Positions 1 to 54,659 of a stretch of 54,659 bases of DNA are shown here, piece by piece. The stretch covers positions 1 to 54,659 of the IMG/VR virus record IMGVR_UViG_3300033997_000276; one strand, given 5' to 3'. Origin of the DNA: a virus. Taxonomy: Duplodnaviria > Caudoviricetes. Position numbers and translations under genes: made by a program. The notes beneath the pieces were generated by a model. It did no database searches and was not told the origin of the DNA. It saw nothing but the letters and a program-made list of their open reading frames with translations. Position 1 is the stretch's first letter. Each line of letters begins with the position of its first letter.

Positions 1-625
1 TTTGCGCTAAACGGTCTGCTGTCGCTGGTGCTGACGATTGAATGATCACTTTGCCTTTGCCATTGGCGATCCCAGCGGCAGCGGCCGCATCAGCTTTAGC
101 TTGATCTGCGGCAGTTTGCGCCGTTGACGCTGCGCTGTTGGCCGCTGTTGCTGTCGCCTGCACCGTAGTGATTTGTGTTGCTAATGCGCTATCAGCATCC
201 GCGCGCGCTGTCTGCTCTTGCTGAATTGCCGCAGCGTTCTGTGTGGCCTTGGTATTGGCCGCATCAGCGGCGGATTGTGCAGCTGCTGCAGCGCTGGCAG
301 CATCCGTGGCCGCTTTATCGGTTACTGCAACCCATGCTGAGCCGTTCCAGCGCTTAGGTGTATTGGCGTTGTTTGTCGTGTCAATCCATAGGTTTTGCGC
401 TAAACGATCTGCAGTGGCAGGCTCGGAAGATTGAATAATCACCTTACCTTTGCCATTGGCGATACCAGCGGCTGCGGCAGCATCGGCCTTGGCTTGATCT
501 GCGGCTGTTTGCGCCGTTGAGGCGGCAGAGTTTGCCGCGGTGGCTGAGGCCTGCACAGTGGTGATTTGCGATGCTAAAGCGCTATCGGCATCAGCGCGTG
601 CGGTTTGTTCTTGCTTAATTAAAGC
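1..625 (-). repeat. 393-bp (131-aa) tandem repeat inside J: Ala-rich helix plus GKGKVIIQSS..NLWIDTT..PKRWNGSAW module
   Basis: tttgcgctaa.. recurs at 1 and 394, giving a period of 393. A third copy lies at 54250..54659. Confidence 0.9.
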
Positions 626-3600
626 CGCATTGCCATTGACTGTGGCTGAAATACTTATGATTTGGTTTGCCAGCGATTCATCTGCAGTGGATCTCGCCAT
701 TTGCTCTGTGATGATGGCGGCAGTGTTTTTATCAATACTGGCTGAAACCGCATCAATGCTTTTTGCTAAGGCTTCATCGGCCGCAGCTCTTGCATATTGC
801 TCAGACCAAACGCCAGCAAACACCGCAGCAGAACCCGCATTCCAGCTCATATCACCAGCAAGTGGCGGGTTTACTTGCGCAAATATACCGTCAATGCGTG
901 ATGTTTCTGCAGTCAGCTTGCCATCAATAGTTTCTATAGATGTCTCAACATTATCTACACGTACAGTCAATGCAGAAACTGCCTCGCCCAAAGAGGAGTA
1001 TTCACCTATTTTTGTCCAGTAGGCGGTATTTGTTGGCAGTGTTCCTGCAGGTACGGCTTGTTTAGCTGAGTAGAGATTCCCTTGATATTTAACCATCTGC
1101 CCGGTGAGGTAGCTGGCTGCTCCGTCCCACTCTGGTGCGCCTACAATGTCAGCGATATCTCCTTGCATTTGGTAAATTTTTTCCTGAACAAAGCCAATAT
1201 CATCTTCGATAGCAGGAATTTTTCTTACTTCTGTTTCGATAGCGGGAATTTTTCTTACTTCTGTTTCGATAGCGGGAATTTTGCTTACTTCTGTTTCGAT
1301 AGCGGGAATTTTGCTTACTTCTGTTTGAATGTCATGGATTTTATCCGTTTCAATCTTAATGATCGGGATCAGCTCAATCTCTGTTAGCAATTCTTGTCCG
1401 AGCGCTGAGGATGTGATTCGCTCACTGAAATACTCATCATATTTGGTTTGGTCGGTTGAGCTTTGGCCGTTTACAAAGTTAGACCATGGGCCCACGTTGC
1501 CAGTGCGATCAACCAATCGAGCTCTAAACCAAAAGCTAGCGCCGGCACTTAATCCTGTCATGGTGTGAGTGGCAATTGGGTAAGCAAAATCTCCTAGCTT
1601 GATCATGCCACTGTCGTTATTTTTGGGCCCGTATTCAATCTCTGTACGGAGCGTGTCCTCTGCACCTGCAGGGAACAACCAATTTAACGCAATGCCAAAC
1701 ACTAACGGCGTGGTGGTAAAAGATGCAACCGCTGGCGGTAATCCCGTTTTACCCGTGATATTGGTTAGGTCGGACGACTTAGGAACGGACGAAACGTCGA
1801 CAGAGTTGATCGCCCTCACCCGCGCAATATATTGCCCGGTGTAAACGCCACGGATATCAACCGATGTGCTGCTGGTTTTTGGCAGTTTTATCCATTCACC
1901 TGAGTCTTTACGCCATTCCACTTCATAAGCAACTGCATTTTTTGCGGTCGCCCACTGAATAGTCATAGTGGTAACAGAGAGTGTTTGCTCGGTGAATACT
2001 GACTGTGAAATGGTGACTGTTGCTGGCGCTTCTTGGGCACCGATCGGCAACTTGCTTATAGGGCGTTCTTCTAGCCGTGCGCCTGTGTCGATATAGGGGT
2101 ATTTACTTGGGTTATGCTCAACTGCGGTGATCTCGTACTCAATGCTATCGCTATTGGCTTTGGCGACACGCAGCACTCTAAATTGCTGTAGCTTTAGCTC
2201 GTCTGACTCAACCGACCATAGCAGTTGTGGCAATGGCGTTTCGCTGTATTCAGTAGTTACCGTTACCACTCGGCCATTAACGGCCTCAATGGTACGCGCC
2301 TGAGCCTTGCCGCTTGGCAAGTTAATAATCAAGCGGTCGTTAACAGCGATAGTGGCCGCACGGTCTAAGGTGACCTGCTTGCCGTTAACCGCTGAGATAC
2401 GCCCACCAATACGGCTACCTGCAATCAGTTGATCCGCTACGCCAATCACATAACCAGGTAATGGGATGCTACCATCCATACCCACTTTAAAATTAACCGC
2501 ACGGTCATTGTTATTGGTATAAATAGCCCATTTACCGCGGCGCTGCGCCTCTGATTCGCGGGTGCAACCTAAGGCGGATAATTCGACTACGTTGTCGCCA
2601 TAACGGCGCTGTAAGGCTTGATCAGATACCGAGGTAACATCGGACTCATAGGCGTTATCTGGATTATCCCAGCTGACCAAGGCGCGAGTGTATTTAACCT
2701 TTTCGCTGCTCGACGAATAGCTAAATTTGCCGTCGATCACGTTGGCATTGGTGTAGATAAAATCCATATCGCGAGGCATGTCTGCCACTGAGTACATTTG
2801 GCCGTTTGACCAGTACGTCATGCCACGGTAGATAGAGGCCAAATCGCGCAGCACTTGCCACGCCTCTGTTGCCTGCTGAATGTAGATATTGCAGATATAG
2901 CGAGGCTCCATGCCGCCTTTGCCGTCTGGCACCAGCTGATCGCAATATTGGGCAATTTGGTAAAGTTCCCATTTGTCCACCAGCGACGAATTGATCCGCT
3001 TGCCTGTGCCAAAGCGGTCGTCGAGGATAATGTCGTAACTCACCCATGCTGGATTATCGGTCCATGCGATTTTAAAGCTACCGTCCCACACGCCCGTATA
3101 TTCACGGGTAAGCGGATTGTAGTTAGTTGGTACCCGTACTTTGCGCATAAATGGTTCGCACGATACCACAGGAATATTCTGGAATTGGCTGGCATCAAAT
3201 TCCACGTACAACAATGCCGTGTTTGGGTATTTTAGCTTGCGGTCAATCACATCGGTGATCGCTGCAATTTGCATTAAATCTGCCACACGGTTGTTGTTTT
3301 GGTTTGGCGTTAAGCGGCGAATACGGATCTGCCAACTGTTACCAGCAGGTAAATCAATACGGTGGCTGCGCTCATAGGGCTGAGTGGTTTTTCCGTCCAC
3401 CGCGGTGCTTAATACGGTTTGATAGCTACCGCCATCGGTAGAGAGATCAATAGCGTACTCAATGCGATAGCCGTTTACATCGCCGTTATCAAGCTGTTGC
3501 TGCAGCGCTGGCCAGTGAAAGCGCACCCGAACTGCAGAGAGCAGTGAGTTTGTAATGGCTTTGGTGTATGGCTGCTCTGATTTTAACTCAATCCCTAATG

Positions 3601-3904
3601 CCACCTCGTTTTCAACCGATGGTAAGCCAGGAATATAGGTTTGATGTACAGAACCCGGACGAAAGTCCCAAATAACACCGGGGAAGTTTTCAGCGCCATT
3701 GGCATCGAGCAGAGGTGTGCCATCTAAAAACACATTTTGCCCGGATAATTGGCCCTCAAATTCACCTTCACCGATCGCCAGTAAAATCTTAGCTTTGGCG
3801 ATGGAGCGCAGATCATCTGGCGATTCAACCGGAGTACGCTGCTCGCTTTCGCCTGCTTTAGCGCCATGGATAACGAGTTGTTGATTTAATGCGGGAATAC
3901 CCAT
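1..3904 (-). CDS. J: Tail tip / host-specificity protein J, N-terminal ~1301 codons; runs off the left edge and continues at 54659..53740
   Basis: ATG at 3904 directly after gene I. Reads MGIPALNQQLVIHGAKAGESEQRTPVESPDDLRS... with lambda-J-like segments. Frame checked at the start, the repeats and position 1. Missing from the ORF track because it has no stop in the window. Confidence 0.9.
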   Translation of the reverse strand, partial: MGIPALNQQLVIHGAKAGESEQRTPVESPDDLRSIAKAKILLAIGEGEFEGQLSGQNVFLDGTPLLDANGAENFPGVIWDFRPGSVHQTYIPGLPSVENEVALGIELKSEQPYTKAITNSLLSAVRVRFHWPALQQQLDNGDVNGYRIEYAIDLSTDGGSYQTVLSTAVDGKTTQPYERSHRIDLPAGNSWQIRIRRLTPNQNNNRVADLMQIAAITDVIDRKLKYPNTALLYVEFDASQFQNIPVVSCEPFMRKVRVPTNYNPLTREYTGVWDGSFKIAWTDNPAWVSYDIILDDRFGTGKRINSSLVDKWELYQIAQYCDQLVPDGKGGMEPRYICNIYIQQATEAWQVLRDLASIYRGMTYWSNGQMYSVADMPRDMDFIYTNANVIDGKFSYSSSSEKVKYTRALVSWDNPDNAYESDVTSVSDQALQRRYGDNVVELSALGCTRESEAQRRGKWAIYTNNNDRAVNFKVGMDGSIPLPGYVIGVADQLIAGSRIGGRISAVNGKQVTLDRAATIAVNDRLIINLPSGKAQARTIEAVNGRVVTVTTEYSETPLPQLLWSVESDELKLQQFRVLRVAKANSDSIEYEITAVEHNPSKYPYIDTGARLEERPISKLPIGAQEAPATVTISQSVFTEQTLSVTTMTIQWATAKNAVAYEVEWRKDSGEWIKLPKTSSTSVDIRGVYTGQYIARVRAINSVDVSSVPKSSDLTNITGKTGLPPAVASFTTTPLVFGIALNWLFPAGAEDTLRTEIEYGPKNNDSGMIKLGDFAYPIATHTMTGLSAGASFWFRARLVDRTGNVGPWSNFVNGQSSTDQTKYDEYFSERITSSALGQELLTEIELIPIIKIETDKIHDIQTEVSKIPAIETEVSKIPAIETEVRKIPAIETEVRKIPAIEDDIGFVQEKIYQMQGDIADIVGAPEWDGAASYLTGQMVKYQGNLYSAKQAVPAGTLPTNTAYWTKIGEYSSLGEAVSALTVRVDNVETSIETIDGKLTAETSRIDGIFAQVNPPLAGDMSWNAGSAAVFAGVWSEQYARAAADEALAKSIDAVSASIDKNTAAIITEQMARSTADESLANQIISISATVNGNAALIKQEQTARADADSALASQITTVQASATAANSAASTAQTAADQAKADAAAAAGIANGKGKVIIQSSEPATADRLAQNLWIDTTNNANTPKRWNGSAWVAVTDKAATDAASAAAAAQSAADAANTKATQNAAAIQQEQTARADADSALATQITTVQATATAANSAASTAQTAADQAKADAAAAAGIANGKGKVIIQSSAPATADRLAQ
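1205..1326 (-). repeat. 4 x 30-bp tandem repeat in J encoding TEV(S/R)KIPAIE
   Basis: ttcgatagc(a/g)ggaattt(t)(t/g)cttacttctgt repeated four times. Confidence 0.95.
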
Positions 3905-3908
3905 TTAG

Positions 3909-4544
3909 TTAAGGCTCCTGTTGATTGCCGCCGCCATTACTGCCACCCGATTGGATTGGGCGCTTAGTGGTTGCTATGTCTTCTGCATAAATACCTGCGC
4001 TAATAATGGCGCCACCAATACGGCGCTTGCCGTAACCAATACCAACAGGGTTACCCGCTGCCGTGGTATTAACCGCGCCACCAAAGGCATAGCTTGGCGC
4101 GTTCTCGTCGGCTTCCCTGCCCTTTAGTCCTTTGGCTTGGGGTGAAAGCATTTGCACCACGCCGCCAGCGACCATGGCAACACCTGGAGCCATTAGCATT
4201 TGAAGTCCGGGTATAAAAGAGGCAACAATCAAAACTGCTCCAATAATCGTCTGCAAAATTCCAGCGCGTTTGCTGCCTGTAATCACAGGCACAATCCTGA
4301 TCTCTCGAGTGCCGGCTAAATCAAATTCATCCTGTCCAGTGTTGCGGCCATTGCGAAAAATCGCATAACGCAATCCGAGCCTTGCCTGTTCTTTGATAAA
4401 TAACTCAAAGCCTTGCAGGGTATTTTTAAGGGCGCTAAACGCTTCAGTTGTGGTGCCTGTATCTAAAAATCGCTTATGCTCACGGCCAAACTTTTTAGCA
4501 AGCGATCCTGATAGTTTTATCGTGGTGAGTTGTTGTGAGTTCAT
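3909..4544 (-). CDS. I: Tail assembly protein I (lambda gpI-like)
   Basis: IKLSGSLAKKFGREH..IRIVPVITGSKRAG..SYAFGGAVNTTAAGNPVGIGYGKRRIGGAIISAG. Lies upstream of J; likely start is ATG 4544. Confidence 0.9.
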   Translation of the reverse strand: MNSQQLTTIKLSGSLAKKFGREHKRFLDTGTTTEAFSALKNTLQGFELFIKEQARLGLRYAIFRNGRNTGQDEFDLAGTREIRIVPVITGSKRAGILQTIIGAVLIVASFIPGLQMLMAPGVAMVAGGVVQMLSPQAKGLKGREADENAPSYAFGGAVNTTAAGNPVGIGYGKRRIGGAIISAGIYAEDIATTKRPIQSGGSNGGGNQQEP

Positions 4545-4578
4545 ATTAGACCTGCTGTCATCAGCATTTTTTGGCAAT

Positions 4579-4605
4579 AAAAAAGCCGCCTGATTAGGCG
4601 GCTTT
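4579..4605 (-). terminator. Rho-independent terminator upstream of gene I
   Basis: AAAGCCGCC-TAATCA-GGCGGCTTT followed by a T run on the minus strand. Confidence 0.75.
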
Positions 4606-4636
4606 AGATAATCTTTCTCGAAAGAGGGTTTTTCGG

Positions 4637-4653
4637 ATTGTTATAGCAGGATA
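4637..4653 (-). promoter_or_regulatory. Extended -10 promoter-like motif TATCCTGCTATAACAAT (second copy)
   Basis: Exact 17-bp match to 28328..28344; contains TG-n-TATAAC. Confidence 0.5.
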
Positions 4654-4664
4654 AGTCCTTTAGG

Positions 4665-5883
4665 CTAACTAGGCAAGATCGCTTTTAAGCCCCTTGCCTC
4701 AAGTTCGTTTATGCTACGTCTAACCGTTGCGGCAAAACACACACCATCACGCATATGATCAATCATCTGTGTGCCAGCGCGAGAGCCAAGCATAGTAAAC
4801 ACCTCATACAGCTTGTATTCGTCAAAGTACTTTTTCAAATAATCCATATGAGTGCAAAGCCCTTTGATATTGTGAATATCGTACTCATTTAGCAAAGGTT
4901 GTGGCGCGATTGCAGGGGCAGCAGGAATAAATTCGCCGTCTAACGGTACCCGCGCGGCAAGCGATAACGCCTCGGTAAATTGGTCTTCCGCTATTTGCTT
5001 GTAGGTGGTGCCAAAGTGAGACTTTAGCGCCGACCACATGGTAATAATCGCTTTAGCCTGCTTGTCTTTAGGTAGCGATTTACCACGGTACATGACTAAC
5101 TGAGCTGGCGACGGGATTCTGAATTTTTTTCACAAAAAGTAACTTAACCTGCTGACTCATATACATAAACCATCAACGCAAACTCAATCTCGGGTGTTAT
5201 AGCCTGAGCGAACGGCATGTGAATGTGGCCAGAGCGAGGCAATGTGGCATGTACCATTCCATACCGGCAAAACCGGCGGTTTGACAGGGTTCTGACGCTA
5301 ACAAGTAATAACCCAGAATTATTACTTGTTAGAATTACAGAATTTCAGCGGGTTCTGAACTGTATTTCAGTACGTATATACATATTACGTATTAGTACGA
5401 AATGAAAAAGCAGAAAAAAATTCAGAATCCCGTTGGACCCTCTAACTGCTTTATGGCTGTTTGCTGCTCTAGCGTAATTTTACCTTGCTGTGACTGGGTG
5501 GCTTTGCGCGGATTTTTGACTTCGCCTTTTGTCCAGTATTCATAAAGCACATCATCACACTCTTCTTGATACTGAATAACCCGATCGCGAATTTCAGGCT
5601 TAACCTTGTTTGGCTGGATGCTTGAAAGCCACGCTGCAAACTTACGAAAAGCCAAGCATGTCATTTCACGATTTTTACGATCAGAAGCAACCATTGTGAT
5701 TTCCACAACACTTCTAGTAAACCTTTGCTTTATCTTTGTGAACTGTGAAGCCCAGTCCAACCCCATTCCTTCAACGATAGGTTTCATTGGGACATAAGGC
5801 TCGTTGTTTATACTCACAACAAAAAGACTTGCTCCATGAAAAGGGACGTTGATTGTACGATCTGCAATTGCTAAACTTGTCAT
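4665..5883 (-). pseudogene. ant: P22 Ant-like antirepressor split by a 341-bp insertion
   Basis: The N-part (MTSLAIADRTINVPFHG..YQEECDDVLYEYWTKG) and C-part (MYRGKSLPKDKQAKAIITMWSALKSHFG) rejoin in frame as IKQLVMYRG, giving a 290-aa ORF once 5102..5442 and one TAACT are removed. Confidence 0.85.
5102..5442. mobile_element. Non-autonomous MITE-like element, 341 bp
   Basis: Termini GAGCTGGCG-ACGGGATTCTGAATTTTTTT and (reverse complement) GAGGGTCCA-ACGGGATTCTGAATTTTTTT with a 20-bp perfect inner IR. TAACT is duplicated at 5097..5101 and 5443..5447. No transposase inside. Confidence 0.85.
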
Positions 5884-5960
5884 GTCAATGATTCCGCTTT
5901 GATTTGTTGATATAGAGGCCTCAACTGTTGCTGCAGTTGGGGCTTCATTCTTTATGGCGG

Positions 5961-6635
5961 TCATGCGGCCACCCCTTCACTCACTAACTTCTCACAAATC
6001 CACGCCTCACCCGCTGGGGTAAACATGGCCTGCGAAAAACCTTGGTCGGTTTGGCGTAGCTTTCCAAAGCCTTTATCAATAAACCACTGCTGAAACACTC
6101 TGCCGCGTTTAATGGCGTGGCTATAAACGTCATGTTCATCCAAAAATTTATTTAGGCGAACAGCGGACAAGTTATGCTTTTGCGCCACTTGGCTTGCATT
6201 CATTAATGTGTCACGTACCACCAGCCGATCGAAAAACTCCACTTTAGGCGCTTGTTGCTCGAGTAGCTTGGCTTGGTTAGCGGCGAGTTGCAGTGCTTCT
6301 GCAAATGAATGCGGGATCTGCGGGTAAGGCTTAGACTGCTTTGCTTCCAACTCTTGCCAGCGATCGACCAGTCTTGCGGTAAACTCAGGTGAAAGCTGGG
6401 CAACAACAATAATGCTATCGCGCTTGCCTTGCTCGCCAGAGAATACATAGTGTTTTGACTTCGAATTTTGGCTTAAGCTGTTGATATTCTCGAAAACCCC
6501 CATTGGGGGAAGTTGAATTACCCCATTTTTTGCCAAGCGTTCGATAGATTGCTTTACTTTGTCATGACGAGATCCAACTAGGTCGGATATCTCTCCACTG
6601 GTCATGGTCAATTGGTTGCCGGTGATTAATTTCAT
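5961..6635 (-). CDS. Rha-family regulator with C-terminal ANT/KilA-C antirepressor domain
   Basis: LTMTSGEISDLVGSRHDKVKQSIERL..VVAQLSPEFTARLVDRWQELE..IPHSFAEALQLAA..APKVEFFDRLV. ATG 6635 overlaps the upstream stop (ATGA). Confidence 0.85.
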   Translation of the reverse strand: MKLITGNQLTMTSGEISDLVGSRHDKVKQSIERLAKNGVIQLPPMGVFENINSLSQNSKSKHYVFSGEQGKRDSIIVVAQLSPEFTARLVDRWQELEAKQSKPYPQIPHSFAEALQLAANQAKLLEQQAPKVEFFDRLVVRDTLMNASQVAQKHNLSAVRLNKFLDEHDVYSHAIKRGRVFQQWFIDKGFGKLRQTDQGFSQAMFTPAGEAWICEKLVSEGVAA

Positions 6636-6820
6636 GCGGCCTCCTGATTTTGCATAGTTGCCGCCTTTTCTTCTCTTAAGCATTTTGCAAGTCTCATCAC
6701 AATGGCAGAATTAAGAGAGATAAAGTCCATTTCTGCTTTTTGTTCAAGTTCAGCCCTCATCATTTCTGGAAGATTCAAGGTGAACCGACTTGTTTTATTT
6801 TGTTGCAGTCTGTCTTTCAT
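6632..6820 (-). CDS. Arc-like ribbon-helix-helix repressor
   Basis: RFTLNLPEMMRAELEQKAEMDFISLNSAIVMRL; first gene of the antirepressor operon. Confidence 0.75.
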   Translation of the reverse strand: MKDRLQQNKTSRFTLNLPEMMRAELEQKAEMDFISLNSAIVMRLAKCLREEKAATMQNQEAA

Positions 6821-6843
6821 TTTTAACCATCCTTAAGTCAACA

Positions 6844-6905
6844 TAGCACCAAGTTGGTACTAATACCATTTTGGCACTATTTTTTGATATGTCAAGTTGG
6901 TACTA
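6844..6905. promoter_or_regulatory. Operators and divergent promoters of an immI-like module
   Basis: CAAGTTGGTACTA at 6850..6862 and 6893..6905; palindrome TAGCACCAAGTTGGTACTA; TTGACA on the minus strand at 6890..6895. Confidence 0.6.
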
Positions 6906-6946
6906 TCACCAAGTCAACGATATTTGATTATTAATGGATCGACATT

Positions 6947-7279
6947 ATGAAAGACTACCCTAGCCAAGAGATGGATAGATTCAATGTTAGGCTACCTGCT
7001 GGAATGAGGGAGGCAATTGCAGAACGCGCTAAAGCTCATGGCAGATCTATGAATTCTGAAATAGTAAAGATTCTGCAAGACACGCTTAACAGGTCTTCAT
7101 TGGAAATAGATAAGCTAAATGAGCTAGATGTTACTGAACTGCAAGAAATAGTAAAAACACAGGCAGCTATATTGCTTAAATATAACGAAACAATAAGCAA
7201 TAGTTACGACACAATTGCTGGAATAATGGATTTTCTTAATCAGAAAAAACAGGAAAAAAACCAAGCTAAAGATAAGTAG
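6947..7279 (+). CDS. Arc/Mnt-family repressor, divergent from the ant operon
   Basis: YPSQEMDRFNVRLPAGMREAIAERAKAHGRSMNSEIV. Confidence 0.85.
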   Translation: MKDYPSQEMDRFNVRLPAGMREAIAERAKAHGRSMNSEIVKILQDTLNRSSLEIDKLNELDVTELQEIVKTQAAILLKYNETISNSYDTIAGIMDFLNQKKQEKNQAKDK

Positions 7280-7301
7280 TAGGCCACTTTTTGGTGGCCT
7301 A
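7280..7301. terminator. Hairpin between convergent genes
   Basis: TAGGCCAC-TTTTTG-GTGGCCTA. Confidence 0.6.
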
Positions 7302-7309
7302 TTTAGCAA

Positions 7310-7828
7310 CTATTGAGACATGATTACTTCGGCAGTCTCACCATCTTGAAGGTAAACCCTTTTCAGCAATAACCCACCTTGCCGACTGTAGTCGCCAGTC
7401 ATCCAAGTAATTGAGGTTGTCACGTAATAAGTACCATCGGCAAGATCTTTAAACTTAAACCTACCTTCTGAATCACAAACTGTTGTTTTTGAATATTTAT
7501 CATAATCGGCTGGACGTGGTGGCATTTTCTTATTAAATATCCCCTCATCCGCCGCGAAGCCGCGCTCTGTCGTACCAAAGTATGCTAAAGCGCGTTCTGT
7601 GGCGTATGCGGTTGCAGGGACTAGCTGAACAGTCATGCCAGAGCAGGTAACTATGCCGCCACCACGCTGGCGTAGAAAAGCATTACCTTCAATGGAGTTG
7701 TTACCTTTTTCCATTAATTTTTTCGCTTCCACGGCATCAAATTGAGCGTTTAACTTTACTGTCGGTGATGCACAGCCGGCTAATGAAATAAGCACAATAG
7801 CAGCTAAACCTAATTTAAGTTTTTTCAT
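7310..7828 (-). CDS. Lipoprotein moron, function unknown
   Basis: MKKLKLGLAAIVLISLAG-C lipobox; beta-rich body ..CDSEGRFKFKDLADGTYYV. Confidence 0.75.
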   Translation of the reverse strand: MKKLKLGLAAIVLISLAGCASPTVKLNAQFDAVEAKKLMEKGNNSIEGNAFLRQRGGGIVTCSGMTVQLVPATAYATERALAYFGTTERGFAADEGIFNKKMPPRPADYDKYSKTTVCDSEGRFKFKDLADGTYYVTTSITWMTGDYSRQGGLLLKRVYLQDGETAEVIMSQ

Positions 7829-7914
7829 TGTTTAATCCATTAATTCAATTAGTAAAATGTTATAGCTTAAACACTATGCCAACGACCTAACTCACTGTAA
7901 AGCTTTTAGCCGTT

Positions 7915-8628
7915 TTATCCTGCATAGCGTACTATCAAGCGGGTATTGCGTTGCCAGTATCCGCCATAGATATCGTAGCGGCTAAGGCGCCCGTAGAGGT
8001 GATGCAGGATCTTGCCTTCGCCAACATAAACAGCAGCGTGATTAACTCGCTGGCTTTGGATTTGCATTAAGAACACATCGCCAATTTGTAGATCGGCTAG
8101 ATTGATATTTGGCAGCGCCACAAATCCCGCTTTGGCAAAGTTATCGAGGTATAGCTCTTGCTCACCTTCCCACCAGCCGTCTTGGCGCTCAAAGTCTGGC
8201 AAATGGATTTGTTGCACCTCACGGTACCAATCGCGAACGCAGCTATAGCAATCCCACACGCCATGGACAAACGGACGGTTTAGCAGTGGTTTACGCTCAC
8301 CCGTTGGCACTATGGTGCGTAAGTCACCATCAGGCCAGCTGAGGATATGCCATGGCAAGCCACTCGCCTCACACATGGCGCGATCGCGCTCACTGGGTTT
8401 GCTACTGGCGTCTGGGTGGCTGTGGCAAATACCGATTATTGCGCCTTGTTCGTCAATATCCGCGTATTGCTGCGGATCAATCACAAACTCATCGGCTTTG
8501 TTAGTTGCCTTGTTTTCGCATGGCACATATTGCGCTTTGTTGCCTTGCCGGATCAGCAGGCCACAACATTCGTGAGGGTAGCAGCTAGCCGCATGCTGAC
8601 TGAAGGCATGTAAAATGGTTGGATGCAT
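7915..8628 (-). CDS. K: Tail assembly protein K (MPN/JAB + NlpC/P60)
   Basis: YPHECCGL, HSHPD, RPFVHGVWDCYSCVRDWY, NHAAVYVG..LHH. Confidence 0.92.
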   Translation of the reverse strand: MHPTILHAFSQHAASCYPHECCGLLIRQGNKAQYVPCENKATNKADEFVIDPQQYADIDEQGAIIGICHSHPDASSKPSERDRAMCEASGLPWHILSWPDGDLRTIVPTGERKPLLNRPFVHGVWDCYSCVRDWYREVQQIHLPDFERQDGWWEGEQELYLDNFAKAGFVALPNINLADLQIGDVFLMQIQSQRVNHAAVYVGEGKILHHLYGRLSRYDIYGGYWQRNTRLIVRYAG

Positions 8629-8679
8629 AGGGACCTGCTTAGTGAGTTAGACCATTTTGCTGACGGCGGGAAAATGCTT

Positions 8680-9420
8680 TTAACGTATTAGCCTAACGCT
8701 TGGGAAGCCGCCATGGGGTAATTCGTTATTTTCGCCAAAGCGTAAGGTGCAGCCTTTTATTGTGCCTGAGCACTGGTCTAGCGCTGGGTTATCGGTTGGT
8801 TGATCTTCATCGGTAAACATGGCCTCTCCTGTGTAGCCACAATCCGCGCCGCGATATTCACCCCGTTGGCACCAGTAGCAATACGCAGTCATTTGCCTAC
8901 CGATTTTATAGCCAGAAAGGTCGGCAGGGTTAGACAGCTCAAAGGTAACGGCGACATTATCCTCGTTGACCTTTTTATCGACATACCAAATCTCAATCGC
9001 TTCTTGAGTTGGATCCGCCTCACTATTGCCGCCGGGGAAGTTGGCTGCATCAAGATATTTTGCCAGCGTGCGGCGAATAGTGACCTTAGCTTGCTCCATA
9101 TTTTGAAAATACAAACACAAGGCACTAATGCTGCCATCGAGGTTAGCCACCGTTAGCGTTGGCGTACTTGGCGAGCCATCTGAGTTAACCTCTACCCCTT
9201 CTAGCTGGGCTGGCCATGGATTGTATTCTTCGCCCTGCCAATAAATCACTTTTGCTGGCAGTGGCTGCTGTGTTTGTGCTGCTTGTGTTAGCTCAGCCTC
9301 GGTATAGCTCAAATTATGGGAATGAAACCGCAGTATATCGGCGCCAAAGGCGGTACCGTCGATTTCGTAGAGAATAATCTCATTGCCCGGTTCGAGGGTT
9401 TGAATATCTGCACTAAGCAT
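8680..9420 (-). CDS. L: Minor tail protein L
   Basis: PTLTVANLDG, RRTLAKYLDAANF, Fe-S cysteines CYWC..YRGADCGY..DQCSGTIKGC..RFG, GGFP. Confidence 0.92.
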   Translation of the reverse strand: MLSADIQTLEPGNEIILYEIDGTAFGADILRFHSHNLSYTEAELTQAAQTQQPLPAKVIYWQGEEYNPWPAQLEGVEVNSDGSPSTPTLTVANLDGSISALCLYFQNMEQAKVTIRRTLAKYLDAANFPGGNSEADPTQEAIEIWYVDKKVNEDNVAVTFELSNPADLSGYKIGRQMTAYCYWCQRGEYRGADCGYTGEAMFTDEDQPTDNPALDQCSGTIKGCTLRFGENNELPHGGFPSVRLIR

Positions 9421-9694
9421 CGGCTGATACCATAGGGAATCTTGCTTTTATTTCTAGCACTTTGGCTCGCCATTTTGCTTCTGTAGCGGGCGTCTTATCG
9501 TATTGCCACTCCAAAAATAACGGGTCTGACTCTTGTACGTATGCCGCCTTTCTTTTTGTAATGACGCCTTCTCCTTCTTCGTAAGATTTTTGATTCATCA
9601 CTGACTCAATCTGCTCAACACTCATGCCGATTTCCAGCATGTAGTCATTTGATGTGTCAGTGTGAGATTTGCCCTCAAAAATATAACTAAACAT
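9413..9694 (-). CDS. Small DGR-associated protein, possibly a tail fibre chaperone
   Basis: SD AGAGGTG before ATG 9694; overlaps the RT stop and the L start; RKAAYVQESDPLFLEWQYD..WRAKVLEIKARFP. Confidence 0.6.
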   Translation of the reverse strand: MFSYIFEGKSHTDTSNDYMLEIGMSVEQIESVMNQKSYEEGEGVITKRKAAYVQESDPLFLEWQYDKTPATEAKWRAKVLEIKARFPMVSADA

Positions 9695-10961
9695 GTTCAC
9701 CTCTTTTAAATGGCTGGCTTAATAGTGAGACTCTTAGCGAAAATGTATCAGCGTGGCTGGCGTGGCCGATCCATGACTGTATCGTTTGGTTTATGTCTTT
9801 AATATCAATCTCTCCAGCACTGTATTTTTTGCGAAATATTTTTAACTTTGCTTTAATGCGCTTTACGCTGCTTTTGCGCAGTAACTTTTTATTTGCGTAT
9901 ATGCGATAGCCAAGAAAATCAAGGCTTCTTCCGGCAGATGCTGCCACGGGGAATACCTGAGTTTTGCTGTTTGTTTTCAGCCTTAGCTGACAATTAATGA
10001 ATCTCTCTATCATCACCCTCCACTGATGCAGCTGCTGCTTGTCGTGATGAATAATCACAAAATCATCCATGTATCTGACGTAATTTTTGGCTTTTAGCGT
10101 ATGCTTAGCGAATCTGTCCAGCTCGTTTAGGTATAGGTTTGCAAAAACTTGGCTGGTGAGATTGCCAAGAGGGATCCCAACGCCGTGCGCGTCAGAAGGG
10201 CTGCTGTCTATGATGTAAAACAGTAGGCACTTGGTGCGCTCACACTGTATTTTAGCGCTGACAAGCGACTTAAGTATGTGGTGATCTATGCTAGAGAAAT
10301 AGCGGCTAATATCCGCTTTTAGCGCGAAAGCCTTGCCGTGCGTTTTCTCTACGCGCCTAATAAAGAGCTGAGCTCTATCAGCTCCCTTGTGAGTTCCTTT
10401 GCCGCGGCGGCAGGCGTAAGAGTCGTGGATGTATTGCCGATCAAAAATCGGCTCGATGATGTTATAAATTGCGCGGTGCACCACTCTGTCTCGAAAGCTG
10501 GGCGCAGATATTAATCTTCGCTTTGGCTCGAACACATAAAAATGGTGGTATGGCGATGATAGGTACATGCCCCAAATCAACTCGTTTTGGATCTGGATGA
10601 TATTTTCTTCTAGATTGTTAAAAAATACTAATGTGCTATTTGATTTCGTTTTCCCTTTGCGGCACTGATAAGCCGCATTTAGTAAATTTTCAAACTGATA
10701 TATTTGCTCAAATAAACAGCCCACTGGCGCACCGGCGGGCGTGGCTAAATCTATTTCGGCAATGGCCGGGGCTAGTGCATCCTTTTCATTTTTGCGCTGG
10801 CAGCACCCAGTAAGATGCTTGCTTCTGGCGTAATCAAGAGCTGGACGGAAACCGATGTTGATGTTCGAGTTCGAACGCGGGTTATTGAGGTTGAGCGCGC
10901 CAAGGCCGGCGTTGACGCCGTTGTTCCAGTTGCCGCCACGGATCGGTTCCAGTGTATTCAT
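9687..10961 (-). CDS. DGR reverse transcriptase; catalytic domain starts near 10724 and the ORF includes TR in frame
   Basis: EPKRRLISAPSFRDRVVH, KADISRYFSSIDH, GIPLGNLTSQ (DGR-type LGxxxSQ), YVRYMDDF, DFLGY. Confidence 0.95.
   Translation of the reverse strand: MNTLEPIRGGNWNNGVNAGLGALNLNNPRSNSNINIGFRPALDYARSKHLTGCCQRKNEKDALAPAIAEIDLATPAGAPVGCLFEQIYQFENLLNAAYQCRKGKTKSNSTLVFFNNLEENIIQIQNELIWGMYLSSPYHHFYVFEPKRRLISAPSFRDRVVHRAIYNIIEPIFDRQYIHDSYACRRGKGTHKGADRAQLFIRRVEKTHGKAFALKADISRYFSSIDHHILKSLVSAKIQCERTKCLLFYIIDSSPSDAHGVGIPLGNLTSQVFANLYLNELDRFAKHTLKAKNYVRYMDDFVIIHHDKQQLHQWRVMIERFINCQLRLKTNSKTQVFPVAASAGRSLDFLGYRIYANKKLLRKSSVKRIKAKLKIFRKKYSAGEIDIKDINQTIQSWIGHASHADTFSLRVSLLSQPFKRGEHV
10839..10946 (-). 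repeat. DGR template repeat (TR), 108 bp
   Basis: Aligns without gaps to 11383..11490; 24 adenines, 10 AAY codons; all 11 mismatches are at TR adenines. Confidence 0.97.
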
Positions 10962-11311
10962 AATGCATTAGCCTGTTTATTGTTAATTGATTTAATCCAT
11001 CCTCCCGTCATTTTGCCAATTTCAACAATCTGCACTATCCATCGCTGATACCGGCTGATGTCGATATAACGCAGATCCTTGGCCAGCCTTATCATCCGCT
11101 TTAGCACCGCTAGTTCTACGTCCAAGTCGGTTAAGGTGGTCTTTTTGTGGTAGCGCTTCATTGCAGTGATGATTAGGCGCTGCATATGCAGCATTGACCG
11201 CCGAATTTCAGCGCCAAGAACATGTGTTTCATGTTTTGGGAATTGCTTAATGGCTTGATAGCCAAACACTATCATCTCTCTGCATTTTTCTTCAATTATC
11301 AATGCTGGCAC
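10958..11311 (-). CDS. avd: DGR accessory variability determinant Avd
   Basis: QFPKHETHVLGAEIR..KKTTLTDLDVEL..EIGKMTGGWIKS; lies between the target and TR. Confidence 0.92.
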   Translation of the reverse strand: MPALIIEEKCREMIVFGYQAIKQFPKHETHVLGAEIRRSMLHMQRLIITAMKRYHKKTTLTDLDVELAVLKRMIRLAKDLRYIDISRYQRWIVQIVEIGKMTGGWIKSINNKQANAL

Positions 11312-11333
11312 TGGCGATACCTTTTAATTAACC

Positions 11334-11351
11334 GCCGCGCTATCGCGCAGC
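11334..11351 (-). promoter_or_regulatory. DGR target-recognition hairpin downstream of VR
   Basis: GCTGCGC-GATA-GCGCGGC: 7-bp GC-rich stem with one T:G pair and a GRNA-type loop, ~20 nt after the target stop. Confidence 0.7.
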
Positions 11352-11370
11352 TAACAGAACACAGTCTACT

Positions 11371-12576
11371 TTACGCAAAATAAGCTGGACGGAAACCGAT
11401 GTCGACGTTCGAGATCGAACGCGGGAGACTGAGGCTGAGCGCGCCAAGGCCGGCGTTGACGCCGCTGCTCCAGTGGCCGCCACGGAGCGGTAATCGCTGG
11501 CCGAAGTTGCGCACGTACACTCGTCCCTGCAAATTATTTGCAGTAGCCGTCTCAATAAGCAGCCGACGCATCAACTCGCTGGGGGTGTATGCTGCATCCT
11601 TTGTTAGTAATTTAAAATCCACGGTAGCCGAATTGCCAGCGTTAGCACTGTCTCCTATTGCTCCAAGTCGGTTGATCACTTGGCTATTTAGCCGTGGCGC
11701 TCCGCCTGTGGGCGAAGTTGAATCGTAAAATGCTTGATGTGAAACCCAGTTAACCTCGGCAACAGATGGGTCATTGTCGAGCGTTGTTTTTATCTGTCCT
11801 TCTGAAAGCAACATTTGATCTTGCCACTCCCAAATATTTCCAACTAAATCGTGGATACCATGCACAGTGTGGTCATGCGTCCATGTTGCAGGGCCTTTTC
11901 CGGTGTCAGTTCTTCCTGTGCCACTCGCGTCACCTGGTACACCATTATCTGCACGGCGGGCCGTTTCATGCAGTTTATCGTGAGCGCGACCATAGTTTGT
12001 ATTGCCGCGGGGCACAGTACCGTTAGCAAGAGACCATAGCGCAATTGCCGCCCACTCATGCATTGACATTAAATGCCAATTCGCGCCTTTGTTGGTGCAC
12101 CGTGATTTTGCTTGATCATAATTAACTCCGGTTAACGGCTGCACACCACCAACAACTGAGCACGTTGTACCTCCAGCGCTGGCAAGATATTTTGCGATCA
12201 ATATTTCTCCGCGTGAGGCTCCGTTTGTCAGAAAGGCGGTTGGTGTTCCCGTTCCAAGTTGTAGGTCAGTTAGGCCAAGCGATTCGTAGGTGAATCGCGG
12301 CACAACAACCATCACATTTGGATTGCCTTGGGCGTCATAAATGACAGTGTTGCGACCGCCGCTTAACGCCTCAACCTCCTGTCGACGTGGATCTTTAATC
12401 AGAATCTGCAGTCCTGCTTTGTCAATGACATGATTATCATTTGACGTGCCGACTTCGCGGGAAGCGGAATGAGTCGGCGAGCTGAAATTAGCATTAAATT
12501 TTTCGGCTAAGTTACGCGCTGTATCGCCGCCAGCTCCCGACGGAGATGTGCCTAGATTGACTGTTGCTATAGCCAT
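11371..12576 (-). CDS. DGR target: Mtd-like tail or receptor-binding protein with C-terminal CLec/FGE-type fold
   Basis: N-terminus MAIATVNLGTSPSGAGGDT resembles a tail-fibre anchor. WHLMSMHEWAAIA, GIHDLVGNIWEW and RGGHW..IGFRP are FGE/CLec motifs. VR is at the 3' end. Confidence 0.9.
   Translation of the reverse strand: MAIATVNLGTSPSGAGGDTARNLAEKFNANFSSPTHSASREVGTSNDNHVIDKAGLQILIKDPRRQEVEALSGGRNTVIYDAQGNPNVMVVVPRFTYESLGLTDLQLGTGTPTAFLTNGASRGEILIAKYLASAGGTTCSVVGGVQPLTGVNYDQAKSRCTNKGANWHLMSMHEWAAIALWSLANGTVPRGNTNYGRAHDKLHETARRADNGVPGDASGTGRTDTGKGPATWTHDHTVHGIHDLVGNIWEWQDQMLLSEGQIKTTLDNDPSVAEVNWVSHQAFYDSTSPTGGAPRLNSQVINRLGAIGDSANAGNSATVDFKLLTKDAAYTPSELMRRLLIETATANNLQGRVYVRNFGQRLPLRGGHWSSGVNAGLGALSLSLPRSISNVDIGFRPAYFA
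11383..11490 (-). repeat. DGR variable repeat (VR)
   Basis: Encodes PLRGGHWSSGVNAGLGALSLSLPRSISNVDIGFRPA versus TR PIRGGNWNNGVNAGLGALNLNNPRSNSNINIGFRPA. Confidence 0.97.
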
Positions 12577-12615
12577 ATTAACTCCATAAATAGATTGGTT
12601 CAGCGCCAGGGCGCA

Positions 12616-12951
12616 TCAAGGATGAAATGCTTGTTCGAAAGTGGCGGCGATGCGATACATGCCGCCGCCTAATGGGGTGTTGGTGACCTGCTTAACTTGC
12701 CATAGCGATGCAGTGCCAAGGGGTGGCGTCCAGATAAATGACGTAGCGCCTTGGTGTTCGTCAAGAAAGGCGACTATCGCCTCGGCCGTGGCTTTGTTTT
12801 TGGTAAACGTCAGCGGCCAGCTCTGCACCTTGCTGTTAATGCCATCGCCTACTGATTGGCGGTAGCCATCACCAAACTGAGCGGTGCGAGTACGATATTG
12901 GGTGTCGCCTGTGGCGCCATTATCTGGCGCCCATGTGAATGTTTGCGGCAT
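12616..12951 (-). CDS. M: Minor tail protein M (distal tail)
   Basis: TFTWAPD..AQFGDGYRQSVGDGINS..FLDEHQGATSFIWTPP..FEQAF. Confidence 0.92.
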   Translation of the reverse strand: MPQTFTWAPDNGATGDTQYRTRTAQFGDGYRQSVGDGINSKVQSWPLTFTKNKATAEAIVAFLDEHQGATSFIWTPPLGTASLWQVKQVTNTPLGGGMYRIAATFEQAFHP

Positions 12952-12954
12952 TAT

Positions 12955-13260
12955 TTATAAGCCTTTCATTTTTTGAATTTTCTGCCAAATAAACCCATTT
13001 GGCTGCAAAGATTCAATCATCATGGCTTCCATATCAGCGGTCACTTGCTGCGTTTTGGCGTTTAGCTGCTTGGCAATATCCATGCGGTAATCACCATCGG
13101 CAGAAACAGTGACTAAAATTCCCGCTAAAACCTCAGAAAACGCTCTCACTCTCTCCCGAATTTCTATTGCAGTTGTATTATGGGTGACATCATTAAAGAA
13201 AAACTGAATAGCGGAATCACTTAGCAAGGTAATTAATACCTCTTTGTTATATTGATACAC
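12955..13260 (-). CDS. Hypothetical protein between tape measure and M
   Basis: Fills the gap exactly; GGAGGG SD upstream. Confidence 0.55.
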   Translation of the reverse strand: MYQYNKEVLITLLSDSAIQFFFNDVTHNTTAIEIRERVRAFSEVLAGILVTVSADGDYRMDIAKQLNAKTQQVTADMEAMMIESLQPNGFIWQKIQKMKGL

Positions 13261-13261
13261 C

Positions 13262-16200
13262 TTAATACCCTCCCTTCATTGCTCGCCAAATCATTCCACC
13301 CGGTCTAAGTTCTAGCGCGATTTGTGTTTTAGTACCTTGCTTAGATGACTCCGCGTAAGCCTTAATAACCTCGTTCATATTTGTATTGTTAGCCCCGTTA
13401 TTGTTATTACTTTCTGGCACAATAATTTGCTGATTGATGATGACGTTAGGACTTGTTCCAGCCATTGCGGCAGCAGGAACGCCGTTATAGGCTGCGCCGC
13501 CAACTACACCACCGTCCGCATAGCCTTTGTGGCCTTTACGCATGGCTTCAACCGTGGCCACACCACCCGCACGGGCGATATCTTGTTGTGACCAAACCAC
13601 CTCACCTTTATGCACGATGCCAGCAGGCTCATACTTGCCACCCGCGCCAGTGTATCCGCCTGATGATTTGCCGTTTTTAATCCATTTTTGATAAGCGTCT
13701 CCGGTGTAATCGGATGCACTACTACCTCCAACAACCCCACCATCTGCAAACCCAAACATGCTGCCAATAAATCCAGCAATGGCTTTTTGCATGGCGATTT
13801 TGGCAAGATCAGCCAAGATAGACTTGGTTAGCTCCGCAAAGTCGGCCTTACCTGAGGTGACAAAGTCGGTAAGCGCGTCGGTCATACCGCCAAAGGCGTT
13901 GTCCATTAACCGCTCTGTTTGCCCAGCCATATCTGCGGCGGCATCAATGTAATTCTCCATTGATGAACGGGCACCATTTGTCCAATCGGCTTGTTTGGCG
14001 TCGAGGGCGATGTAATACGCATTTTTTTCATCAAGCAGTTTTGCTTGATGATCTTTTAGCATCAACAACTGCTGTTGATATTCTTCGTCAGTCGTTCTGC
14101 CAGCTAGGTTATCGGATAATGCTTTTCCCTTGGCGCTTTCTATTTCGCGCTCAATGCTTTGGCGATCACCTAGGCGTTGTTGTGCTTTATCGCCTAAGCC
14201 AAAGCTGGAGAGTTTGTCGGCATTGCGTTGTTGCTCTGCAGCTAAGTTGGCCGCAAGGTTGGCGCTATAGCTTTGTTGACGTAAGGCCTGATCGCGCAAC
14301 TTTATTTGCTCTGCCAGCGCAACGTTCATTTGGTTTTCGGCGCGAAGCTGGTCTTCTTTTGCTAGATAGCTTTTTTGATCTGCCGTGAGAATGTCTTTTG
14401 ATTTCAAATCCGCGATTTGCTGCTCAAACTGCAATAGCTCCTTTTGCGATTGCGTCAGTTTAGTGTTGCTGTCTAGTTGGCCTTGCAAGCCTGCTTGAGT
14501 TTCGCGCAGGCGCATCAGGTAGCTAGTTGCAGCATCATCGGCAAAGGCTTTGGTGGTTTTGGCAGAGTCTTTAAACTTTTCTTCGATCGAGGCGAGTGTG
14601 CGCTTGATTACCTCAGGATTTAGCAGGGCGTTGTTTGGATCATCCTTGCGCAACTCTTCTATTTCTTTATTATATTTTTCAATCTCTTTGGTGCGCTTTT
14701 GCTCATTTGTTAGGCTTTTTTCATTTTCAGCGCCTAAATACTTAACCCGCTCAATGCGCTCTAGTTCAAGCTTTGTACGCTCGCCTTCAAGTCTGGCTAA
14801 TTCTTCCTCTTTCTGAATCTGTTTTACCAGCTCATTACCTTCTGCCTGTAACTTGGCTAATTGGTTTTCACGGCGGATTGCCTCACGGCCAGACCCCTTA
14901 CCCTTAGCAATTAGCGCATTTATTTCTTTTGCATTTTCTGCAAGCAATTGTTTTTTATCTGGGCCATTAAGGTAATACATTGCTCCGCGAATCATCGCGT
15001 CCCAACCTTCAGATGAAACCTCTTTTACCGTTTTCCAAGCGCCCTCGATACGACCAAGGTTTGCAGTAATCTCCTTGGTGCGCTGATCAATAGCATTGCC
15101 ATAGGCACTAAAGGCGAGTTCTGCGGCCTCAGTGGATTTACCCGCTTCTTTTAAGGCAACAATTTGCTGATAGGTTGATGCTGTAAGAAAGTTATATTTT
15201 TTATTAAGTTCTTCGGCAGCTTTTACCGGGTCATCGGCCAGTTTGACAAATTCCGCCACCGTATCAGCAACAGCTTTTCCGGTGACGTCTTCCATTTTAA
15301 CGGCAGCAAGGCCAACTAGCTCGATTTGGCTGGCGGTAAACTTGCCAGTATTGGCAACCTCAGCTAATGCAGCAGCGGCTTGGCGCTGAGTACCGCTAAT
15401 GGCATCAATACGCTTTGCGGCGTCCATAAGTTCGTCAGAGGTGGCACCCGCTGAGTTGCCAGTTAAGATCAGCGCATTTCTAAGTCTATCGGCTTCTACG
15501 CTACCCTGATAATACGCCAGTGCCATTACACCCGCTGCCGCAGCAGCTACGGTAAATGGATTAACTAAACCTAAAATATATGTACCAACACCGCTAATAG
15601 CGGGACCGATGCCGCCAAACATATCGCTGATTTGAGCACCTTGTTGCAGCAATACCGTCAGAGCATCTTGGCCACCTTGCAGTGATACTGCAATATCGTT
15701 AAATTGCGCTGGCAATCCGCGGATTGCCCAACCCAATTGACTTGAGGACTTAGCGCCAGCCGCATACTCCTCATTAGTCCCAACTAAATCTCGGCGCATT
15801 TCAGACAAACGTTTAGAGTAAAGGTCATATTCAGATGAATTTATTAAGCCTTTGGCAGAGCTAGATCTTAATAACTCTTGCGCTTTATCGAGCTCTCTAA
15901 TTTCAAAGATGACAGGATCAAGTCTTTGCTGCAGCCGTTGTAATTCTGACTGTTGTTGCTTGGTTTCCGCCTCAGCCTTCATTTGCGCTTCTGTTGTGCC
16001 ATCAATGGCCGAGCGCATTTGGTTAAGTTTTACTATTGCGCTATCGTATTGTCCCTTATCTATATTACCTGCAGCGAAGGCCGCTGATAGTTTAGTATTT
16101 TGCGATTCTAACTCTGCCAGCTTTGCTGTTACTGGATCTAACTGACGCAATAGCCCTTGCAGTTCCGCTTGCTCTTTTTGCTGAGCAGATTGCAGCCGAC

Positions 16201-16690
16201 CTGATGCGGTATATGCCCTGTCATACTCTTCACGCATTGTTGATAGCTGAGCATTATATTTTGTGAAATCTTCGCCACTGATAACACCCACTTTTACGCC
16301 TTCAGATAACCGCGCTTGCATGTTGTCTAATTCGGCATATTTAGCGATTGCAGGGTCTAGCTGGCTTACGACTCGGTTGATCTGCTTGTATTGGTCAGCG
16401 AAAGCCGAGTTTGCTTCATACGTGGCATTTTTAGTTTGTTCTAAGCGTTCCGATAAGATTTCGAACTCACGACCATTAAATATTCCCTTGTCATTTAACT
16501 CTGCAAGACGGCGCTGCTGAACTTCTAGGCTAGATAGCTGTGATATCAGCGGATCAATCTGTTTCACCATTCTGGCTGTCGCATTTTCAGCCTTTAATGA
16601 TGCACGCTCAGCTTTACTCATGCCTTCAACAAAGCTGCCCGTTTCGGCAAGCATGTTTAGCGTTAGTGTGCCGAGTGACTTATTTGCCAT
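13262..16690 (-). CDS. Tail tape measure protein (lambda type)
   Basis: 1142 aa, helical; LPAQFNDIAVSLQGGQ..LLQQGAQISDMFGG; C-terminal GGKYEPAGIVHKGE. Confidence 0.93.
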   Translation of the reverse strand: MANKSLGTLTLNMLAETGSFVEGMSKAERASLKAENATARMVKQIDPLISQLSSLEVQQRRLAELNDKGIFNGREFEILSERLEQTKNATYEANSAFADQYKQINRVVSQLDPAIAKYAELDNMQARLSEGVKVGVISGEDFTKYNAQLSTMREEYDRAYTASGRLQSAQQKEQAELQGLLRQLDPVTAKLAELESQNTKLSAAFAAGNIDKGQYDSAIVKLNQMRSAIDGTTEAQMKAEAETKQQQSELQRLQQRLDPVIFEIRELDKAQELLRSSSAKGLINSSEYDLYSKRLSEMRRDLVGTNEEYAAGAKSSSQLGWAIRGLPAQFNDIAVSLQGGQDALTVLLQQGAQISDMFGGIGPAISGVGTYILGLVNPFTVAAAAAGVMALAYYQGSVEADRLRNALILTGNSAGATSDELMDAAKRIDAISGTQRQAAAALAEVANTGKFTASQIELVGLAAVKMEDVTGKAVADTVAEFVKLADDPVKAAEELNKKYNFLTASTYQQIVALKEAGKSTEAAELAFSAYGNAIDQRTKEITANLGRIEGAWKTVKEVSSEGWDAMIRGAMYYLNGPDKKQLLAENAKEINALIAKGKGSGREAIRRENQLAKLQAEGNELVKQIQKEEELARLEGERTKLELERIERVKYLGAENEKSLTNEQKRTKEIEKYNKEIEELRKDDPNNALLNPEVIKRTLASIEEKFKDSAKTTKAFADDAATSYLMRLRETQAGLQGQLDSNTKLTQSQKELLQFEQQIADLKSKDILTADQKSYLAKEDQLRAENQMNVALAEQIKLRDQALRQQSYSANLAANLAAEQQRNADKLSSFGLGDKAQQRLGDRQSIEREIESAKGKALSDNLAGRTTDEEYQQQLLMLKDHQAKLLDEKNAYYIALDAKQADWTNGARSSMENYIDAAADMAGQTERLMDNAFGGMTDALTDFVTSGKADFAELTKSILADLAKIAMQKAIAGFIGSMFGFADGGVVGGSSASDYTGDAYQKWIKNGKSSGGYTGAGGKYEPAGIVHKGEVVWSQQDIARAGGVATVEAMRKGHKGYADGGVVGGAAYNGVPAAAMAGTSPNVIINQQIIVPESNNNNGANNTNMNEVIKAYAESSKQGTKTQIALELRPGGMIWRAMKGGY

Positions 16691-16769
16691 GGGGATTCCT
16701 GCTTGGTTTAAGGACTTTGGTTTTACTGCATTAGGCTGGCCATCCTTGGCCTTATTGCTGTTAATCGGT

Positions 16770-17090
16770 TTACTTTTTAATTGCGCTGGCTTTGAGCATC
16801 AGTAACACATCGTCAACGGTGGCTTCTGGCTGCTCAGTTTCATCTAACTGGCTGAAAAGCATAAAATCTTCAAACTTGGCTTTGCCGCCGTGTATGGTGT
16901 TGATGTGATGCATTTGTGCTGCTGCAATGCGCTCTTGCCGCGCTTGGATGCTTAAGGGGCCGAACTTTGCTCGGTAGGCGATCCAGTCGATAACTTCTCG
17001 ATGCGTGAGGTTTTGCTGGGCTTCTTCGATAGTTCGTCCGCCGACTCCTGCGAGCACGAGCTCGTGCCAGAATTCTGAGTCGGCGGTAAG
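16770..17090 (-). CDS. Tail assembly chaperone, T part (-1 frame of a G-T fusion)
   Basis: LTADSEFWHELVLAGVGGRTIEEAQ.. in the -1 frame overlapping G, just upstream of the tape measure gene. Confidence 0.7.
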   Translation of the reverse strand, partial: LTADSEFWHELVLAGVGGRTIEEAQQNLTHREVIDWIAYRAKFGPLSIQARQERIAAAQMHHINTIHGGKAKFEDFMLFSQLDETEQPEATVDDVLLMLKASAIKK

Positions 17091-17446
17091 GTTTCCGGGT
17101 CTGGTTTTAGCCCAATGCCGTTAACCTCGTTAATGGCGCCAATTAACGCCATGCCTAATGAATCGCAAATGGGGCCATGAGCCTCATTGCCAAGAATGTC
17201 GTCAATCTCAAACAAGGGTTTACCCTGCTCATCGACAACACTTGAAACAATGCGAGACGTAAGCGAATCGACTCCATTGTTATAATTGTTGGCTTCGATA
17301 TTGGCGGTAGCGAATGACTTTTTACGGATGAATACAGTAGCTTTGCAGGTGTCACCTGCTGGGTTTATCCACGAAATTTCGCGGCGTTCTGGCTTTGCGG
17401 GAGAATAGGAACCCGACTGAATAAGGCTTGCAACACTTAATTCCAT
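16952..17446 (-). CDS. Tail assembly chaperone G
   Basis: Lies between the tail tube and tape measure genes; RREISW..ATVFIRKKSF..SRIVSSVVDEQGKPLF. Confidence 0.75.
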   Translation of the reverse strand: MELSVASLIQSGSYSPAKPERREISWINPAGDTCKATVFIRKKSFATANIEANNYNNGVDSLTSRIVSSVVDEQGKPLFEIDDILGNEAHGPICDSLGMALIGAINEVNGIGLKPDPETLPPTQNSGTSSCSQESADELSKKPSKTSRIEKLSTGSPTEQSSAP

Positions 17447-17484
17447 GATTATTCCTTAGGATTAAGTTAATTAAGATAAAAAGC

Positions 17485-17510
17485 AAAAGCCCACGGCTTA
17501 GGTGGGCTTT
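17485..17510 (-). terminator. Terminator after the tail tube gene
   Basis: AAAGCCCAC..GTGGGCTTTT. Confidence 0.65.
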
Positions 17511-17529
17511 ACGGATGGTTAAACCAAAA

Positions 17530-18003
17530 TTAAGGCGTTGTTGATGCAGGGGTAAGTACAGGATCGCCAGAGACTTGAATGCCGATAGTACTTTTAACCA
17601 CATCGTTTTGCGCAAAGGCAAATGGGTAGGCCGTCATAAAGCCTTCAAAGGTGATCCATGTGCGACTAGTCGGTAAGACAAAAGCTTTACTGGTAACTGT
17701 TGGTGGAACATCTTTAGCATCTGACCAACCAAGCGCCCACTTAAGAGTGGTTCCAGCGGTTTTAAGCTGATGTAATCGCAAGTGTGCTTCGTGCTTTGGG
17801 TCTACGTTAATGCCAAATGTGGCCGCGCCAGGGGATTTTAAGCCAGCCATAAATTCACGGGCATCTGCTTCAAGCGGTGTGGTTTCAATGGAATCGACTG
17901 GGCTATCAATCCCGTCGATACTGGTGACGGCGATGATAGCTAAAACAGAATCATCTGCCGGATCTAGTGCATAGAGCTGGGTGCCCTGCGTTTTCATACT
18001 CAT
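17530..18003 (-). CDS. Major tail tube protein
   Basis: MKTQGTQLY..IETTPLE..GLKSPG..LKWALGWSD..LPTSRTWITFEG..IQVSG. Confidence 0.85.
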   Translation of the reverse strand: MSMKTQGTQLYALDPADDSVLAIIAVTSIDGIDSPVDSIETTPLEADAREFMAGLKSPGAATFGINVDPKHEAHLRLHQLKTAGTTLKWALGWSDAKDVPPTVTSKAFVLPTSRTWITFEGFMTAYPFAFAQNDVVKSTIGIQVSGDPVLTPASTTP

Positions 18004-18097
18004 GTTGTTGCTCCTAACAATAGCCTTGCGGCAGATACAAAAAAGCCCCTGAAGGTGCAGAGGCTTTTGGTTTTAAGTTGCGTTGTGGGTTTTACGG

Positions 18098-18466
18098 CTA
18101 ACGGGTGACTAGCCAATCAATATCAAAGCTGTGGCGGTAATTGCCGGTTTCTTTGTCTCGGTCATCACCGTTGTAATTGGTGGTATAGGCATCTAGCTCA
18201 ATGGCATAACGAATGGCATCACCCACCGCTGAGGCTGTGCTGCCGGAGTCGGCATATACATCTACCTGCAGGGTGAATGCATCGGTATCTGGTCTGCCGG
18301 CTAAATAGTTTTCAGGACTGCCGCCGATCACTTGCCAAACGGCATAGGGCTTTACTACGTCCTGCGGTGCTTGGCCGAAGGGGAATAGCCTTGTTGGGTT
18401 GGTGCCCAGTAGCGCGGTGACCTCTGGGCTATTGCTGCAAACCACAAAAATAGGCGCGATGCTCAT
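18098..18466 (-). CDS. Tail terminator (DUF3168-like)
   Basis: RLFPFGQAPQDVVKPYAVWQVIGGSPENYL..LQVDVYA. Confidence 0.8.
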   Translation of the reverse strand: MSIAPIFVVCSNSPEVTALLGTNPTRLFPFGQAPQDVVKPYAVWQVIGGSPENYLAGRPDTDAFTLQVDVYADSGSTASAVGDAIRYAIELDAYTTNYNGDDRDKETGNYRHSFDIDWLVTR

Positions 18467-18924
18467 GAAAGTGCCTTATCGAGTTCTTTTTCAAGCTCAG
18501 TAATCACTTTGTCGATCACTGGGTTAATGTTGTTGGCTAGCGCTGGGCGCATAAAAGGTTTTGCTTGTGTACGCTCGGTGCCGAGTTCAACCAAGTGCCA
18601 GTGTGGAGTGCTGCCTTTTGAGCCTTCATCTTCGTTTGGTGTTGGGATACGACCTCTTGGTGTCGTTACGCCAATTCGATACATAATGAGGCCGTCGCGT
18701 AAAAATTTGCGGCTACCAAACTGCAAAATAATGTTATCGCGGATCCGCCGCGCTGTTTTTGGATCGTCAATTTTTAGGGCGTTTTCTTGGGCAGCTTTTT
18801 TGACTAATTCGGCGGCTTGGCTGAGTGCGTGACGGGTGCCGTCATCCAGTATTGTTCTGGTCACTTTTGCCATTTTTTTTCGGACTTCTTTTAAGCCGAT
18901 TAGCTCAAATTTGATTGCTGCCAT
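18463..18924 (-). CDS. HK97 gp10-like neck protein
   Basis: WHLVELGTERTQAKPFMRPAL. Confidence 0.85.
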   Translation of the reverse strand: MAAIKFELIGLKEVRKKMAKVTRTILDDGTRHALSQAAELVKKAAQENALKIDDPKTARRIRDNIILQFGSRKFLRDGLIMYRIGVTTPRGRIPTPNEDEGSKGSTPHWHLVELGTERTQAKPFMRPALANNINPVIDKVITELEKELDKALS

Positions 18925-18926
18925 GG

Positions 18927-19163
18927 TTAACCTACTTTGCTTTGGCTGTTTAAGTACTCAACTGTGACGCGGCCGTAATGCGTTTTGCAGATCACTTTCT
19001 TTTTATGTTTATGGACTTTAAGTGGCTGAGGACAAAACACCACCTTGCCCTTTTTGGTATCGGCATAAATACAGTGGTCTACTTTTTTACCGTTTAAAAA
19101 CACCTCGATGGGTTTACCTATTTCACTGGTATTTTCAATGGTGAAAATGTGAGGTGTATTCAT
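18927..19163 (-). CDS. Hypothetical 78-aa insert in the neck module
   Basis: ATG 19163; flanked by CATGGTTAA direct repeats. Confidence 0.55.
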   Translation of the reverse strand: MNTPHIFTIENTSEIGKPIEVFLNGKKVDHCIYADTKKGKVVFCPQPLKVHKHKKKVICKTHYGRVTVEYLNSQSKVG

Positions 19164-19165
19164 GG

Positions 19166-19528
19166 TTAAATGCCCTGATTCACGCCATCTTTGCAGCGTA
19201 AGCGCCACTCTTGACGGCCTGTTAAGTCTGTTTCTATCGAGTGAATATCGTAAGTTCTGCCGTCCCATAAAATTCGGCATTGGTAAAACAAGCTGAGATC
19301 AATTGGAAACCATCTAAGGTTGATTCTGGCGCTGGTTTCAGCTTGTTTTGCATCTGCTGCATAAAATTCACGCCCAGCCCCTGTTAATACCTCGGCGGCA
19401 ACCTTATCAAGCGGCTTAGTACCTAAGGTGAGGGTTTGCCACGATATTGAAACTGCACCTGTGAGCGGGTCTTGCTGCTTTACTGGCTGTTGCAGGTGGA
19501 TTCGATGGCGTAAACGATAGGCGAGCAT
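19166..19528 (-). CDS. Head closure / head-tail adaptor
   Basis: LRHRIHLQQP..GREFYAA..RILWDGRTYDIHSI. Confidence 0.85.
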   Translation of the reverse strand: MLAYRLRHRIHLQQPVKQQDPLTGAVSISWQTLTLGTKPLDKVAAEVLTGAGREFYAADAKQAETSARINLRWFPIDLSLFYQCRILWDGRTYDIHSIETDLTGRQEWRLRCKDGVNQGI

Positions 19529-19824
19529 TAAATCCCCCAGCCAATACGATAAGGTGTTAACTTGATTTCAGCGGCATTGCGCAGTTTAAGCGCGTCATCA
19601 GGTGACGCTTGATAACTCGATTGCAGCAATATCATTACGCCAGTGATGACGCTTGCAGGTAGTTTGCCCGTTGATTCATCAATCAAAGCGTTTAGGGATT
19701 CCATTCCCAAATATTGGCTTGCTTCGTCCTCTGCCCCATCAAGCAGCAGCTGCAAACTTGCATCATCTTCATCGTGAAACACATTTAGATTTTGCTTTGC
19801 TTGTTCTAGGGTGATGATACTCAC
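19528..19824 (-). CDS. Head-tail connector (HK97 gp6-like)
   Basis: ITLEQAKQNLNV..DDASLQLLLDGAE..LTPYR. Confidence 0.85.
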   Translation of the reverse strand: MSIITLEQAKQNLNVFHDEDDASLQLLLDGAEDEASQYLGMESLNALIDESTGKLPASVITGVMILLQSSYQASPDDALKLRNAAEIKLTPYRIGWGI

Positions 19825-19845
19825 AGAGGACTCCTGTACTACTGA

Positions 19846-20136
19846 TTACGCTTTGACTTTTTTGGCTGCGGCTGTAGCAGCCTTAGCATCTACTTCTTCT
19901 TTTTCCTTTGCTTCAGCTTCAGCAGCCTTAGCATCTACTTCTTCTTTTTCCTTTGCTTCAGCTTCAGCAGCATTAACGTCTGCTTCAGTTGCTTCTTCTG
20001 GTGCGCGAGCAACTAAGCCATTGTGTTTTAGCTCGTTAAAGTGATGTTCATCTACTTCAAACGGTTTTGATGAAGTGGTTTTTACTTCGGTGTCCAAGTA
20101 AAAAGATTTGAGTGCAATGGCGAGTATTTTAGCCAT
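19846..20136 (-). CDS. Small head-associated hypothetical protein with a 2 x 45-bp repeat
   Basis: Follows the capsid gene; EAEAKEKEEVDAKAA duplicated (19876..19965). Confidence 0.65.
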   Translation of the reverse strand: MAKILAIALKSFYLDTEVKTTSSKPFEVDEHHFNELKHNGLVARAPEEATEADVNAAEAEAKEKEEVDAKAAEAEAKEKEEVDAKAATAAAKKVKA

Positions 20137-20159
20137 GGTAATTCTCCAAGAGTTATGCC

Positions 20160-20200
20160 ACTAAAGCTAAAGGCCGAATTTCGGCCTTTAGTGCTTTAGT
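20160..20200. terminator. Long hairpin after the major capsid gene
   Basis: CTAAAGGCCGAA-T-TTCGGCCTTTAG core with ACTAAAGC/GCTTTAGT extension. Confidence 0.65.
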
Positions 20201-20215
20201 TATCAGTTAACTGAT

Positions 20216-21406
20216 TTAAGCAAAGGTAAAGTTGCCAGTGACAAAAGCTTCTGGACGGTATACAGCGAGCGCTAAACGCTCTTCTGCACGGATACTGACC
20301 ATGTTGTTTTCAAAGTCTTTGTCGTTCTCGGTAGAGATTAAAACTTCGATATCCATGCGGTCATAAATCTGTGCGCCCATTTGGAAGGCACCGACTAAAA
20401 ACTCGTTTTGCACGATTGATTGGGTTTCAACTACTGGGCGGTTCCACAGTGTTGGGCTAGTCTGCCCTTGCGGCTTGCCGATCAAGTAGTTTTTGTTGCT
20501 GTCCTTCAGCGTTTCAATCACCGCCCAATCAATTGGATTTAGAACGATACCATCAGCGGCATATTCGGCTAATGCCGCTTGCAGTAACGCTAAGCGAATG
20601 CGGTCAATATGCTGCTCGGTATCAACCGTTGCGCCAGTTGGTTTAACGTAAGCACTTGCCTGAGGAATAATACCGTGCAAATTGGCGCCAGTGTTGTTGC
20701 CGTATAACAGCTGGGTTTCTTCTTTAAGCATTAAGCCGTAACGTGCACGGGCATTGATAAAGCTTTGCAGTTGTTTTGCGTCATCCAAAATCTGGCGGCT
20801 GGCTTTAAACAAATGCGCAATAGTACGCACACCTGCACTGACTAGGCCAAATGTGATTTCAGAGTAAGGCTTAGCTGCACCTTCAGCTACAGGTGCTGCA
20901 TTATTGGTAAAGCCTGTCTCTTTAACGTATTCAATGCTGTTGCTCTCGGTTTCACCTGGAGCAATTAGGTCACGAATGGTTAAACGGCGCTCTGGACCTG
21001 CAACAATTCCAGCCATACGATCTGGACGAACTAAACCAGCACCTGAACCAGTGGCAGAGGTGATTGCCGAACGCGGCATAGCGACGCGACGGCTGCCACG
21101 GAATGAGCTGTTAACGCCTTCCATTTCCTTGTCGTTAACCACACGCTCACCGATTGACTGTTCGCGCTCTTGTTGGTTGCTTTGGGCGCCTTTTAGCAGC
21201 TTTTGCTCTGCTTCTTGCAAGCGAGCTTGCATAGCGCCTTGTTCTAACAACAGCTTATCGACCTTATCACGGGTTTCGGCATGCATTTCACCAGAAGCCT
21301 TGATCTGCTTGTTGGTTTCTTCTGCAGCGGCTTTAATTTGATCACCAATCTTGGTTAGATTGGCACCTAATTCTTCTACTTGCTTTTCAAAATTTGGGTT
21401 TGGCAT
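20216..21406 (-). CDS. Major capsid protein, HK97 fold with delta domain
   Basis: RRLTIRDLI, VAEGAAKP, TIAHLFKASRQILDDA, IRAEERLALAVYRPEAFV. Confidence 0.95.
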   Translation of the reverse strand: MPNPNFEKQVEELGANLTKIGDQIKAAAEETNKQIKASGEMHAETRDKVDKLLLEQGAMQARLQEAEQKLLKGAQSNQQEREQSIGERVVNDKEMEGVNSSFRGSRRVAMPRSAITSATGSGAGLVRPDRMAGIVAGPERRLTIRDLIAPGETESNSIEYVKETGFTNNAAPVAEGAAKPYSEITFGLVSAGVRTIAHLFKASRQILDDAKQLQSFINARARYGLMLKEETQLLYGNNTGANLHGIIPQASAYVKPTGATVDTEQHIDRIRLALLQAALAEYAADGIVLNPIDWAVIETLKDSNKNYLIGKPQGQTSPTLWNRPVVETQSIVQNEFLVGAFQMGAQIYDRMDIEVLISTENDKDFENNMVSIRAEERLALAVYRPEAFVTGNFTFA

Positions 21407-21418
21407 AGTCGCCTCCAG

Positions 21419-22273
21419 TTATTTAGACAAAATGTTTTTTGATGCGTTGATTAGCGCGGTTAGATCGGGGGCGATAGCGTTTTGCGTATCGGACACATCA
21501 GCATTTAGCGTGATGCCGCCAGCAGCGCTCGGCGTACTGGACTTTAAATCTTGAAGTAGTTGACGGCGTTCACTGCGCGGTACGCCAGCCTTTGCCATGG
21601 CCGCATCCACTTTACGCAGTGAGTTAGCGTTAGTGTTTTCGGTGGCTTCACCAATTTCATCGGCTGATAAAGTGTCAGCAGCAAAGCCAAGCTCTACGGC
21701 TTTTTTGCCACGGATAAAGGTTTCTTCATCCATCATGGTGGCAATGGATTTTTCGCTCTGTCCACTGCCTTCAACATACAAATCGACCATGGCAGAATCG
21801 AATTCTTCCATATCGTCGGCGATGTTACGTAGGGCGTGGCGATTACCGATGGCAAATACCCAGCAGTTGTGGATCATCAGAAAGGCAGAGCTAGCAACAA
21901 ATCGCGCATCATCCTCGCCAGCCATATAAATGACTGAGGCAGCAGAGGCTGCAAGGCCAAGTACTTTAGTGGTGACTTTGCCTTTGTGTTCGCGCAGACG
22001 GTTATAGATAGCGATACCTTCGAACATATCTCCGCCTGGGGAATTGATATAAACGGTGACGTCTTTTTCATTACCTATGCTGCGTAAAGCTGCATCGATA
22101 CGCTTTAGCGTGACGCCTTCGCCGTACCAATCTTCTCCAATGATGCCGTAAACAGTAATGGTTGATTCGGTGTTTTCTACCGCGGCTTTAATCGCTGGGT
22201 TCCACAGCTCTTGCGCGCGCGGAGAAATATCGCAGCGCACTCCGCTCTGCGAGAAGCTTTTTGGAAATGGCAT
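21419..22273 (-). CDS. ClpP-type prohead protease
   Basis: VYINSPGGDMFEG, GLAASAASVI, FLMIHN. Confidence 0.92.
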   Translation of the reverse strand: MPFPKSFSQSGVRCDISPRAQELWNPAIKAAVENTESTITVYGIIGEDWYGEGVTLKRIDAALRSIGNEKDVTVYINSPGGDMFEGIAIYNRLREHKGKVTTKVLGLAASAASVIYMAGEDDARFVASSAFLMIHNCWVFAIGNRHALRNIADDMEEFDSAMVDLYVEGSGQSEKSIATMMDEETFIRGKKAVELGFAADTLSADEIGEATENTNANSLRKVDAAMAKAGVPRSERRQLLQDLKSSTPSAAGGITLNADVSDTQNAIAPDLTALINASKNILSK

Positions 22274-22282
22274 GGTTTACCC

Positions 22283-23581
22283 CTAGTTATCTTGATTGAG
22301 CCAGTTGTTTAGTACGGCTTGGACTTTTGCAGATTCTGATTGAGCACCCAGCTGATCAATGGGGGCTAAGTTGGTTTGAACGGTTAAGACATCGGCATTA
22401 CCACCGCGGCGCGGTAAGTTCTCTTTAACCCGGCAATCATCACGGGTGTAGATGCCGTTTTGAGTCATTTTGCTGTAGAACTCTGCGCGTGAAGCACTAT
22501 CGCCCCGTAGTAACGCCTCAAGGTTATATTGTGCGTACTGAGTTTGTCGCTGGGCTGGCGTAAGCAGATTAATAGAGATTGATTGCTCGATGCGGCGGAT
22601 CCAAGACGATAAAGTTAATGTGACAAAGCCGATCATCTTTTGCTCAAGCCCAGTCCCCCAATTGCTGTCTTTACCGCCAAAGCCGATGAGTGACGGATCC
22701 ACCAAAAACCAGCGGCAAATCTCTTCTACGCTGTAGTTTCGTGACTCGAGTAACTGGGCATCAATTGGGTTGATACCGATTAACTCAGGGGTGATGCCTT
22801 GCTCAAGTACGGGTGATTTTCCAGCATTCATTGCGCCAGTAATCGTTTTTACATATTCGCGAAATTCTTCACGCTGAGGTTTTGTCATTACGCGATCAAC
22901 TTTGAAAGCGACTGTTTTTGTCATGCCGTTTTTAAAGGTACTTGCGCTCACATCCTCGGCCGACATAGCACCACCAAACACATTGGCACCGTAAGATATG
23001 GTAGATAAACCAATCAACCCATCCAACGAGAATGCAGGAATGTGCATCATGTTTTGCTTTTTGATTTGACGGCGCGATCCGTTTCTTGGCGTGTACCAGT
23101 AGATCAAGCTACCGCTATCATCCAAGTCGATATCCATGCGGTGCGGCATAAGAAAATCGAGGGCGATAATCTCGCCGCCAGAGCGGTGGATCTCAATAAA
23201 CGCATTTCCTTTAAGTAGCAATGATGCGAGTACTGCCTCCCAAAACTGCATGGCAGTCATATCTGCATTGGGCTTAATGCTTAATACAGTAGAAAGACTG
23301 TTTTGAACTTGGATCCGGCCACCATCACTTTGGCGCTCGTACAAGCCTAGCGGCAGCATTGCAACAGTTTCTGAAATGCGGCGTACACAGGCCCATACTG
23401 CAGCAAGCTGCATAGCAGTATTCACATTGACTGTTTTTCCGCTTTTAGACGTTGCCATCAATTGCGACCAAAAATCACCGTCTGTTAGCCTTAAGGTTTT
23501 ACCCATAAAGCTGTCGAGTGACGCAAACGGCTGACTTGCTGCTTTAGCAATAACCAAAGCAAGTGAGTTTTTTTGTTTCAC
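22283..23581 (-). CDS. Portal protein, HK97 family
   Basis: AVWACVRRISETVAMLPL, DAQLLESR, SNWGTGLEQ, LLRGD. Confidence 0.95.
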   Translation of the reverse strand: MKQKNSLALVIAKAASQPFASLDSFMGKTLRLTDGDFWSQLMATSKSGKTVNVNTAMQLAAVWACVRRISETVAMLPLGLYERQSDGGRIQVQNSLSTVLSIKPNADMTAMQFWEAVLASLLLKGNAFIEIHRSGGEIIALDFLMPHRMDIDLDDSGSLIYWYTPRNGSRRQIKKQNMMHIPAFSLDGLIGLSTISYGANVFGGAMSAEDVSASTFKNGMTKTVAFKVDRVMTKPQREEFREYVKTITGAMNAGKSPVLEQGITPELIGINPIDAQLLESRNYSVEEICRWFLVDPSLIGFGGKDSNWGTGLEQKMIGFVTLTLSSWIRRIEQSISINLLTPAQRQTQYAQYNLEALLRGDSASRAEFYSKMTQNGIYTRDDCRVKENLPRRGGNADVLTVQTNLAPIDQLGAQSESAKVQAVLNNWLNQDN

Positions 23582-23739
23582 GCTGTCATTCCTTTACGTA
23601 AAAATGAAGCGCCTGCAAACGATAGGATCGAACCAGATAACAGCGACCAACCAAGTCCAAACAGGATATAAACACCAGCGACAGCCATTAACGAACCTGT
23701 TAGTGCCAGGAAGATGAATAGAGCAAGTGGTGTATTCAT
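23578..23739 (-). CDS. Small membrane protein (53 aa) between terL and portal
   Basis: MNTPLALFIFLALTGSLMAVAGVYILFGLGWSLL..; TAATG and GTGA overlaps with its neighbours; too short for the ORF track. Confidence 0.65.
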   Translation of the reverse strand: MNTPLALFIFLALTGSLMAVAGVYILFGLGWSLLSGSILSFAGASFLRKGMTA

Positions 23740-25484
23740 TAGTAAATTGGGTCCTTAATTGCTGCTAGCCAATCTTCGGTATCATCGACGCCATCAGACT
23801 CTAATGCCGTTCCCACCGCCATAGCGGCGGCGACTACGCCGTCGATACGACCTGTGGATTTTTTCTTGGTAAAAATTCGGTTGTCTTTGGCGTCGGCCTC
23901 AAGCACGGCGCTTGCGGCGTTCCACCTTAGGCATGGGTTAGTTTTGATTCTGATCTCTTTACTGGTGATCAGCTTTTCAAATAGCTCAATTGAGCGCGGC
24001 ATCCAGAGGTTTGACTCTGACGCTTTGTAGTAACCTTGCCCGTGCTTAACCAGCGGGATAAATACGTTTGCCTCGGCGAGTTCTGGCTCGAGGTAGTGGA
24101 TCCGGTATTGGTCGAAGCCGATACTTTTTATCTCAAACAGTGCGGATATCTCGGCAATTCGTTCTGCCACAAAGCTGTAGTCAACTGCATGCCCGGGTGG
24201 CGCATGGATAAAACCTTGCCTGAGCCATGCTGAGTACGGCACGTTATCGGTGCGCTCGCGATCCAGTAACGTGTCTTTTGGCGTCCAAAAATCGACTAAC
24301 AACGTTTTGACTCGCGGGAAGTACAGCGCCAAAGCGGTTAAGTCGCGGGTACCGGATAAGTCGAGCCCACCGTAGCATTCTTCGCCGTAGAGCTCGCTGA
24401 TATCAAAATCATCTTCGCAATCCATCCACGTGTCGGCGGATAGCCAAGGTGAGGCACTATCTACCCACTGGCAGAAGTTTAAGCGGCGTACAATGCTCTC
24501 TTTGGCTGGCATGCCCTTGGCTTGGGTGACCTGTTCACGCAGGTATTTATGCGTGAAGGTGTGCCCAAGGGATGGGTTAGCTTTTTGCCAGCAACTTTCG
24601 TCATTAATCGGGTCGTCACCTTCATCGAGCGAACAGATAAAGGCGAAGAAGGAATCATCTTCTTTGGTACCCGCGCAAATGGCTTTGCCGTATTCGTGGT
24701 ACGAGTAACAAACGCTGGTGCGGTCGTGGCCTGAGTTGGTGATCATGAAGATCAACGCTTGCTTGCGGCCTTTGGTACCCGCACGCATCATCTCGACGAC
24801 GTTGTTGTTTTTGTGTTCGTGTACTTCGTCAATCAGCGCCATGTGTGGACGCGGCCCTGATTGGCCGTTGTCGGAGCTGATTGGTCTAAAAAATGAGTTT
24901 TTAGCGAGATAGGCAAGGTTCCAAACGCTTTGCCCGGTACCCGATTTTTTTAATCTTGAGCTTAACTGCGGCGATTGGTTAACCATGGAAACCGCGTCGC
25001 GGAATAAGATCATCGCCTGATCTTTTTTCGTAGCAGCTGCGAAAATCTCCGCGCTGGCCTCACCATCTGCTACTAAACCATAAAGTCCGATACCTGCGGC
25101 TAACGGGGATTTGCCAGATCCTTTGCCACTTTCGACATAGCACATGCGGAAACGGCGGGTACCGTCTGCATCCTTCCAGCCAAATAGCGAGCCGACAATA
25201 AATGCTTGCCAATCGAGCAGATTGAATGGCTTGCCTTCGTGATCACCACCACTTAAGCGCAATACTTTTGGGAAAAAGCTGATTGCGCGGTTGGCGGCGG
25301 CTAAATCCCAAGTAAGACCACGTTCTTGGCCTGTTTCTAAGTCTTTTAAATGCCGCTTACAGGCGTTGCGGATATCGGGGCCTGCGAGGAATTCCCCTGA
25401 TGCGACTTGTTTTGCCCAACGAGTGACGCGATCTTCTATATCAGCCGAAGAACTCGTCGATGTCGTCTTTTTTCTTGTCGCCAT
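23739..25484 (-). CDS. terL: Terminase large subunit
   Basis: Walker A GKGSGKS, Walker B LIDEVHE, nuclease GGLDLS..RIDG. Confidence 0.95.
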   Translation of the reverse strand: MATRKKTTSTSSSADIEDRVTRWAKQVASGEFLAGPDIRNACKRHLKDLETGQERGLTWDLAAANRAISFFPKVLRLSGGDHEGKPFNLLDWQAFIVGSLFGWKDADGTRRFRMCYVESGKGSGKSPLAAGIGLYGLVADGEASAEIFAAATKKDQAMILFRDAVSMVNQSPQLSSRLKKSGTGQSVWNLAYLAKNSFFRPISSDNGQSGPRPHMALIDEVHEHKNNNVVEMMRAGTKGRKQALIFMITNSGHDRTSVCYSYHEYGKAICAGTKEDDSFFAFICSLDEGDDPINDESCWQKANPSLGHTFTHKYLREQVTQAKGMPAKESIVRRLNFCQWVDSASPWLSADTWMDCEDDFDISELYGEECYGGLDLSGTRDLTALALYFPRVKTLLVDFWTPKDTLLDRERTDNVPYSAWLRQGFIHAPPGHAVDYSFVAERIAEISALFEIKSIGFDQYRIHYLEPELAEANVFIPLVKHGQGYYKASESNLWMPRSIELFEKLITSKEIRIKTNPCLRWNAASAVLEADAKDNRIFTKKKSTGRIDGVVAAAMAVGTALESDGVDDTEDWLAAIKDPIY

Positions 25485-25953
25485 CAGTTACCTGTACTTT
25501 GCTACGGGCCGATGGAGTTAGCCCAAATTCTACGAGATAGGCCTTAAATCGCCTGTCGGCATCGGCCAGCATTTGCACTGCTGGGTTTGCCTTCATTAGC
25601 ATTTGCTCGACTTGAGTGGTTTCGCGGGTATCTTCGTCGAAGTTTTCGCCGATGATTTTGATGCTTTGGTAAGTTCGGCCGTTTTGTTTTATTTCGTCCC
25701 TCAGGTCGAGGATTTCTGAGTAGACGTCGCATAACCGCTCAAGCGCCATACCGTCGGCCAGTGTGAGCACGCCCATGTCTTTAAGCAGTTTTGTTAGCTT
25801 TTTCCATGCTGCTTTTGCTCTTGGGCTGAGATAAGCCGGCATTCGCGGGATCCCCGCTTCTAGCTTTGGCTCTTTTTTATTGAGCGGCCTTTTACCGGGG
25901 TTGCCTGTAACGAGCTTGAGCGCGGTTGGCGTGGTTTTTCGTCCTACTGCCAC
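25441..25953 (-). CDS. terS: Terminase small subunit (P27 family)
   Basis: GRKTTPTALKLVTGNPGKR..ANPAV..EFGLTPSARS. Confidence 0.92.
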   Translation of the reverse strand: MAVGRKTTPTALKLVTGNPGKRPLNKKEPKLEAGIPRMPAYLSPRAKAAWKKLTKLLKDMGVLTLADGMALERLCDVYSEILDLRDEIKQNGRTYQSIKIIGENFDEDTRETTQVEQMLMKANPAVQMLADADRRFKAYLVEFGLTPSARSKVQVTDGDKKKDDIDEFFG

Positions 25954-25964
25954 GTTTTACCTCG

Positions 25965-26294
25965 CTATTTATTCCAATGGTGATTTGGGTCTGTTGGCTT
26001 GCCGCTTTCGTCTGCGCCAAGCTTTACCCCTCTGCTCTCCATTATTTTTTTGGTGCTATCGTGGCAAGGCTTGCACAGCGGTTGCCAGTTGTTGGTGTCC
26101 CAAAATAGGGTTGTGTCGCCTTTGTGTGGGATCTTGTGGTCCACTACTGTTGCGGCGGTGATAATGCCTTTTTGCTCGCAGAAGCAGCACAGCGGATTGC
26201 GCTTTAAGAAGGTTTCACGGGCTTTTTGCCAGCGTCCACCGTAACCACGCTCGGCGGTTTTGCGTTTGTCATCGCGCCAGCTTGGTTGGCTCAT
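25965..26294 (-). CDS. HNH endonuclease, terminase cofactor (HK97 gp74-like)
   Basis: RGYGGRWQKAR..PLCCFC..VVDHKIPHKGD..NWQPLCKPCH; adjacent to terS. Confidence 0.9.
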   Translation of the reverse strand: MSQPSWRDDKRKTAERGYGGRWQKARETFLKRNPLCCFCEQKGIITAATVVDHKIPHKGDTTLFWDTNNWQPLCKPCHDSTKKIMESRGVKLGADESGKPTDPNHHWNK

Positions 26295-26653
26295 AGTTCA
26301 CCGGAGCCGTCCAGATAGAGTGAAGATCCATCTTGCTGTTCGTCTTCGGTAGCCATCATCTGATCGACAATATCCAGATTACTGTTAACCAGTTGGCTAA
26401 TTGCATTGGTTTGGGCGGTAATGGCAGCTGTTAGCGCTTGCATCGACTCAATTAAATCGTCTTGCTTACTTTGCTTGATAACTGGCGGCTTGGTTTTACC
26501 CTGAAATGTTGGGTATGCGGCGTTTATTGCAGTCACTTCAACCCAATCAGCAGGAACCAGTGGCACTAATTTTGTTTGACCATTGACAATATCAGACTCG
26601 ACAGCAGGCACAGAAACGATGGCGCCATTGAAGATAACTACGACTTTATTCAT
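26291..26653 (-). CDS. Hypothetical protein
   Basis: Overlaps both neighbours in the late operon. Confidence 0.55.
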   Translation of the reverse strand: MNKVVVIFNGAIVSVPAVESDIVNGQTKLVPLVPADWVEVTAINAAYPTFQGKTKPPVIKQSKQDDLIESMQALTAAITAQTNAISQLVNSNLDIVDQMMATEDEQQDGSSLYLDGSGEL

Positions 26654-26915
26654 TGCTATCGTCCATATTGATTACGTTTAGGTTGCCAGCTTTTATCGCA
26701 GCCATTCTGGCTTCGTGAAATTCGCGGTTTTGCCGTTTCTTTTCTCTTGAGAGGCGATATTGAACAACGAATAAAACGATTGTTGATGCGATACCGAGCA
26801 ATAACGCAATCTTATCTAGTGATAGAAAACCGCCAATTGCCGTAGAGATTGAAGCGATATAGCTCCCAGTTGTCGTTGCTTTATCCATAATTGGCGCCAA
26901 GGGTTTGATATTCAT
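26646..26915 (-). CDS. Probable holin/pinholin
   Basis: MDKATTTGSY resembles the phage-21 S start; two hydrophobic segments and a basic C-tail; possible dual start at M1/M10. Confidence 0.65.
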   Translation of the reverse strand: MNIKPLAPIMDKATTTGSYIASISTAIGGFLSLDKIALLLGIASTIVLFVVQYRLSREKKRQNREFHEARMAAIKAGNLNVINMDDSNE

Positions 26916-26928
26916 TGTTAGCCTCCGA

Positions 26929-27216
26929 TCACTCGGCAGACAGTTTCGACTTTTGCTCGTTAATCCAATTCTCTAGCGATAACCAATCGAGATCGCATAG
27001 AGAAATCACTTTCATCAACGAGTTGGTGTATTCAGAAAGATCTTGGTTTTTCTTGCTGGAATACGGCGGAACGATGCACTGACTGATCAGTTCCTTGGGA
27101 GGAAAAACATACTGAATCTTGGTTACGGTAACGGTTCGAACATCTGGCGGACTGCTCGAGCACGCTGTTAACAGCATCAGGGATATCAGTAGCGCCCCAA
27201 GTAAGCGTTTTTTCAT
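26929..27216 (-). CDS. Rz1: o-spanin lipoprotein
   Basis: Lipobox LLTA-C; overlaps Rz in a different frame; PPKELISQC..P. Confidence 0.85.
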   Translation of the reverse strand: MKKRLLGALLISLMLLTACSSSPPDVRTVTVTKIQYVFPPKELISQCIVPPYSSKKNQDLSEYTNSLMKVISLCDLDWLSLENWINEQKSKLSAE

Positions 27217-27556
27217 CGCTGGACCTTTCGAATACCTGAGTTAACTCTTTGGTTGATTGCTCGAACTCGCGCTTAATCTCGTTTCGTGACCGTTCACGAT
27301 CGCTCAAGGCCTTTGCTAGCAATGCAAGATTGCCTAGCAAGGTTTGTTTGTCTTTTTCTGCCGATTCAAGTGATGAGGTGACAGATGATAAATTTTTTTG
27401 CAGCTCTGAACGGGAAAGCTCCGATTTATCCAAATTTGCATTTAATAGCGCTATTTGGCCCTTATTGATCACAAAAAATGCCGTGAATACGCCTATCAAA
27501 ACAATCAGCAAAACGATAAGTAACGCAATGATTTTACTTGATATTGTCGAGAGCAC
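27032..27556 (-). CDS. Rz: i-spanin
   Basis: N-terminal TM segment, coiled coil, WGATDIPDAV. Confidence 0.8.
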   Translation of the reverse strand: MLSTISSKIIALLIVLLIVLIGVFTAFFVINKGQIALLNANLDKSELSRSELQKNLSSVTSSLESAEKDKQTLLGNLALLAKALSDRERSRNEIKREFEQSTKELTQVFERSSDEKTLTWGATDIPDAVNSVLEQSARCSNRYRNQDSVCFSSQGTDQSVHRSAVFQQEKPRSF

Positions 27557-27569
27557 TTTTATCGCCTAA

Positions 27570-27690
27570 ATTTGCCAGAAAAAAAGGTCTCATTTCGCGG
27601 TTTTGCACGCGACTGTCCCCGAATGGTCAGTTAGGCAAAAGCCCTGAAGTTTTGACCCTCCCCACCACTTGCCACAAGTGATTGATATTA
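27570..27690 (-). other. Putative cos / packaging site with an IHF site
   Basis: GGGGAGGGTCAAAACTTCAG..TGACC..CCGCGAAATG resembles HK97-type cos regions; perfect IHF consensus TATCAATCACTTG at 27675..27687. Confidence 0.55.
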
Positions 27691-27707
27691 AAGGCATTTA
27701 TCACCAT

Positions 27708-28220
27708 TCACTTGAGAGCATCGAGGCAGTCGCGGTGCCGCTGCTGCGCCCTGAGCCACACGCCATAGCAGCGCTTGTTGCCAGGCGTTGAGCAGTCATA
27801 GCCATCCACGGTGCGATACTTCGGCAGCAGCAATGCATCACATGATTGTTTGTACTCAGCTTTGAGCAAGTGATCTCGCATCGGCGAGGCTAACCAACGG
27901 CCAATGCCGTATTGATACGTCCAGTCGATGTACAAATCGTAAGATGCTTGGTTAAGCTCAACATTAGGTAAGCTAGCTCGAAAGCGTTGCTCATCTTTAT
28001 CGATATGAGCCTTTGCGGTTTTAAGTGCGTTAATTGGGGTAGTGGTTTCGCCTAGCTTTACTGGCCGTCCATCTGCGTGATAAGTGGACCCAAAACCTAA
28101 TGTAGGGCGATCACCTTTAACGGGGATCTCGGCAACTGGCGAGAATCCCTCAGATGAAACCAATGTGATCAGTGCGGCAGCTGATAAGCTCAGGCCTGTG
28201 ACTAATACCTTATTGCGCAT
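27708..28220 (-). CDS. SAR endolysin (GH24 lysozyme)
   Basis: MRNKVLVTGLSLSAAALITLVSSEG.. weakly hydrophobic anchor, then E..D..T triad (EGF..GDRPTLGFGST). Confidence 0.85.
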   Translation of the reverse strand: MRNKVLVTGLSLSAAALITLVSSEGFSPVAEIPVKGDRPTLGFGSTYHADGRPVKLGETTTPINALKTAKAHIDKDEQRFRASLPNVELNQASYDLYIDWTYQYGIGRWLASPMRDHLLKAEYKQSCDALLLPKYRTVDGYDCSTPGNKRCYGVWLRAQQRHRDCLDALK

Positions 28221-28287
28221 GACAAACCCCAAAACAAAAAGCCCCGGCGATGGCCGAGGCTTGAACAAACTGAAAGGTATAGATAGC

Positions 28288-28344
28288 AAAAGCCACCTAT
28301 CTGGTGGCTTTAGATGCTATAACCCGCATTGTTATAGCAGGATA
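28288..28344 (-). promoter_or_regulatory. Candidate late promoter and terminator (pR'/tR'-like)
   Basis: TG-C-TATAAC, a downstream -10-like TATAGC, then AAAGCCACC-AGATA-GGTGGCTTTT before the lysis genes. Confidence 0.55.
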
Positions 28345-28351
28345 GTAAAAC

Positions 28352-28669
28352 TTAATGCTTGGGTAAATCATTTTGTTCTACTATTTTTTGTTTCACGCTA
28401 TCCCCATTTTTGACATCACTCTCAAATACTGCCCATGAGTTTCTCATGCTTGATAGGAGATTCTCTCGATTACTTACTTCCCCAGATGCCTCTTTTGCAT
28501 AAATAACAGCTTCTGTTAATTTACCTGCGGTATACCCATTTAAATCGCCAATAATATTTGCAACCATAGAATCTAGCTTTTGCGCATAAGGCTTTGCGTT
28601 CTTCTTGGTGCTTGCGTTGGCCACATCATCAATAAGTTCCCTGAGCTTTCTTAGTTGTTCATTATCCAT
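28352..28669 (-). CDS. Hypothetical protein, AT-rich moron
   Basis: AAGG SD; AT-rich upstream region. Confidence 0.55.
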   Translation of the reverse strand: MDNEQLRKLRELIDDVANASTKKNAKPYAQKLDSMVANIIGDLNGYTAGKLTEAVIYAKEASGEVSNRENLLSSMRNSWAVFESDVKNGDSVKQKIVEQNDLPKH

Positions 28670-28714
28670 AATTTAACCTTATTTAATTACTTATCACTTA
28701 ACTGATTTAATTGC

Positions 28715-29041
28715 TCACGATACTAAACTCATACCGCGTTCAATGTCTATTCCAGTTGGAACAAAGACGATCTTAAGCCCTATCTTCTTGGCGTAGTAAT
28801 ACTCGGCGGTGGCGCCGGCAGACCTGCGCCAACCGGGCAACATCACTATCTCATTGCAGGCACGGATCATGGCGTAACAGATATCCATATACTGTGGTTC
28901 GGTTAGGCCGAACGGCAGGCAAGCAGAGTGAAGCACTACTCTGCCAGTTCCCTCCAGCTGCTCGGCCGCTTTAAAGAACGCCAGCTTATTGGCTTCGACA
29001 TTGCCGCTTATTGGGCCAGCGATGTAGGTGGTTATCATCAA
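28715..29041 (-). CDS. DUF4406-like protein
   Basis: YIAGPISG..YMDICYAMIRAC..MLPGWRRSAGATAE. Confidence 0.8.
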   Translation of the reverse strand: MMITTYIAGPISGNVEANKLAFFKAAEQLEGTGRVVLHSACLPFGLTEPQYMDICYAMIRACNEIVMLPGWRRSAGATAEYYYAKKIGLKIVFVPTGIDIERGMSLVS

Positions 29042-29931
29042 TCATCACCAGGTGGGGATTGATTAGCTGTGGCGCTATCTAACGTATGTTCACGCCAAGC
29101 ATATTTACAGCACCGGCATGTTTTTAATAGATGCTCTTTTTTACAGATTATTTGATAGTCAAATGTCCTTGCCACATAGCGAATAAACTCACTCATCTTT
29201 CCTTGTTCTTTGCATGTACCTAAATTGGTACCATCTTCTACAAACTGAAATTCTATCGAACTGGATCCGCACTTCACGCATTTACACATGAGTCACTACC
29301 TCTTGAATGTGGAAAACACCGTCAAGAAAAAAACCCTTTACTGTACCTGTGACATCATTACCTTCGCACTCATCGTAAACAAACTCCTTTGCCGCAGCAG
29401 GGATAAAATTAGAAGGGTATTGACTGACTGCTTTTTTTATAATGTCTCCATCTAGCCATTGCATAGATACCTCACTTGATCACGGTTAACTTTTTGCCTG
29501 ACTCGATTGCTTTTTTGGAACAAAGCAGGTTCCATCTTTAATCTTATAAGTGACGTGCATTGTGCTAATTACAGTCATTAGTTTTGGAAGGCATCCACCA
29601 ATAACATTGGCTCCTTGGTTTAACTTAAAGTTATGGCAGGATCCGCACTGACGAGACTCAACAGCAAAAATCACTTCGCCACAATCGACGCATTTATGAT
29701 CTTTTGTAATTAGGTGGGTACAATTGTTCATTACTCTTTCCCCGCCTGCTCAATTGCATCGCGCACTGCCTCAGGCCATTCGCCAACTAACAGCTCGGTG
29801 CCGTCATCAAAGTGAATCTTGGTACCATTGAAGCCATTACTGCTATGCATACTAAAATGCTTGATTCTATCCAGAACAACAAAGCTGTTTTCACCGTGAT
29901 AGAAAGGTTTAAAATATGCTACTTTACTCAT
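29038..29931 (-). CDS. Four small hypothetical proteins (29038..29289, 29282..29464, 29486..29731, 29731..29931); two have CxxC pairs
   Basis: Tightly packed, overlapping stop/start codons, SD sites. Confidence 0.5.
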
Positions 29932-29991
29932 TAAATATCTTCCTCTTTTGAAGATGCATAAATCGCCTTGTAAGCCATAACCCACAAGGAT

Positions 29992-31227
29992 TTAAGCTGT
30001 TTTGCTAATATTTTCTATCTTGAAACTGTCTTGATTTAATCGTGCTGAAAATGGATGGTGTATCGATAGCAAATGCTTATGCCATCGCTCAATAGCCTCG
30101 CGCTTTTGATCAGCCAAATAGGTGTGAATATAGGCTTGGTCTAGCTTGGTCATAGAGTGGTTTAGCATCTGCTCGGCCACCATGTAATCGATACCCAAAT
30201 CAGCCCAACATGATCGAGCTAACTTGCGTAAATCGTGGGCCGTCCATTCACCACCACTTACCTGTTTAACCAAGCTATTAGCGCCACGTTCATCTAATCC
30301 AGTGTTACGGCATGGGTGCGGAAATAGGTACCCGCCGCGATAACCTGCAGCGGCTTGCATTAACTTATGCCAGCGCAATACATCGGCCATCAGTCCAGAG
30401 ATAGGGATAGTCAGTTGAGCATGGGTTTTGGTGATATTGGCTGGGATCACTAACTTAGCATTGGGTTCGTCGTAATAGCTCCACTTAAGCAAGCGGGTTT
30501 CCCCAATGCGGGTACCGTAGGCCAACATAATAAACACCAGCAACGCAGCACTATCACTGGCGGTATCAAGATCACTGAGCAGCTTAGGCAAATCCGTTGC
30601 CTGTAATTGAGGTGGTTTGGTAGCTATGGGTGTAGCGATAAAATCCGTAAAACTTAACAATGCCAACGGATCATCACTAATCAACTTAAGCACATTCGCT
30701 TGCTTAAATGCTTTGCGTAGCACTGCGTAATACTGGCGAACACTGCCGATTGAATAACGCGCCTGCAGCGGCCAAATTAACAGCTCATCGACTTTATGAT
30801 GATTGAGCTCACTCAGCATCACCTCACCTAGCACCGGCAATAAATGCTTAACAATGGTGCATTTGATATTGCGACGCCTTTTAATCGATAAGCTGGTGTC
30901 GGATTGTGACCGGGTTAAATACCAATTCAGCAAGCCACCACAACTTAACCAGGTATTCACCTTCGCGCTTTGATCTTGCCGATGCTGAATGCTAAACGTA
31001 GGTAAATCATCGATAATCGCCTTAGCACTCACCAGCGGCCAGTTAGCCACCTTTGACCAATTTGCCTTGCCTTCTTTATTGGTGACTAAATACCAACTGC
31101 CACGACTGCGCGAACTGCCAAGGCGCAACCGTAGCGGATAGCGTGGGTCCCTAATTTCGGTAATCGAGTGATCGGCCACAGCCCGTTTAATGGCGGCATC
31201 ACTTAAGGCAATACAGGCTATGGCCAT
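29992..31227 (-). CDS. Second tyrosine recombinase
   Basis: LSDAAIKR..EIRDPRYPLRLR arm-like N-terminus; GTRIGE, KT, HDLRK, LNH and Y catalytic set intact. Confidence 0.9.
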   Translation of the reverse strand: MAIACIALSDAAIKRAVADHSITEIRDPRYPLRLRLGSSRSRGSWYLVTNKEGKANWSKVANWPLVSAKAIIDDLPTFSIQHRQDQSAKVNTWLSCGGLLNWYLTRSQSDTSLSIKRRRNIKCTIVKHLLPVLGEVMLSELNHHKVDELLIWPLQARYSIGSVRQYYAVLRKAFKQANVLKLISDDPLALLSFTDFIATPIATKPPQLQATDLPKLLSDLDTASDSAALLVFIMLAYGTRIGETRLLKWSYYDEPNAKLVIPANITKTHAQLTIPISGLMADVLRWHKLMQAAAGYRGGYLFPHPCRNTGLDERGANSLVKQVSGGEWTAHDLRKLARSCWADLGIDYMVAEQMLNHSMTKLDQAYIHTYLADQKREAIERWHKHLLSIHHPFSARLNQDSFKIENISKTA

Positions 31228-31829
31228 CAGTCGCACCTCAGGTTAGTGCGGCAGTCGGCGTAAAAATACTCAACCGAGAGCGCCTCTTTATCAGCTGCTG
31301 ATAACCCCACTTTAAACAGCGCTGAGGTCAATTTTTCAATCAACTCAAACTCAGCCAATATCAAAGATTGCTGCAACTTAATCAGCTCGCTATTAGCCGC
31401 TAAATCCACACCAGAACCGCCGCATTTATCGCACGGGTACAGCTCGAACATCGGCTTAACTTTGCCAACACCACGGCAGGCAGTGCACTTAGGCAACGCA
31501 TTAATCTGCTGATGAATGGCGTTTTTAGCGTTAACTAGCGTCTTGTATTCAGGCGTAGATAACACCAGCTTTTTACAGTGCAAATCAAACCGCTCATTAA
31601 TAGATGACTGCGTTGCTAACACCGACATTAAACGCTTATTTATCCGCTCTAATGGCTCAATCCGGTGATAATCCTCATTACCAATCGGCAAGTGGTCATC
31701 GAGTTCATTGCAGATCACCCTTACCGCCGCTTCAACACCACAGGCCAGATCAACTGAGCCCATAGACTCGAGTTGCTCTGCCTCCGCTTTAAGCCGTTTA
31801 ACTAAATCGCTTACCGTTTCAATCATCAA
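31227..31829 (-). CDS. Hypothetical protein with DnaJ-type zinc finger
   Basis: CTACRGVG and CDKCGGSG. Confidence 0.65.
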   Translation of the reverse strand: MMIETVSDLVKRLKAEAEQLESMGSVDLACGVEAAVRVICNELDDHLPIGNEDYHRIEPLERINKRLMSVLATQSSINERFDLHCKKLVLSTPEYKTLVNAKNAIHQQINALPKCTACRGVGKVKPMFELYPCDKCGGSGVDLAANSELIKLQQSLILAEFELIEKLTSALFKVGLSAADKEALSVEYFYADCRTNLRCD

Positions 31830-32392
31830 CCCGCTAGCCCCATTTCTTCGCCAACCATCCGCAGTACTTTTTTAGCAAAGCGAGCTGCATCATGTTCGTG
31901 CTGATGCAGTGCATCTACGCCACTCATATACTTGTCGTAAAAATGCTGGCTAAATTGCTCTGTCGTGATCTTGGCGCCACTCAAATCACAAAACGATTTA
32001 GTCAACTGCTCAACCGTATTCAACATTTTCCCGGTACCGCTACAGAGTTTGCACTCACCATTGCGGTGATAGTTGAGTTTTGTTCCCTTACACTTAGGGC
32101 AAACGCGGGTACCGCAAACTTCATTCACTGCCAGCCTTGCTAATACTGCGGATACCAATGGTCTGAAATTCTCCTCATATTTCCATGTCAGCGCCTTAAC
32201 CAGTGCATCCTCGGCATCTACATCGCCGCAAATGGTCGCCTCTAACACCTTCACCCCAACGGGGTACTTACCCTGTACCTGCGCAATAACACCCATAGCA
32301 TCCTCCCGACTAAAAACCCCTTTCCCCGCCGCCGCACCAATCGATAACCCGCGTGGAGATAGCAGCTCAAACAAGCGCTCAATTGAAATCAT
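31826..32392 (-). CDS. Probable Q-like late antiterminator
   Basis: CPKCKGT and CKLCSGTG zinc finger; SREDAMGVIAQVQ N-terminus; follows the resolvase. Confidence 0.6.
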   Translation of the reverse strand: MISIERLFELLSPRGLSIGAAAGKGVFSREDAMGVIAQVQGKYPVGVKVLEATICGDVDAEDALVKALTWKYEENFRPLVSAVLARLAVNEVCGTRVCPKCKGTKLNYHRNGECKLCSGTGKMLNTVEQLTKSFCDLSGAKITTEQFSQHFYDKYMSGVDALHQHEHDAARFAKKVLRMVGEEMGLAG

Positions 32393-32977
32393 TTATCTGC
32401 CATCTCCTTGGTGGTTAGCTGCAGCACGGGCAGCGGAATGAATAATGCTCAGTGCCATGCTTGATACACGGCTTTCGGCCGACTCAAGCGGATCTTGGCG
32501 CGATACAGTGCTCATTGGTTTACGCTCTGGATGCTTGCGCAGTAATCCACGGGCACTTAGCGCATCGCCTAAGGTTTGGTTGCCAACTTTAGCTTGGCGT
32601 GAGGCCGCAAAAATGGTGGCGCCAGCTACATACAAGGCGATCGCTTGCTCCAAGTTGGCGGCGCTCTTTTCGGCCGTATTACGCAGTAAATCGCGCTCTC
32701 TTAATACTTTGGCTAGTGCCGTCTTGCATACGCCTGTGTTAGCTGCAGCGTTAAAAACAGATAAGTTTTCATCAACATAAAGCTTGATGGCCTTTTCAAA
32801 TTTCTCGCTGAGCTTTTTAGGCTCCTTGCGCAATAACCCGCGGTCCTTTAACTCTTTTGTGAGTTTTTTACGGCACACAGGCGCAGCAGCAGAACTATCT
32901 AAAAGCGTCATCTTTTGGTTTACATACAACTCAACACCACGCGCTAAACGCTCAGCTAATGGGGCTTTTAACGGCAT
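32393..32977 (-). CDS. Protein with three tandem HTH-like repeats
   Basis: (GVE/AIK/AIA)LYV..AA..V...L..RGLLR occurs three times. Confidence 0.6.
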   Translation of the reverse strand: MPLKAPLAERLARGVELYVNQKMTLLDSSAAAPVCRKKLTKELKDRGLLRKEPKKLSEKFEKAIKLYVDENLSVFNAAANTGVCKTALAKVLRERDLLRNTAEKSAANLEQAIALYVAGATIFAASRQAKVGNQTLGDALSARGLLRKHPERKPMSTVSRQDPLESAESRVSSMALSIIHSAARAAANHQGDGR

Positions 32978-33486
32978 AAATCCCCCTTGCCAAATAAGGC
33001 GATTAACGCAGCATCGCGGGTATCGGCATTGCTGCGGCCAGTCCAGCCGGTGATTTTGTTAAAATACACACTGCTATCCTTAGCCTTTTTCACTGGGCCA
33101 CGCAGCGGTTTAACCAAAGTCACGGTAATCCCTTTGTCCTCGAGTACTTCTTTAATTAATCTTGCCGTGGCTTTCACTTTTCCCAAGTCCTCGGCCTTGC
33201 TCATATTGATCTTAAATTCACTACCGCCTTGGCTTGGGGCATGGCCAACGTAAGCCAGCAATGGATTTTGGCCTTTGGCAGTCCGCTTTAACTTGCTAGC
33301 GAATACTGGATTTTTGTTATCCACATCCTCAAGCAGCACAACGCAAGGCGAACTCGCAGCACTGCAAACAACAAACTCAATCAACTCACTAAAACCCATG
33401 CTCTTAAGCAGCTGTATCTTGCCGTCCACCACAGTGGCCACGCCGCTTTTAGTGAGATCAGGATCAATACCAATAATTAGCTTCAT
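32968..33486 (-). CDS. RuvC-like Holliday junction resolvase
   Basis: IIGIDPD..SGVA, LLED, RDAALIA. Confidence 0.7.
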   Translation of the reverse strand: MKLIIGIDPDLTKSGVATVVDGKIQLLKSMGFSELIEFVVCSAASSPCVVLLEDVDNKNPVFASKLKRTAKGQNPLLAYVGHAPSQGGSEFKINMSKAEDLGKVKATARLIKEVLEDKGITVTLVKPLRGPVKKAKDSSVYFNKITGWTGRSNADTRDAALIALFGKGDLCR

Positions 33487-34223
33487 GCTGCCTCCGCATT
33501 ACCAGCGCAATACTTAGCAAACGCATCAGCATAAAAATCAGCATCTTGTTCGATGCCAATGTAATTACGCCCAGTGTTCATGCTGGCTATTCCGCTTGAG
33601 CAACTACCAAAGCAAAAATCAAGAACGGTCTCTCCATGATTGCTATATGTGTTGATAATCCATTCGCACAGCGCTACTGGTTTACGAGTAGGGTTAATTC
33701 TTTCGCCCTTCCTTTTTTGCTTATCTGATGAGAAAAACTGAACAGAACGTGGGTAACGGCTAGTGCTGTCGTAAACAGACCCTTTTGAGCCTTCTCCATA
33801 GCACTCACTGCCTGTTTTCTTTCTTGATGCTGTTTTTCTTGGATGACCATGCGTCATTTGTGGGTTGTAAGTGCCAACTCCATTACAAAAAATAAGCACA
33901 TGCTCATGAGCTCTCATTAGTTGCTTTTTGGCATTGTAAAAACCTGTCGCATTACCTTTTTCCCAAACTATTTCTTCTTTAAACCAAGGTAAGTTTGAGC
34001 ATGTTAAAACCGAGGTGAATGGCTGTGCTGCATGCATTGCAATAACACCATTAGGCTTAATAATTCGTTTAAGCTGCTCCCACATTGGAATTAGAGGAAT
34101 AACTTCATCCCATGCGCAGCGAGTCGTTCCGTAAGGAACATCTGCATAAATCAAATCAATGCTGTTATCAGGTATGCCTTTCATCAGCTCGAGGCAATCT
34201 CCATGTAGTAATTTAAAGTCCAT
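33483..34223 (-). CDS. DNA amino-methyltransferase (N6/N4, beta class)
   Basis: LLHGDCLELM, DVPYG, NPTRKPVAL, VLDFCFGS. Confidence 0.9.
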   Translation of the reverse strand: MDFKLLHGDCLELMKGIPDNSIDLIYADVPYGTTRCAWDEVIPLIPMWEQLKRIIKPNGVIAMHAAQPFTSVLTCSNLPWFKEEIVWEKGNATGFYNAKKQLMRAHEHVLIFCNGVGTYNPQMTHGHPRKTASRKKTGSECYGEGSKGSVYDSTSRYPRSVQFFSSDKQKRKGERINPTRKPVALCEWIINTYSNHGETVLDFCFGSCSSGIASMNTGRNYIGIEQDADFYADAFAKYCAGNAEAA

Positions 34224-34227
34224 ACTG

Positions 34228-34614
34228 CTAAACCCCTCTAAACCGCTTTGACTGCCTTACCAAAAACTGATTAGCCTGTTTGCGACAAGCTGGCCCACCC
34301 AGCGCAAATAAACGCTCATACTCGATTGATACGGAATGTTTAAACTCCGCGGGGATAACCGACATATGCTTTACAATCTTCTCCATATCCGACTCACCAC
34401 CGCGGCAATGCCACATTTGCGGTAGTTCGCGTTCACGCAATAACCCTTGGGCCCGTAACTCAGCGGCTGTCACCGCTTTTGGTACAAACAACTGCGCATC
34501 GTTAACCGCCTCTTGCACGACTTGCTTTGATGCACAGTCCACAACTCCAGGCGCCACAATCGCGCTATAAAAATCTGGCGCATCTGCTGGGAGGTGTTTA
34601 ATTGCTTTAGCCAT
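34228..34614 (-). CDS. Hypothetical protein
   Basis: Coupled ORF in the replication operon. Confidence 0.55.
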   Translation of the reverse strand: MAKAIKHLPADAPDFYSAIVAPGVVDCASKQVVQEAVNDAQLFVPKAVTAAELRAQGLLRERELPQMWHCRGGESDMEKIVKHMSVIPAEFKHSVSIEYERLFALGGPACRKQANQFLVRQSKRFRGV

Positions 34615-35422
34615 GGCGAGCCACCCTTAAGCGGCTGTTGGCTTTGCGGCGCTTAAATGCCGTAATGCGCTGAATGATTGCGCTACCAGTTCTAGTGCTG
34701 CTTTGCGCCTTACGTCGCCTAAACGCTTTGCGGCGTTTTGTTGCCATCTGCAACTTGAGCATGCGAATTTCAATCGACGTTCTAGCTACACGCTTGCCGA
34801 TCTGGGCTTCAAAATCCTGATTGAATTGGCGAGGCTGACCTTTGCGCTCAAGTAACTTGGTGTCACGGCTTGGGATAAACTCCCCGCGCGCTTGCTTTGC
34901 GCTAAATGCTTTCATGTGTGAAGTGAATAGCACCAAAGCTTTGTCTTGTGGTAGTTGATTGCGGCATTGGTACGCGCACTTAAGCCTTGCTGCGTGCTCA
35001 ACGTCAGTCATTGCAGATTTGTGTTCAATCATTCTCGTGAACGCCTCAAGCACTTCAATTTCACCCAACTGTGAAACAGGGCCGCACAACATTAAAAACT
35101 CTGTAGGATTAACGCTCCATGGAGCTGTCGCAGCTTTAAGCTTATAGACATCAATCCCCATTCTTACTTGCTGCTCACTTAAGCCAGCCTTGCAAATCAC
35201 CTCAACAAACTCCGAAATTACAGACTCAAGCTCATTGCCGAATTTCTTTGAGAAATCACGACTGTATAAACTCATCGCGGGGATCAGCTCCAGCATGACC
35301 ACCTTGGCAATCGTTTTGTTCATCAAGGCTTGCGGCCATTTCCCTGAGCTGACGGAATACTCTGGCTGTTGGGTTCTCATAGCGTTGATTGTGTCCGGCA
35401 GAATCGATTGCAGTGGTTTCAT
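34607..35422 (-). CDS. Putative replication protein P-like (helicase loader position)
   Basis: Directly downstream of O; GLSEQQVRMGI..PW..NPTEF. Confidence 0.5.
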   Translation of the reverse strand: MKPLQSILPDTINAMRTQQPEYSVSSGKWPQALMNKTIAKVVMLELIPAMSLYSRDFSKKFGNELESVISEFVEVICKAGLSEQQVRMGIDVYKLKAATAPWSVNPTEFLMLCGPVSQLGEIEVLEAFTRMIEHKSAMTDVEHAARLKCAYQCRNQLPQDKALVLFTSHMKAFSAKQARGEFIPSRDTKLLERKGQPRQFNQDFEAQIGKRVARTSIEIRMLKLQMATKRRKAFRRRKAQSSTRTGSAIIQRITAFKRRKANSRLRVARHG

Positions 35423-36335
35423 GTGATGATCTCGCTAGCAGTTTGGCGTTAAGTTTGTCCCATTGTTTACGGAGGGTTTTTGGGCATAACACATTGCTCG
35501 CCCAAAATGAGTCGGAGTTGGCAAACTTAAACAGCTTGCAGATGTCGTGGTGAGTGCGCTTGTCTTGCACACGCATCAAGCGCACTTGGTTAGCCCAATC
35601 AGGCCAATTCGGTTGCTTTGCAGTGGGGTTAACAATCAGCACTTTGTTGAAGATGTACTCAGCACAGGTTAAATCGTCTTGAGTGCCCCAAAGCTTGCCA
35701 TTGGGAGTTTGAATAGCAGCATCGGGTTTAACCTGCATGTCGGCCATTGCGTTAGCAATGTGCGACGAAGAGATCTTTTGTATTTCTTTTGTATTAATGT
35801 CTTTCTTTTGTAGGGGTCTATCTAGACAGTTTTTACTGTCAGAACAGACAGCCTCGCTGTCAGAATAGACAGGTTTTACTGTCAGAATAGACAGTGAATT
35901 TTTACTGTCAGAATTGACAGTTTTTGCCTTTGCTGTTTTATCAGTCCAAGAAGAAACCGTTGGGTTAACCCCAATTTTCTTGCCGTCTTTTATCAGCACA
36001 TTGCGCTTTAATAAGCCGCCAATCACCCGCGATACGTTGTCAGTATCGATATCCGTCATTTCTTCTATTTGACTGTACGATACCCAGTCAGTGGCCTTGC
36101 CGTAGCCATAGGTTCTACGGATAACAGCAAATAAAACACGACTCTCACGATCGCTTAATTTCGTGCGGCACAGGGCGTCCACCAGCGTATTGGAGAGTCG
36201 TAAATAACCATCATCCAAATCTGCTTTCACCACCCCACCCCGCGCATGCTGTTTATTGTCAGCAACGGGCCGTAACGGCACCACATTACTGCCACCAGCG
36301 CCATGATTGACGCTATCAATTGATTCCAGTACCAT
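35256..36335 (-). CDS. Replication initiator, lambda O-like
   Basis: ADLDDGYLRLSNTL..RVLFAVIRRTYGY; C-terminal WANQVRLMR..FWASNVLCPKTLRKQWDKL; internal iterons. Confidence 0.9.
   Translation of the reverse strand: MVLESIDSVNHGAGGSNVVPLRPVADNKQHARGGVVKADLDDGYLRLSNTLVDALCRTKLSDRESRVLFAVIRRTYGYGKATDWVSYSQIEEMTDIDTDNVSRVIGGLLKRNVLIKDGKKIGVNPTVSSWTDKTAKAKTVNSDSKNSLSILTVKPVYSDSEAVCSDSKNCLDRPLQKKDINTKEIQKISSSHIANAMADMQVKPDAAIQTPNGKLWGTQDDLTCAEYIFNKVLIVNPTAKQPNWPDWANQVRLMRVQDKRTHHDICKLFKFANSDSFWASNVLCPKTLRKQWDKLNAKLLARSSHETTAIDSAGHNQRYENPTARVFRQLREMAASLDEQNDCQGGHAGADPRDEFIQS
35770..35920. other. Replication origin: four iterons plus AT-rich tract
   Basis: CTGTCAGAA(C/T)(A/T)GACAG at 35836, 35857, 35879 and 35905; adjacent T-rich strand at 35770..35812. 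Confidence 0.8.
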
Positions 36336-36391
36336 TGTTATTGCCTCACTTGGTATTAAGCCCACGGCCTGCACAGCTCTAGTGGGCTTTC

Positions 36392-36640
36392 TTATTTAAA
36401 GCGCACCGCACTACCCGAAAACTGATACCCCGCATCCAACACTCGCGCCGCAATCGCCTCAGCACTCGTTGTTGGTGAACTGCGGATCACGTTAGCCAAC
36501 AAAGCGATATCTTGATTGCGCTCAATGCGAGCGAACTCGGCATCTTCTTCAGGTGTGTAGGGAATATTTGCGCAGGAGTTATCAGTTAACTGATTTTCAT
36601 TAAATTGCGGGATAAGGACTAAGTTTCTATCTGACATCAC
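36392..36640 (-). CDS. Hypothetical protein
   Basis: Coupled to the upstream gene; ..AARVLDAGY. Confidence 0.55.
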   Translation of the reverse strand: MMSDRNLVLIPQFNENQLTDNSCANIPYTPEEDAEFARIERNQDIALLANVIRSSPTTSAEAIAARVLDAGYQFSGSAVRFK

Positions 36641-36831
36641 ACTCTCCCATTCGCCTTTAACCGCTCGTAATCGTGGCGGCAGTCGGCATCACAAAAATGT
36701 TGATTATTTGAAACAGTTGCCTTGCAGTAATGGCACTTGCCAATAAAAGGCAGTGTTGGTTGACGAACAGTTAAAGCGGCCTTGATATGCGCTTCATGCT
36801 CTAATGCCGCATCATAAATAACATCACTCAT
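36637..36831 (-). CDS. Small Zn-ribbon protein
   Basis: CHYC..FCDADCRHDYE. Confidence 0.65.
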   Translation of the reverse strand: MSDVIYDAALEHEAHIKAALTVRQPTLPFIGKCHYCKATVSNNQHFCDADCRHDYERLKANGRV

Positions 36832-37420
36832 GCTGCGCGCTCTTTGTTATTGACACAGAGTCATTAATTGAAAAAATCTGACTAGGTTGTAACTCAACGC
36901 TGAAAGGGTTTGCTTTTGGCAGATCCCGCACTTGGCTACTCACTACCGCTTTAAGCGACAGCACTTCACGCACGGTTTTGGTGAGCTCACGGCTAATGCA
37001 TTCAAACTCATCAGGGGTGATCACCCCATCAGCGCGGGAGTCGCGGATCTCGGCCAGCGCAATGCCCATTTGCTCGCTAATCAGCAGCAGCTGATCGCTT
37101 AGCTCTTCATCGCAATTCACCGACTCAGGCAGTTTGACAAACACCCCACCGCGGCTATGGCACCACGCCGATAAAATGCGGTCATCATCGGCCAGCTCAG
37201 TCAAATGAATCGCATCACGTAAATACAAGTGATTGCTGTCGTTCTCAGGGTTCAATTTGTTGTACATCACCCCGGGCTGTTGGAATAAATCCCGCGCCAG
37301 CTTATCCACGCCGTAATCGTGCCCAAGCGCATGGGCGGCATAGAGTGGATCGGAGCATGAAAGCGATTCGCGCTTTAATGTGTGTTTAGTCATATGGTTA
37401 GATATCCTTGTCATTAACAA
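36824..37420 (-). CDS. CII-family phage regulator (CP76-like)
   Basis: Follows cro; YNKLNPEND..HL..ADGVITPDEF. Confidence 0.7.
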   Translation of the reverse strand: MLMTRISNHMTKHTLKRESLSCSDPLYAAHALGHDYGVDKLARDLFQQPGVMYNKLNPENDSNHLYLRDAIHLTELADDDRILSAWCHSRGGVFVKLPESVNCDEELSDQLLLISEQMGIALAEIRDSRADGVITPDEFECISRELTKTVREVLSLKAVVSSQVRDLPKANPFSVELQPSQIFSINDSVSITKSAQHE

Positions 37421-37426
37421 GAGCAG

Positions 37427-37630
37427 TTAAGCAACCCGAGGTGAAGACGTAGACTCAATGGCTTTATCAGCATGAACCTTCAACTCACCGCCCGTTAAGC
37501 GCTCAAGCTGAAACGCACGAAGCTCAGGAACCTCTTCGCCCCACTGAGAAATTGATGAGTGAGTGATCCCTAGTTGCTTCGCCAAATTTGATTTGGTTTT
37601 GAAGTAAGCTACCGCGTCAGATGTTTTCAT
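37427..37630 (-). CDS. cro: Cro repressor
   Basis: MKTSDAVAYFKTKSNLAKQLGITHSSISQWGEEVPELRAFQLERLTGG; divergent from cI. Confidence 0.9.
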   Translation of the reverse strand: MKTSDAVAYFKTKSNLAKQLGITHSSISQWGEEVPELRAFQLERLTGGELKVHADKAIESTSSPRVA

Positions 37631-37640
37631 TTTCACCCCT

Positions 37641-37708
37641 AAAGTTAGTTTTCTAACATTATCAACAAAAGGATTCTAATGTCAAACGAATGTAAGATAA
37701 CTAACAAC
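37641..37708. promoter_or_regulatory. OR operators and pR
   Basis: AAAGTTAG-TTTT-CTAACATT (37641..60) and AATGTAAG-ATAA-CTAACAAC (37689..708); TTGACA-16-GATAAT on the minus strand. Confidence 0.8.
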
Positions 37709-37735
37709 AAAGATTTTGCAGATGAGACTGTTGTT

Positions 37736-38461
37736 ATGAGTTATCAAACAGAACAAATTGGCGTGAGGATTCGACGCCGAAGAAAAGAGCTAAAACTCAC
37801 GCAAAAAAATATTGCTGATTCCCTGCAAATCACACCAAGTTCAATAACACAATGGGAACTAGGCATATCTGCGCCATCAGGTAAAAATCTGATTAATTTA
37901 GGTAAGATTCTTGACTGTGATCCTGAGTGGATTCTTAGTGGTGAAACAGAAAAAATTGAGGTCCGTGAATCAAATGCCGAGTGGCATGCTGGCTTTGAGC
38001 TATGGGATGGCGATACACCGCTAAGGGATGATGAAGTGGCACTACCGTTTTACCGTGAAGTGGAATTAGCCGCAGGCAGCGGATCAACATTTGTGCAAGA
38101 GAACGGCGGCTGCAAACTACGCTTTGCGAAATCCACCCTTAAAAAAAGCCGCGTAGAACCAAGCAATGCGGCCTGTGTAACCGTAAGCGGCAATAGCATG
38201 CTGCCAGTGCTGCGCCACGGAACTACCGTTGGTATCGATACCAGTAAAAAATCAATTATCGACGGTGAAATGTATGCCATAGATCACGATGGCATGTTAC
38301 GAGTAAAAATGCTCTATCGTACCCCAGGCGGCGGTATTCGTATCAAGAGCTATAACAACGATGAATTCCCCGATGAATTTATTGCGCCAGAAAAAGCCTC
38401 CGAGATCAAAATTATCGGCTGGGTGTTCTGGTGGTCAGTGCTAAACGTTTGGAATAATTAA
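37736..38461 (+). CDS. cI: CI repressor (HTH + S24 peptidase)
   Basis: RIRRRRKELKLTQ..ITQWELG; AAG cleavage region; GNSMLP and RVK catalytic residues. Confidence 0.93.
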   Translation: MSYQTEQIGVRIRRRRKELKLTQKNIADSLQITPSSITQWELGISAPSGKNLINLGKILDCDPEWILSGETEKIEVRESNAEWHAGFELWDGDTPLRDDEVALPFYREVELAAGSGSTFVQENGGCKLRFAKSTLKKSRVEPSNAACVTVSGNSMLPVLRHGTTVGIDTSKKSIIDGEMYAIDHDGMLRVKMLYRTPGGGIRIKSYNNDEFPDEFIAPEKASEIKIIGWVFWWSVLNVWNN

Positions 38462-38487
38462 TTTTTAAATAATGAAAGGGATTTTAA

Positions 38488-38919
38488 ATGTTTATAATTA
38501 GATTGTTATCTTTGATTTTACTAGCTGGCCTTAGTTTTGGTATGGGTCAAATACCTTCAAGCCAGCTAAATGAGTTTGGTCAATTGCTATCCGCATCTTT
38601 CATTTTGTTTGCGCCGTTACTTTACTTCTACCCAATGTATGAAGCCTACTTTCACAAACAACCTAACTTTTATTCAATATTTGCGTTAAACCTGTTTTTA
38701 GGCTGGACACTTGTAGGTTGGGTTGTGGCATTAGTCTGGGCGATAAAAAGTCACGAACCGATAAAAACGATTAACGTGGCAGCACAGGAACCTGCACCAA
38801 CACCAACATCAGTACAGCCCGTCACCGAAGCGCCAAAACAAATTAAACAATGCCCTTATTGTGCAGAAGATATATTGATGGCCGCCAAAAAATGCAAACA
38901 CTGTGGCAGCGACGTTTGA
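38488..38919 (+). CDS. Superinfection immunity (T4 Imm-like) membrane protein with C-terminal zinc ribbon
   Basis: YFYP..IFALNLFLGWTLVGWVVALVWA; CPYCAEDI..KCKHCGS. Confidence 0.82.
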   Translation: MFIIRLLSLILLAGLSFGMGQIPSSQLNEFGQLLSASFILFAPLLYFYPMYEAYFHKQPNFYSIFALNLFLGWTLVGWVVALVWAIKSHEPIKTINVAAQEPAPTPTSVQPVTEAPKQIKQCPYCAEDILMAAKKCKHCGSDV

Positions 38920-38937
38920 AACAAAAGGAATTATTAT

Positions 38938-39831
38938 ATGGATAAGCAAACCGCAGAGTTTTTAGCTAAATACCCCTACATACCGACAAAATTTATTGCA
39001 TTAGATGCCGAGACCACTGGGCTTGAGGCTGAAACGGACAAGATAATCGAGATTGCCGCAATCAAATTTGATCTCCTATCCAACGATCACCCTGTATTTG
39101 AGTCATTGATAAATCCTGCGGTAAAAGTGCCACGCAAAATAACCAATATCACAGGCATCACCAACAAGATGCTGGTAGACCAGCCGCCCTTTGCAGAGCT
39201 CGCGCAAGACTTAAAAGCCTTTATCGGTGATCTACCTATCGTGGCCTATAACGCCAAGTTTGATAAAGGCTTTTTAGATGCTGAGTTCGCTAATGTTGGC
39301 ATCGTGCTCAATAACCACTACCACTGTGCATTAAATCTGGCAAAAGCAGCATTCAGCTTACCTAACTACAAATTAGCTACGGTATCACAGCACTGTAATA
39401 TTCCGCTTGATGAAGCACACCGAGCCAAATCCGATGCAATTGCAGCTGGCCGAGTGTTTATGTGTGCAGCAGTCACCCTTGGTCACATTAACGAAATAAA
39501 ACCTAAATCGGCATTCGGTAAACCCAAAGGCGCGGATCACAAAGCTTACCCACCTAATGAAGATGGCGAACTATACGGCCAAACCATCGTCTTTACTGGC
39601 GAACTATCCATCAGCAGAGCAGAAGCCTTTGAAGCCGCCGCAGAACTCGGGCTAGAAATTAAAACAGGCGTATCTAAAAAGACCGATTACTTAGTCGTTG
39701 GTGAGCAGGATGAAAACTTAGTTGGACCAAGTGGCATATCTAGTAAGCAACTAAAGGCGCAAGATCTAATTGATGAAGGCTTTGATATACAGATTTTAGA
39801 TGAAGATGAATTTATGGATTTAATCTCATAA
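38938..39831 (+). CDS. DEDDh 3'-5' exonuclease with C-terminal BRCT domain
   Basis: ALDAETTG, AYNAKFD, AHRAKSDA; BRCT IVFTGEL..GVSKKTDYLVVG..ILDEDEF. Confidence 0.88.
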   Translation: MDKQTAEFLAKYPYIPTKFIALDAETTGLEAETDKIIEIAAIKFDLLSNDHPVFESLINPAVKVPRKITNITGITNKMLVDQPPFAELAQDLKAFIGDLPIVAYNAKFDKGFLDAEFANVGIVLNNHYHCALNLAKAAFSLPNYKLATVSQHCNIPLDEAHRAKSDAIAAGRVFMCAAVTLGHINEIKPKSAFGKPKGADHKAYPPNEDGELYGQTIVFTGELSISRAEAFEAAAELGLEIKTGVSKKTDYLVVGEQDENLVGPSGISSKQLKAQDLIDEGFDIQILDEDEFMDLIS

Positions 39832-39853
39832 CCTCAAGCAAATCTCAATCACC

Positions 39854-39879
39854 AAGCCACCTACTTAGGTGGCTTTTTT
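39854..39879 (+). terminator. Terminator of the cI operon
   Basis: AAGCCACCTA-CT-TAGGTGGCTT followed by a T run. Confidence 0.8.
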
Positions 39880-39915
39880 GTATCTGCAATTCACCAAGCT
39901 GAGCAAAAAATAAAT

Positions 39916-39970
39916 AATGTTAGATAACTAACTTTTTATGTTGACTTTAAAAAGTTAGCAAACTAACATT
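39916..39970 (+). promoter_or_regulatory. OL operators and pL
   Basis: AATGTTAG-ATAA-CTAACTTT (39916..35) and AAAGTTAG-CAAA-CTAACATT (39951..70) match the OR palindrome; TTGACT-17-TAACAT. Confidence 0.85.
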
Positions 39971-40009
39971 TGAGCATCGATTAGAACGGAAATGAAAAGA
40001 TTCTAATCA

Positions 40010-40021
40010 CGCTCTTTAACA
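40010..40021 (+). promoter_or_regulatory. boxA antitermination element
   Basis: CGCTCTTTAACA about 40 nt after the pL -10. Confidence 0.8.
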
Positions 40022-40079
40022 GACTGGCCCATGAACAACTAACCTTGGTCCCCTCGTATGTGAGGCTCCCAAGCTAGGT

Positions 40080-40425
40080 TACTCCGAGGATCACGCGGCG
40101 GAGGATAGTAATCCGCGTAAATAGACTTGTGCGCCTCTTGCGGCGACCGGGTATTAGCTCCCCCAGATAAGGGATAAAACTCTGGAACAACCAGCGGCTA
40201 ATAAGTGACGTGATCACGCCCTGCGAGCATGACCCGTTAAGCGCACAACCCCGCCCGTTCTGGCGGTGAGGTAAGAACACCATGCACCTGTTAAATCAGG
40301 TTGCATTGGGAAGGTGGCTGAATAGTAAGACTCGACTACCGATTGAGCCAACCGTGGCGCTATAGGCTCCACCCTTTCGGTAACTGGAAATGAGCGCCAG
40401 TCAGCCACCTTCACCAATGCGACTT
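40080..40425 (+). ncRNA. Candidate structured leader RNA
   Basis: Nested long-range complementarity (40127..34/40241..48, 40152..58/40197..203, 40300..21/40401..23); no credible + strand ORF. Confidence 0.45.
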
Positions 40426-40439
40426 ACAAGGAGAACGCC

Positions 40440-40685
40440 ATGCAAATCTATGGCAGAAGTTCATTAGAAATTGCCGAGGATAACCTGCTAGATCTGGTTA
40501 ATCCTGTCTTCAATATCAACCGTGGTGAAGCGCAAAGGCTATGCATTCACCGCCGAGAGCTAGGCGCTGAGTTTAGAAAAGCAGGCCAAACCATGCTAGA
40601 TGCCTGGGAAGGTACAAAGGATCAGATTGAAAGTGTTAATCAGCTTTTACTAGCAAAGAAATTAGCGATTTTAAAATCACGTTAA
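40440..40685 (+). CDS. Hypothetical protein, first gene of the early-left operon
   Basis: AAGGAG SD; no Arg-rich N-type motif. Confidence 0.65.
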   Translation: MQIYGRSSLEIAEDNLLDLVNPVFNINRGEAQRLCIHRRELGAEFRKAGQTMLDAWEGTKDQIESVNQLLLAKKLAILKSR

Positions 40686-41173
40686 TCACGCCAATGGCAC
40701 GGCAAAAGTAGCCAATCAATCAGAGGACAAGCCCATGTGACTAACTAGCCGTTAGAAGCGGCCACTTACAAGCGCAGGTTATGACAGCGCCCCGAGTCGA
40801 GCATAGTTCTCGAGCCAGCTTTGGATCTGGTTAGGGTTAATAAGCAAGGGCCCACTGGTAAAGCAGCACGAACGCCTGAAAGTCACGCACCAGTTATTAG
40901 CGGCAAGATTGCGGCAGAGGACGGGTTCAGGCCGCCGGATGACGTAACCGGCAACGTTTACACCGCAACTATCCGGAATTACCGGATAGTTGCCACCGTA
41001 AAACCGCAGGGAGCAATACTATGAAAGCCCAACAACCTGATTTTATCGACCTAGTGCTAATGCTATTAGCCAAGTTAATCCCCTTCGATTTGCTCTAAGC
41101 CGTACCAGCGCCAACAGCGCAGCACAAAACCAACCCATTCAAACAACCTAAACTAAACCATGCGAGGTGACCT

Positions 41174-41888
41174 ATGCCCCACCCAATCGCAGCGCATCAC
41201 AGCGCCCCACTGCTACCCGTAGAATCGCAACTGCTGTTACACCTCAGCATTGCTTGTCGCCTCGCCCAATTGCCAGACCTAATGCATTGCCCAACGGTGA
41301 TCCAGCGTAAAAACGAACTCGAGGCCTACTTGCAAAGCCATGTTTGCAGCTATGCCTTCCGCGAGCGATTCCACGTCACCAAATTGGATGACGGCCCGTT
41401 AAAAACCACCGCATTAAACGAAGTGGCCAACATCCAAGTCAGCCGCAGCGGTCGCGTAAAACTCACCCGCATCGCCGAGCCACCAGCAATCAATATCACG
41501 GTAAGCGATAGAACCATCAGCTGGCTCAACCGCAGCGCTCATCACACAAGCCATCACGCAAACCAGCCAATAATTAAGGCAGATAGCCATGTTTGATGCA
41601 CAAGCCCATGCCACCAGCGACGCCCTAGTCGCCATGCTTGCAAGTGAACTGGAGCAAGAACGGCAAGCCAAAGGCAACGCCATGGCCGCTTACTGTGACC
41701 GCTCAATTGCCGAATTAAACCAGCTGATTATCGACTATCCAGAATCGAAGAATGTTTGGTTGCGTCATATCGAAAGCTGGCAGCAGATCAAGCAAAAACA
41801 CGGCTACAGCAGCGCTCAAGATCTGCTTGACGATCAATATGCACAACTCGCCAGCTACCTCAGCCAAACACACAAGTTGAACGTGTAA
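41174..41888 (+). CDS. Two hypothetical proteins (41174..41596 and 41589..41888)
   Basis: GAGGTG SD; overlapping stop/start. Confidence 0.55.
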
Positions 41889-41950
41889 GTAATCGTTACA
41901 CGTTACACGTTCAACGCCAATCGTCTTACATCATCCAGTGAGTAATCACC

Positions 41951-42682
41951 ATGAAAACCAAATTAAACATTCAATACCTGCCAATGCTGGCAGCGTTCGC
42001 CGCAAAAAATGATGTTCGTTACTACCTAAACGGCTTTCACGTAAAACCCCATCCTGAAAAAGGCGTAATCCTCACCGCCACCGACGGACATTGCCTAGTC
42101 ACAATTCACGACGAGGACGGCTTTAGCGATGGCGACTACATTTACCCAATCAGCAAAGAGTTGCTAAAAGCCGCCAACAAAAAAGCATTACCGTCTATTC
42201 AAAACATCTTTATCAACGATGGCGTAGCCATGCTCACATCGATTTACGACATCCTTGATACCTTCACCACCTTTGAAGCGTTGGACACTCAGGAACGTAA
42301 GCTTATTACTCACATTGAGTTTATTAACCCAATCGATGGGCCATACCCAGATGCAGGCAAAGTATTTAAGTCGCTGTTAAGTGATGAAAATAAAACGCCA
42401 GTATCAACATTTGGCATGAATGTTGAGCTTCTAGGCCGACTTAAAAATTTAAAAGTTAGCATTAAAAAAGGCGCCGTTTTACGCATTTATGAAGGGCAGG
42501 CGCTTACCGCTGTAATGGGCTTAAAAAACGAAATCGTCGCCGCAATCATGCCCATGACCATGGGAGAAAATGAGCGAGCACTCCCAGGCGACTTTATTCA
42601 CATTGCTGGACGCCAAAAAGCACTGCATACCTCAGCCACTCAAACCACCTCACCCGAGCCTGAACAGTCAAGCGCAGCTTGA
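41951..42682 (+). CDS. DNA polymerase III beta-clamp-like protein
   Basis: AAKNDVRYYLNGFHV..TATDGHCLV, IDGPYPD, AIMPM. Confidence 0.7.
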   Translation: MKTKLNIQYLPMLAAFAAKNDVRYYLNGFHVKPHPEKGVILTATDGHCLVTIHDEDGFSDGDYIYPISKELLKAANKKALPSIQNIFINDGVAMLTSIYDILDTFTTFEALDTQERKLITHIEFINPIDGPYPDAGKVFKSLLSDENKTPVSTFGMNVELLGRLKNLKVSIKKGAVLRIYEGQALTAVMGLKNEIVAAIMPMTMGENERALPGDFIHIAGRQKALHTSATQTTSPEPEQSSAA

Positions 42683-42718
42683 TAGTTGCCACCATTCACG
42701 AAAGAAGGAATAGCAATC

Positions 42719-43345
42719 ATGAACACTAAACCGCTCAAAGCATACGAAGTCCGCGAAGGATTTGAAGGTTACAGCAGCATCGTATTTGCAACTAACTCAG
42801 CAACTGCTCGCAGAGAAGGTGCGGCTGAATTAGGTATTGATTGGGAAGATGTTGATTTTTGTCGTCGCTTGCCATGGGCCGACGAATACGCTGGCGTTAA
42901 AGGTGGAGTCCCACCACTGGTTTGTATTGAGCACGGTTGGTCGTTTAGGTGCATGCATTGCAATTGCAAAATCGACTGTGATCTTGAAGGTGAAGATGAA
43001 CAAGGCAACTACATCAAATTAGAGCCTGTAGAAGATGGTAGCGCAATTTTCTGCTCACAATCCTGTAAAGACGAACTCGACAACGAAAAAGCTAACAGAA
43101 ATTTAGCTTTCGAGGCATTCAAAAAGTCAGTCCAAGAAAAACGTCCTGACCTTACATTTACTGAATTCACTGGCGGATGGCCTTTGATAACCATGGAAGG
43201 AAGGTTCACCTTCACTGGTTCAAAGTACGGCGGCAGCGCAAGAGACCAACAAGGTAACGGCTATATCCAATGGTTTATTGCCAACGGTGATAAAGCCGCT
43301 TGGGACGAATACGAAGCCAAACGTGAAGGCGGTGCAGCATGCTAA
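42719..43345 (+). CDS. Hypothetical Zn-binding phage protein
   Basis: IVFATNSATARREGA..CRRLPWADEY..GWSFRCMHC..FCSQSC. Confidence 0.6.
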   Translation: MNTKPLKAYEVREGFEGYSSIVFATNSATARREGAAELGIDWEDVDFCRRLPWADEYAGVKGGVPPLVCIEHGWSFRCMHCNCKIDCDLEGEDEQGNYIKLEPVEDGSAIFCSQSCKDELDNEKANRNLAFEAFKKSVQEKRPDLTFTEFTGGWPLITMEGRFTFTGSKYGGSARDQQGNGYIQWFIANGDKAAWDEYEAKREGGAAC

Positions 43346-43503
43346 CCCACGACAAACCCCAAAACAGCGATATCAAAATCGGCCTCGGCCATATCGTTGC
43401 AGACAAAGATGGTTGGATGTTGCCAGGTGGCAAGTTAACCACCAATCGCGCCGTTGCCATCCGTGCAGCAAAAGGCCTGCACCGTTTCTTGGTTAAAAGA
43501 TAA
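43339..43503 (+). CDS. Small DUF1317-like protein (54 aa)
   Basis: MLTHDKPQNSDIKIGLGHIVADKDGWMLPGG..; too short for the ORF track. Confidence 0.5.
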   Translation: MLTHDKPQNSDIKIGLGHIVADKDGWMLPGGKLTTNRAVAIRAAKGLHRFLVKR

Positions 43504-43512
43504 GGACGTCAC

Positions 43513-44081
43513 ATGAGCCAACAACTCACACCAAAGCAAATCGCGGCAAGGGCTTACTACCAAGCGCATAAGGAAAGTATCAAAGCGCAAAAACGGGCTC
43601 AATACGAAACTAAGGCGCGAAAGCCAAAAGTGATGAAGGTCGTTAACTCATCGACTTCTCAACCTCCAACTGCTGCACCTAAAGCTAAAACAGTCCGATT
43701 CCGAGAGGAAAATGAGCCAGTCATCCAGTCAATTAGGATATCGACCGAGGATAAAGTGCGCTTAGCTAAACGCCGCCGCATTGAGGACATAAAACTCGCC
43801 AAAGAGCTGGGCCTAAGTATGGAGGATTTTGAAGCATGCTAACCATAACCCCTCCAGATTTTTCAGAAATCGAACTGGTATCTGGCTATCAAGTCACCTG
43901 TAACAGCTGCACCGATACGTTGTTTATTCAACGCAAGCACCGCAGTGTGATCACCAGCGTCAGCGAAGGCCTAAGCCGCTCAGGTTGGCAAAAGGCAGTT
44001 AACGACAATGAGTACTTTGTCTGCATCTGCCCCAAATGCGTGAAAGAACTGCAAGAAAACGAACTAGAAGGAGCCGAATAA
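43513..44081 (+). CDS. Two hypothetical proteins (43513..43842 basic; 43836..44081 with CxxC pairs)
   Basis: SD sites and overlaps. Confidence 0.55.
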
Positions 44082-45142
44082 TGGAAATGTGCTACTCAAT
44101 GCCAGCAGTAATGGGCATGCAAGGCGGTAAGGTGCTTTACACCGTGAGCATGTCAATGCTTGTCCTTGTGCGCATGTTACGTATTGACGATGCTGGCAGC
44201 GTGCTCGAACGCAGCCAACGCAAAGTCAATCCTGCTCGTGCAAAATCCATCAGCAATTACATGCTCAATAACCCAAAAGGCTACTTCTTGCCGGGCATTA
44301 TCGGCGTGGTAGAAGTGCCAACAGGCGGCCAAGCGCCTAAGTTTGAAGCATCCGAAGTTAGCGGCAGCGTGGGTGTGTTAAAAGTCGGCATGGATTCGAT
44401 AATCAAGCTGTTCGACGGCCAGCACCGCGCCACGGGTATCGCCAAGGCGCTCGAAAAATCCCCAGAGCTGTCGCAAGACACTATCTCTATCACCCTGTAC
44501 ACCAGCTTATCGCTGCAAGAACGCCAGCAAGCGTTTACCGATATCAACCAAAACGCCAGCAAGCCGCCTCAAGGTTTGTCAGATACCTACAACCACCGCG
44601 ATGAGCTATCCACGCTCACCATGGAGTTAGTTAAAAATATCGACTGGATGCAAGGCCGCGTGGATTTTGCCACCAACAAACCCGCAGCACAGAGCGAGTT
44701 CTATTGGTCCTTTAAACAAATCAAAGACGCCACGGCCATCGTGCTCGGTACCAAGAAAAACTTTGAGCCCTACCACGCCACCATTGCTTATGACTTTTGG
44801 AGCACCATGGGTACCGCCATGGAGTTGCAATCCCTCGGCAGCAAACACCGCGAAAACAGCTTATTTACCACAACGGTAATGCTTAAAGCACTGGCGAGCG
44901 CCGCAAACGAGGCTGAATCCATCGGCCAGCGACACTGGCGCCACGCTTATCAAAATTTGGTTTGGAGTCGCACCAGCCAAGACTTCACTGGCCGCTGCAT
45001 ATGCCCAAAAACAGGCAAGCTACTAGCCAACGCTGATGCAGTAATGCTGGCCTCAAACCTCATCCTTAAAACCATGGGGCAAGCGCTCAACACCACACGC
45101 GCCAGCGTTGAAATAACCTACTTCCCAGAGGTGGCAGCATGA
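44081..45142 (+). CDS. DGQHR-domain (DndB-like) protein
   Basis: PAVMGMQGG, RSQRKVNPARAKSISNY, LFDGQHRA, QQAFTDIN. Confidence 0.85.
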   Translation: MEMCYSMPAVMGMQGGKVLYTVSMSMLVLVRMLRIDDAGSVLERSQRKVNPARAKSISNYMLNNPKGYFLPGIIGVVEVPTGGQAPKFEASEVSGSVGVLKVGMDSIIKLFDGQHRATGIAKALEKSPELSQDTISITLYTSLSLQERQQAFTDINQNASKPPQGLSDTYNHRDELSTLTMELVKNIDWMQGRVDFATNKPAAQSEFYWSFKQIKDATAIVLGTKKNFEPYHATIAYDFWSTMGTAMELQSLGSKHRENSLFTTTVMLKALASAANEAESIGQRHWRHAYQNLVWSRTSQDFTGRCICPKTGKLLANADAVMLASNLILKTMGQALNTTRASVEITYFPEVAA

Positions 45143-45792
45143 AACAGCGCCTTATTATCTTCAACACCGAAATGGTGCGCGCCATTCTAGACGGGCGCAA
45201 AACGCAAACGCGCAGGCCCATGAATCCACAGCCTCATAAAGAATGGCAACCGCTCTCTGCAAAAGCGGAATGGTACACACCAACAGTAATTGATAAGAAA
45301 GGATTTTATCAGCCTGCCAAAAATGATGTTTTTGGTGTTAGTGATGAAGACCAAGGGTTTATATCTCCTTTTGGCTCTATCGGCGATCAGCTTTATGTCC
45401 GCGAAACATGGCGAAAATTTAATTCTTCTGATGAATGTGGGTGCAGTGAATCACCTTGCTCATGCCCTTCTAATGGCACCGTGTTATTCAAAGCGTCACA
45501 TGATAGCGGTGAAAGCAAATGGAAACCATCTATCCATATGCCACGTTGGGCTGCTCGCATCATCTTAGAAGTAACCGATGTTCGTGTAGAGCGGGTACAA
45601 AACATAAGCGAGCGTGACGCGTGGGCAGAAGGGTTTGACGGTTACGACGATGATGTGACTGGTGGTAAAAACGGTTACTCAGAGTTTTGCGAAGCTTGGC
45701 AATCAATCTATGGCGATGAATCTTGGCAATCAAATCCTTGGGTTTGGGTAATTGATTTCAAGGTGATCAGCACCACAGGCGGTGCAGCATGA
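45139..45792 (+). CDS. ASCH/PUA-like phage protein
   Basis: IFNTEMVRAILDGRKTQTRR..GDQLYVRETW..WKPSIHMPRWA..NPWVWVIDF. Confidence 0.75.
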   Translation: MKQRLIIFNTEMVRAILDGRKTQTRRPMNPQPHKEWQPLSAKAEWYTPTVIDKKGFYQPAKNDVFGVSDEDQGFISPFGSIGDQLYVRETWRKFNSSDECGCSESPCSCPSNGTVLFKASHDSGESKWKPSIHMPRWAARIILEVTDVRVERVQNISERDAWAEGFDGYDDDVTGGKNGYSEFCEAWQSIYGDESWQSNPWVWVIDFKVISTTGGAA

Positions 45793-46136
45793 ATCTGTTA
45801 ATCCCTGGCTTTGAATCGCCAAAGCGCATCGAGCTGATGCTGTCACTGACCAAAATCAACTCAGAAAACCTAATCAAAGCATTGATGCTGCATTACACCG
45901 TTACCTACCTTGAGAGCGCCCCATGGCGAGCAGCAATAAGGCACGATGTTCAGCTCTCTAACTTTGTGCGCGGCCAAGAACGCCTCGAAGAAGTAGCGGC
46001 AATTGTCGAGAAAATCAAAGAACTCGACTGGGAAAAGCATCTTGCCAAGTTAGCCGCAGCCAACGCGCGGATCGCCGAGCTAGAAACCCAATTAGCCAAT
46101 TATCAGTTAACTGATTCAAAGGAGCATGCTGCATGA
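45789..46136 (+). CDS. PapB/FocB-like transcription regulator
   Basis: LLIPGFESPKRIELMLSLTKINSENLIKALMLHY..HDVQLSNF. Confidence 0.55.
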   Translation: MNLLIPGFESPKRIELMLSLTKINSENLIKALMLHYTVTYLESAPWRAAIRHDVQLSNFVRGQERLEEVAAIVEKIKELDWEKHLAKLAAANARIAELETQLANYQLTDSKEHAA

Positions 46137-47050
46137 GCAAAAAATATCAGCTGATTTACGCGGATCCGCCATGGGCCTTTAGCAACCAAAACACGGGCGG
46201 CTCGATGAAATCCAGCGCCCAAGCAAAGTACACCGTCACTAGCACAGAGGACTTAAAACGCCTCGATGTGGGCAGCATTGCCGATGACAACTGTGTGCTG
46301 GTGATGTGGTATGTGGGCGCCATGCCGCAGGATGCCATTGATCTGGTTAAAAGCTGGGGCTTCACCCTTAAAAACATGAATGGCTTTGTCTGGAACAAGC
46401 TAACAGTCAATAACAATCCATTTTTTGGCATGGGCTTTTGGACCCGCGCAGGTAGCGAGTCGGCCATTATCGCCATCAAAGGCAAACCAACACCAGCTTG
46501 CCGCAGCGTTCGCGCCGTGGGCAATTTCGACCCACAAAGCCTTGATGAAGTACTCGCTCACCTCTGCTACGTGGGCACCTATCAAAACATTCGCCACAGC
46601 CAAAAGCCCGATGAGTTTCGCGATAAATGCGTCGAACTCATGGGTGACGTTCCGCGCCTTGAAATGTTCGCCAGAACCAAAACCAAAGGTTGGGATGTGT
46701 TTGGGAATGAAACCGTTGATTCAATCGATATTCCTATTAAATCAGCTGATCAGGTTGACACAATTAAACACAAACAGACTAGAAAGAAACGAAATCAAGC
46801 TAAACAGCTTGATATCGAAGATCAAATCGCGCGGGACAGCACTGCAACAAACAGCGTATGGCCGATTGAAGTGATGAACATTGCCAAAGAAGTTTTCGAG
46901 CTTTGCGGCATAAAGGAAACCACTGAAATCCAGTTTCAAGAACTGTGTGAAGAAGCCAATCGACAGCGGTTAGAAGGTTATCCAACCGACTCAATCATTG
47001 ATGACTTAGTTATGAACATGCCAACGGAGAAAAAACCATGCGCGGCTTAA
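46133..47050 (+). CDS. MT-A70 family adenine methyltransferase
   Basis: YQLIYADPPW, GMGFWTRAGSE, HSQKPDE, RLEMFAR..GWDVFGNE. Confidence 0.9.
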   Translation: MSKKYQLIYADPPWAFSNQNTGGSMKSSAQAKYTVTSTEDLKRLDVGSIADDNCVLVMWYVGAMPQDAIDLVKSWGFTLKNMNGFVWNKLTVNNNPFFGMGFWTRAGSESAIIAIKGKPTPACRSVRAVGNFDPQSLDEVLAHLCYVGTYQNIRHSQKPDEFRDKCVELMGDVPRLEMFARTKTKGWDVFGNETVDSIDIPIKSADQVDTIKHKQTRKKRNQAKQLDIEDQIARDSTATNSVWPIEVMNIAKEVFELCGIKETTEIQFQELCEEANRQRLEGYPTDSIIDDLVMNMPTEKKPCAA

Positions 47051-48654
47051 TCGTAGATAACTTTGCAGGCGGTGGCGGTGCCTCCACTGGCATGGCTTGG
47101 GCACTGGGTCGCAGCGTGGATATTGCAATCAATCACGACCCTGATGCCATTGCAATGCACTCAGCCAACCATCCCGAAACGCTGCACTATTGCGAATCGG
47201 TGTTTGATGTTGATCCAGTTAAAGCCACTGCAGGTAAGCCAGTTAATGTGGCATGGTTTAGCCCTGACTGCACTCATTTTTCCAAGGCCCGTGGTGATAC
47301 TCCAGTAAAAAAAGAAATACGCGGATTGGCTTGGATCACCATTCGTTGGATCTTGAGAACCCGCCCGAAATTAATCCCATTAGAAAATGTTGAGGAATTT
47401 AAAACGTGGGGGCCGTTGATTGGTGAAGGTTCACAAAATCAACGCCCCGATCCTGCTCGCAAAGGTGAAACGTTTGAAGCCTTCAAAGCCATGCTTACTA
47501 CTGGTGTCGATGCTGATCACCCTGCTTTAGCTGAGTGCGTTGAAACCTTAGGGTTAACTCATTCAGATAGATATAAGTTGATAAAAGGGCTCGGCTATAA
47601 AGTTGAATTTCGTGAGCTACGCGCCCGTGACTATGGCGCCCCAACTATCCGTAAACGCCTAATTATGATTGCCCGTTGTGATGGTCGGCCGATTGTGTGG
47701 CCAGAACCGACACATGGTGCCCCGCATGATCATCGGGTTATTCGTGGTGAATTAAAGCCGTGGGTGACAACGGCTGAAAAAATTGATTTTTCTTTGCCGT
47801 GCCCAAGCATTTTTATGACCAAAGAAGAAGCGAAACAGCAAGGGCTTAACGTTAAACGCCCTTTAGCTGACGCGACATTAAAACGTGTTGCCATCGGCAC
47901 GATTAAGCATGTTTTAGAAAACCCTAACCCATTTATTATTGAGATCGCCAACTGGTCAAGCAAAGGTACTAAGAGCGTTAACGAGCCCATTAAAACAATC
48001 ACCGCCTATCCTAAAGGCGGTGCATTTGCTCTTGCTGCACCGGTTATGGTTCAGGCTAACGGTGGATTTAATACCACCCATGCTTACTCAATTGAAGAAC
48101 CCTGCAGCACGATAACCAACACAGGCAGCCAGCAGCAAATAGTCTCGGCCTTTATGGTTCACTTGCGTAAAAACATCAAGCCAACTTCTTTAAGTGACCC
48201 GATGCCAACTATTACTGCAGGCGGTACACACCATGCTGAGGTCAGGTTAACTCTTGTTGCACCAGGCGACAGCGGTTTAACGGCAGAGCAAGAAGCTGGC
48301 GCCGTGCAAGTCAGCGCGTTTTTAATGCGTTATTACTCAAACGGTGGCCAATGGAGTTCACTCAACGAGCCATTAGCCACTATCACCACTAAAGAGCGTA
48401 TTGCGTTAGTCACCGTCACTTGGAATAACAAAACCATGGTGATTGTGGATATTGGCTTAAGGATGCTTACGGCTCGAGAGCTATTCTGCCTGCAAGGCTT
48501 TCCTGATGACTACATCATTGAGGGCTATAACGGCAAAACCAACAAAACTCAGCAGGTCGCAAGGTGCGGCAATTCGGTACCGCCGCAATTTGCAGAAGCC
48601 ATTCTCCGCGTGAATCTCCCCGAGATTTGCACACAAACCGCCAAAGCAGCATAG
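47038..48654 (+). CDS. C5 cytosine methyltransferase
   Basis: DNFAGGGG, SPDC, ENVEEF, RKRL, LRML..QGFP, GNSVPP. Confidence 0.92.
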   Translation: MRGLIVDNFAGGGGASTGMAWALGRSVDIAINHDPDAIAMHSANHPETLHYCESVFDVDPVKATAGKPVNVAWFSPDCTHFSKARGDTPVKKEIRGLAWITIRWILRTRPKLIPLENVEEFKTWGPLIGEGSQNQRPDPARKGETFEAFKAMLTTGVDADHPALAECVETLGLTHSDRYKLIKGLGYKVEFRELRARDYGAPTIRKRLIMIARCDGRPIVWPEPTHGAPHDHRVIRGELKPWVTTAEKIDFSLPCPSIFMTKEEAKQQGLNVKRPLADATLKRVAIGTIKHVLENPNPFIIEIANWSSKGTKSVNEPIKTITAYPKGGAFALAAPVMVQANGGFNTTHAYSIEEPCSTITNTGSQQQIVSAFMVHLRKNIKPTSLSDPMPTITAGGTHHAEVRLTLVAPGDSGLTAEQEAGAVQVSAFLMRYYSNGGQWSSLNEPLATITTKERIALVTVTWNNKTMVIVDIGLRMLTARELFCLQGFPDDYIIEGYNGKTNKTQQVARCGNSVPPQFAEAILRVNLPEICTQTAKAA

Positions 48655-48662
48655 GAGGCAGC

Positions 48663-48899
48663 ATGAAAAACACTTTGATTGATCTAAATAATCACTTATT
48701 CGCCCAGTTGGAACGCTTGTCTGACGAAGACCTTAAAGGCGAAAACTTACGAGAAGAAATCGACCGTTCCAAATCTGTCACGCAGATATCAAGCCAGATC
48801 ATCGCCAACGCTAGATTAGCTCTAGATGCACAATTAGCAGCTAATGAGTTAACCATTGGCCGCAAACTTCCTGAAATGCTGGAGAACAAAAATGGCTAG
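48663..48899 (+). CDS. Conserved small phage protein
   Basis: MKNTLIDLNNHLFAQLERL..EEIDRSK; GGAGG SD. Confidence 0.7.
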   Translation: MKNTLIDLNNHLFAQLERLSDEDLKGENLREEIDRSKSVTQISSQIIANARLALDAQLAANELTIGRKLPEMLENKNG

Positions 48900-49683
48900 G
48901 TTTATCTATACGGCAGCAATGCTCGATTTTTTACGGGTGACTTTCCCTGAAAAATCGCTAGCAGAAACCACAAGTTTATTTAACTTTGCTTTTGGCTTAG
49001 ACAAAACTATTCAGCAAATTAAAGGCGCATGCAAAAACCACAAAATCACCTGTGGACGCAAGCAAGGCGAGCTAACAAAAGGTAAGTTACGCTGCTTCAC
49101 CAAAGAACAATTTGATTGGGTTAAACTAAAATTTAAGTCACTGACTATTAAACAAATTACGATTGAATTCAATCACAATTTCGGTACCGAAAAAACGGTT
49201 AATCAAATCCGTGCGCTTACCAAAAATCACGGCATGAAATCAGGCAGAACAGGCCGATTTGCAAAAGGCCAAAAAACGTGGAATGCAGGGATGAAAGGCT
49301 GGCAAGCTGGCGGAAATTCAACATCTACGCAGTTTAAAAAAGGCATTATCCCGCAAAACCATCGGCCTGTAGGTTCTGAGAGAATCGACAATAAAGATGG
49401 TTTTGTCATGGTTAAAGTGGCAGAGCCAAGAACATGGCGCCTAAAACATATTCTCGAGTGGGAAAAACACCACGGCCCAGTGCCAGCAGATCACAAGATC
49501 TGGTTTATCGATAACGATCGCACCAACTGCGACATTAGCAACTTAATGCTAGTCACCACAGCAGAACATGCCGTTGTCAATAAGATGGGTTTAGGCCGTG
49601 CACTACCAGAAGCTAAAGAAACCGTATTGCTGTTAGCCCGTATAAAAATGGCGACCACTAAGCGCAAACGGGAGGACGCATGA
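48892..49683 (+). CDS. HNH endonuclease with duplicated N-terminal DNA-binding repeats
   Basis: GRFAKGQKTWNAG, RPVGSERI, KHILEWEKHHGP..FIDNDRTNCDISNL. Confidence 0.85.
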   Translation: MARFIYTAAMLDFLRVTFPEKSLAETTSLFNFAFGLDKTIQQIKGACKNHKITCGRKQGELTKGKLRCFTKEQFDWVKLKFKSLTIKQITIEFNHNFGTEKTVNQIRALTKNHGMKSGRTGRFAKGQKTWNAGMKGWQAGGNSTSTQFKKGIIPQNHRPVGSERIDNKDGFVMVKVAEPRTWRLKHILEWEKHHGPVPADHKIWFIDNDRTNCDISNLMLVTTAEHAVVNKMGLGRALPEAKETVLLLARIKMATTKRKREDA

Positions 49684-49804
49684 AGCAATCAACCGCAATC
49701 CGCGAAGCGCTTAAAAAGTGGTACGCCCTGCCACGAAAACAAGCATGCTCCTGCCAACAGTTTATGAAACAACTCGCCGAAGAATTGGCAAAGGAAGGCA
49801 AGTG

Positions 49805-50727
49805 ATGACTGCTAAAGCAACCAAAGTGTGCAAGTGGAAGTATCAAGAGGGTGGTTTTGTTTTTGAATATGACACTGCTCAAGAATTAGCAAAGCTCATG
49901 TTTGAAAACTTACCTAAAGTTACAAACCCATATGATCCTGCTTGCACTGACTTTGATAATTTCAATGAAACATTATGGCAATTGCAGCGTGATAAGGATG
50001 GTGAGTGATGTTTGAGTTTACTGAAGATAAAAAAGGTTTAAGACCTAAGTATATTGGCACAATCAAACATAACGGAATTAGAAGAACGTTAATGATTCTG
50101 ATGATATTTCCACTTATTTCAGCCACTATTTTTTTGAATATTTTTGCATTTATTGGCTTTGTAATTATGGCGTTTTGGAAACTTATTTTATTAGGAACAT
50201 TCAAGATTCTTGCTTGTATGTTTCAGGCTAAAACATGGGAAGTATGGCATAAGCCAAGGCAGGTGCATGATGACTCTAAATGACCGCATGAATTTGCTTA
50301 TCGCAGAGAACGAGCAGCTTAAAGCCGAACGGCTTCAAATGCTGACTAAATTTGGTGAGTTAAATCGTGACAAGTTAAGGCTCGATCTACTTGATGATGT
50401 TAACGCTGGTTTCAATAAAGAAAAAGGCACTTTATACGGATGGGCTGTTCATTGGAACCATAACAGAATTTCTCTACATGATAGCGACCCTATGAAGAAG
50501 TCAGTTAGACAAGCAATCGATGAGTTTGCATCAAAAATAAATAAGGCAGGTGCAGCATGACTCTAAATATCGGAGAAGCGTACCAGTTTAAAGGTGTACG
50601 AGATCAAATCATCTATGTCGGTAAAGAAGGAAATTGGCACCAGTTCGAGCTTAATGGAGAGCCTGGTGTTATTTGGTGCGAGTTGTTAGATACCGACTTG
50701 CATTTAATTGAAAAGGCAGGTGCATAA
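49805..50727 (+). CDS. Run of small hypothetical genes (49805..50008; 50005..50283 membrane; 50267..50560; 50557..50727)
   Basis: Overlapping stop/start junctions; shared junction repeat. Confidence 0.55.
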
Positions 50728-50729
50728 TG
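50256..50729 (+). repeat. Gene-junction direct repeats AAGGCAGGTGCAnnATG(ACTCTAAAT)
   Basis: 50256..50281 and 50543..50568 are 24/26 identical; a shorter copy lies at 50713..50729. Confidence 0.8.
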
Positions 50730-50939
50730 TTTCAGCAAGAAATAGAAGCTATGCAGGGTAAAGTGGTGCAGCAGTTTTTCTCGCCAGCTCAACTTGCAAA
50801 AGCGTTGGGGATTGGCACAACCAAGCTATACCAACTGTTTAAGTTGGAAGACTTCCCAAAACCAACCACTAACCCGCACTTTAAAAACAAGTACAACTTT
50901 CAAGAAGTTAAAGCGTGGATTTATGAGAATGAAAAATGA
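50727..50939 (+). CDS. Excisionase / AlpA-like recombination directionality factor
   Basis: FFSPAQLAKALGIGTTKLY..DFPKP..YNFQEVKAWI; convergent with int. Confidence 0.75.
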   Translation: MFQQEIEAMQGKVVQQFFSPAQLAKALGIGTTKLYQLFKLEDFPKPTTNPHFKNKYNFQEVKAWIYENEK

Positions 50940-50944
50940 GGCCG

Positions 50945-52204
50945 TTACTGCGCGGCCTTAAGCTCAATCACGTTGTGGTAGGCTGCGGGATCTTTGAGCC
51001 GCTGCAGCTTCTGCCACCAAATTCGATATGCCTTAGCTTGTTCTTCTAAATAGTCGTAGTGATCATAAATCGACTGAATCCCGCTTAGCTTATGCCCCAG
51101 CATGGTTTCGGCCACTTCTGTAGTAGTAATCTTACTCATGTTAGTGCGCTGCGTTCTGCGCAAATCGTGCAAATACCACTCATTTAACGGCGTACCATTC
51201 AGCTTAGCCCAGGTGTTTATTGGGTTAGACATGCGTGTTGTCGCCGCCTGCGAATACACCCCGCCTTTCTCTGTCGGAAACACCAGCTCGTTAGGGCTGA
51301 GTGAAAATGCTAGCTCAAGCAATGGTACTATCTCGTCGATGATCGGCCGCAATAGCGGCCGCTGCATCTTGTACCCTGTCTTGTGGTTTTCAACCGGCAC
51401 CGTCCAGATCATCTTAGTAAAATCAAAGTGCGCTTTCTGCGCCAATCGTAATTCACCGATCCTACAGCCAAAGAATAAGGCCATAAAAACCATAATCCGG
51501 TTACCAAGGCGCTGCCGTTTTGCGTTATCAATGGCTTGCAAAATAATCTTGAGTTCGTCATCGCTAAGCGTGCGCTTACGGCTTTTGCGCGAGATATTTA
51601 AGTCCTCTTTCGACTCAATCCCCATCAACTCATTTGTGCTAATAATTCGCCGACGAACAGCCCACTTAAGCGCCCTGCGACTCACTGTTAACGTTAGATT
51701 AGTAATGGTGGGCTTCTTGGCGGCGATAGACTCAAACAAATCTAGCCACTGATGCAGAGTGACTTGTTCTACCTGCTTTTTGCCAAGCACCGGGAAAACG
51801 TTAATTTCCAGTGCGCGCAAATACTCATGCGCGGTACTGTCTTTAACGCTAGCACGGCCATCACTAAACTGTGACTTATGCCAAGCCCTAAAAACCTGCT
51901 CGACTGAGCCTTCGTTTGATACGGCCTTTGCCGCTTTATCGCGTTTGTATTCCCGCGGATCTTGGTTATCCAGTAGCAACTTGCGGTAGACTTCACACTG
52001 TTCTCTGGCTTCTTTAAGCGAGAGCAAAGGATAAGGCCCAATATCAACCCGAGCAGCCTTGCTTGCCCAGCGGTAGCGCATTTGAAATGTAATAGCGCCC
52101 TTAGCTGATACCCTGACGCTAAGGCCGTCACGATCTGCTTTCTCATAAGGCTTATCAGCGACTTTATTCAGGTTTGCTTTTAACCATGAGTCAGAAAGTG
52201 CCAT
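50945..52204 (-). CDS. int: Integrase, P4-like tyrosine recombinase
   Basis: Arm domain MALSDSWLK..DRDGLSVRV..IGPYPLLSLKEARE; GCRIGELR, HKT, HDLRRT, LGH, Y. Confidence 0.95.
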   Translation of the reverse strand: MALSDSWLKANLNKVADKPYEKADRDGLSVRVSAKGAITFQMRYRWASKAARVDIGPYPLLSLKEAREQCEVYRKLLLDNQDPREYKRDKAAKAVSNEGSVEQVFRAWHKSQFSDGRASVKDSTAHEYLRALEINVFPVLGKKQVEQVTLHQWLDLFESIAAKKPTITNLTLTVSRRALKWAVRRRIISTNELMGIESKEDLNISRKSRKRTLSDDELKIILQAIDNAKRQRLGNRIMVFMALFFGCRIGELRLAQKAHFDFTKMIWTVPVENHKTGYKMQRPLLRPIIDEIVPLLELAFSLSPNELVFPTEKGGVYSQAATTRMSNPINTWAKLNGTPLNEWYLHDLRRTQRTNMSKITTTEVAETMLGHKLSGIQSIYDHYDYLEEQAKAYRIWWQKLQRLKDPAAYHNVIELKAAQ

Positions 52205-52219
52205 AACCTTTCTCCATCT

Positions 52220-52490
52220 TGTACATGAGTCTTTCATGTACGCAAATATGTACACAAATATCAAGAATAGAATCGAACGAAAGTGAAAAACTTTTCAATG
52301 AAAAATCCATTTTTCTTAATAGTTTCAAAGAGAATTAGCGGAAAAACGTAAGACAATGAACGATACTGAAACAATAGTGTTTAAATCACTCATTAGTTAT
52401 ATCTTCAATAAAATTCTTTTTGAAAACAAGGGTTTTGTCACCTCGCATTCTGTATATTTTGTTTGCATGTACACAGCCATGTACACAGTT
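52220..52490. other. Probable attP with arm-type integrase sites
   Basis: Pairs of ATGTAC(A/G)CA at 12-bp spacing (52236/52248 and 52467/52479) flank an AT-rich ~210-bp interval next to int. Confidence 0.7.
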
Positions 52491-52636
52491 CCAAAAGTGG
52501 TATAATTATACGTTAATTGCAGTTGGTCGTACAGTGAGCCCTATTTTAATGGATATGAAACACAACAGAACATTAAAAACTGTGATAATTTAATGTTTTT
52601 AGTTACTATTTAATATTCTTATCATTTTGAATTTTA

Positions 52637-53743
52637 TTAGAAATAATCATCTTCATGTATGTATGGGATTGGCGAATTAGCCGAAGATTCTCCCCAGTAA
52701 CCAAATGCACTACCTCCGACCGGCATACTACCTGAGCCTTTGGTTAATACTCCGCAAGTGAAAGTGCCATCTGATTTAAGCCATATACCGACAGGAAAAG
52801 GGGTAAAGCTGAGCTTTGCTGCGCCGATCAATCTAGCCTGAAACATCGGCTTTTTGGTAGCGAAGTTTGGGAATTGCTGCGGATTTGAATCGCCAATTGC
52901 ATGCCAACCAACCGAGCCAGGAGGGTTTGCTAATGGTGTAGGTGAGTTAAGATATCCTCTTGGCATTTCTGGCGGGTTTGCTGAACTAAATGCCACGCCA
53001 CCATCGTCACCATAAAACGCTAACCCCCAACTTGGCAGGATTTGCAATGGTGACCCAAAGGCAATAATTCTGACTGTGCCAGATCTTGGAGGCTCTTCAT
53101 TATAGGTCGATCCAACATTATACAAACCGCCTGCTCTTAAGCACTTAACTCGCCAGTAACCTCCACTTGAATAAACGTAAGATGCCATGGCGTTGTAACC
53201 TGTATCGCTTACATAAACACTTGGCGGCGGTTCTATTGATGCAATTGCGGTTGAAACGTCAATTTCTCTATCTGCATTGGTGATTGTGTATTTAAATCGC
53301 TCTACGTTTAAGCGGTTAGCATTTGATAAGGCTACCGCTACTCCGCCATCAGAAAATAGTATCCCGTAGTTATCTGGGACATTGGATACAGGGTAATACG
53401 CATAAACATTAAATTTAACGACAGAGTTATTTAGTGGGGAGTCTGCGCCACCGTACCAAAGGCTTTGTGATAGCGTTACCCTGCCGCCATCGCACTTACT
53501 GCTAACAATGTAACCAGTGTAAACTGTGCTGCCAAAGCTGACATAAGAGCTGTGCCTAACTGCTGCTCCAGCAGGCTGAATAAAAAGCCTACAACCATTC
53601 GGTATGATAAAGTCTTGCACAACATCTGCTGAAGATAGATATTTTACGGTAAACTCAATTGTTCCTTTAAAGGCCATTGGATACCATCCGCTGGTGATAT
53701 CTATGGTCCGATCTTGAGCGTAAAGCGCTAATCCATAACTCAT
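52637..53743 (-). CDS. Tail tip accessory / possible receptor-binding protein downstream of J
   Basis: ATGA-coupled to the J stop; beta-rich with three SYGL/NYGI/SWGL-initiated segments. Confidence 0.6.
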   Translation of the reverse strand: MSYGLALYAQDRTIDITSGWYPMAFKGTIEFTVKYLSSADVVQDFIIPNGCRLFIQPAGAAVRHSSYVSFGSTVYTGYIVSSKCDGGRVTLSQSLWYGGADSPLNNSVVKFNVYAYYPVSNVPDNYGILFSDGGVAVALSNANRLNVERFKYTITNADREIDVSTAIASIEPPPSVYVSDTGYNAMASYVYSSGGYWRVKCLRAGGLYNVGSTYNEEPPRSGTVRIIAFGSPLQILPSWGLAFYGDDGGVAFSSANPPEMPRGYLNSPTPLANPPGSVGWHAIGDSNPQQFPNFATKKPMFQARLIGAAKLSFTPFPVGIWLKSDGTFTCGVLTKGSGSMPVGGSAFGYWGESSANSPIPYIHEDDYF

Positions 53744-54659
53744 ATAAGTTTGCCCAGTCTGATTTTCAGTGTGCCAGCTGCGTCATAGACATCGATTCTT
53801 TCATTGGTCATTCTCATGCGGCCTTGGCCAGCTTGATACCCGTTGATTTCGAAAAGCCCATTTTTATCTAACTTCCAACCAATTGAGTTAGCAACATAGT
53901 TTGTTGACTGGATATAGCTGCCGATCTTAGCGTTGGTGATTGTGCCATCGCCAATTACGGCACTATTAATAAATACCTGACCACCTTGGACAACGAAAGG
54001 CGTGGTAATGGTCGATGTGCCAGTAATTTGATTCACAATCGCAAATCTATCCGCAGTAAACAGTACCTGAGGTTGCATACCTGCTGGTGTGTTCTCAATA
54101 CCGATCGCCATGCCTGCGCCGTAGTATTTACCGTCTGCAGTCACCCCAACTTTTATTGAGTACATTGCTTGCAACTTGCCATCTAATTGGGCTAATGCGG
54201 TAGATGTTTGCTGTACAGCGGCAGTGTTAGCCCCTGCTGTGGCCTGCACGGTATCAATGCGCTGACCTAAGGCGCTATCAGCATTGGCGCGTGCTGTCTG
54301 CTCGGTTTGGATGGCAGCTGCGTTTTGCGTGGCCTTGGTGTTGGCTGCATCGGCGGCAGCTTGTGCGGCTGCGGCGGCGCTGGCGGCATCCGTGGCCGCT
54401 TTATCAGTGACAGCAACCCAAGCTGAGCCGTTCCAGCGTTTTGGCGTATTGGCGCTGCCTGTGGTGTCAATCCATAGGTTTTGCGCTAAGCGGTCTGCAG
54501 TGGCAGGCGCAGACGATTGAATAATCACCTTACCTTTGCCATTGGCGATCCCAGCGGCAGCGGCCGCATCAGCTTTAGCTTGATCTGCGGCAGTTTGCGC
54601 CGTTGAGGCCGCAGTGTTCGCCGATGTTGCCGAGGCCTGCACCGTACTAATATTTTGAG
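53740..54659 (-). CDS. J: Tail tip protein J, C-terminal part
   Basis: Contains the last 131-aa repeat, then YSIKVGVTADGKYYGAGMAIG..ADRFAIV..PFVVQGGQVFINSAVI..ITNAKIG; open to the window edge. Confidence 0.9.
   Translation of the reverse strand, partial: QNISTVQASATSANTAASTAQTAADQAKADAAAAAGIANGKGKVIIQSSAPATADRLAQNLWIDTTGSANTPKRWNGSAWVAVTDKAATDAASAAAAAQAAADAANTKATQNAAAIQTEQTARANADSALGQRIDTVQATAGANTAAVQQTSTALAQLDGKLQAMYSIKVGVTADGKYYGAGMAIGIENTPAGMQPQVLFTADRFAIVNQITGTSTITTPFVVQGGQVFINSAVIGDGTITNAKIGSYIQSTNYVANSIGWKLDKNGLFEINGYQAGQGRMRMTNERIDVYDAAGTLKIRLGKLI
54250..54659 (-). repeat. Third copy of the 393-bp J repeat
   Basis: 54480 onward aligns with 1 and 394 onward but is not identical to either. 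Confidence 0.9.

Follow-up and report, generated by a model that had tools for sequence, protein, structure and literature searches.

The locus analysed here raises the question of what a DGR standing between two tail genes of a lambda-like phage diversifies, how it came to stand there and whether it is still at work. The window, the whole stretch of 54,659 nucleotides that was analysed (IMG/VR record IMGVR_UViG_3300033997_000276), was compared with its relatives, with known DGRs and with public sequencing runs. Our best explanation as a whole is that a complete, recently active DGR diversifies a chimeric fibre encoded in the slot between the genes M and L. According to this explanation, which we consider probable with all its parts taken jointly, the window is the circular 54.7-kb genome of a lambda-like temperate siphophage with the DGR in its late tail operon, the target is a chimera of an N-terminal docking adaptor and a TaqVP/VHML-type C-type-lectin head, and head, avd, TR, RT and small ORF travel as one module among M-L slots, post-J positions and fibre slots of P2-like myoviruses.

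The cassette and its tail-gene surroundings

The lambda tail-tip order H, M, L, K, I, J was supported by matches to the families TMP_2/Tape_meas_lam_C, Phage_min_tail, Phage_tail_L, JAB plus NlpC/P60, FNIII-A_GpJ and Phage_Tail_Tip, together with a weak match to Lambda_tail_I (E 9.5e-4, below cut-off). Slot genes interrupt this order, as does an Arc/Ant region that separates K from I. J was intact only with the record read as a circle, in which case its 1607 aa span the window ends; the phage thus keeps the full J that the earlier note on this DNA had described. The cassette, flanked by M and L, runs on the − strand in the order target, hairpin, avd, TR, RT, small ORF:

12616..12951, − strand: minor tail protein M, upstream neighbour (PF05939 Phage_min_tail, E 3.6e-36)
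11371..12576, − strand: DGR target gene, 401 aa, probable chimeric tail fibre / receptor-binding protein (phrog_2889, E 2.6e-130)
12442..12576, − strand: putative N-terminal adaptor of the target, residues 1-45, T4 gp9/gp10-type motif (62% identity to the N-terminal 45 residues of the TCUAN1 slot protein)
11374..12396, − strand: CLec (FGE-type) head of the target, residues 61-401 (profile match to PDB 5VF4 TaqVP)
11383..11491, − strand: VR, variable repeat (direct-repeat search; TR-A sites polymorphic in public runs)
11334..11351, − strand: GC-rich hairpin/cruciform, 7-bp stem, GATA loop, 31 nt past the VR end
10958..11311, − strand: avd, accessory variability determinant (PF22296 bAvd, E 4.2e-31)
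10839..10947, − strand: TR, template repeat, 109 nt (direct-repeat search)
10725..10838, − strand: spacer from TR to RT core, in frame with both (reading-frame comparison)
9687..10961, − strand: reverse transcriptase, RT (PF00078, E 3e-19; phrog_1423, E 1.7e-164)
9413..9700, − strand: small ORF, 95 aa, likely start ATG 9694 (phrog_5714, E 1.4e-26)
8680..9420, − strand: minor tail protein L, downstream neighbour (PF05100, E 4.4e-74)

TR and VR formed a single gap-free direct repeat of 109 nt with 90% identity, and all 11 mismatches fell at TR adenines, where VR has G (6), C (3) or T (2) on the coding − strand. The TR contains 25 A in its 109 nt, and the probability that 11 of 11 mismatches fall on A by chance is 1.2e-8 (hypergeometric); the 27 TR/VR pairs compared in the clade had 362 mismatches in total, 351 of them at TR A. 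The VR consists of the last 36 full codons ahead of the target's final three codons and stop, ending 9 nt before the stop. Read in the target frame, the TR holds nine AAC, one AAT, three ATC and one CCA codons, and encodes 15^10 x 4^3 = 3.69e13 protein variants, none with a stop codon. The earlier note had claimed a complete DGR with a BPP-1-type adenine signature, ordered target(VR)-hairpin-avd-TR-RT-small ORF and with its target encoded among lambda-type tail genes, a gapless TR/VR pair with 11 mismatches all at TR A, and ten AAY and three ATC codons giving about 4e13 variants; our analysis recovered all of this, with a repeat of 109 nt instead of 108 bp.

The hairpin (GCTGCGC-GATA-GCGCGGC) had an unexceptional fold energy when taken alone (z -0.63). 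All 27 related DGRs have a hairpin 27-34 nt past VR, the stems varying by paired (compensatory) changes; by this spacing and its GATA loop, the window hairpin agrees with the rule given for phage DGRs in the available text of PMC3240598, namely a GC hairpin with a 4-nt GRNA loop 4-34 bp after VR. The avd was also an equivalog match of NF033474 DivGenRetAVD (NCBIfam; 105.8 bits vs a cut-off of 80). The RT frame can be read from ATG 10961, in an overlap with the avd stop (ATGA), and the RT core begins near GTG 10724; the TR lies within the RT reading frame in 23/24 relatives. The RT carries the motifs LGNLTSQ and YMDD, and an [I/L]GxxxSQ motif is a mark of DGR RTs. Against the NCBIfam models of group II intron, Drt and retron RTs, a set including no DGR-specific model, every match was below cut-off.

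BPP-1 (mtd-avd-TR-brt) shares with the window the order target(VR)-avd-TR-RT and adenine-specific TR-to-VR differences. BPP-1 is not a lambda-like siphophage and, unlike in BPP-1, the TR of the window is in frame with the RT. BPP-1 Mtd (1yu4) came only 40th in the fold search of the target (E 2.5) and is therefore its distant relative. As far as the available text of PMC3240598 describes it, in BPP-1 too the VR lies in the final codons for a CLec-fold tail protein and is followed by a GRNA-loop GC hairpin, 4 nt away vs 31 nt in the window, the latter distance being within the range quoted above.

In addition to the computed anatomy, adenine bias, homologies, synteny and natural VR polymorphism, a homing chemistry can be proposed by analogy with BPP-1. 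An RNA holding TR and spacer would be copied by the RT together with Avd, the adenines of the TR RNA would be copied unfaithfully, and the cDNA would take the place of VR in the 3' end of the target gene, with the end of the TR/VR homology and the downstream GC hairpin with its GRNA loop guiding its placement. The spacer may play the same role in the template RNA as in BPP-1. The first ~45 residues of the target would dock the fibre, through a motif carried by nearly all M-L genes of the relatives, and the last ~36 codons of the head (residues 61-401) are VR, so that the rewritten part would be that of the fibre tip.

A chimeric target in an occupied slot

The target matched PF03781 (E 3.2e-6; 27.4 bits vs a cut-off of 23.3) and also phrog_5302 'tail protein' and phrog_1836 'tail fiber protein'. 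A head profile of 27 homologues matched PDB 5VF4 TaqVP with an E of 5.9e-94 (query 61-402 on chain 8-384), and the AF2 model of the target, which is of moderate confidence (mean pLDDT 63.5; residues 1-61 below 50), retrieved 5vf4 in Foldseek (E 4e-25, TM 0.67-0.70). The CLec/FGE fold proposed earlier is in line with these matches. TaqVP, from a Thermus aquaticus prophage DGR, is a homologue of residues 61-401 (~35% identity in the fold alignment) but is single-domain, lacking the N-terminal adaptor of the window target; in the available text of PMC6328139 it has an FGE-type CLec fold with a C-terminal VR and is a monomer. The target would presumably be located in the virion, dock there as a trimer and bind a receptor, its trimerisation being a guess because TaqVP is monomeric, and its diversification may switch tropism as the earlier note proposed.

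The N-terminus of the target may resemble T4 gp10 and gp9, a likeness that comes from a profile of 25 slot N-termini (the window's included) and not from the window alone. This profile matched residues 2-41 of T4 gp10 with an E of 8.3e-6 and the gp9-type connector with an E of 1.5e-4; the window's N-terminus by itself gave no Pfam match at E up to 10, and one relative (L078) matched PF07880, the T4 gp9/gp10 N-terminal domain, at E 0.0063, below cut-off.

Among 80 viral-contig loci having a relative of the window's M, L directly followed M in 16, and another, fibre-type ORF followed M in 64, with the N-terminal motif of the target in 62 of these 64. The closest M relatives (86-100% identical, L059-L072) have 700-900-aa non-DGR fibre-type proteins in the M-L slot. 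The Acinetobacter siphophages TCUAN1 and vB_AbaS_qsb1 fill the same slot without a DGR (TMP - small ORF - M - fibre - L - K - I - J); their slot proteins have a C-terminal part of PF25670 Phage_tail_C_2 / phrog_1836 and no VR, avd, TR or RT. M and L are adjacent in lambda, as in the 16 relatives above, and our literature search turned up no earlier account of a DGR in this position, all of which would fit a cassette newly inserted between otherwise adjacent genes, creating an extra adhesin with a placement and wiring novel to the phage. This is quite unlikely in view of the 64 occupied loci, their shared N-terminal motif, and the non-DGR fibres of the closest M relatives and of TCUAN1 and qsb1. 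Given the filled slots and the Acinetobacter fibres, the DGR opened no new site, and the placement that the earlier note held to be the unusual part is a common one. A fibre gene was already in place, and the DGR came in together with a new head for it; nothing else was exchanged. The same kind of event has a precedent in the kappa-like prophage of Vibrio cholerae HE-09, where, in the available text of Schillinger et al. 2012 (PMC3521204), a stretch of the resident tail-fibre gene gave way to a BPP-1-type DGR plus the 3' portion of its target, yielding a fusion; the DGR clade, phage type and slot differ from those of the window.

It is highly improbable that the target is instead a non-virion protein, a variable binder acting in the lysogen or infected cell, for example in defence or exclusion. 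TaqVP-type proteins are soluble monomers (available text of PMC6328139), and spectrum counts of the prophage-type antireceptor were oddly high in the preparations of that study (available text of PMC10612066), but the target gene lies inside the tail operon among overlapping or tightly spaced genes, its N-terminus matches fibre-type proteins and, through the slot profile, the T4 baseplate proteins gp10/gp9, and it matches phrog_5302 and phrog_1836.

The probable travelling module and its small ORF

The window element belongs to the VHML / Pseudoalteromonas ACA clade of DGRs. Among named phages, VHML and ACA1/ACA2 are nearest to it (63% and 59% head identity); target residues 55-400 align with VHML ORF35 at 63% identity, and avd, RT and small ORF are 54%, 62% and 58% identical to those of VHML. 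Target residues 1-54 have no counterpart in VHML and ACA1/ACA2, which have P2-like contractile tails with the module at the tail-fibre position after the baseplate genes, whereas the window is lambda-like. With ACA1 the window shares the TR read as an N-terminal RT extension and a third small protein, of unknown function according to the available text of PMC10612066. In the same text, the ACA1/ACA2 antireceptor (the 59%-identical head homologue) was detected by virion mass spectrometry, and host difference was ascribed to the antireceptor VR. The M-DGR-L arrangement also occurs in L004 and L007, and M followed by a target in L005; the module stands after J in the other lambda-like phages L017, L021, L026 and L034, and in a P2-like context in VHML.

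The small ORF overlaps the RT stop with its start and the L start with its 3' end (by 8 nt), and it follows the RT in 22/23 related DGRs. In 14 loci without avd/RT it directly follows the head; 4 of them retain a whole or broken hairpin, and in 10 of them, without avd, TR, RT and hairpin, it lies 2-32 nt past the head gene. The small ORF had no Pfam match and no fold match, its AF2 model (pLDDT 87.5) consisting of a beta-hairpin and long helices. The L033 homologue joins the N-terminal 45 residues of the small ORF to a PF16778 Phage_tail_APC domain (E 1.1e-18), the only such match among 23 homologues and one confined to the C-terminal half. A Phage_tail_APC chaperone was considered for the small ORF and rejected, as the family did not match and the C-terminal half of the small ORF had no detectable likeness to it (hhalign probability 0.15%).

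Its position after the RT, with the overlap at the RT stop, and the counting of the ACA1 homologue gp45 in the DGR module with function unknown (available text of PMC10612066) could point to an accessory factor for cDNA synthesis or homing, as in some other DGRs. Such a role is unlikely and hard to square with the loci in which the small ORF follows a head without avd, TR, RT and hairpin, and the fusion of its N-terminal part to a tail assembly chaperone domain in L033 also speaks against it. By synteny, since it follows the head in the 14 loci without avd/RT, the small ORF belongs with the head and not with the RT, and it is most likely the head's partner, an assembly or accessory factor outside the retrohoming machinery.

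Natural polymorphism of the VR

The relative L004 is 92% identical over 7.4 kb with the same layout, and its VR differs from the window VR at 13 sites, 12 at TR-A and one tracking a C>T change in its own TR. Public runs were examined as Logan contigs, not raw reads, from which rare variants are dropped, and they are not independent of the window because the window itself may derive from X1-X3, with X4 coming from that same study. In X2-X4, the main contigs over 10700-12700 differed from the window only in VR and TR. The four listed VR differences (11468, 11469, 11474, 11475) were all at TR-A sites, which agrees with the restricted variation the earlier note had named as a check. X2 contained three alternative VR unitigs (depth 23.2, 16 and 12.1; flanks 48-54), one of them with 3 further differences; X3 and X4 were fixed for a different VR allele, and X4 also showed a single TR change, at 10880, as well as another strain that differed in avd. 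The VR codons AGC and TAC of the runs match neither the window codons nor the AAC of the TR.

The DGR looks recently active. That it is a fossil, with old TR/VR differences and an RT no longer rewriting VR, would suit the run variation touching just 2-3 codons and the common loss of DGRs in the clade (the 14 loci without avd/RT). This is very unlikely, as all DGR parts are intact, three VR alleles occur together in one run with invariant flanks while X3/X4 are fixed for another, and the new codons are neither the window's nor the TR's. The run polymorphism was confined to an internal VR patch, a pattern not predicted by whole-VR or 3'-anchored replacement; if confirmed with reads, such patch-wise variation bears on cDNA integration.

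Targeted hypermutation was first exemplified by tail proteins that a DGR diversifies; one more is therefore unsurprising, and the system is of a textbook, already known kind. Near-identical populations that differ only at TR-A sites of the VR provide a clean natural case of the signature of current activity. A wider proposal, possible but at present doubtful, is that in a large lineage of lambda-like siphophages M-L is a general, hot-swappable side-fibre locus with gp9/gp10-type docking, that a self-contained DGR module moves among M-L, post-J and myovirus slots, and that VR is rewritten in short internal patches unpredicted by 3'-anchored homing. The M-L slot with its gp10-like adaptor is common in the relatives and apparently undescribed in the literature searched. 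Side fibres of lambda-like tails may generally attach there, and for this the adaptor comparison names a concrete docking motif, the gp9/gp10-type N-terminus. The unit of DGR and head stands in three different tail architectures via exchangeable N-terminal adaptors, which accounts for the spread of DGRs among phages.

Organization of the DGR cassette and of the phage that carries it

The DGR in the window is real and complete. The whole region is encoded on the - strand, and the target gene is followed by the hairpin, avd, TR, RT and a small ORF as follows.

11371-12576, - strand, target gene (401 aa, VR at its 3' end); PF03781 above cut-off, phrog_2889 with E 2.6e-130
11334-11351, - strand, hairpin; 7-bp GC stem and GATA loop, 31 nt after VR
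10958-11311, - strand, avd; bAvd, with the NCBIfam Avd equivalog above cut-off
9687-10961, - strand, RT; RVT_1, with the motifs LGNLTSQ and YMDD

The repeat search returned a single direct repeat of 109 nt, whose two copies (10839-10947 and 11383-11491) align gap-free at 90% identity. At each of the 11 mismatches the coding strand has A in the copy at 10839-10947, against six G, three C and two T in the copy at 11383-11491. With A at 25 of the 109 nt of the template copy, the probability of all 11 mismatches falling on A was 1.2e-8, and across the clade TR had A at 351 of 362 mismatches in 27 TR/VR pairs (26 loci and the window). Read in the frame of the 401-aa ORF, TR contained nine AAC, one AAT, three ATC and one CCA codons, giving a capacity of 3.69e13 protein variants in which stop codons are impossible. 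When the repeat, the mismatches and the codons were counted again, the figures that the earlier note had given for the TR/VR pair and the number of variants proved correct throughout.

The start ATG of the RT ORF overlaps the avd stop (ATGA, in the context ATTATGA), and the ORF reads in frame through TR and a 114-nt spacer, a stretch that together covers 10725-10961. This in-frame arrangement was kept in 23 of 24 related elements, so that TR may encode an N-terminal extension of the RT product; an in-frame TR-RT reading was previously noted for phages ACA1 and ACA2 (PMC10612066). The RT stop overlaps the start of the small ORF by 8 nt, as does the stop of the small ORF the start of the minor tail gene L, which places the cassette within the tail operon. 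The fold energy of the hairpin was by itself unremarkable (z -0.63), and the case for this element rests on conservation. It was found 27-34 nt after VR in all 27 related DGRs, with loops of GATA, GGTA or GAAA and stems differing by paired changes, in agreement with the rule of Guo et al. 2011 for phage DGRs (GC stems of 7-10 bp, 4-nt GRNA loops, 4-34 bp from VR; PMC3240598). Folding of the TR-spacer RNA was not exceptional in stability (z +0.49).

The phage is a temperate lambda-like siphophage. It carries genes for terminase, portal, Clp-type protease, capsid, lambda-like tube, TMP, M, L, K, I and J. A CI-like repressor, CII, an O-like replication protein and two integrase-family genes are present as well. 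Across the ends of the record J forms a single frame of 1607 aa (1-3904 and 53740-54659), which leaves at position 1, resumes at 54659 and reaches its stop at 53740; it has FNIII-A_GpJ and Phage_Tail_Tip domains and a weak CBM_5_12 match. The record is circular or circularly permuted. After J, a 368-aa ORF (52637-53743) matched a PHROG "membrane protein" moron family. An immI-like region (4665-7279) was located in the tail operon between K/orf172 and I, consisting of an Arc-like repressor (6947-7279, + strand) and three Ant/KilAC/P22_AR_N-type genes (- strand). The lambda gene order is interrupted further by two ORFs, orf101 and orf172. The former (12955-13260, between TMP and M) matched no family, and an 86-aa ORF occupies the same place in Acinetobacter phage TCUAN1; the latter (7310-7828, after K) matched phrog_14789, with weak transthyretin-like/SdrD_B matches below cut-off. 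The early region (44036-48654) contains a DndB-like gene, an MT-A70 methylase and a C5 cytosine methylase, and an additional N6/N4 methylase lies at 33483-34223.

The M-L slot and the head of the target

The cassette lies between the minor tail genes M (12616-12951) and L (8680-9420), a placement that the earlier note had considered unusual. A survey of M relatives on viral contigs, covering the best 80 of 142 (43-100% identity to the window's M), did not bear this out. Both M and L were present in 73 of the 80 loci, separated by less than 100 nt in 15 and by 0.7-3.4 kb in 58. Among these best 80 of 142, M was followed directly by L at 16 loci and by some other ORF at 64, and 62 of these 64 slot ORFs carried the motif INxGxxPNDGTGDxxRxAFxKxNxNF; the placement is therefore ordinary for this lineage. 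The motif-bearing slot ORFs ranged from 86 to 958 aa, and those examined were of fibre type (phrog_14489/1836 in locus L059; Collar and phrog_6921 in locus L078). Loci with an M 86-100% identical to that of the window had non-DGR proteins of 700-900 aa in the slot, and DGR targets accounted for only two of the 64 slot ORFs, in L005 and in L063, the latter being the L004 contig. The distinctive feature is that a CLec head, together with its DGR, has taken the place of the slot protein's head. This swap resembles one in a kappa-like prophage of Vibrio cholerae, in which a DGR was fused onto a resident fibre gene (PMC3521204). Neither a DGR between M and L nor an M-L fibre slot was described in the literature searched, which covered few subscription journals and no supplements.

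The two parts of the target were traced to different relatives. A profile of 27 target homologues matched PDB 5VF4, the TaqVP protein of a Thermus aquaticus prophage DGR, over residues 61-402 (E 5.9e-94). The AF2 model of the target (mean pLDDT 63.5, pTM 0.69, with residues 1-61 below 50) had the same structure as its top fold match (E 4e-25), with FGE, PvdO, TvpA and Mtd ranking well below it; TaqVP itself is a monomer with a CLec fold of the FGE type (PMC6328139). Residues 1-45, a putative adaptor, shared 62% identity with the N-terminus of a phage TCUAN1 protein (391 aa), the remainder of which is unrelated to the target (PF25670, phrog_1836 "tail fiber protein") and whose gene likewise lies between M and L, but without a DGR. 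The N-terminus of the window's target by itself had no Pfam match, and a profile of 25 such N-termini matched T4 gp10, a baseplate protein, at residues 2-41 (E 8.3e-6) as well as a fibre connector of the gp9 type (E 1.5e-4).

The target matched 62 phage records, with Vibrio phage VHML (63%) and Pseudoalteromonas phages ACA1/ACA2 (59%) as the best, and scans for relatives gave 47 viral-contig loci and six genome loci. Megablast of 8600-13300 against phage records gave no match, and the NCBIfam search returned nothing for the target. As shown by tblastn synteny, the module occurs between M and L in L004 and L007 (L005 ends after the first 224 residues of the target) and downstream of J in other lambda-like contigs (L017, L021, L026 and L034); it also occupies the fibre position of P2-like tails in VHML and, according to PMC10612066, in the ACA phages. 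Only target residues ~55-400 are common to the three settings, and the N-termini vary with the setting. PMC10612066 already describes the VHML-type module, with its TR in frame and a third small gene. According to Roux et al. 2021 (PMC8144416), most DGR targets of viruses are tail proteins that combine a CLec VR at the C-terminus with N-terminal parts of various kinds, and viral targets are broadly active. Named relatives of the head came from Vibrio, Shewanella, Pseudoalteromonas, Aeromonas and Aliidiomarina. In Klebsiella phage matches of 29-30% identity, the head gene ends a different tail module, with no avd or RT in the stretch seen.

The small ORF as a probable partner of the head

Homologues of the small ORF followed RT in 22 of the 23 related DGRs with a complete RT, and were also present after the head gene in 14 loci without avd and RT; the small ORF therefore goes with the head and not with RT. 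In 10 of these 14 loci it started 2-32 nt past the head stop, with no hairpin. Of the remainder, L013 has an intact hairpin without avd, TR or RT, and in L014, L025 and L052 an insertion interrupts the stem of the hairpin; these four look like traces of DGR loss.

The model of the small ORF is of high confidence (pLDDT 87.5) and consists of a beta-hairpin and two long helices, and Foldseek found no match to it in the PDB at E <= 0.001. The sequence had no family match, NCBIfam included, and the ESM Atlas gave unnamed clusters, the nearest named cluster being XkdW at 0.90, which is a lead only. In locus L033, the same N-terminal 45 residues were joined to a Phage_tail_APC domain (E 1.1e-18); hhalign detected no likeness between the C-terminal half of the small-ORF family and this APC half. 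Our best guess, with a roughly even chance of being right, is that the product of the small ORF serves the head in assembly or as an accessory. In L059, which is among the closest relatives by M, a slot fibre of 762 aa precedes a 222-aa ORF (8652-9320) with DUF4376 and tail-fibre PHROG matches, a pair that parallels the head and small partner of the window.

Variation of VR and probable activity of the DGR

Over 7.4 kb, L004 and the window were 92% identical, and the two TRs differ at two sites. Their VRs showed 13 differences, 12 at TR-A sites and one copying the C>T of L004's own TR (probability of at least 12 of 13 on such sites, 3.5e-8). Public sequencing runs were compared as Logan contigs, not reads, over 10700-12700 (X2-X5). 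Sampled words of the window were present at 0.94-1.00 in X1-X4, which belong to one study and of which X1-X3 are possibly the window's own source; X5-X20 had smaller word shares and were left out as habitat evidence.

The main contigs of X2-X4 equalled the window outside VR and TR. The earlier note had proposed looking for VR variation restricted to TR-A sites, and in these contigs the listed differences (11468, 11469, 11474 and 11475; CAC to AGC and AGC to TAC) lay at such sites in four of four cases; one VR unitig of X2 had three more differences, absent from the difference table. X4 had an additional TR change at 10880 and a second strain differing in avd, and in X5, a more distant relative, 10 of the 13 listed VR differences were at TR-A sites. 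The alternative VR allele was fixed in X3 and X4, and X2 contained three alternative unitigs over VR (depth 23.2, 16 and 12.1; flanks 48 and 54). The run alleles might be copies of TR or VRs of other phages; this was rejected, as the new codons are not the AAC of TR and the depths of the three X2 unitigs add up to that of the flanks. Recent DGR activity is thus supported by these comparisons of assembled sequences, and the DGR is probably active.

The variable VR sites in the run contigs formed an internal patch (11465-11475) of two to three adjacent AAC-derived codons, and the substituted sites flanking it (11487, and 11435 down to 11403) were the same in all alleles. In BPP-1, cDNA replacement is anchored at the 3' end of VR (PMC3240598). 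Since whole-VR or 3'-anchored replacement should have reset the flanking sites, the patch is not predicted by either and counts against a simple reading of the activity. TR itself was variable, with C>T (coding strand) at 10880 in X4, X5 and L004. The same change was found in the VR of L004 and X5 and was absent from that of X4, a pattern consistent with sequence transfer from TR to VR that has not yet reached this site in X4. The points worth keeping are the modular slot, the partner ORF and the patch-wise variation of VR.
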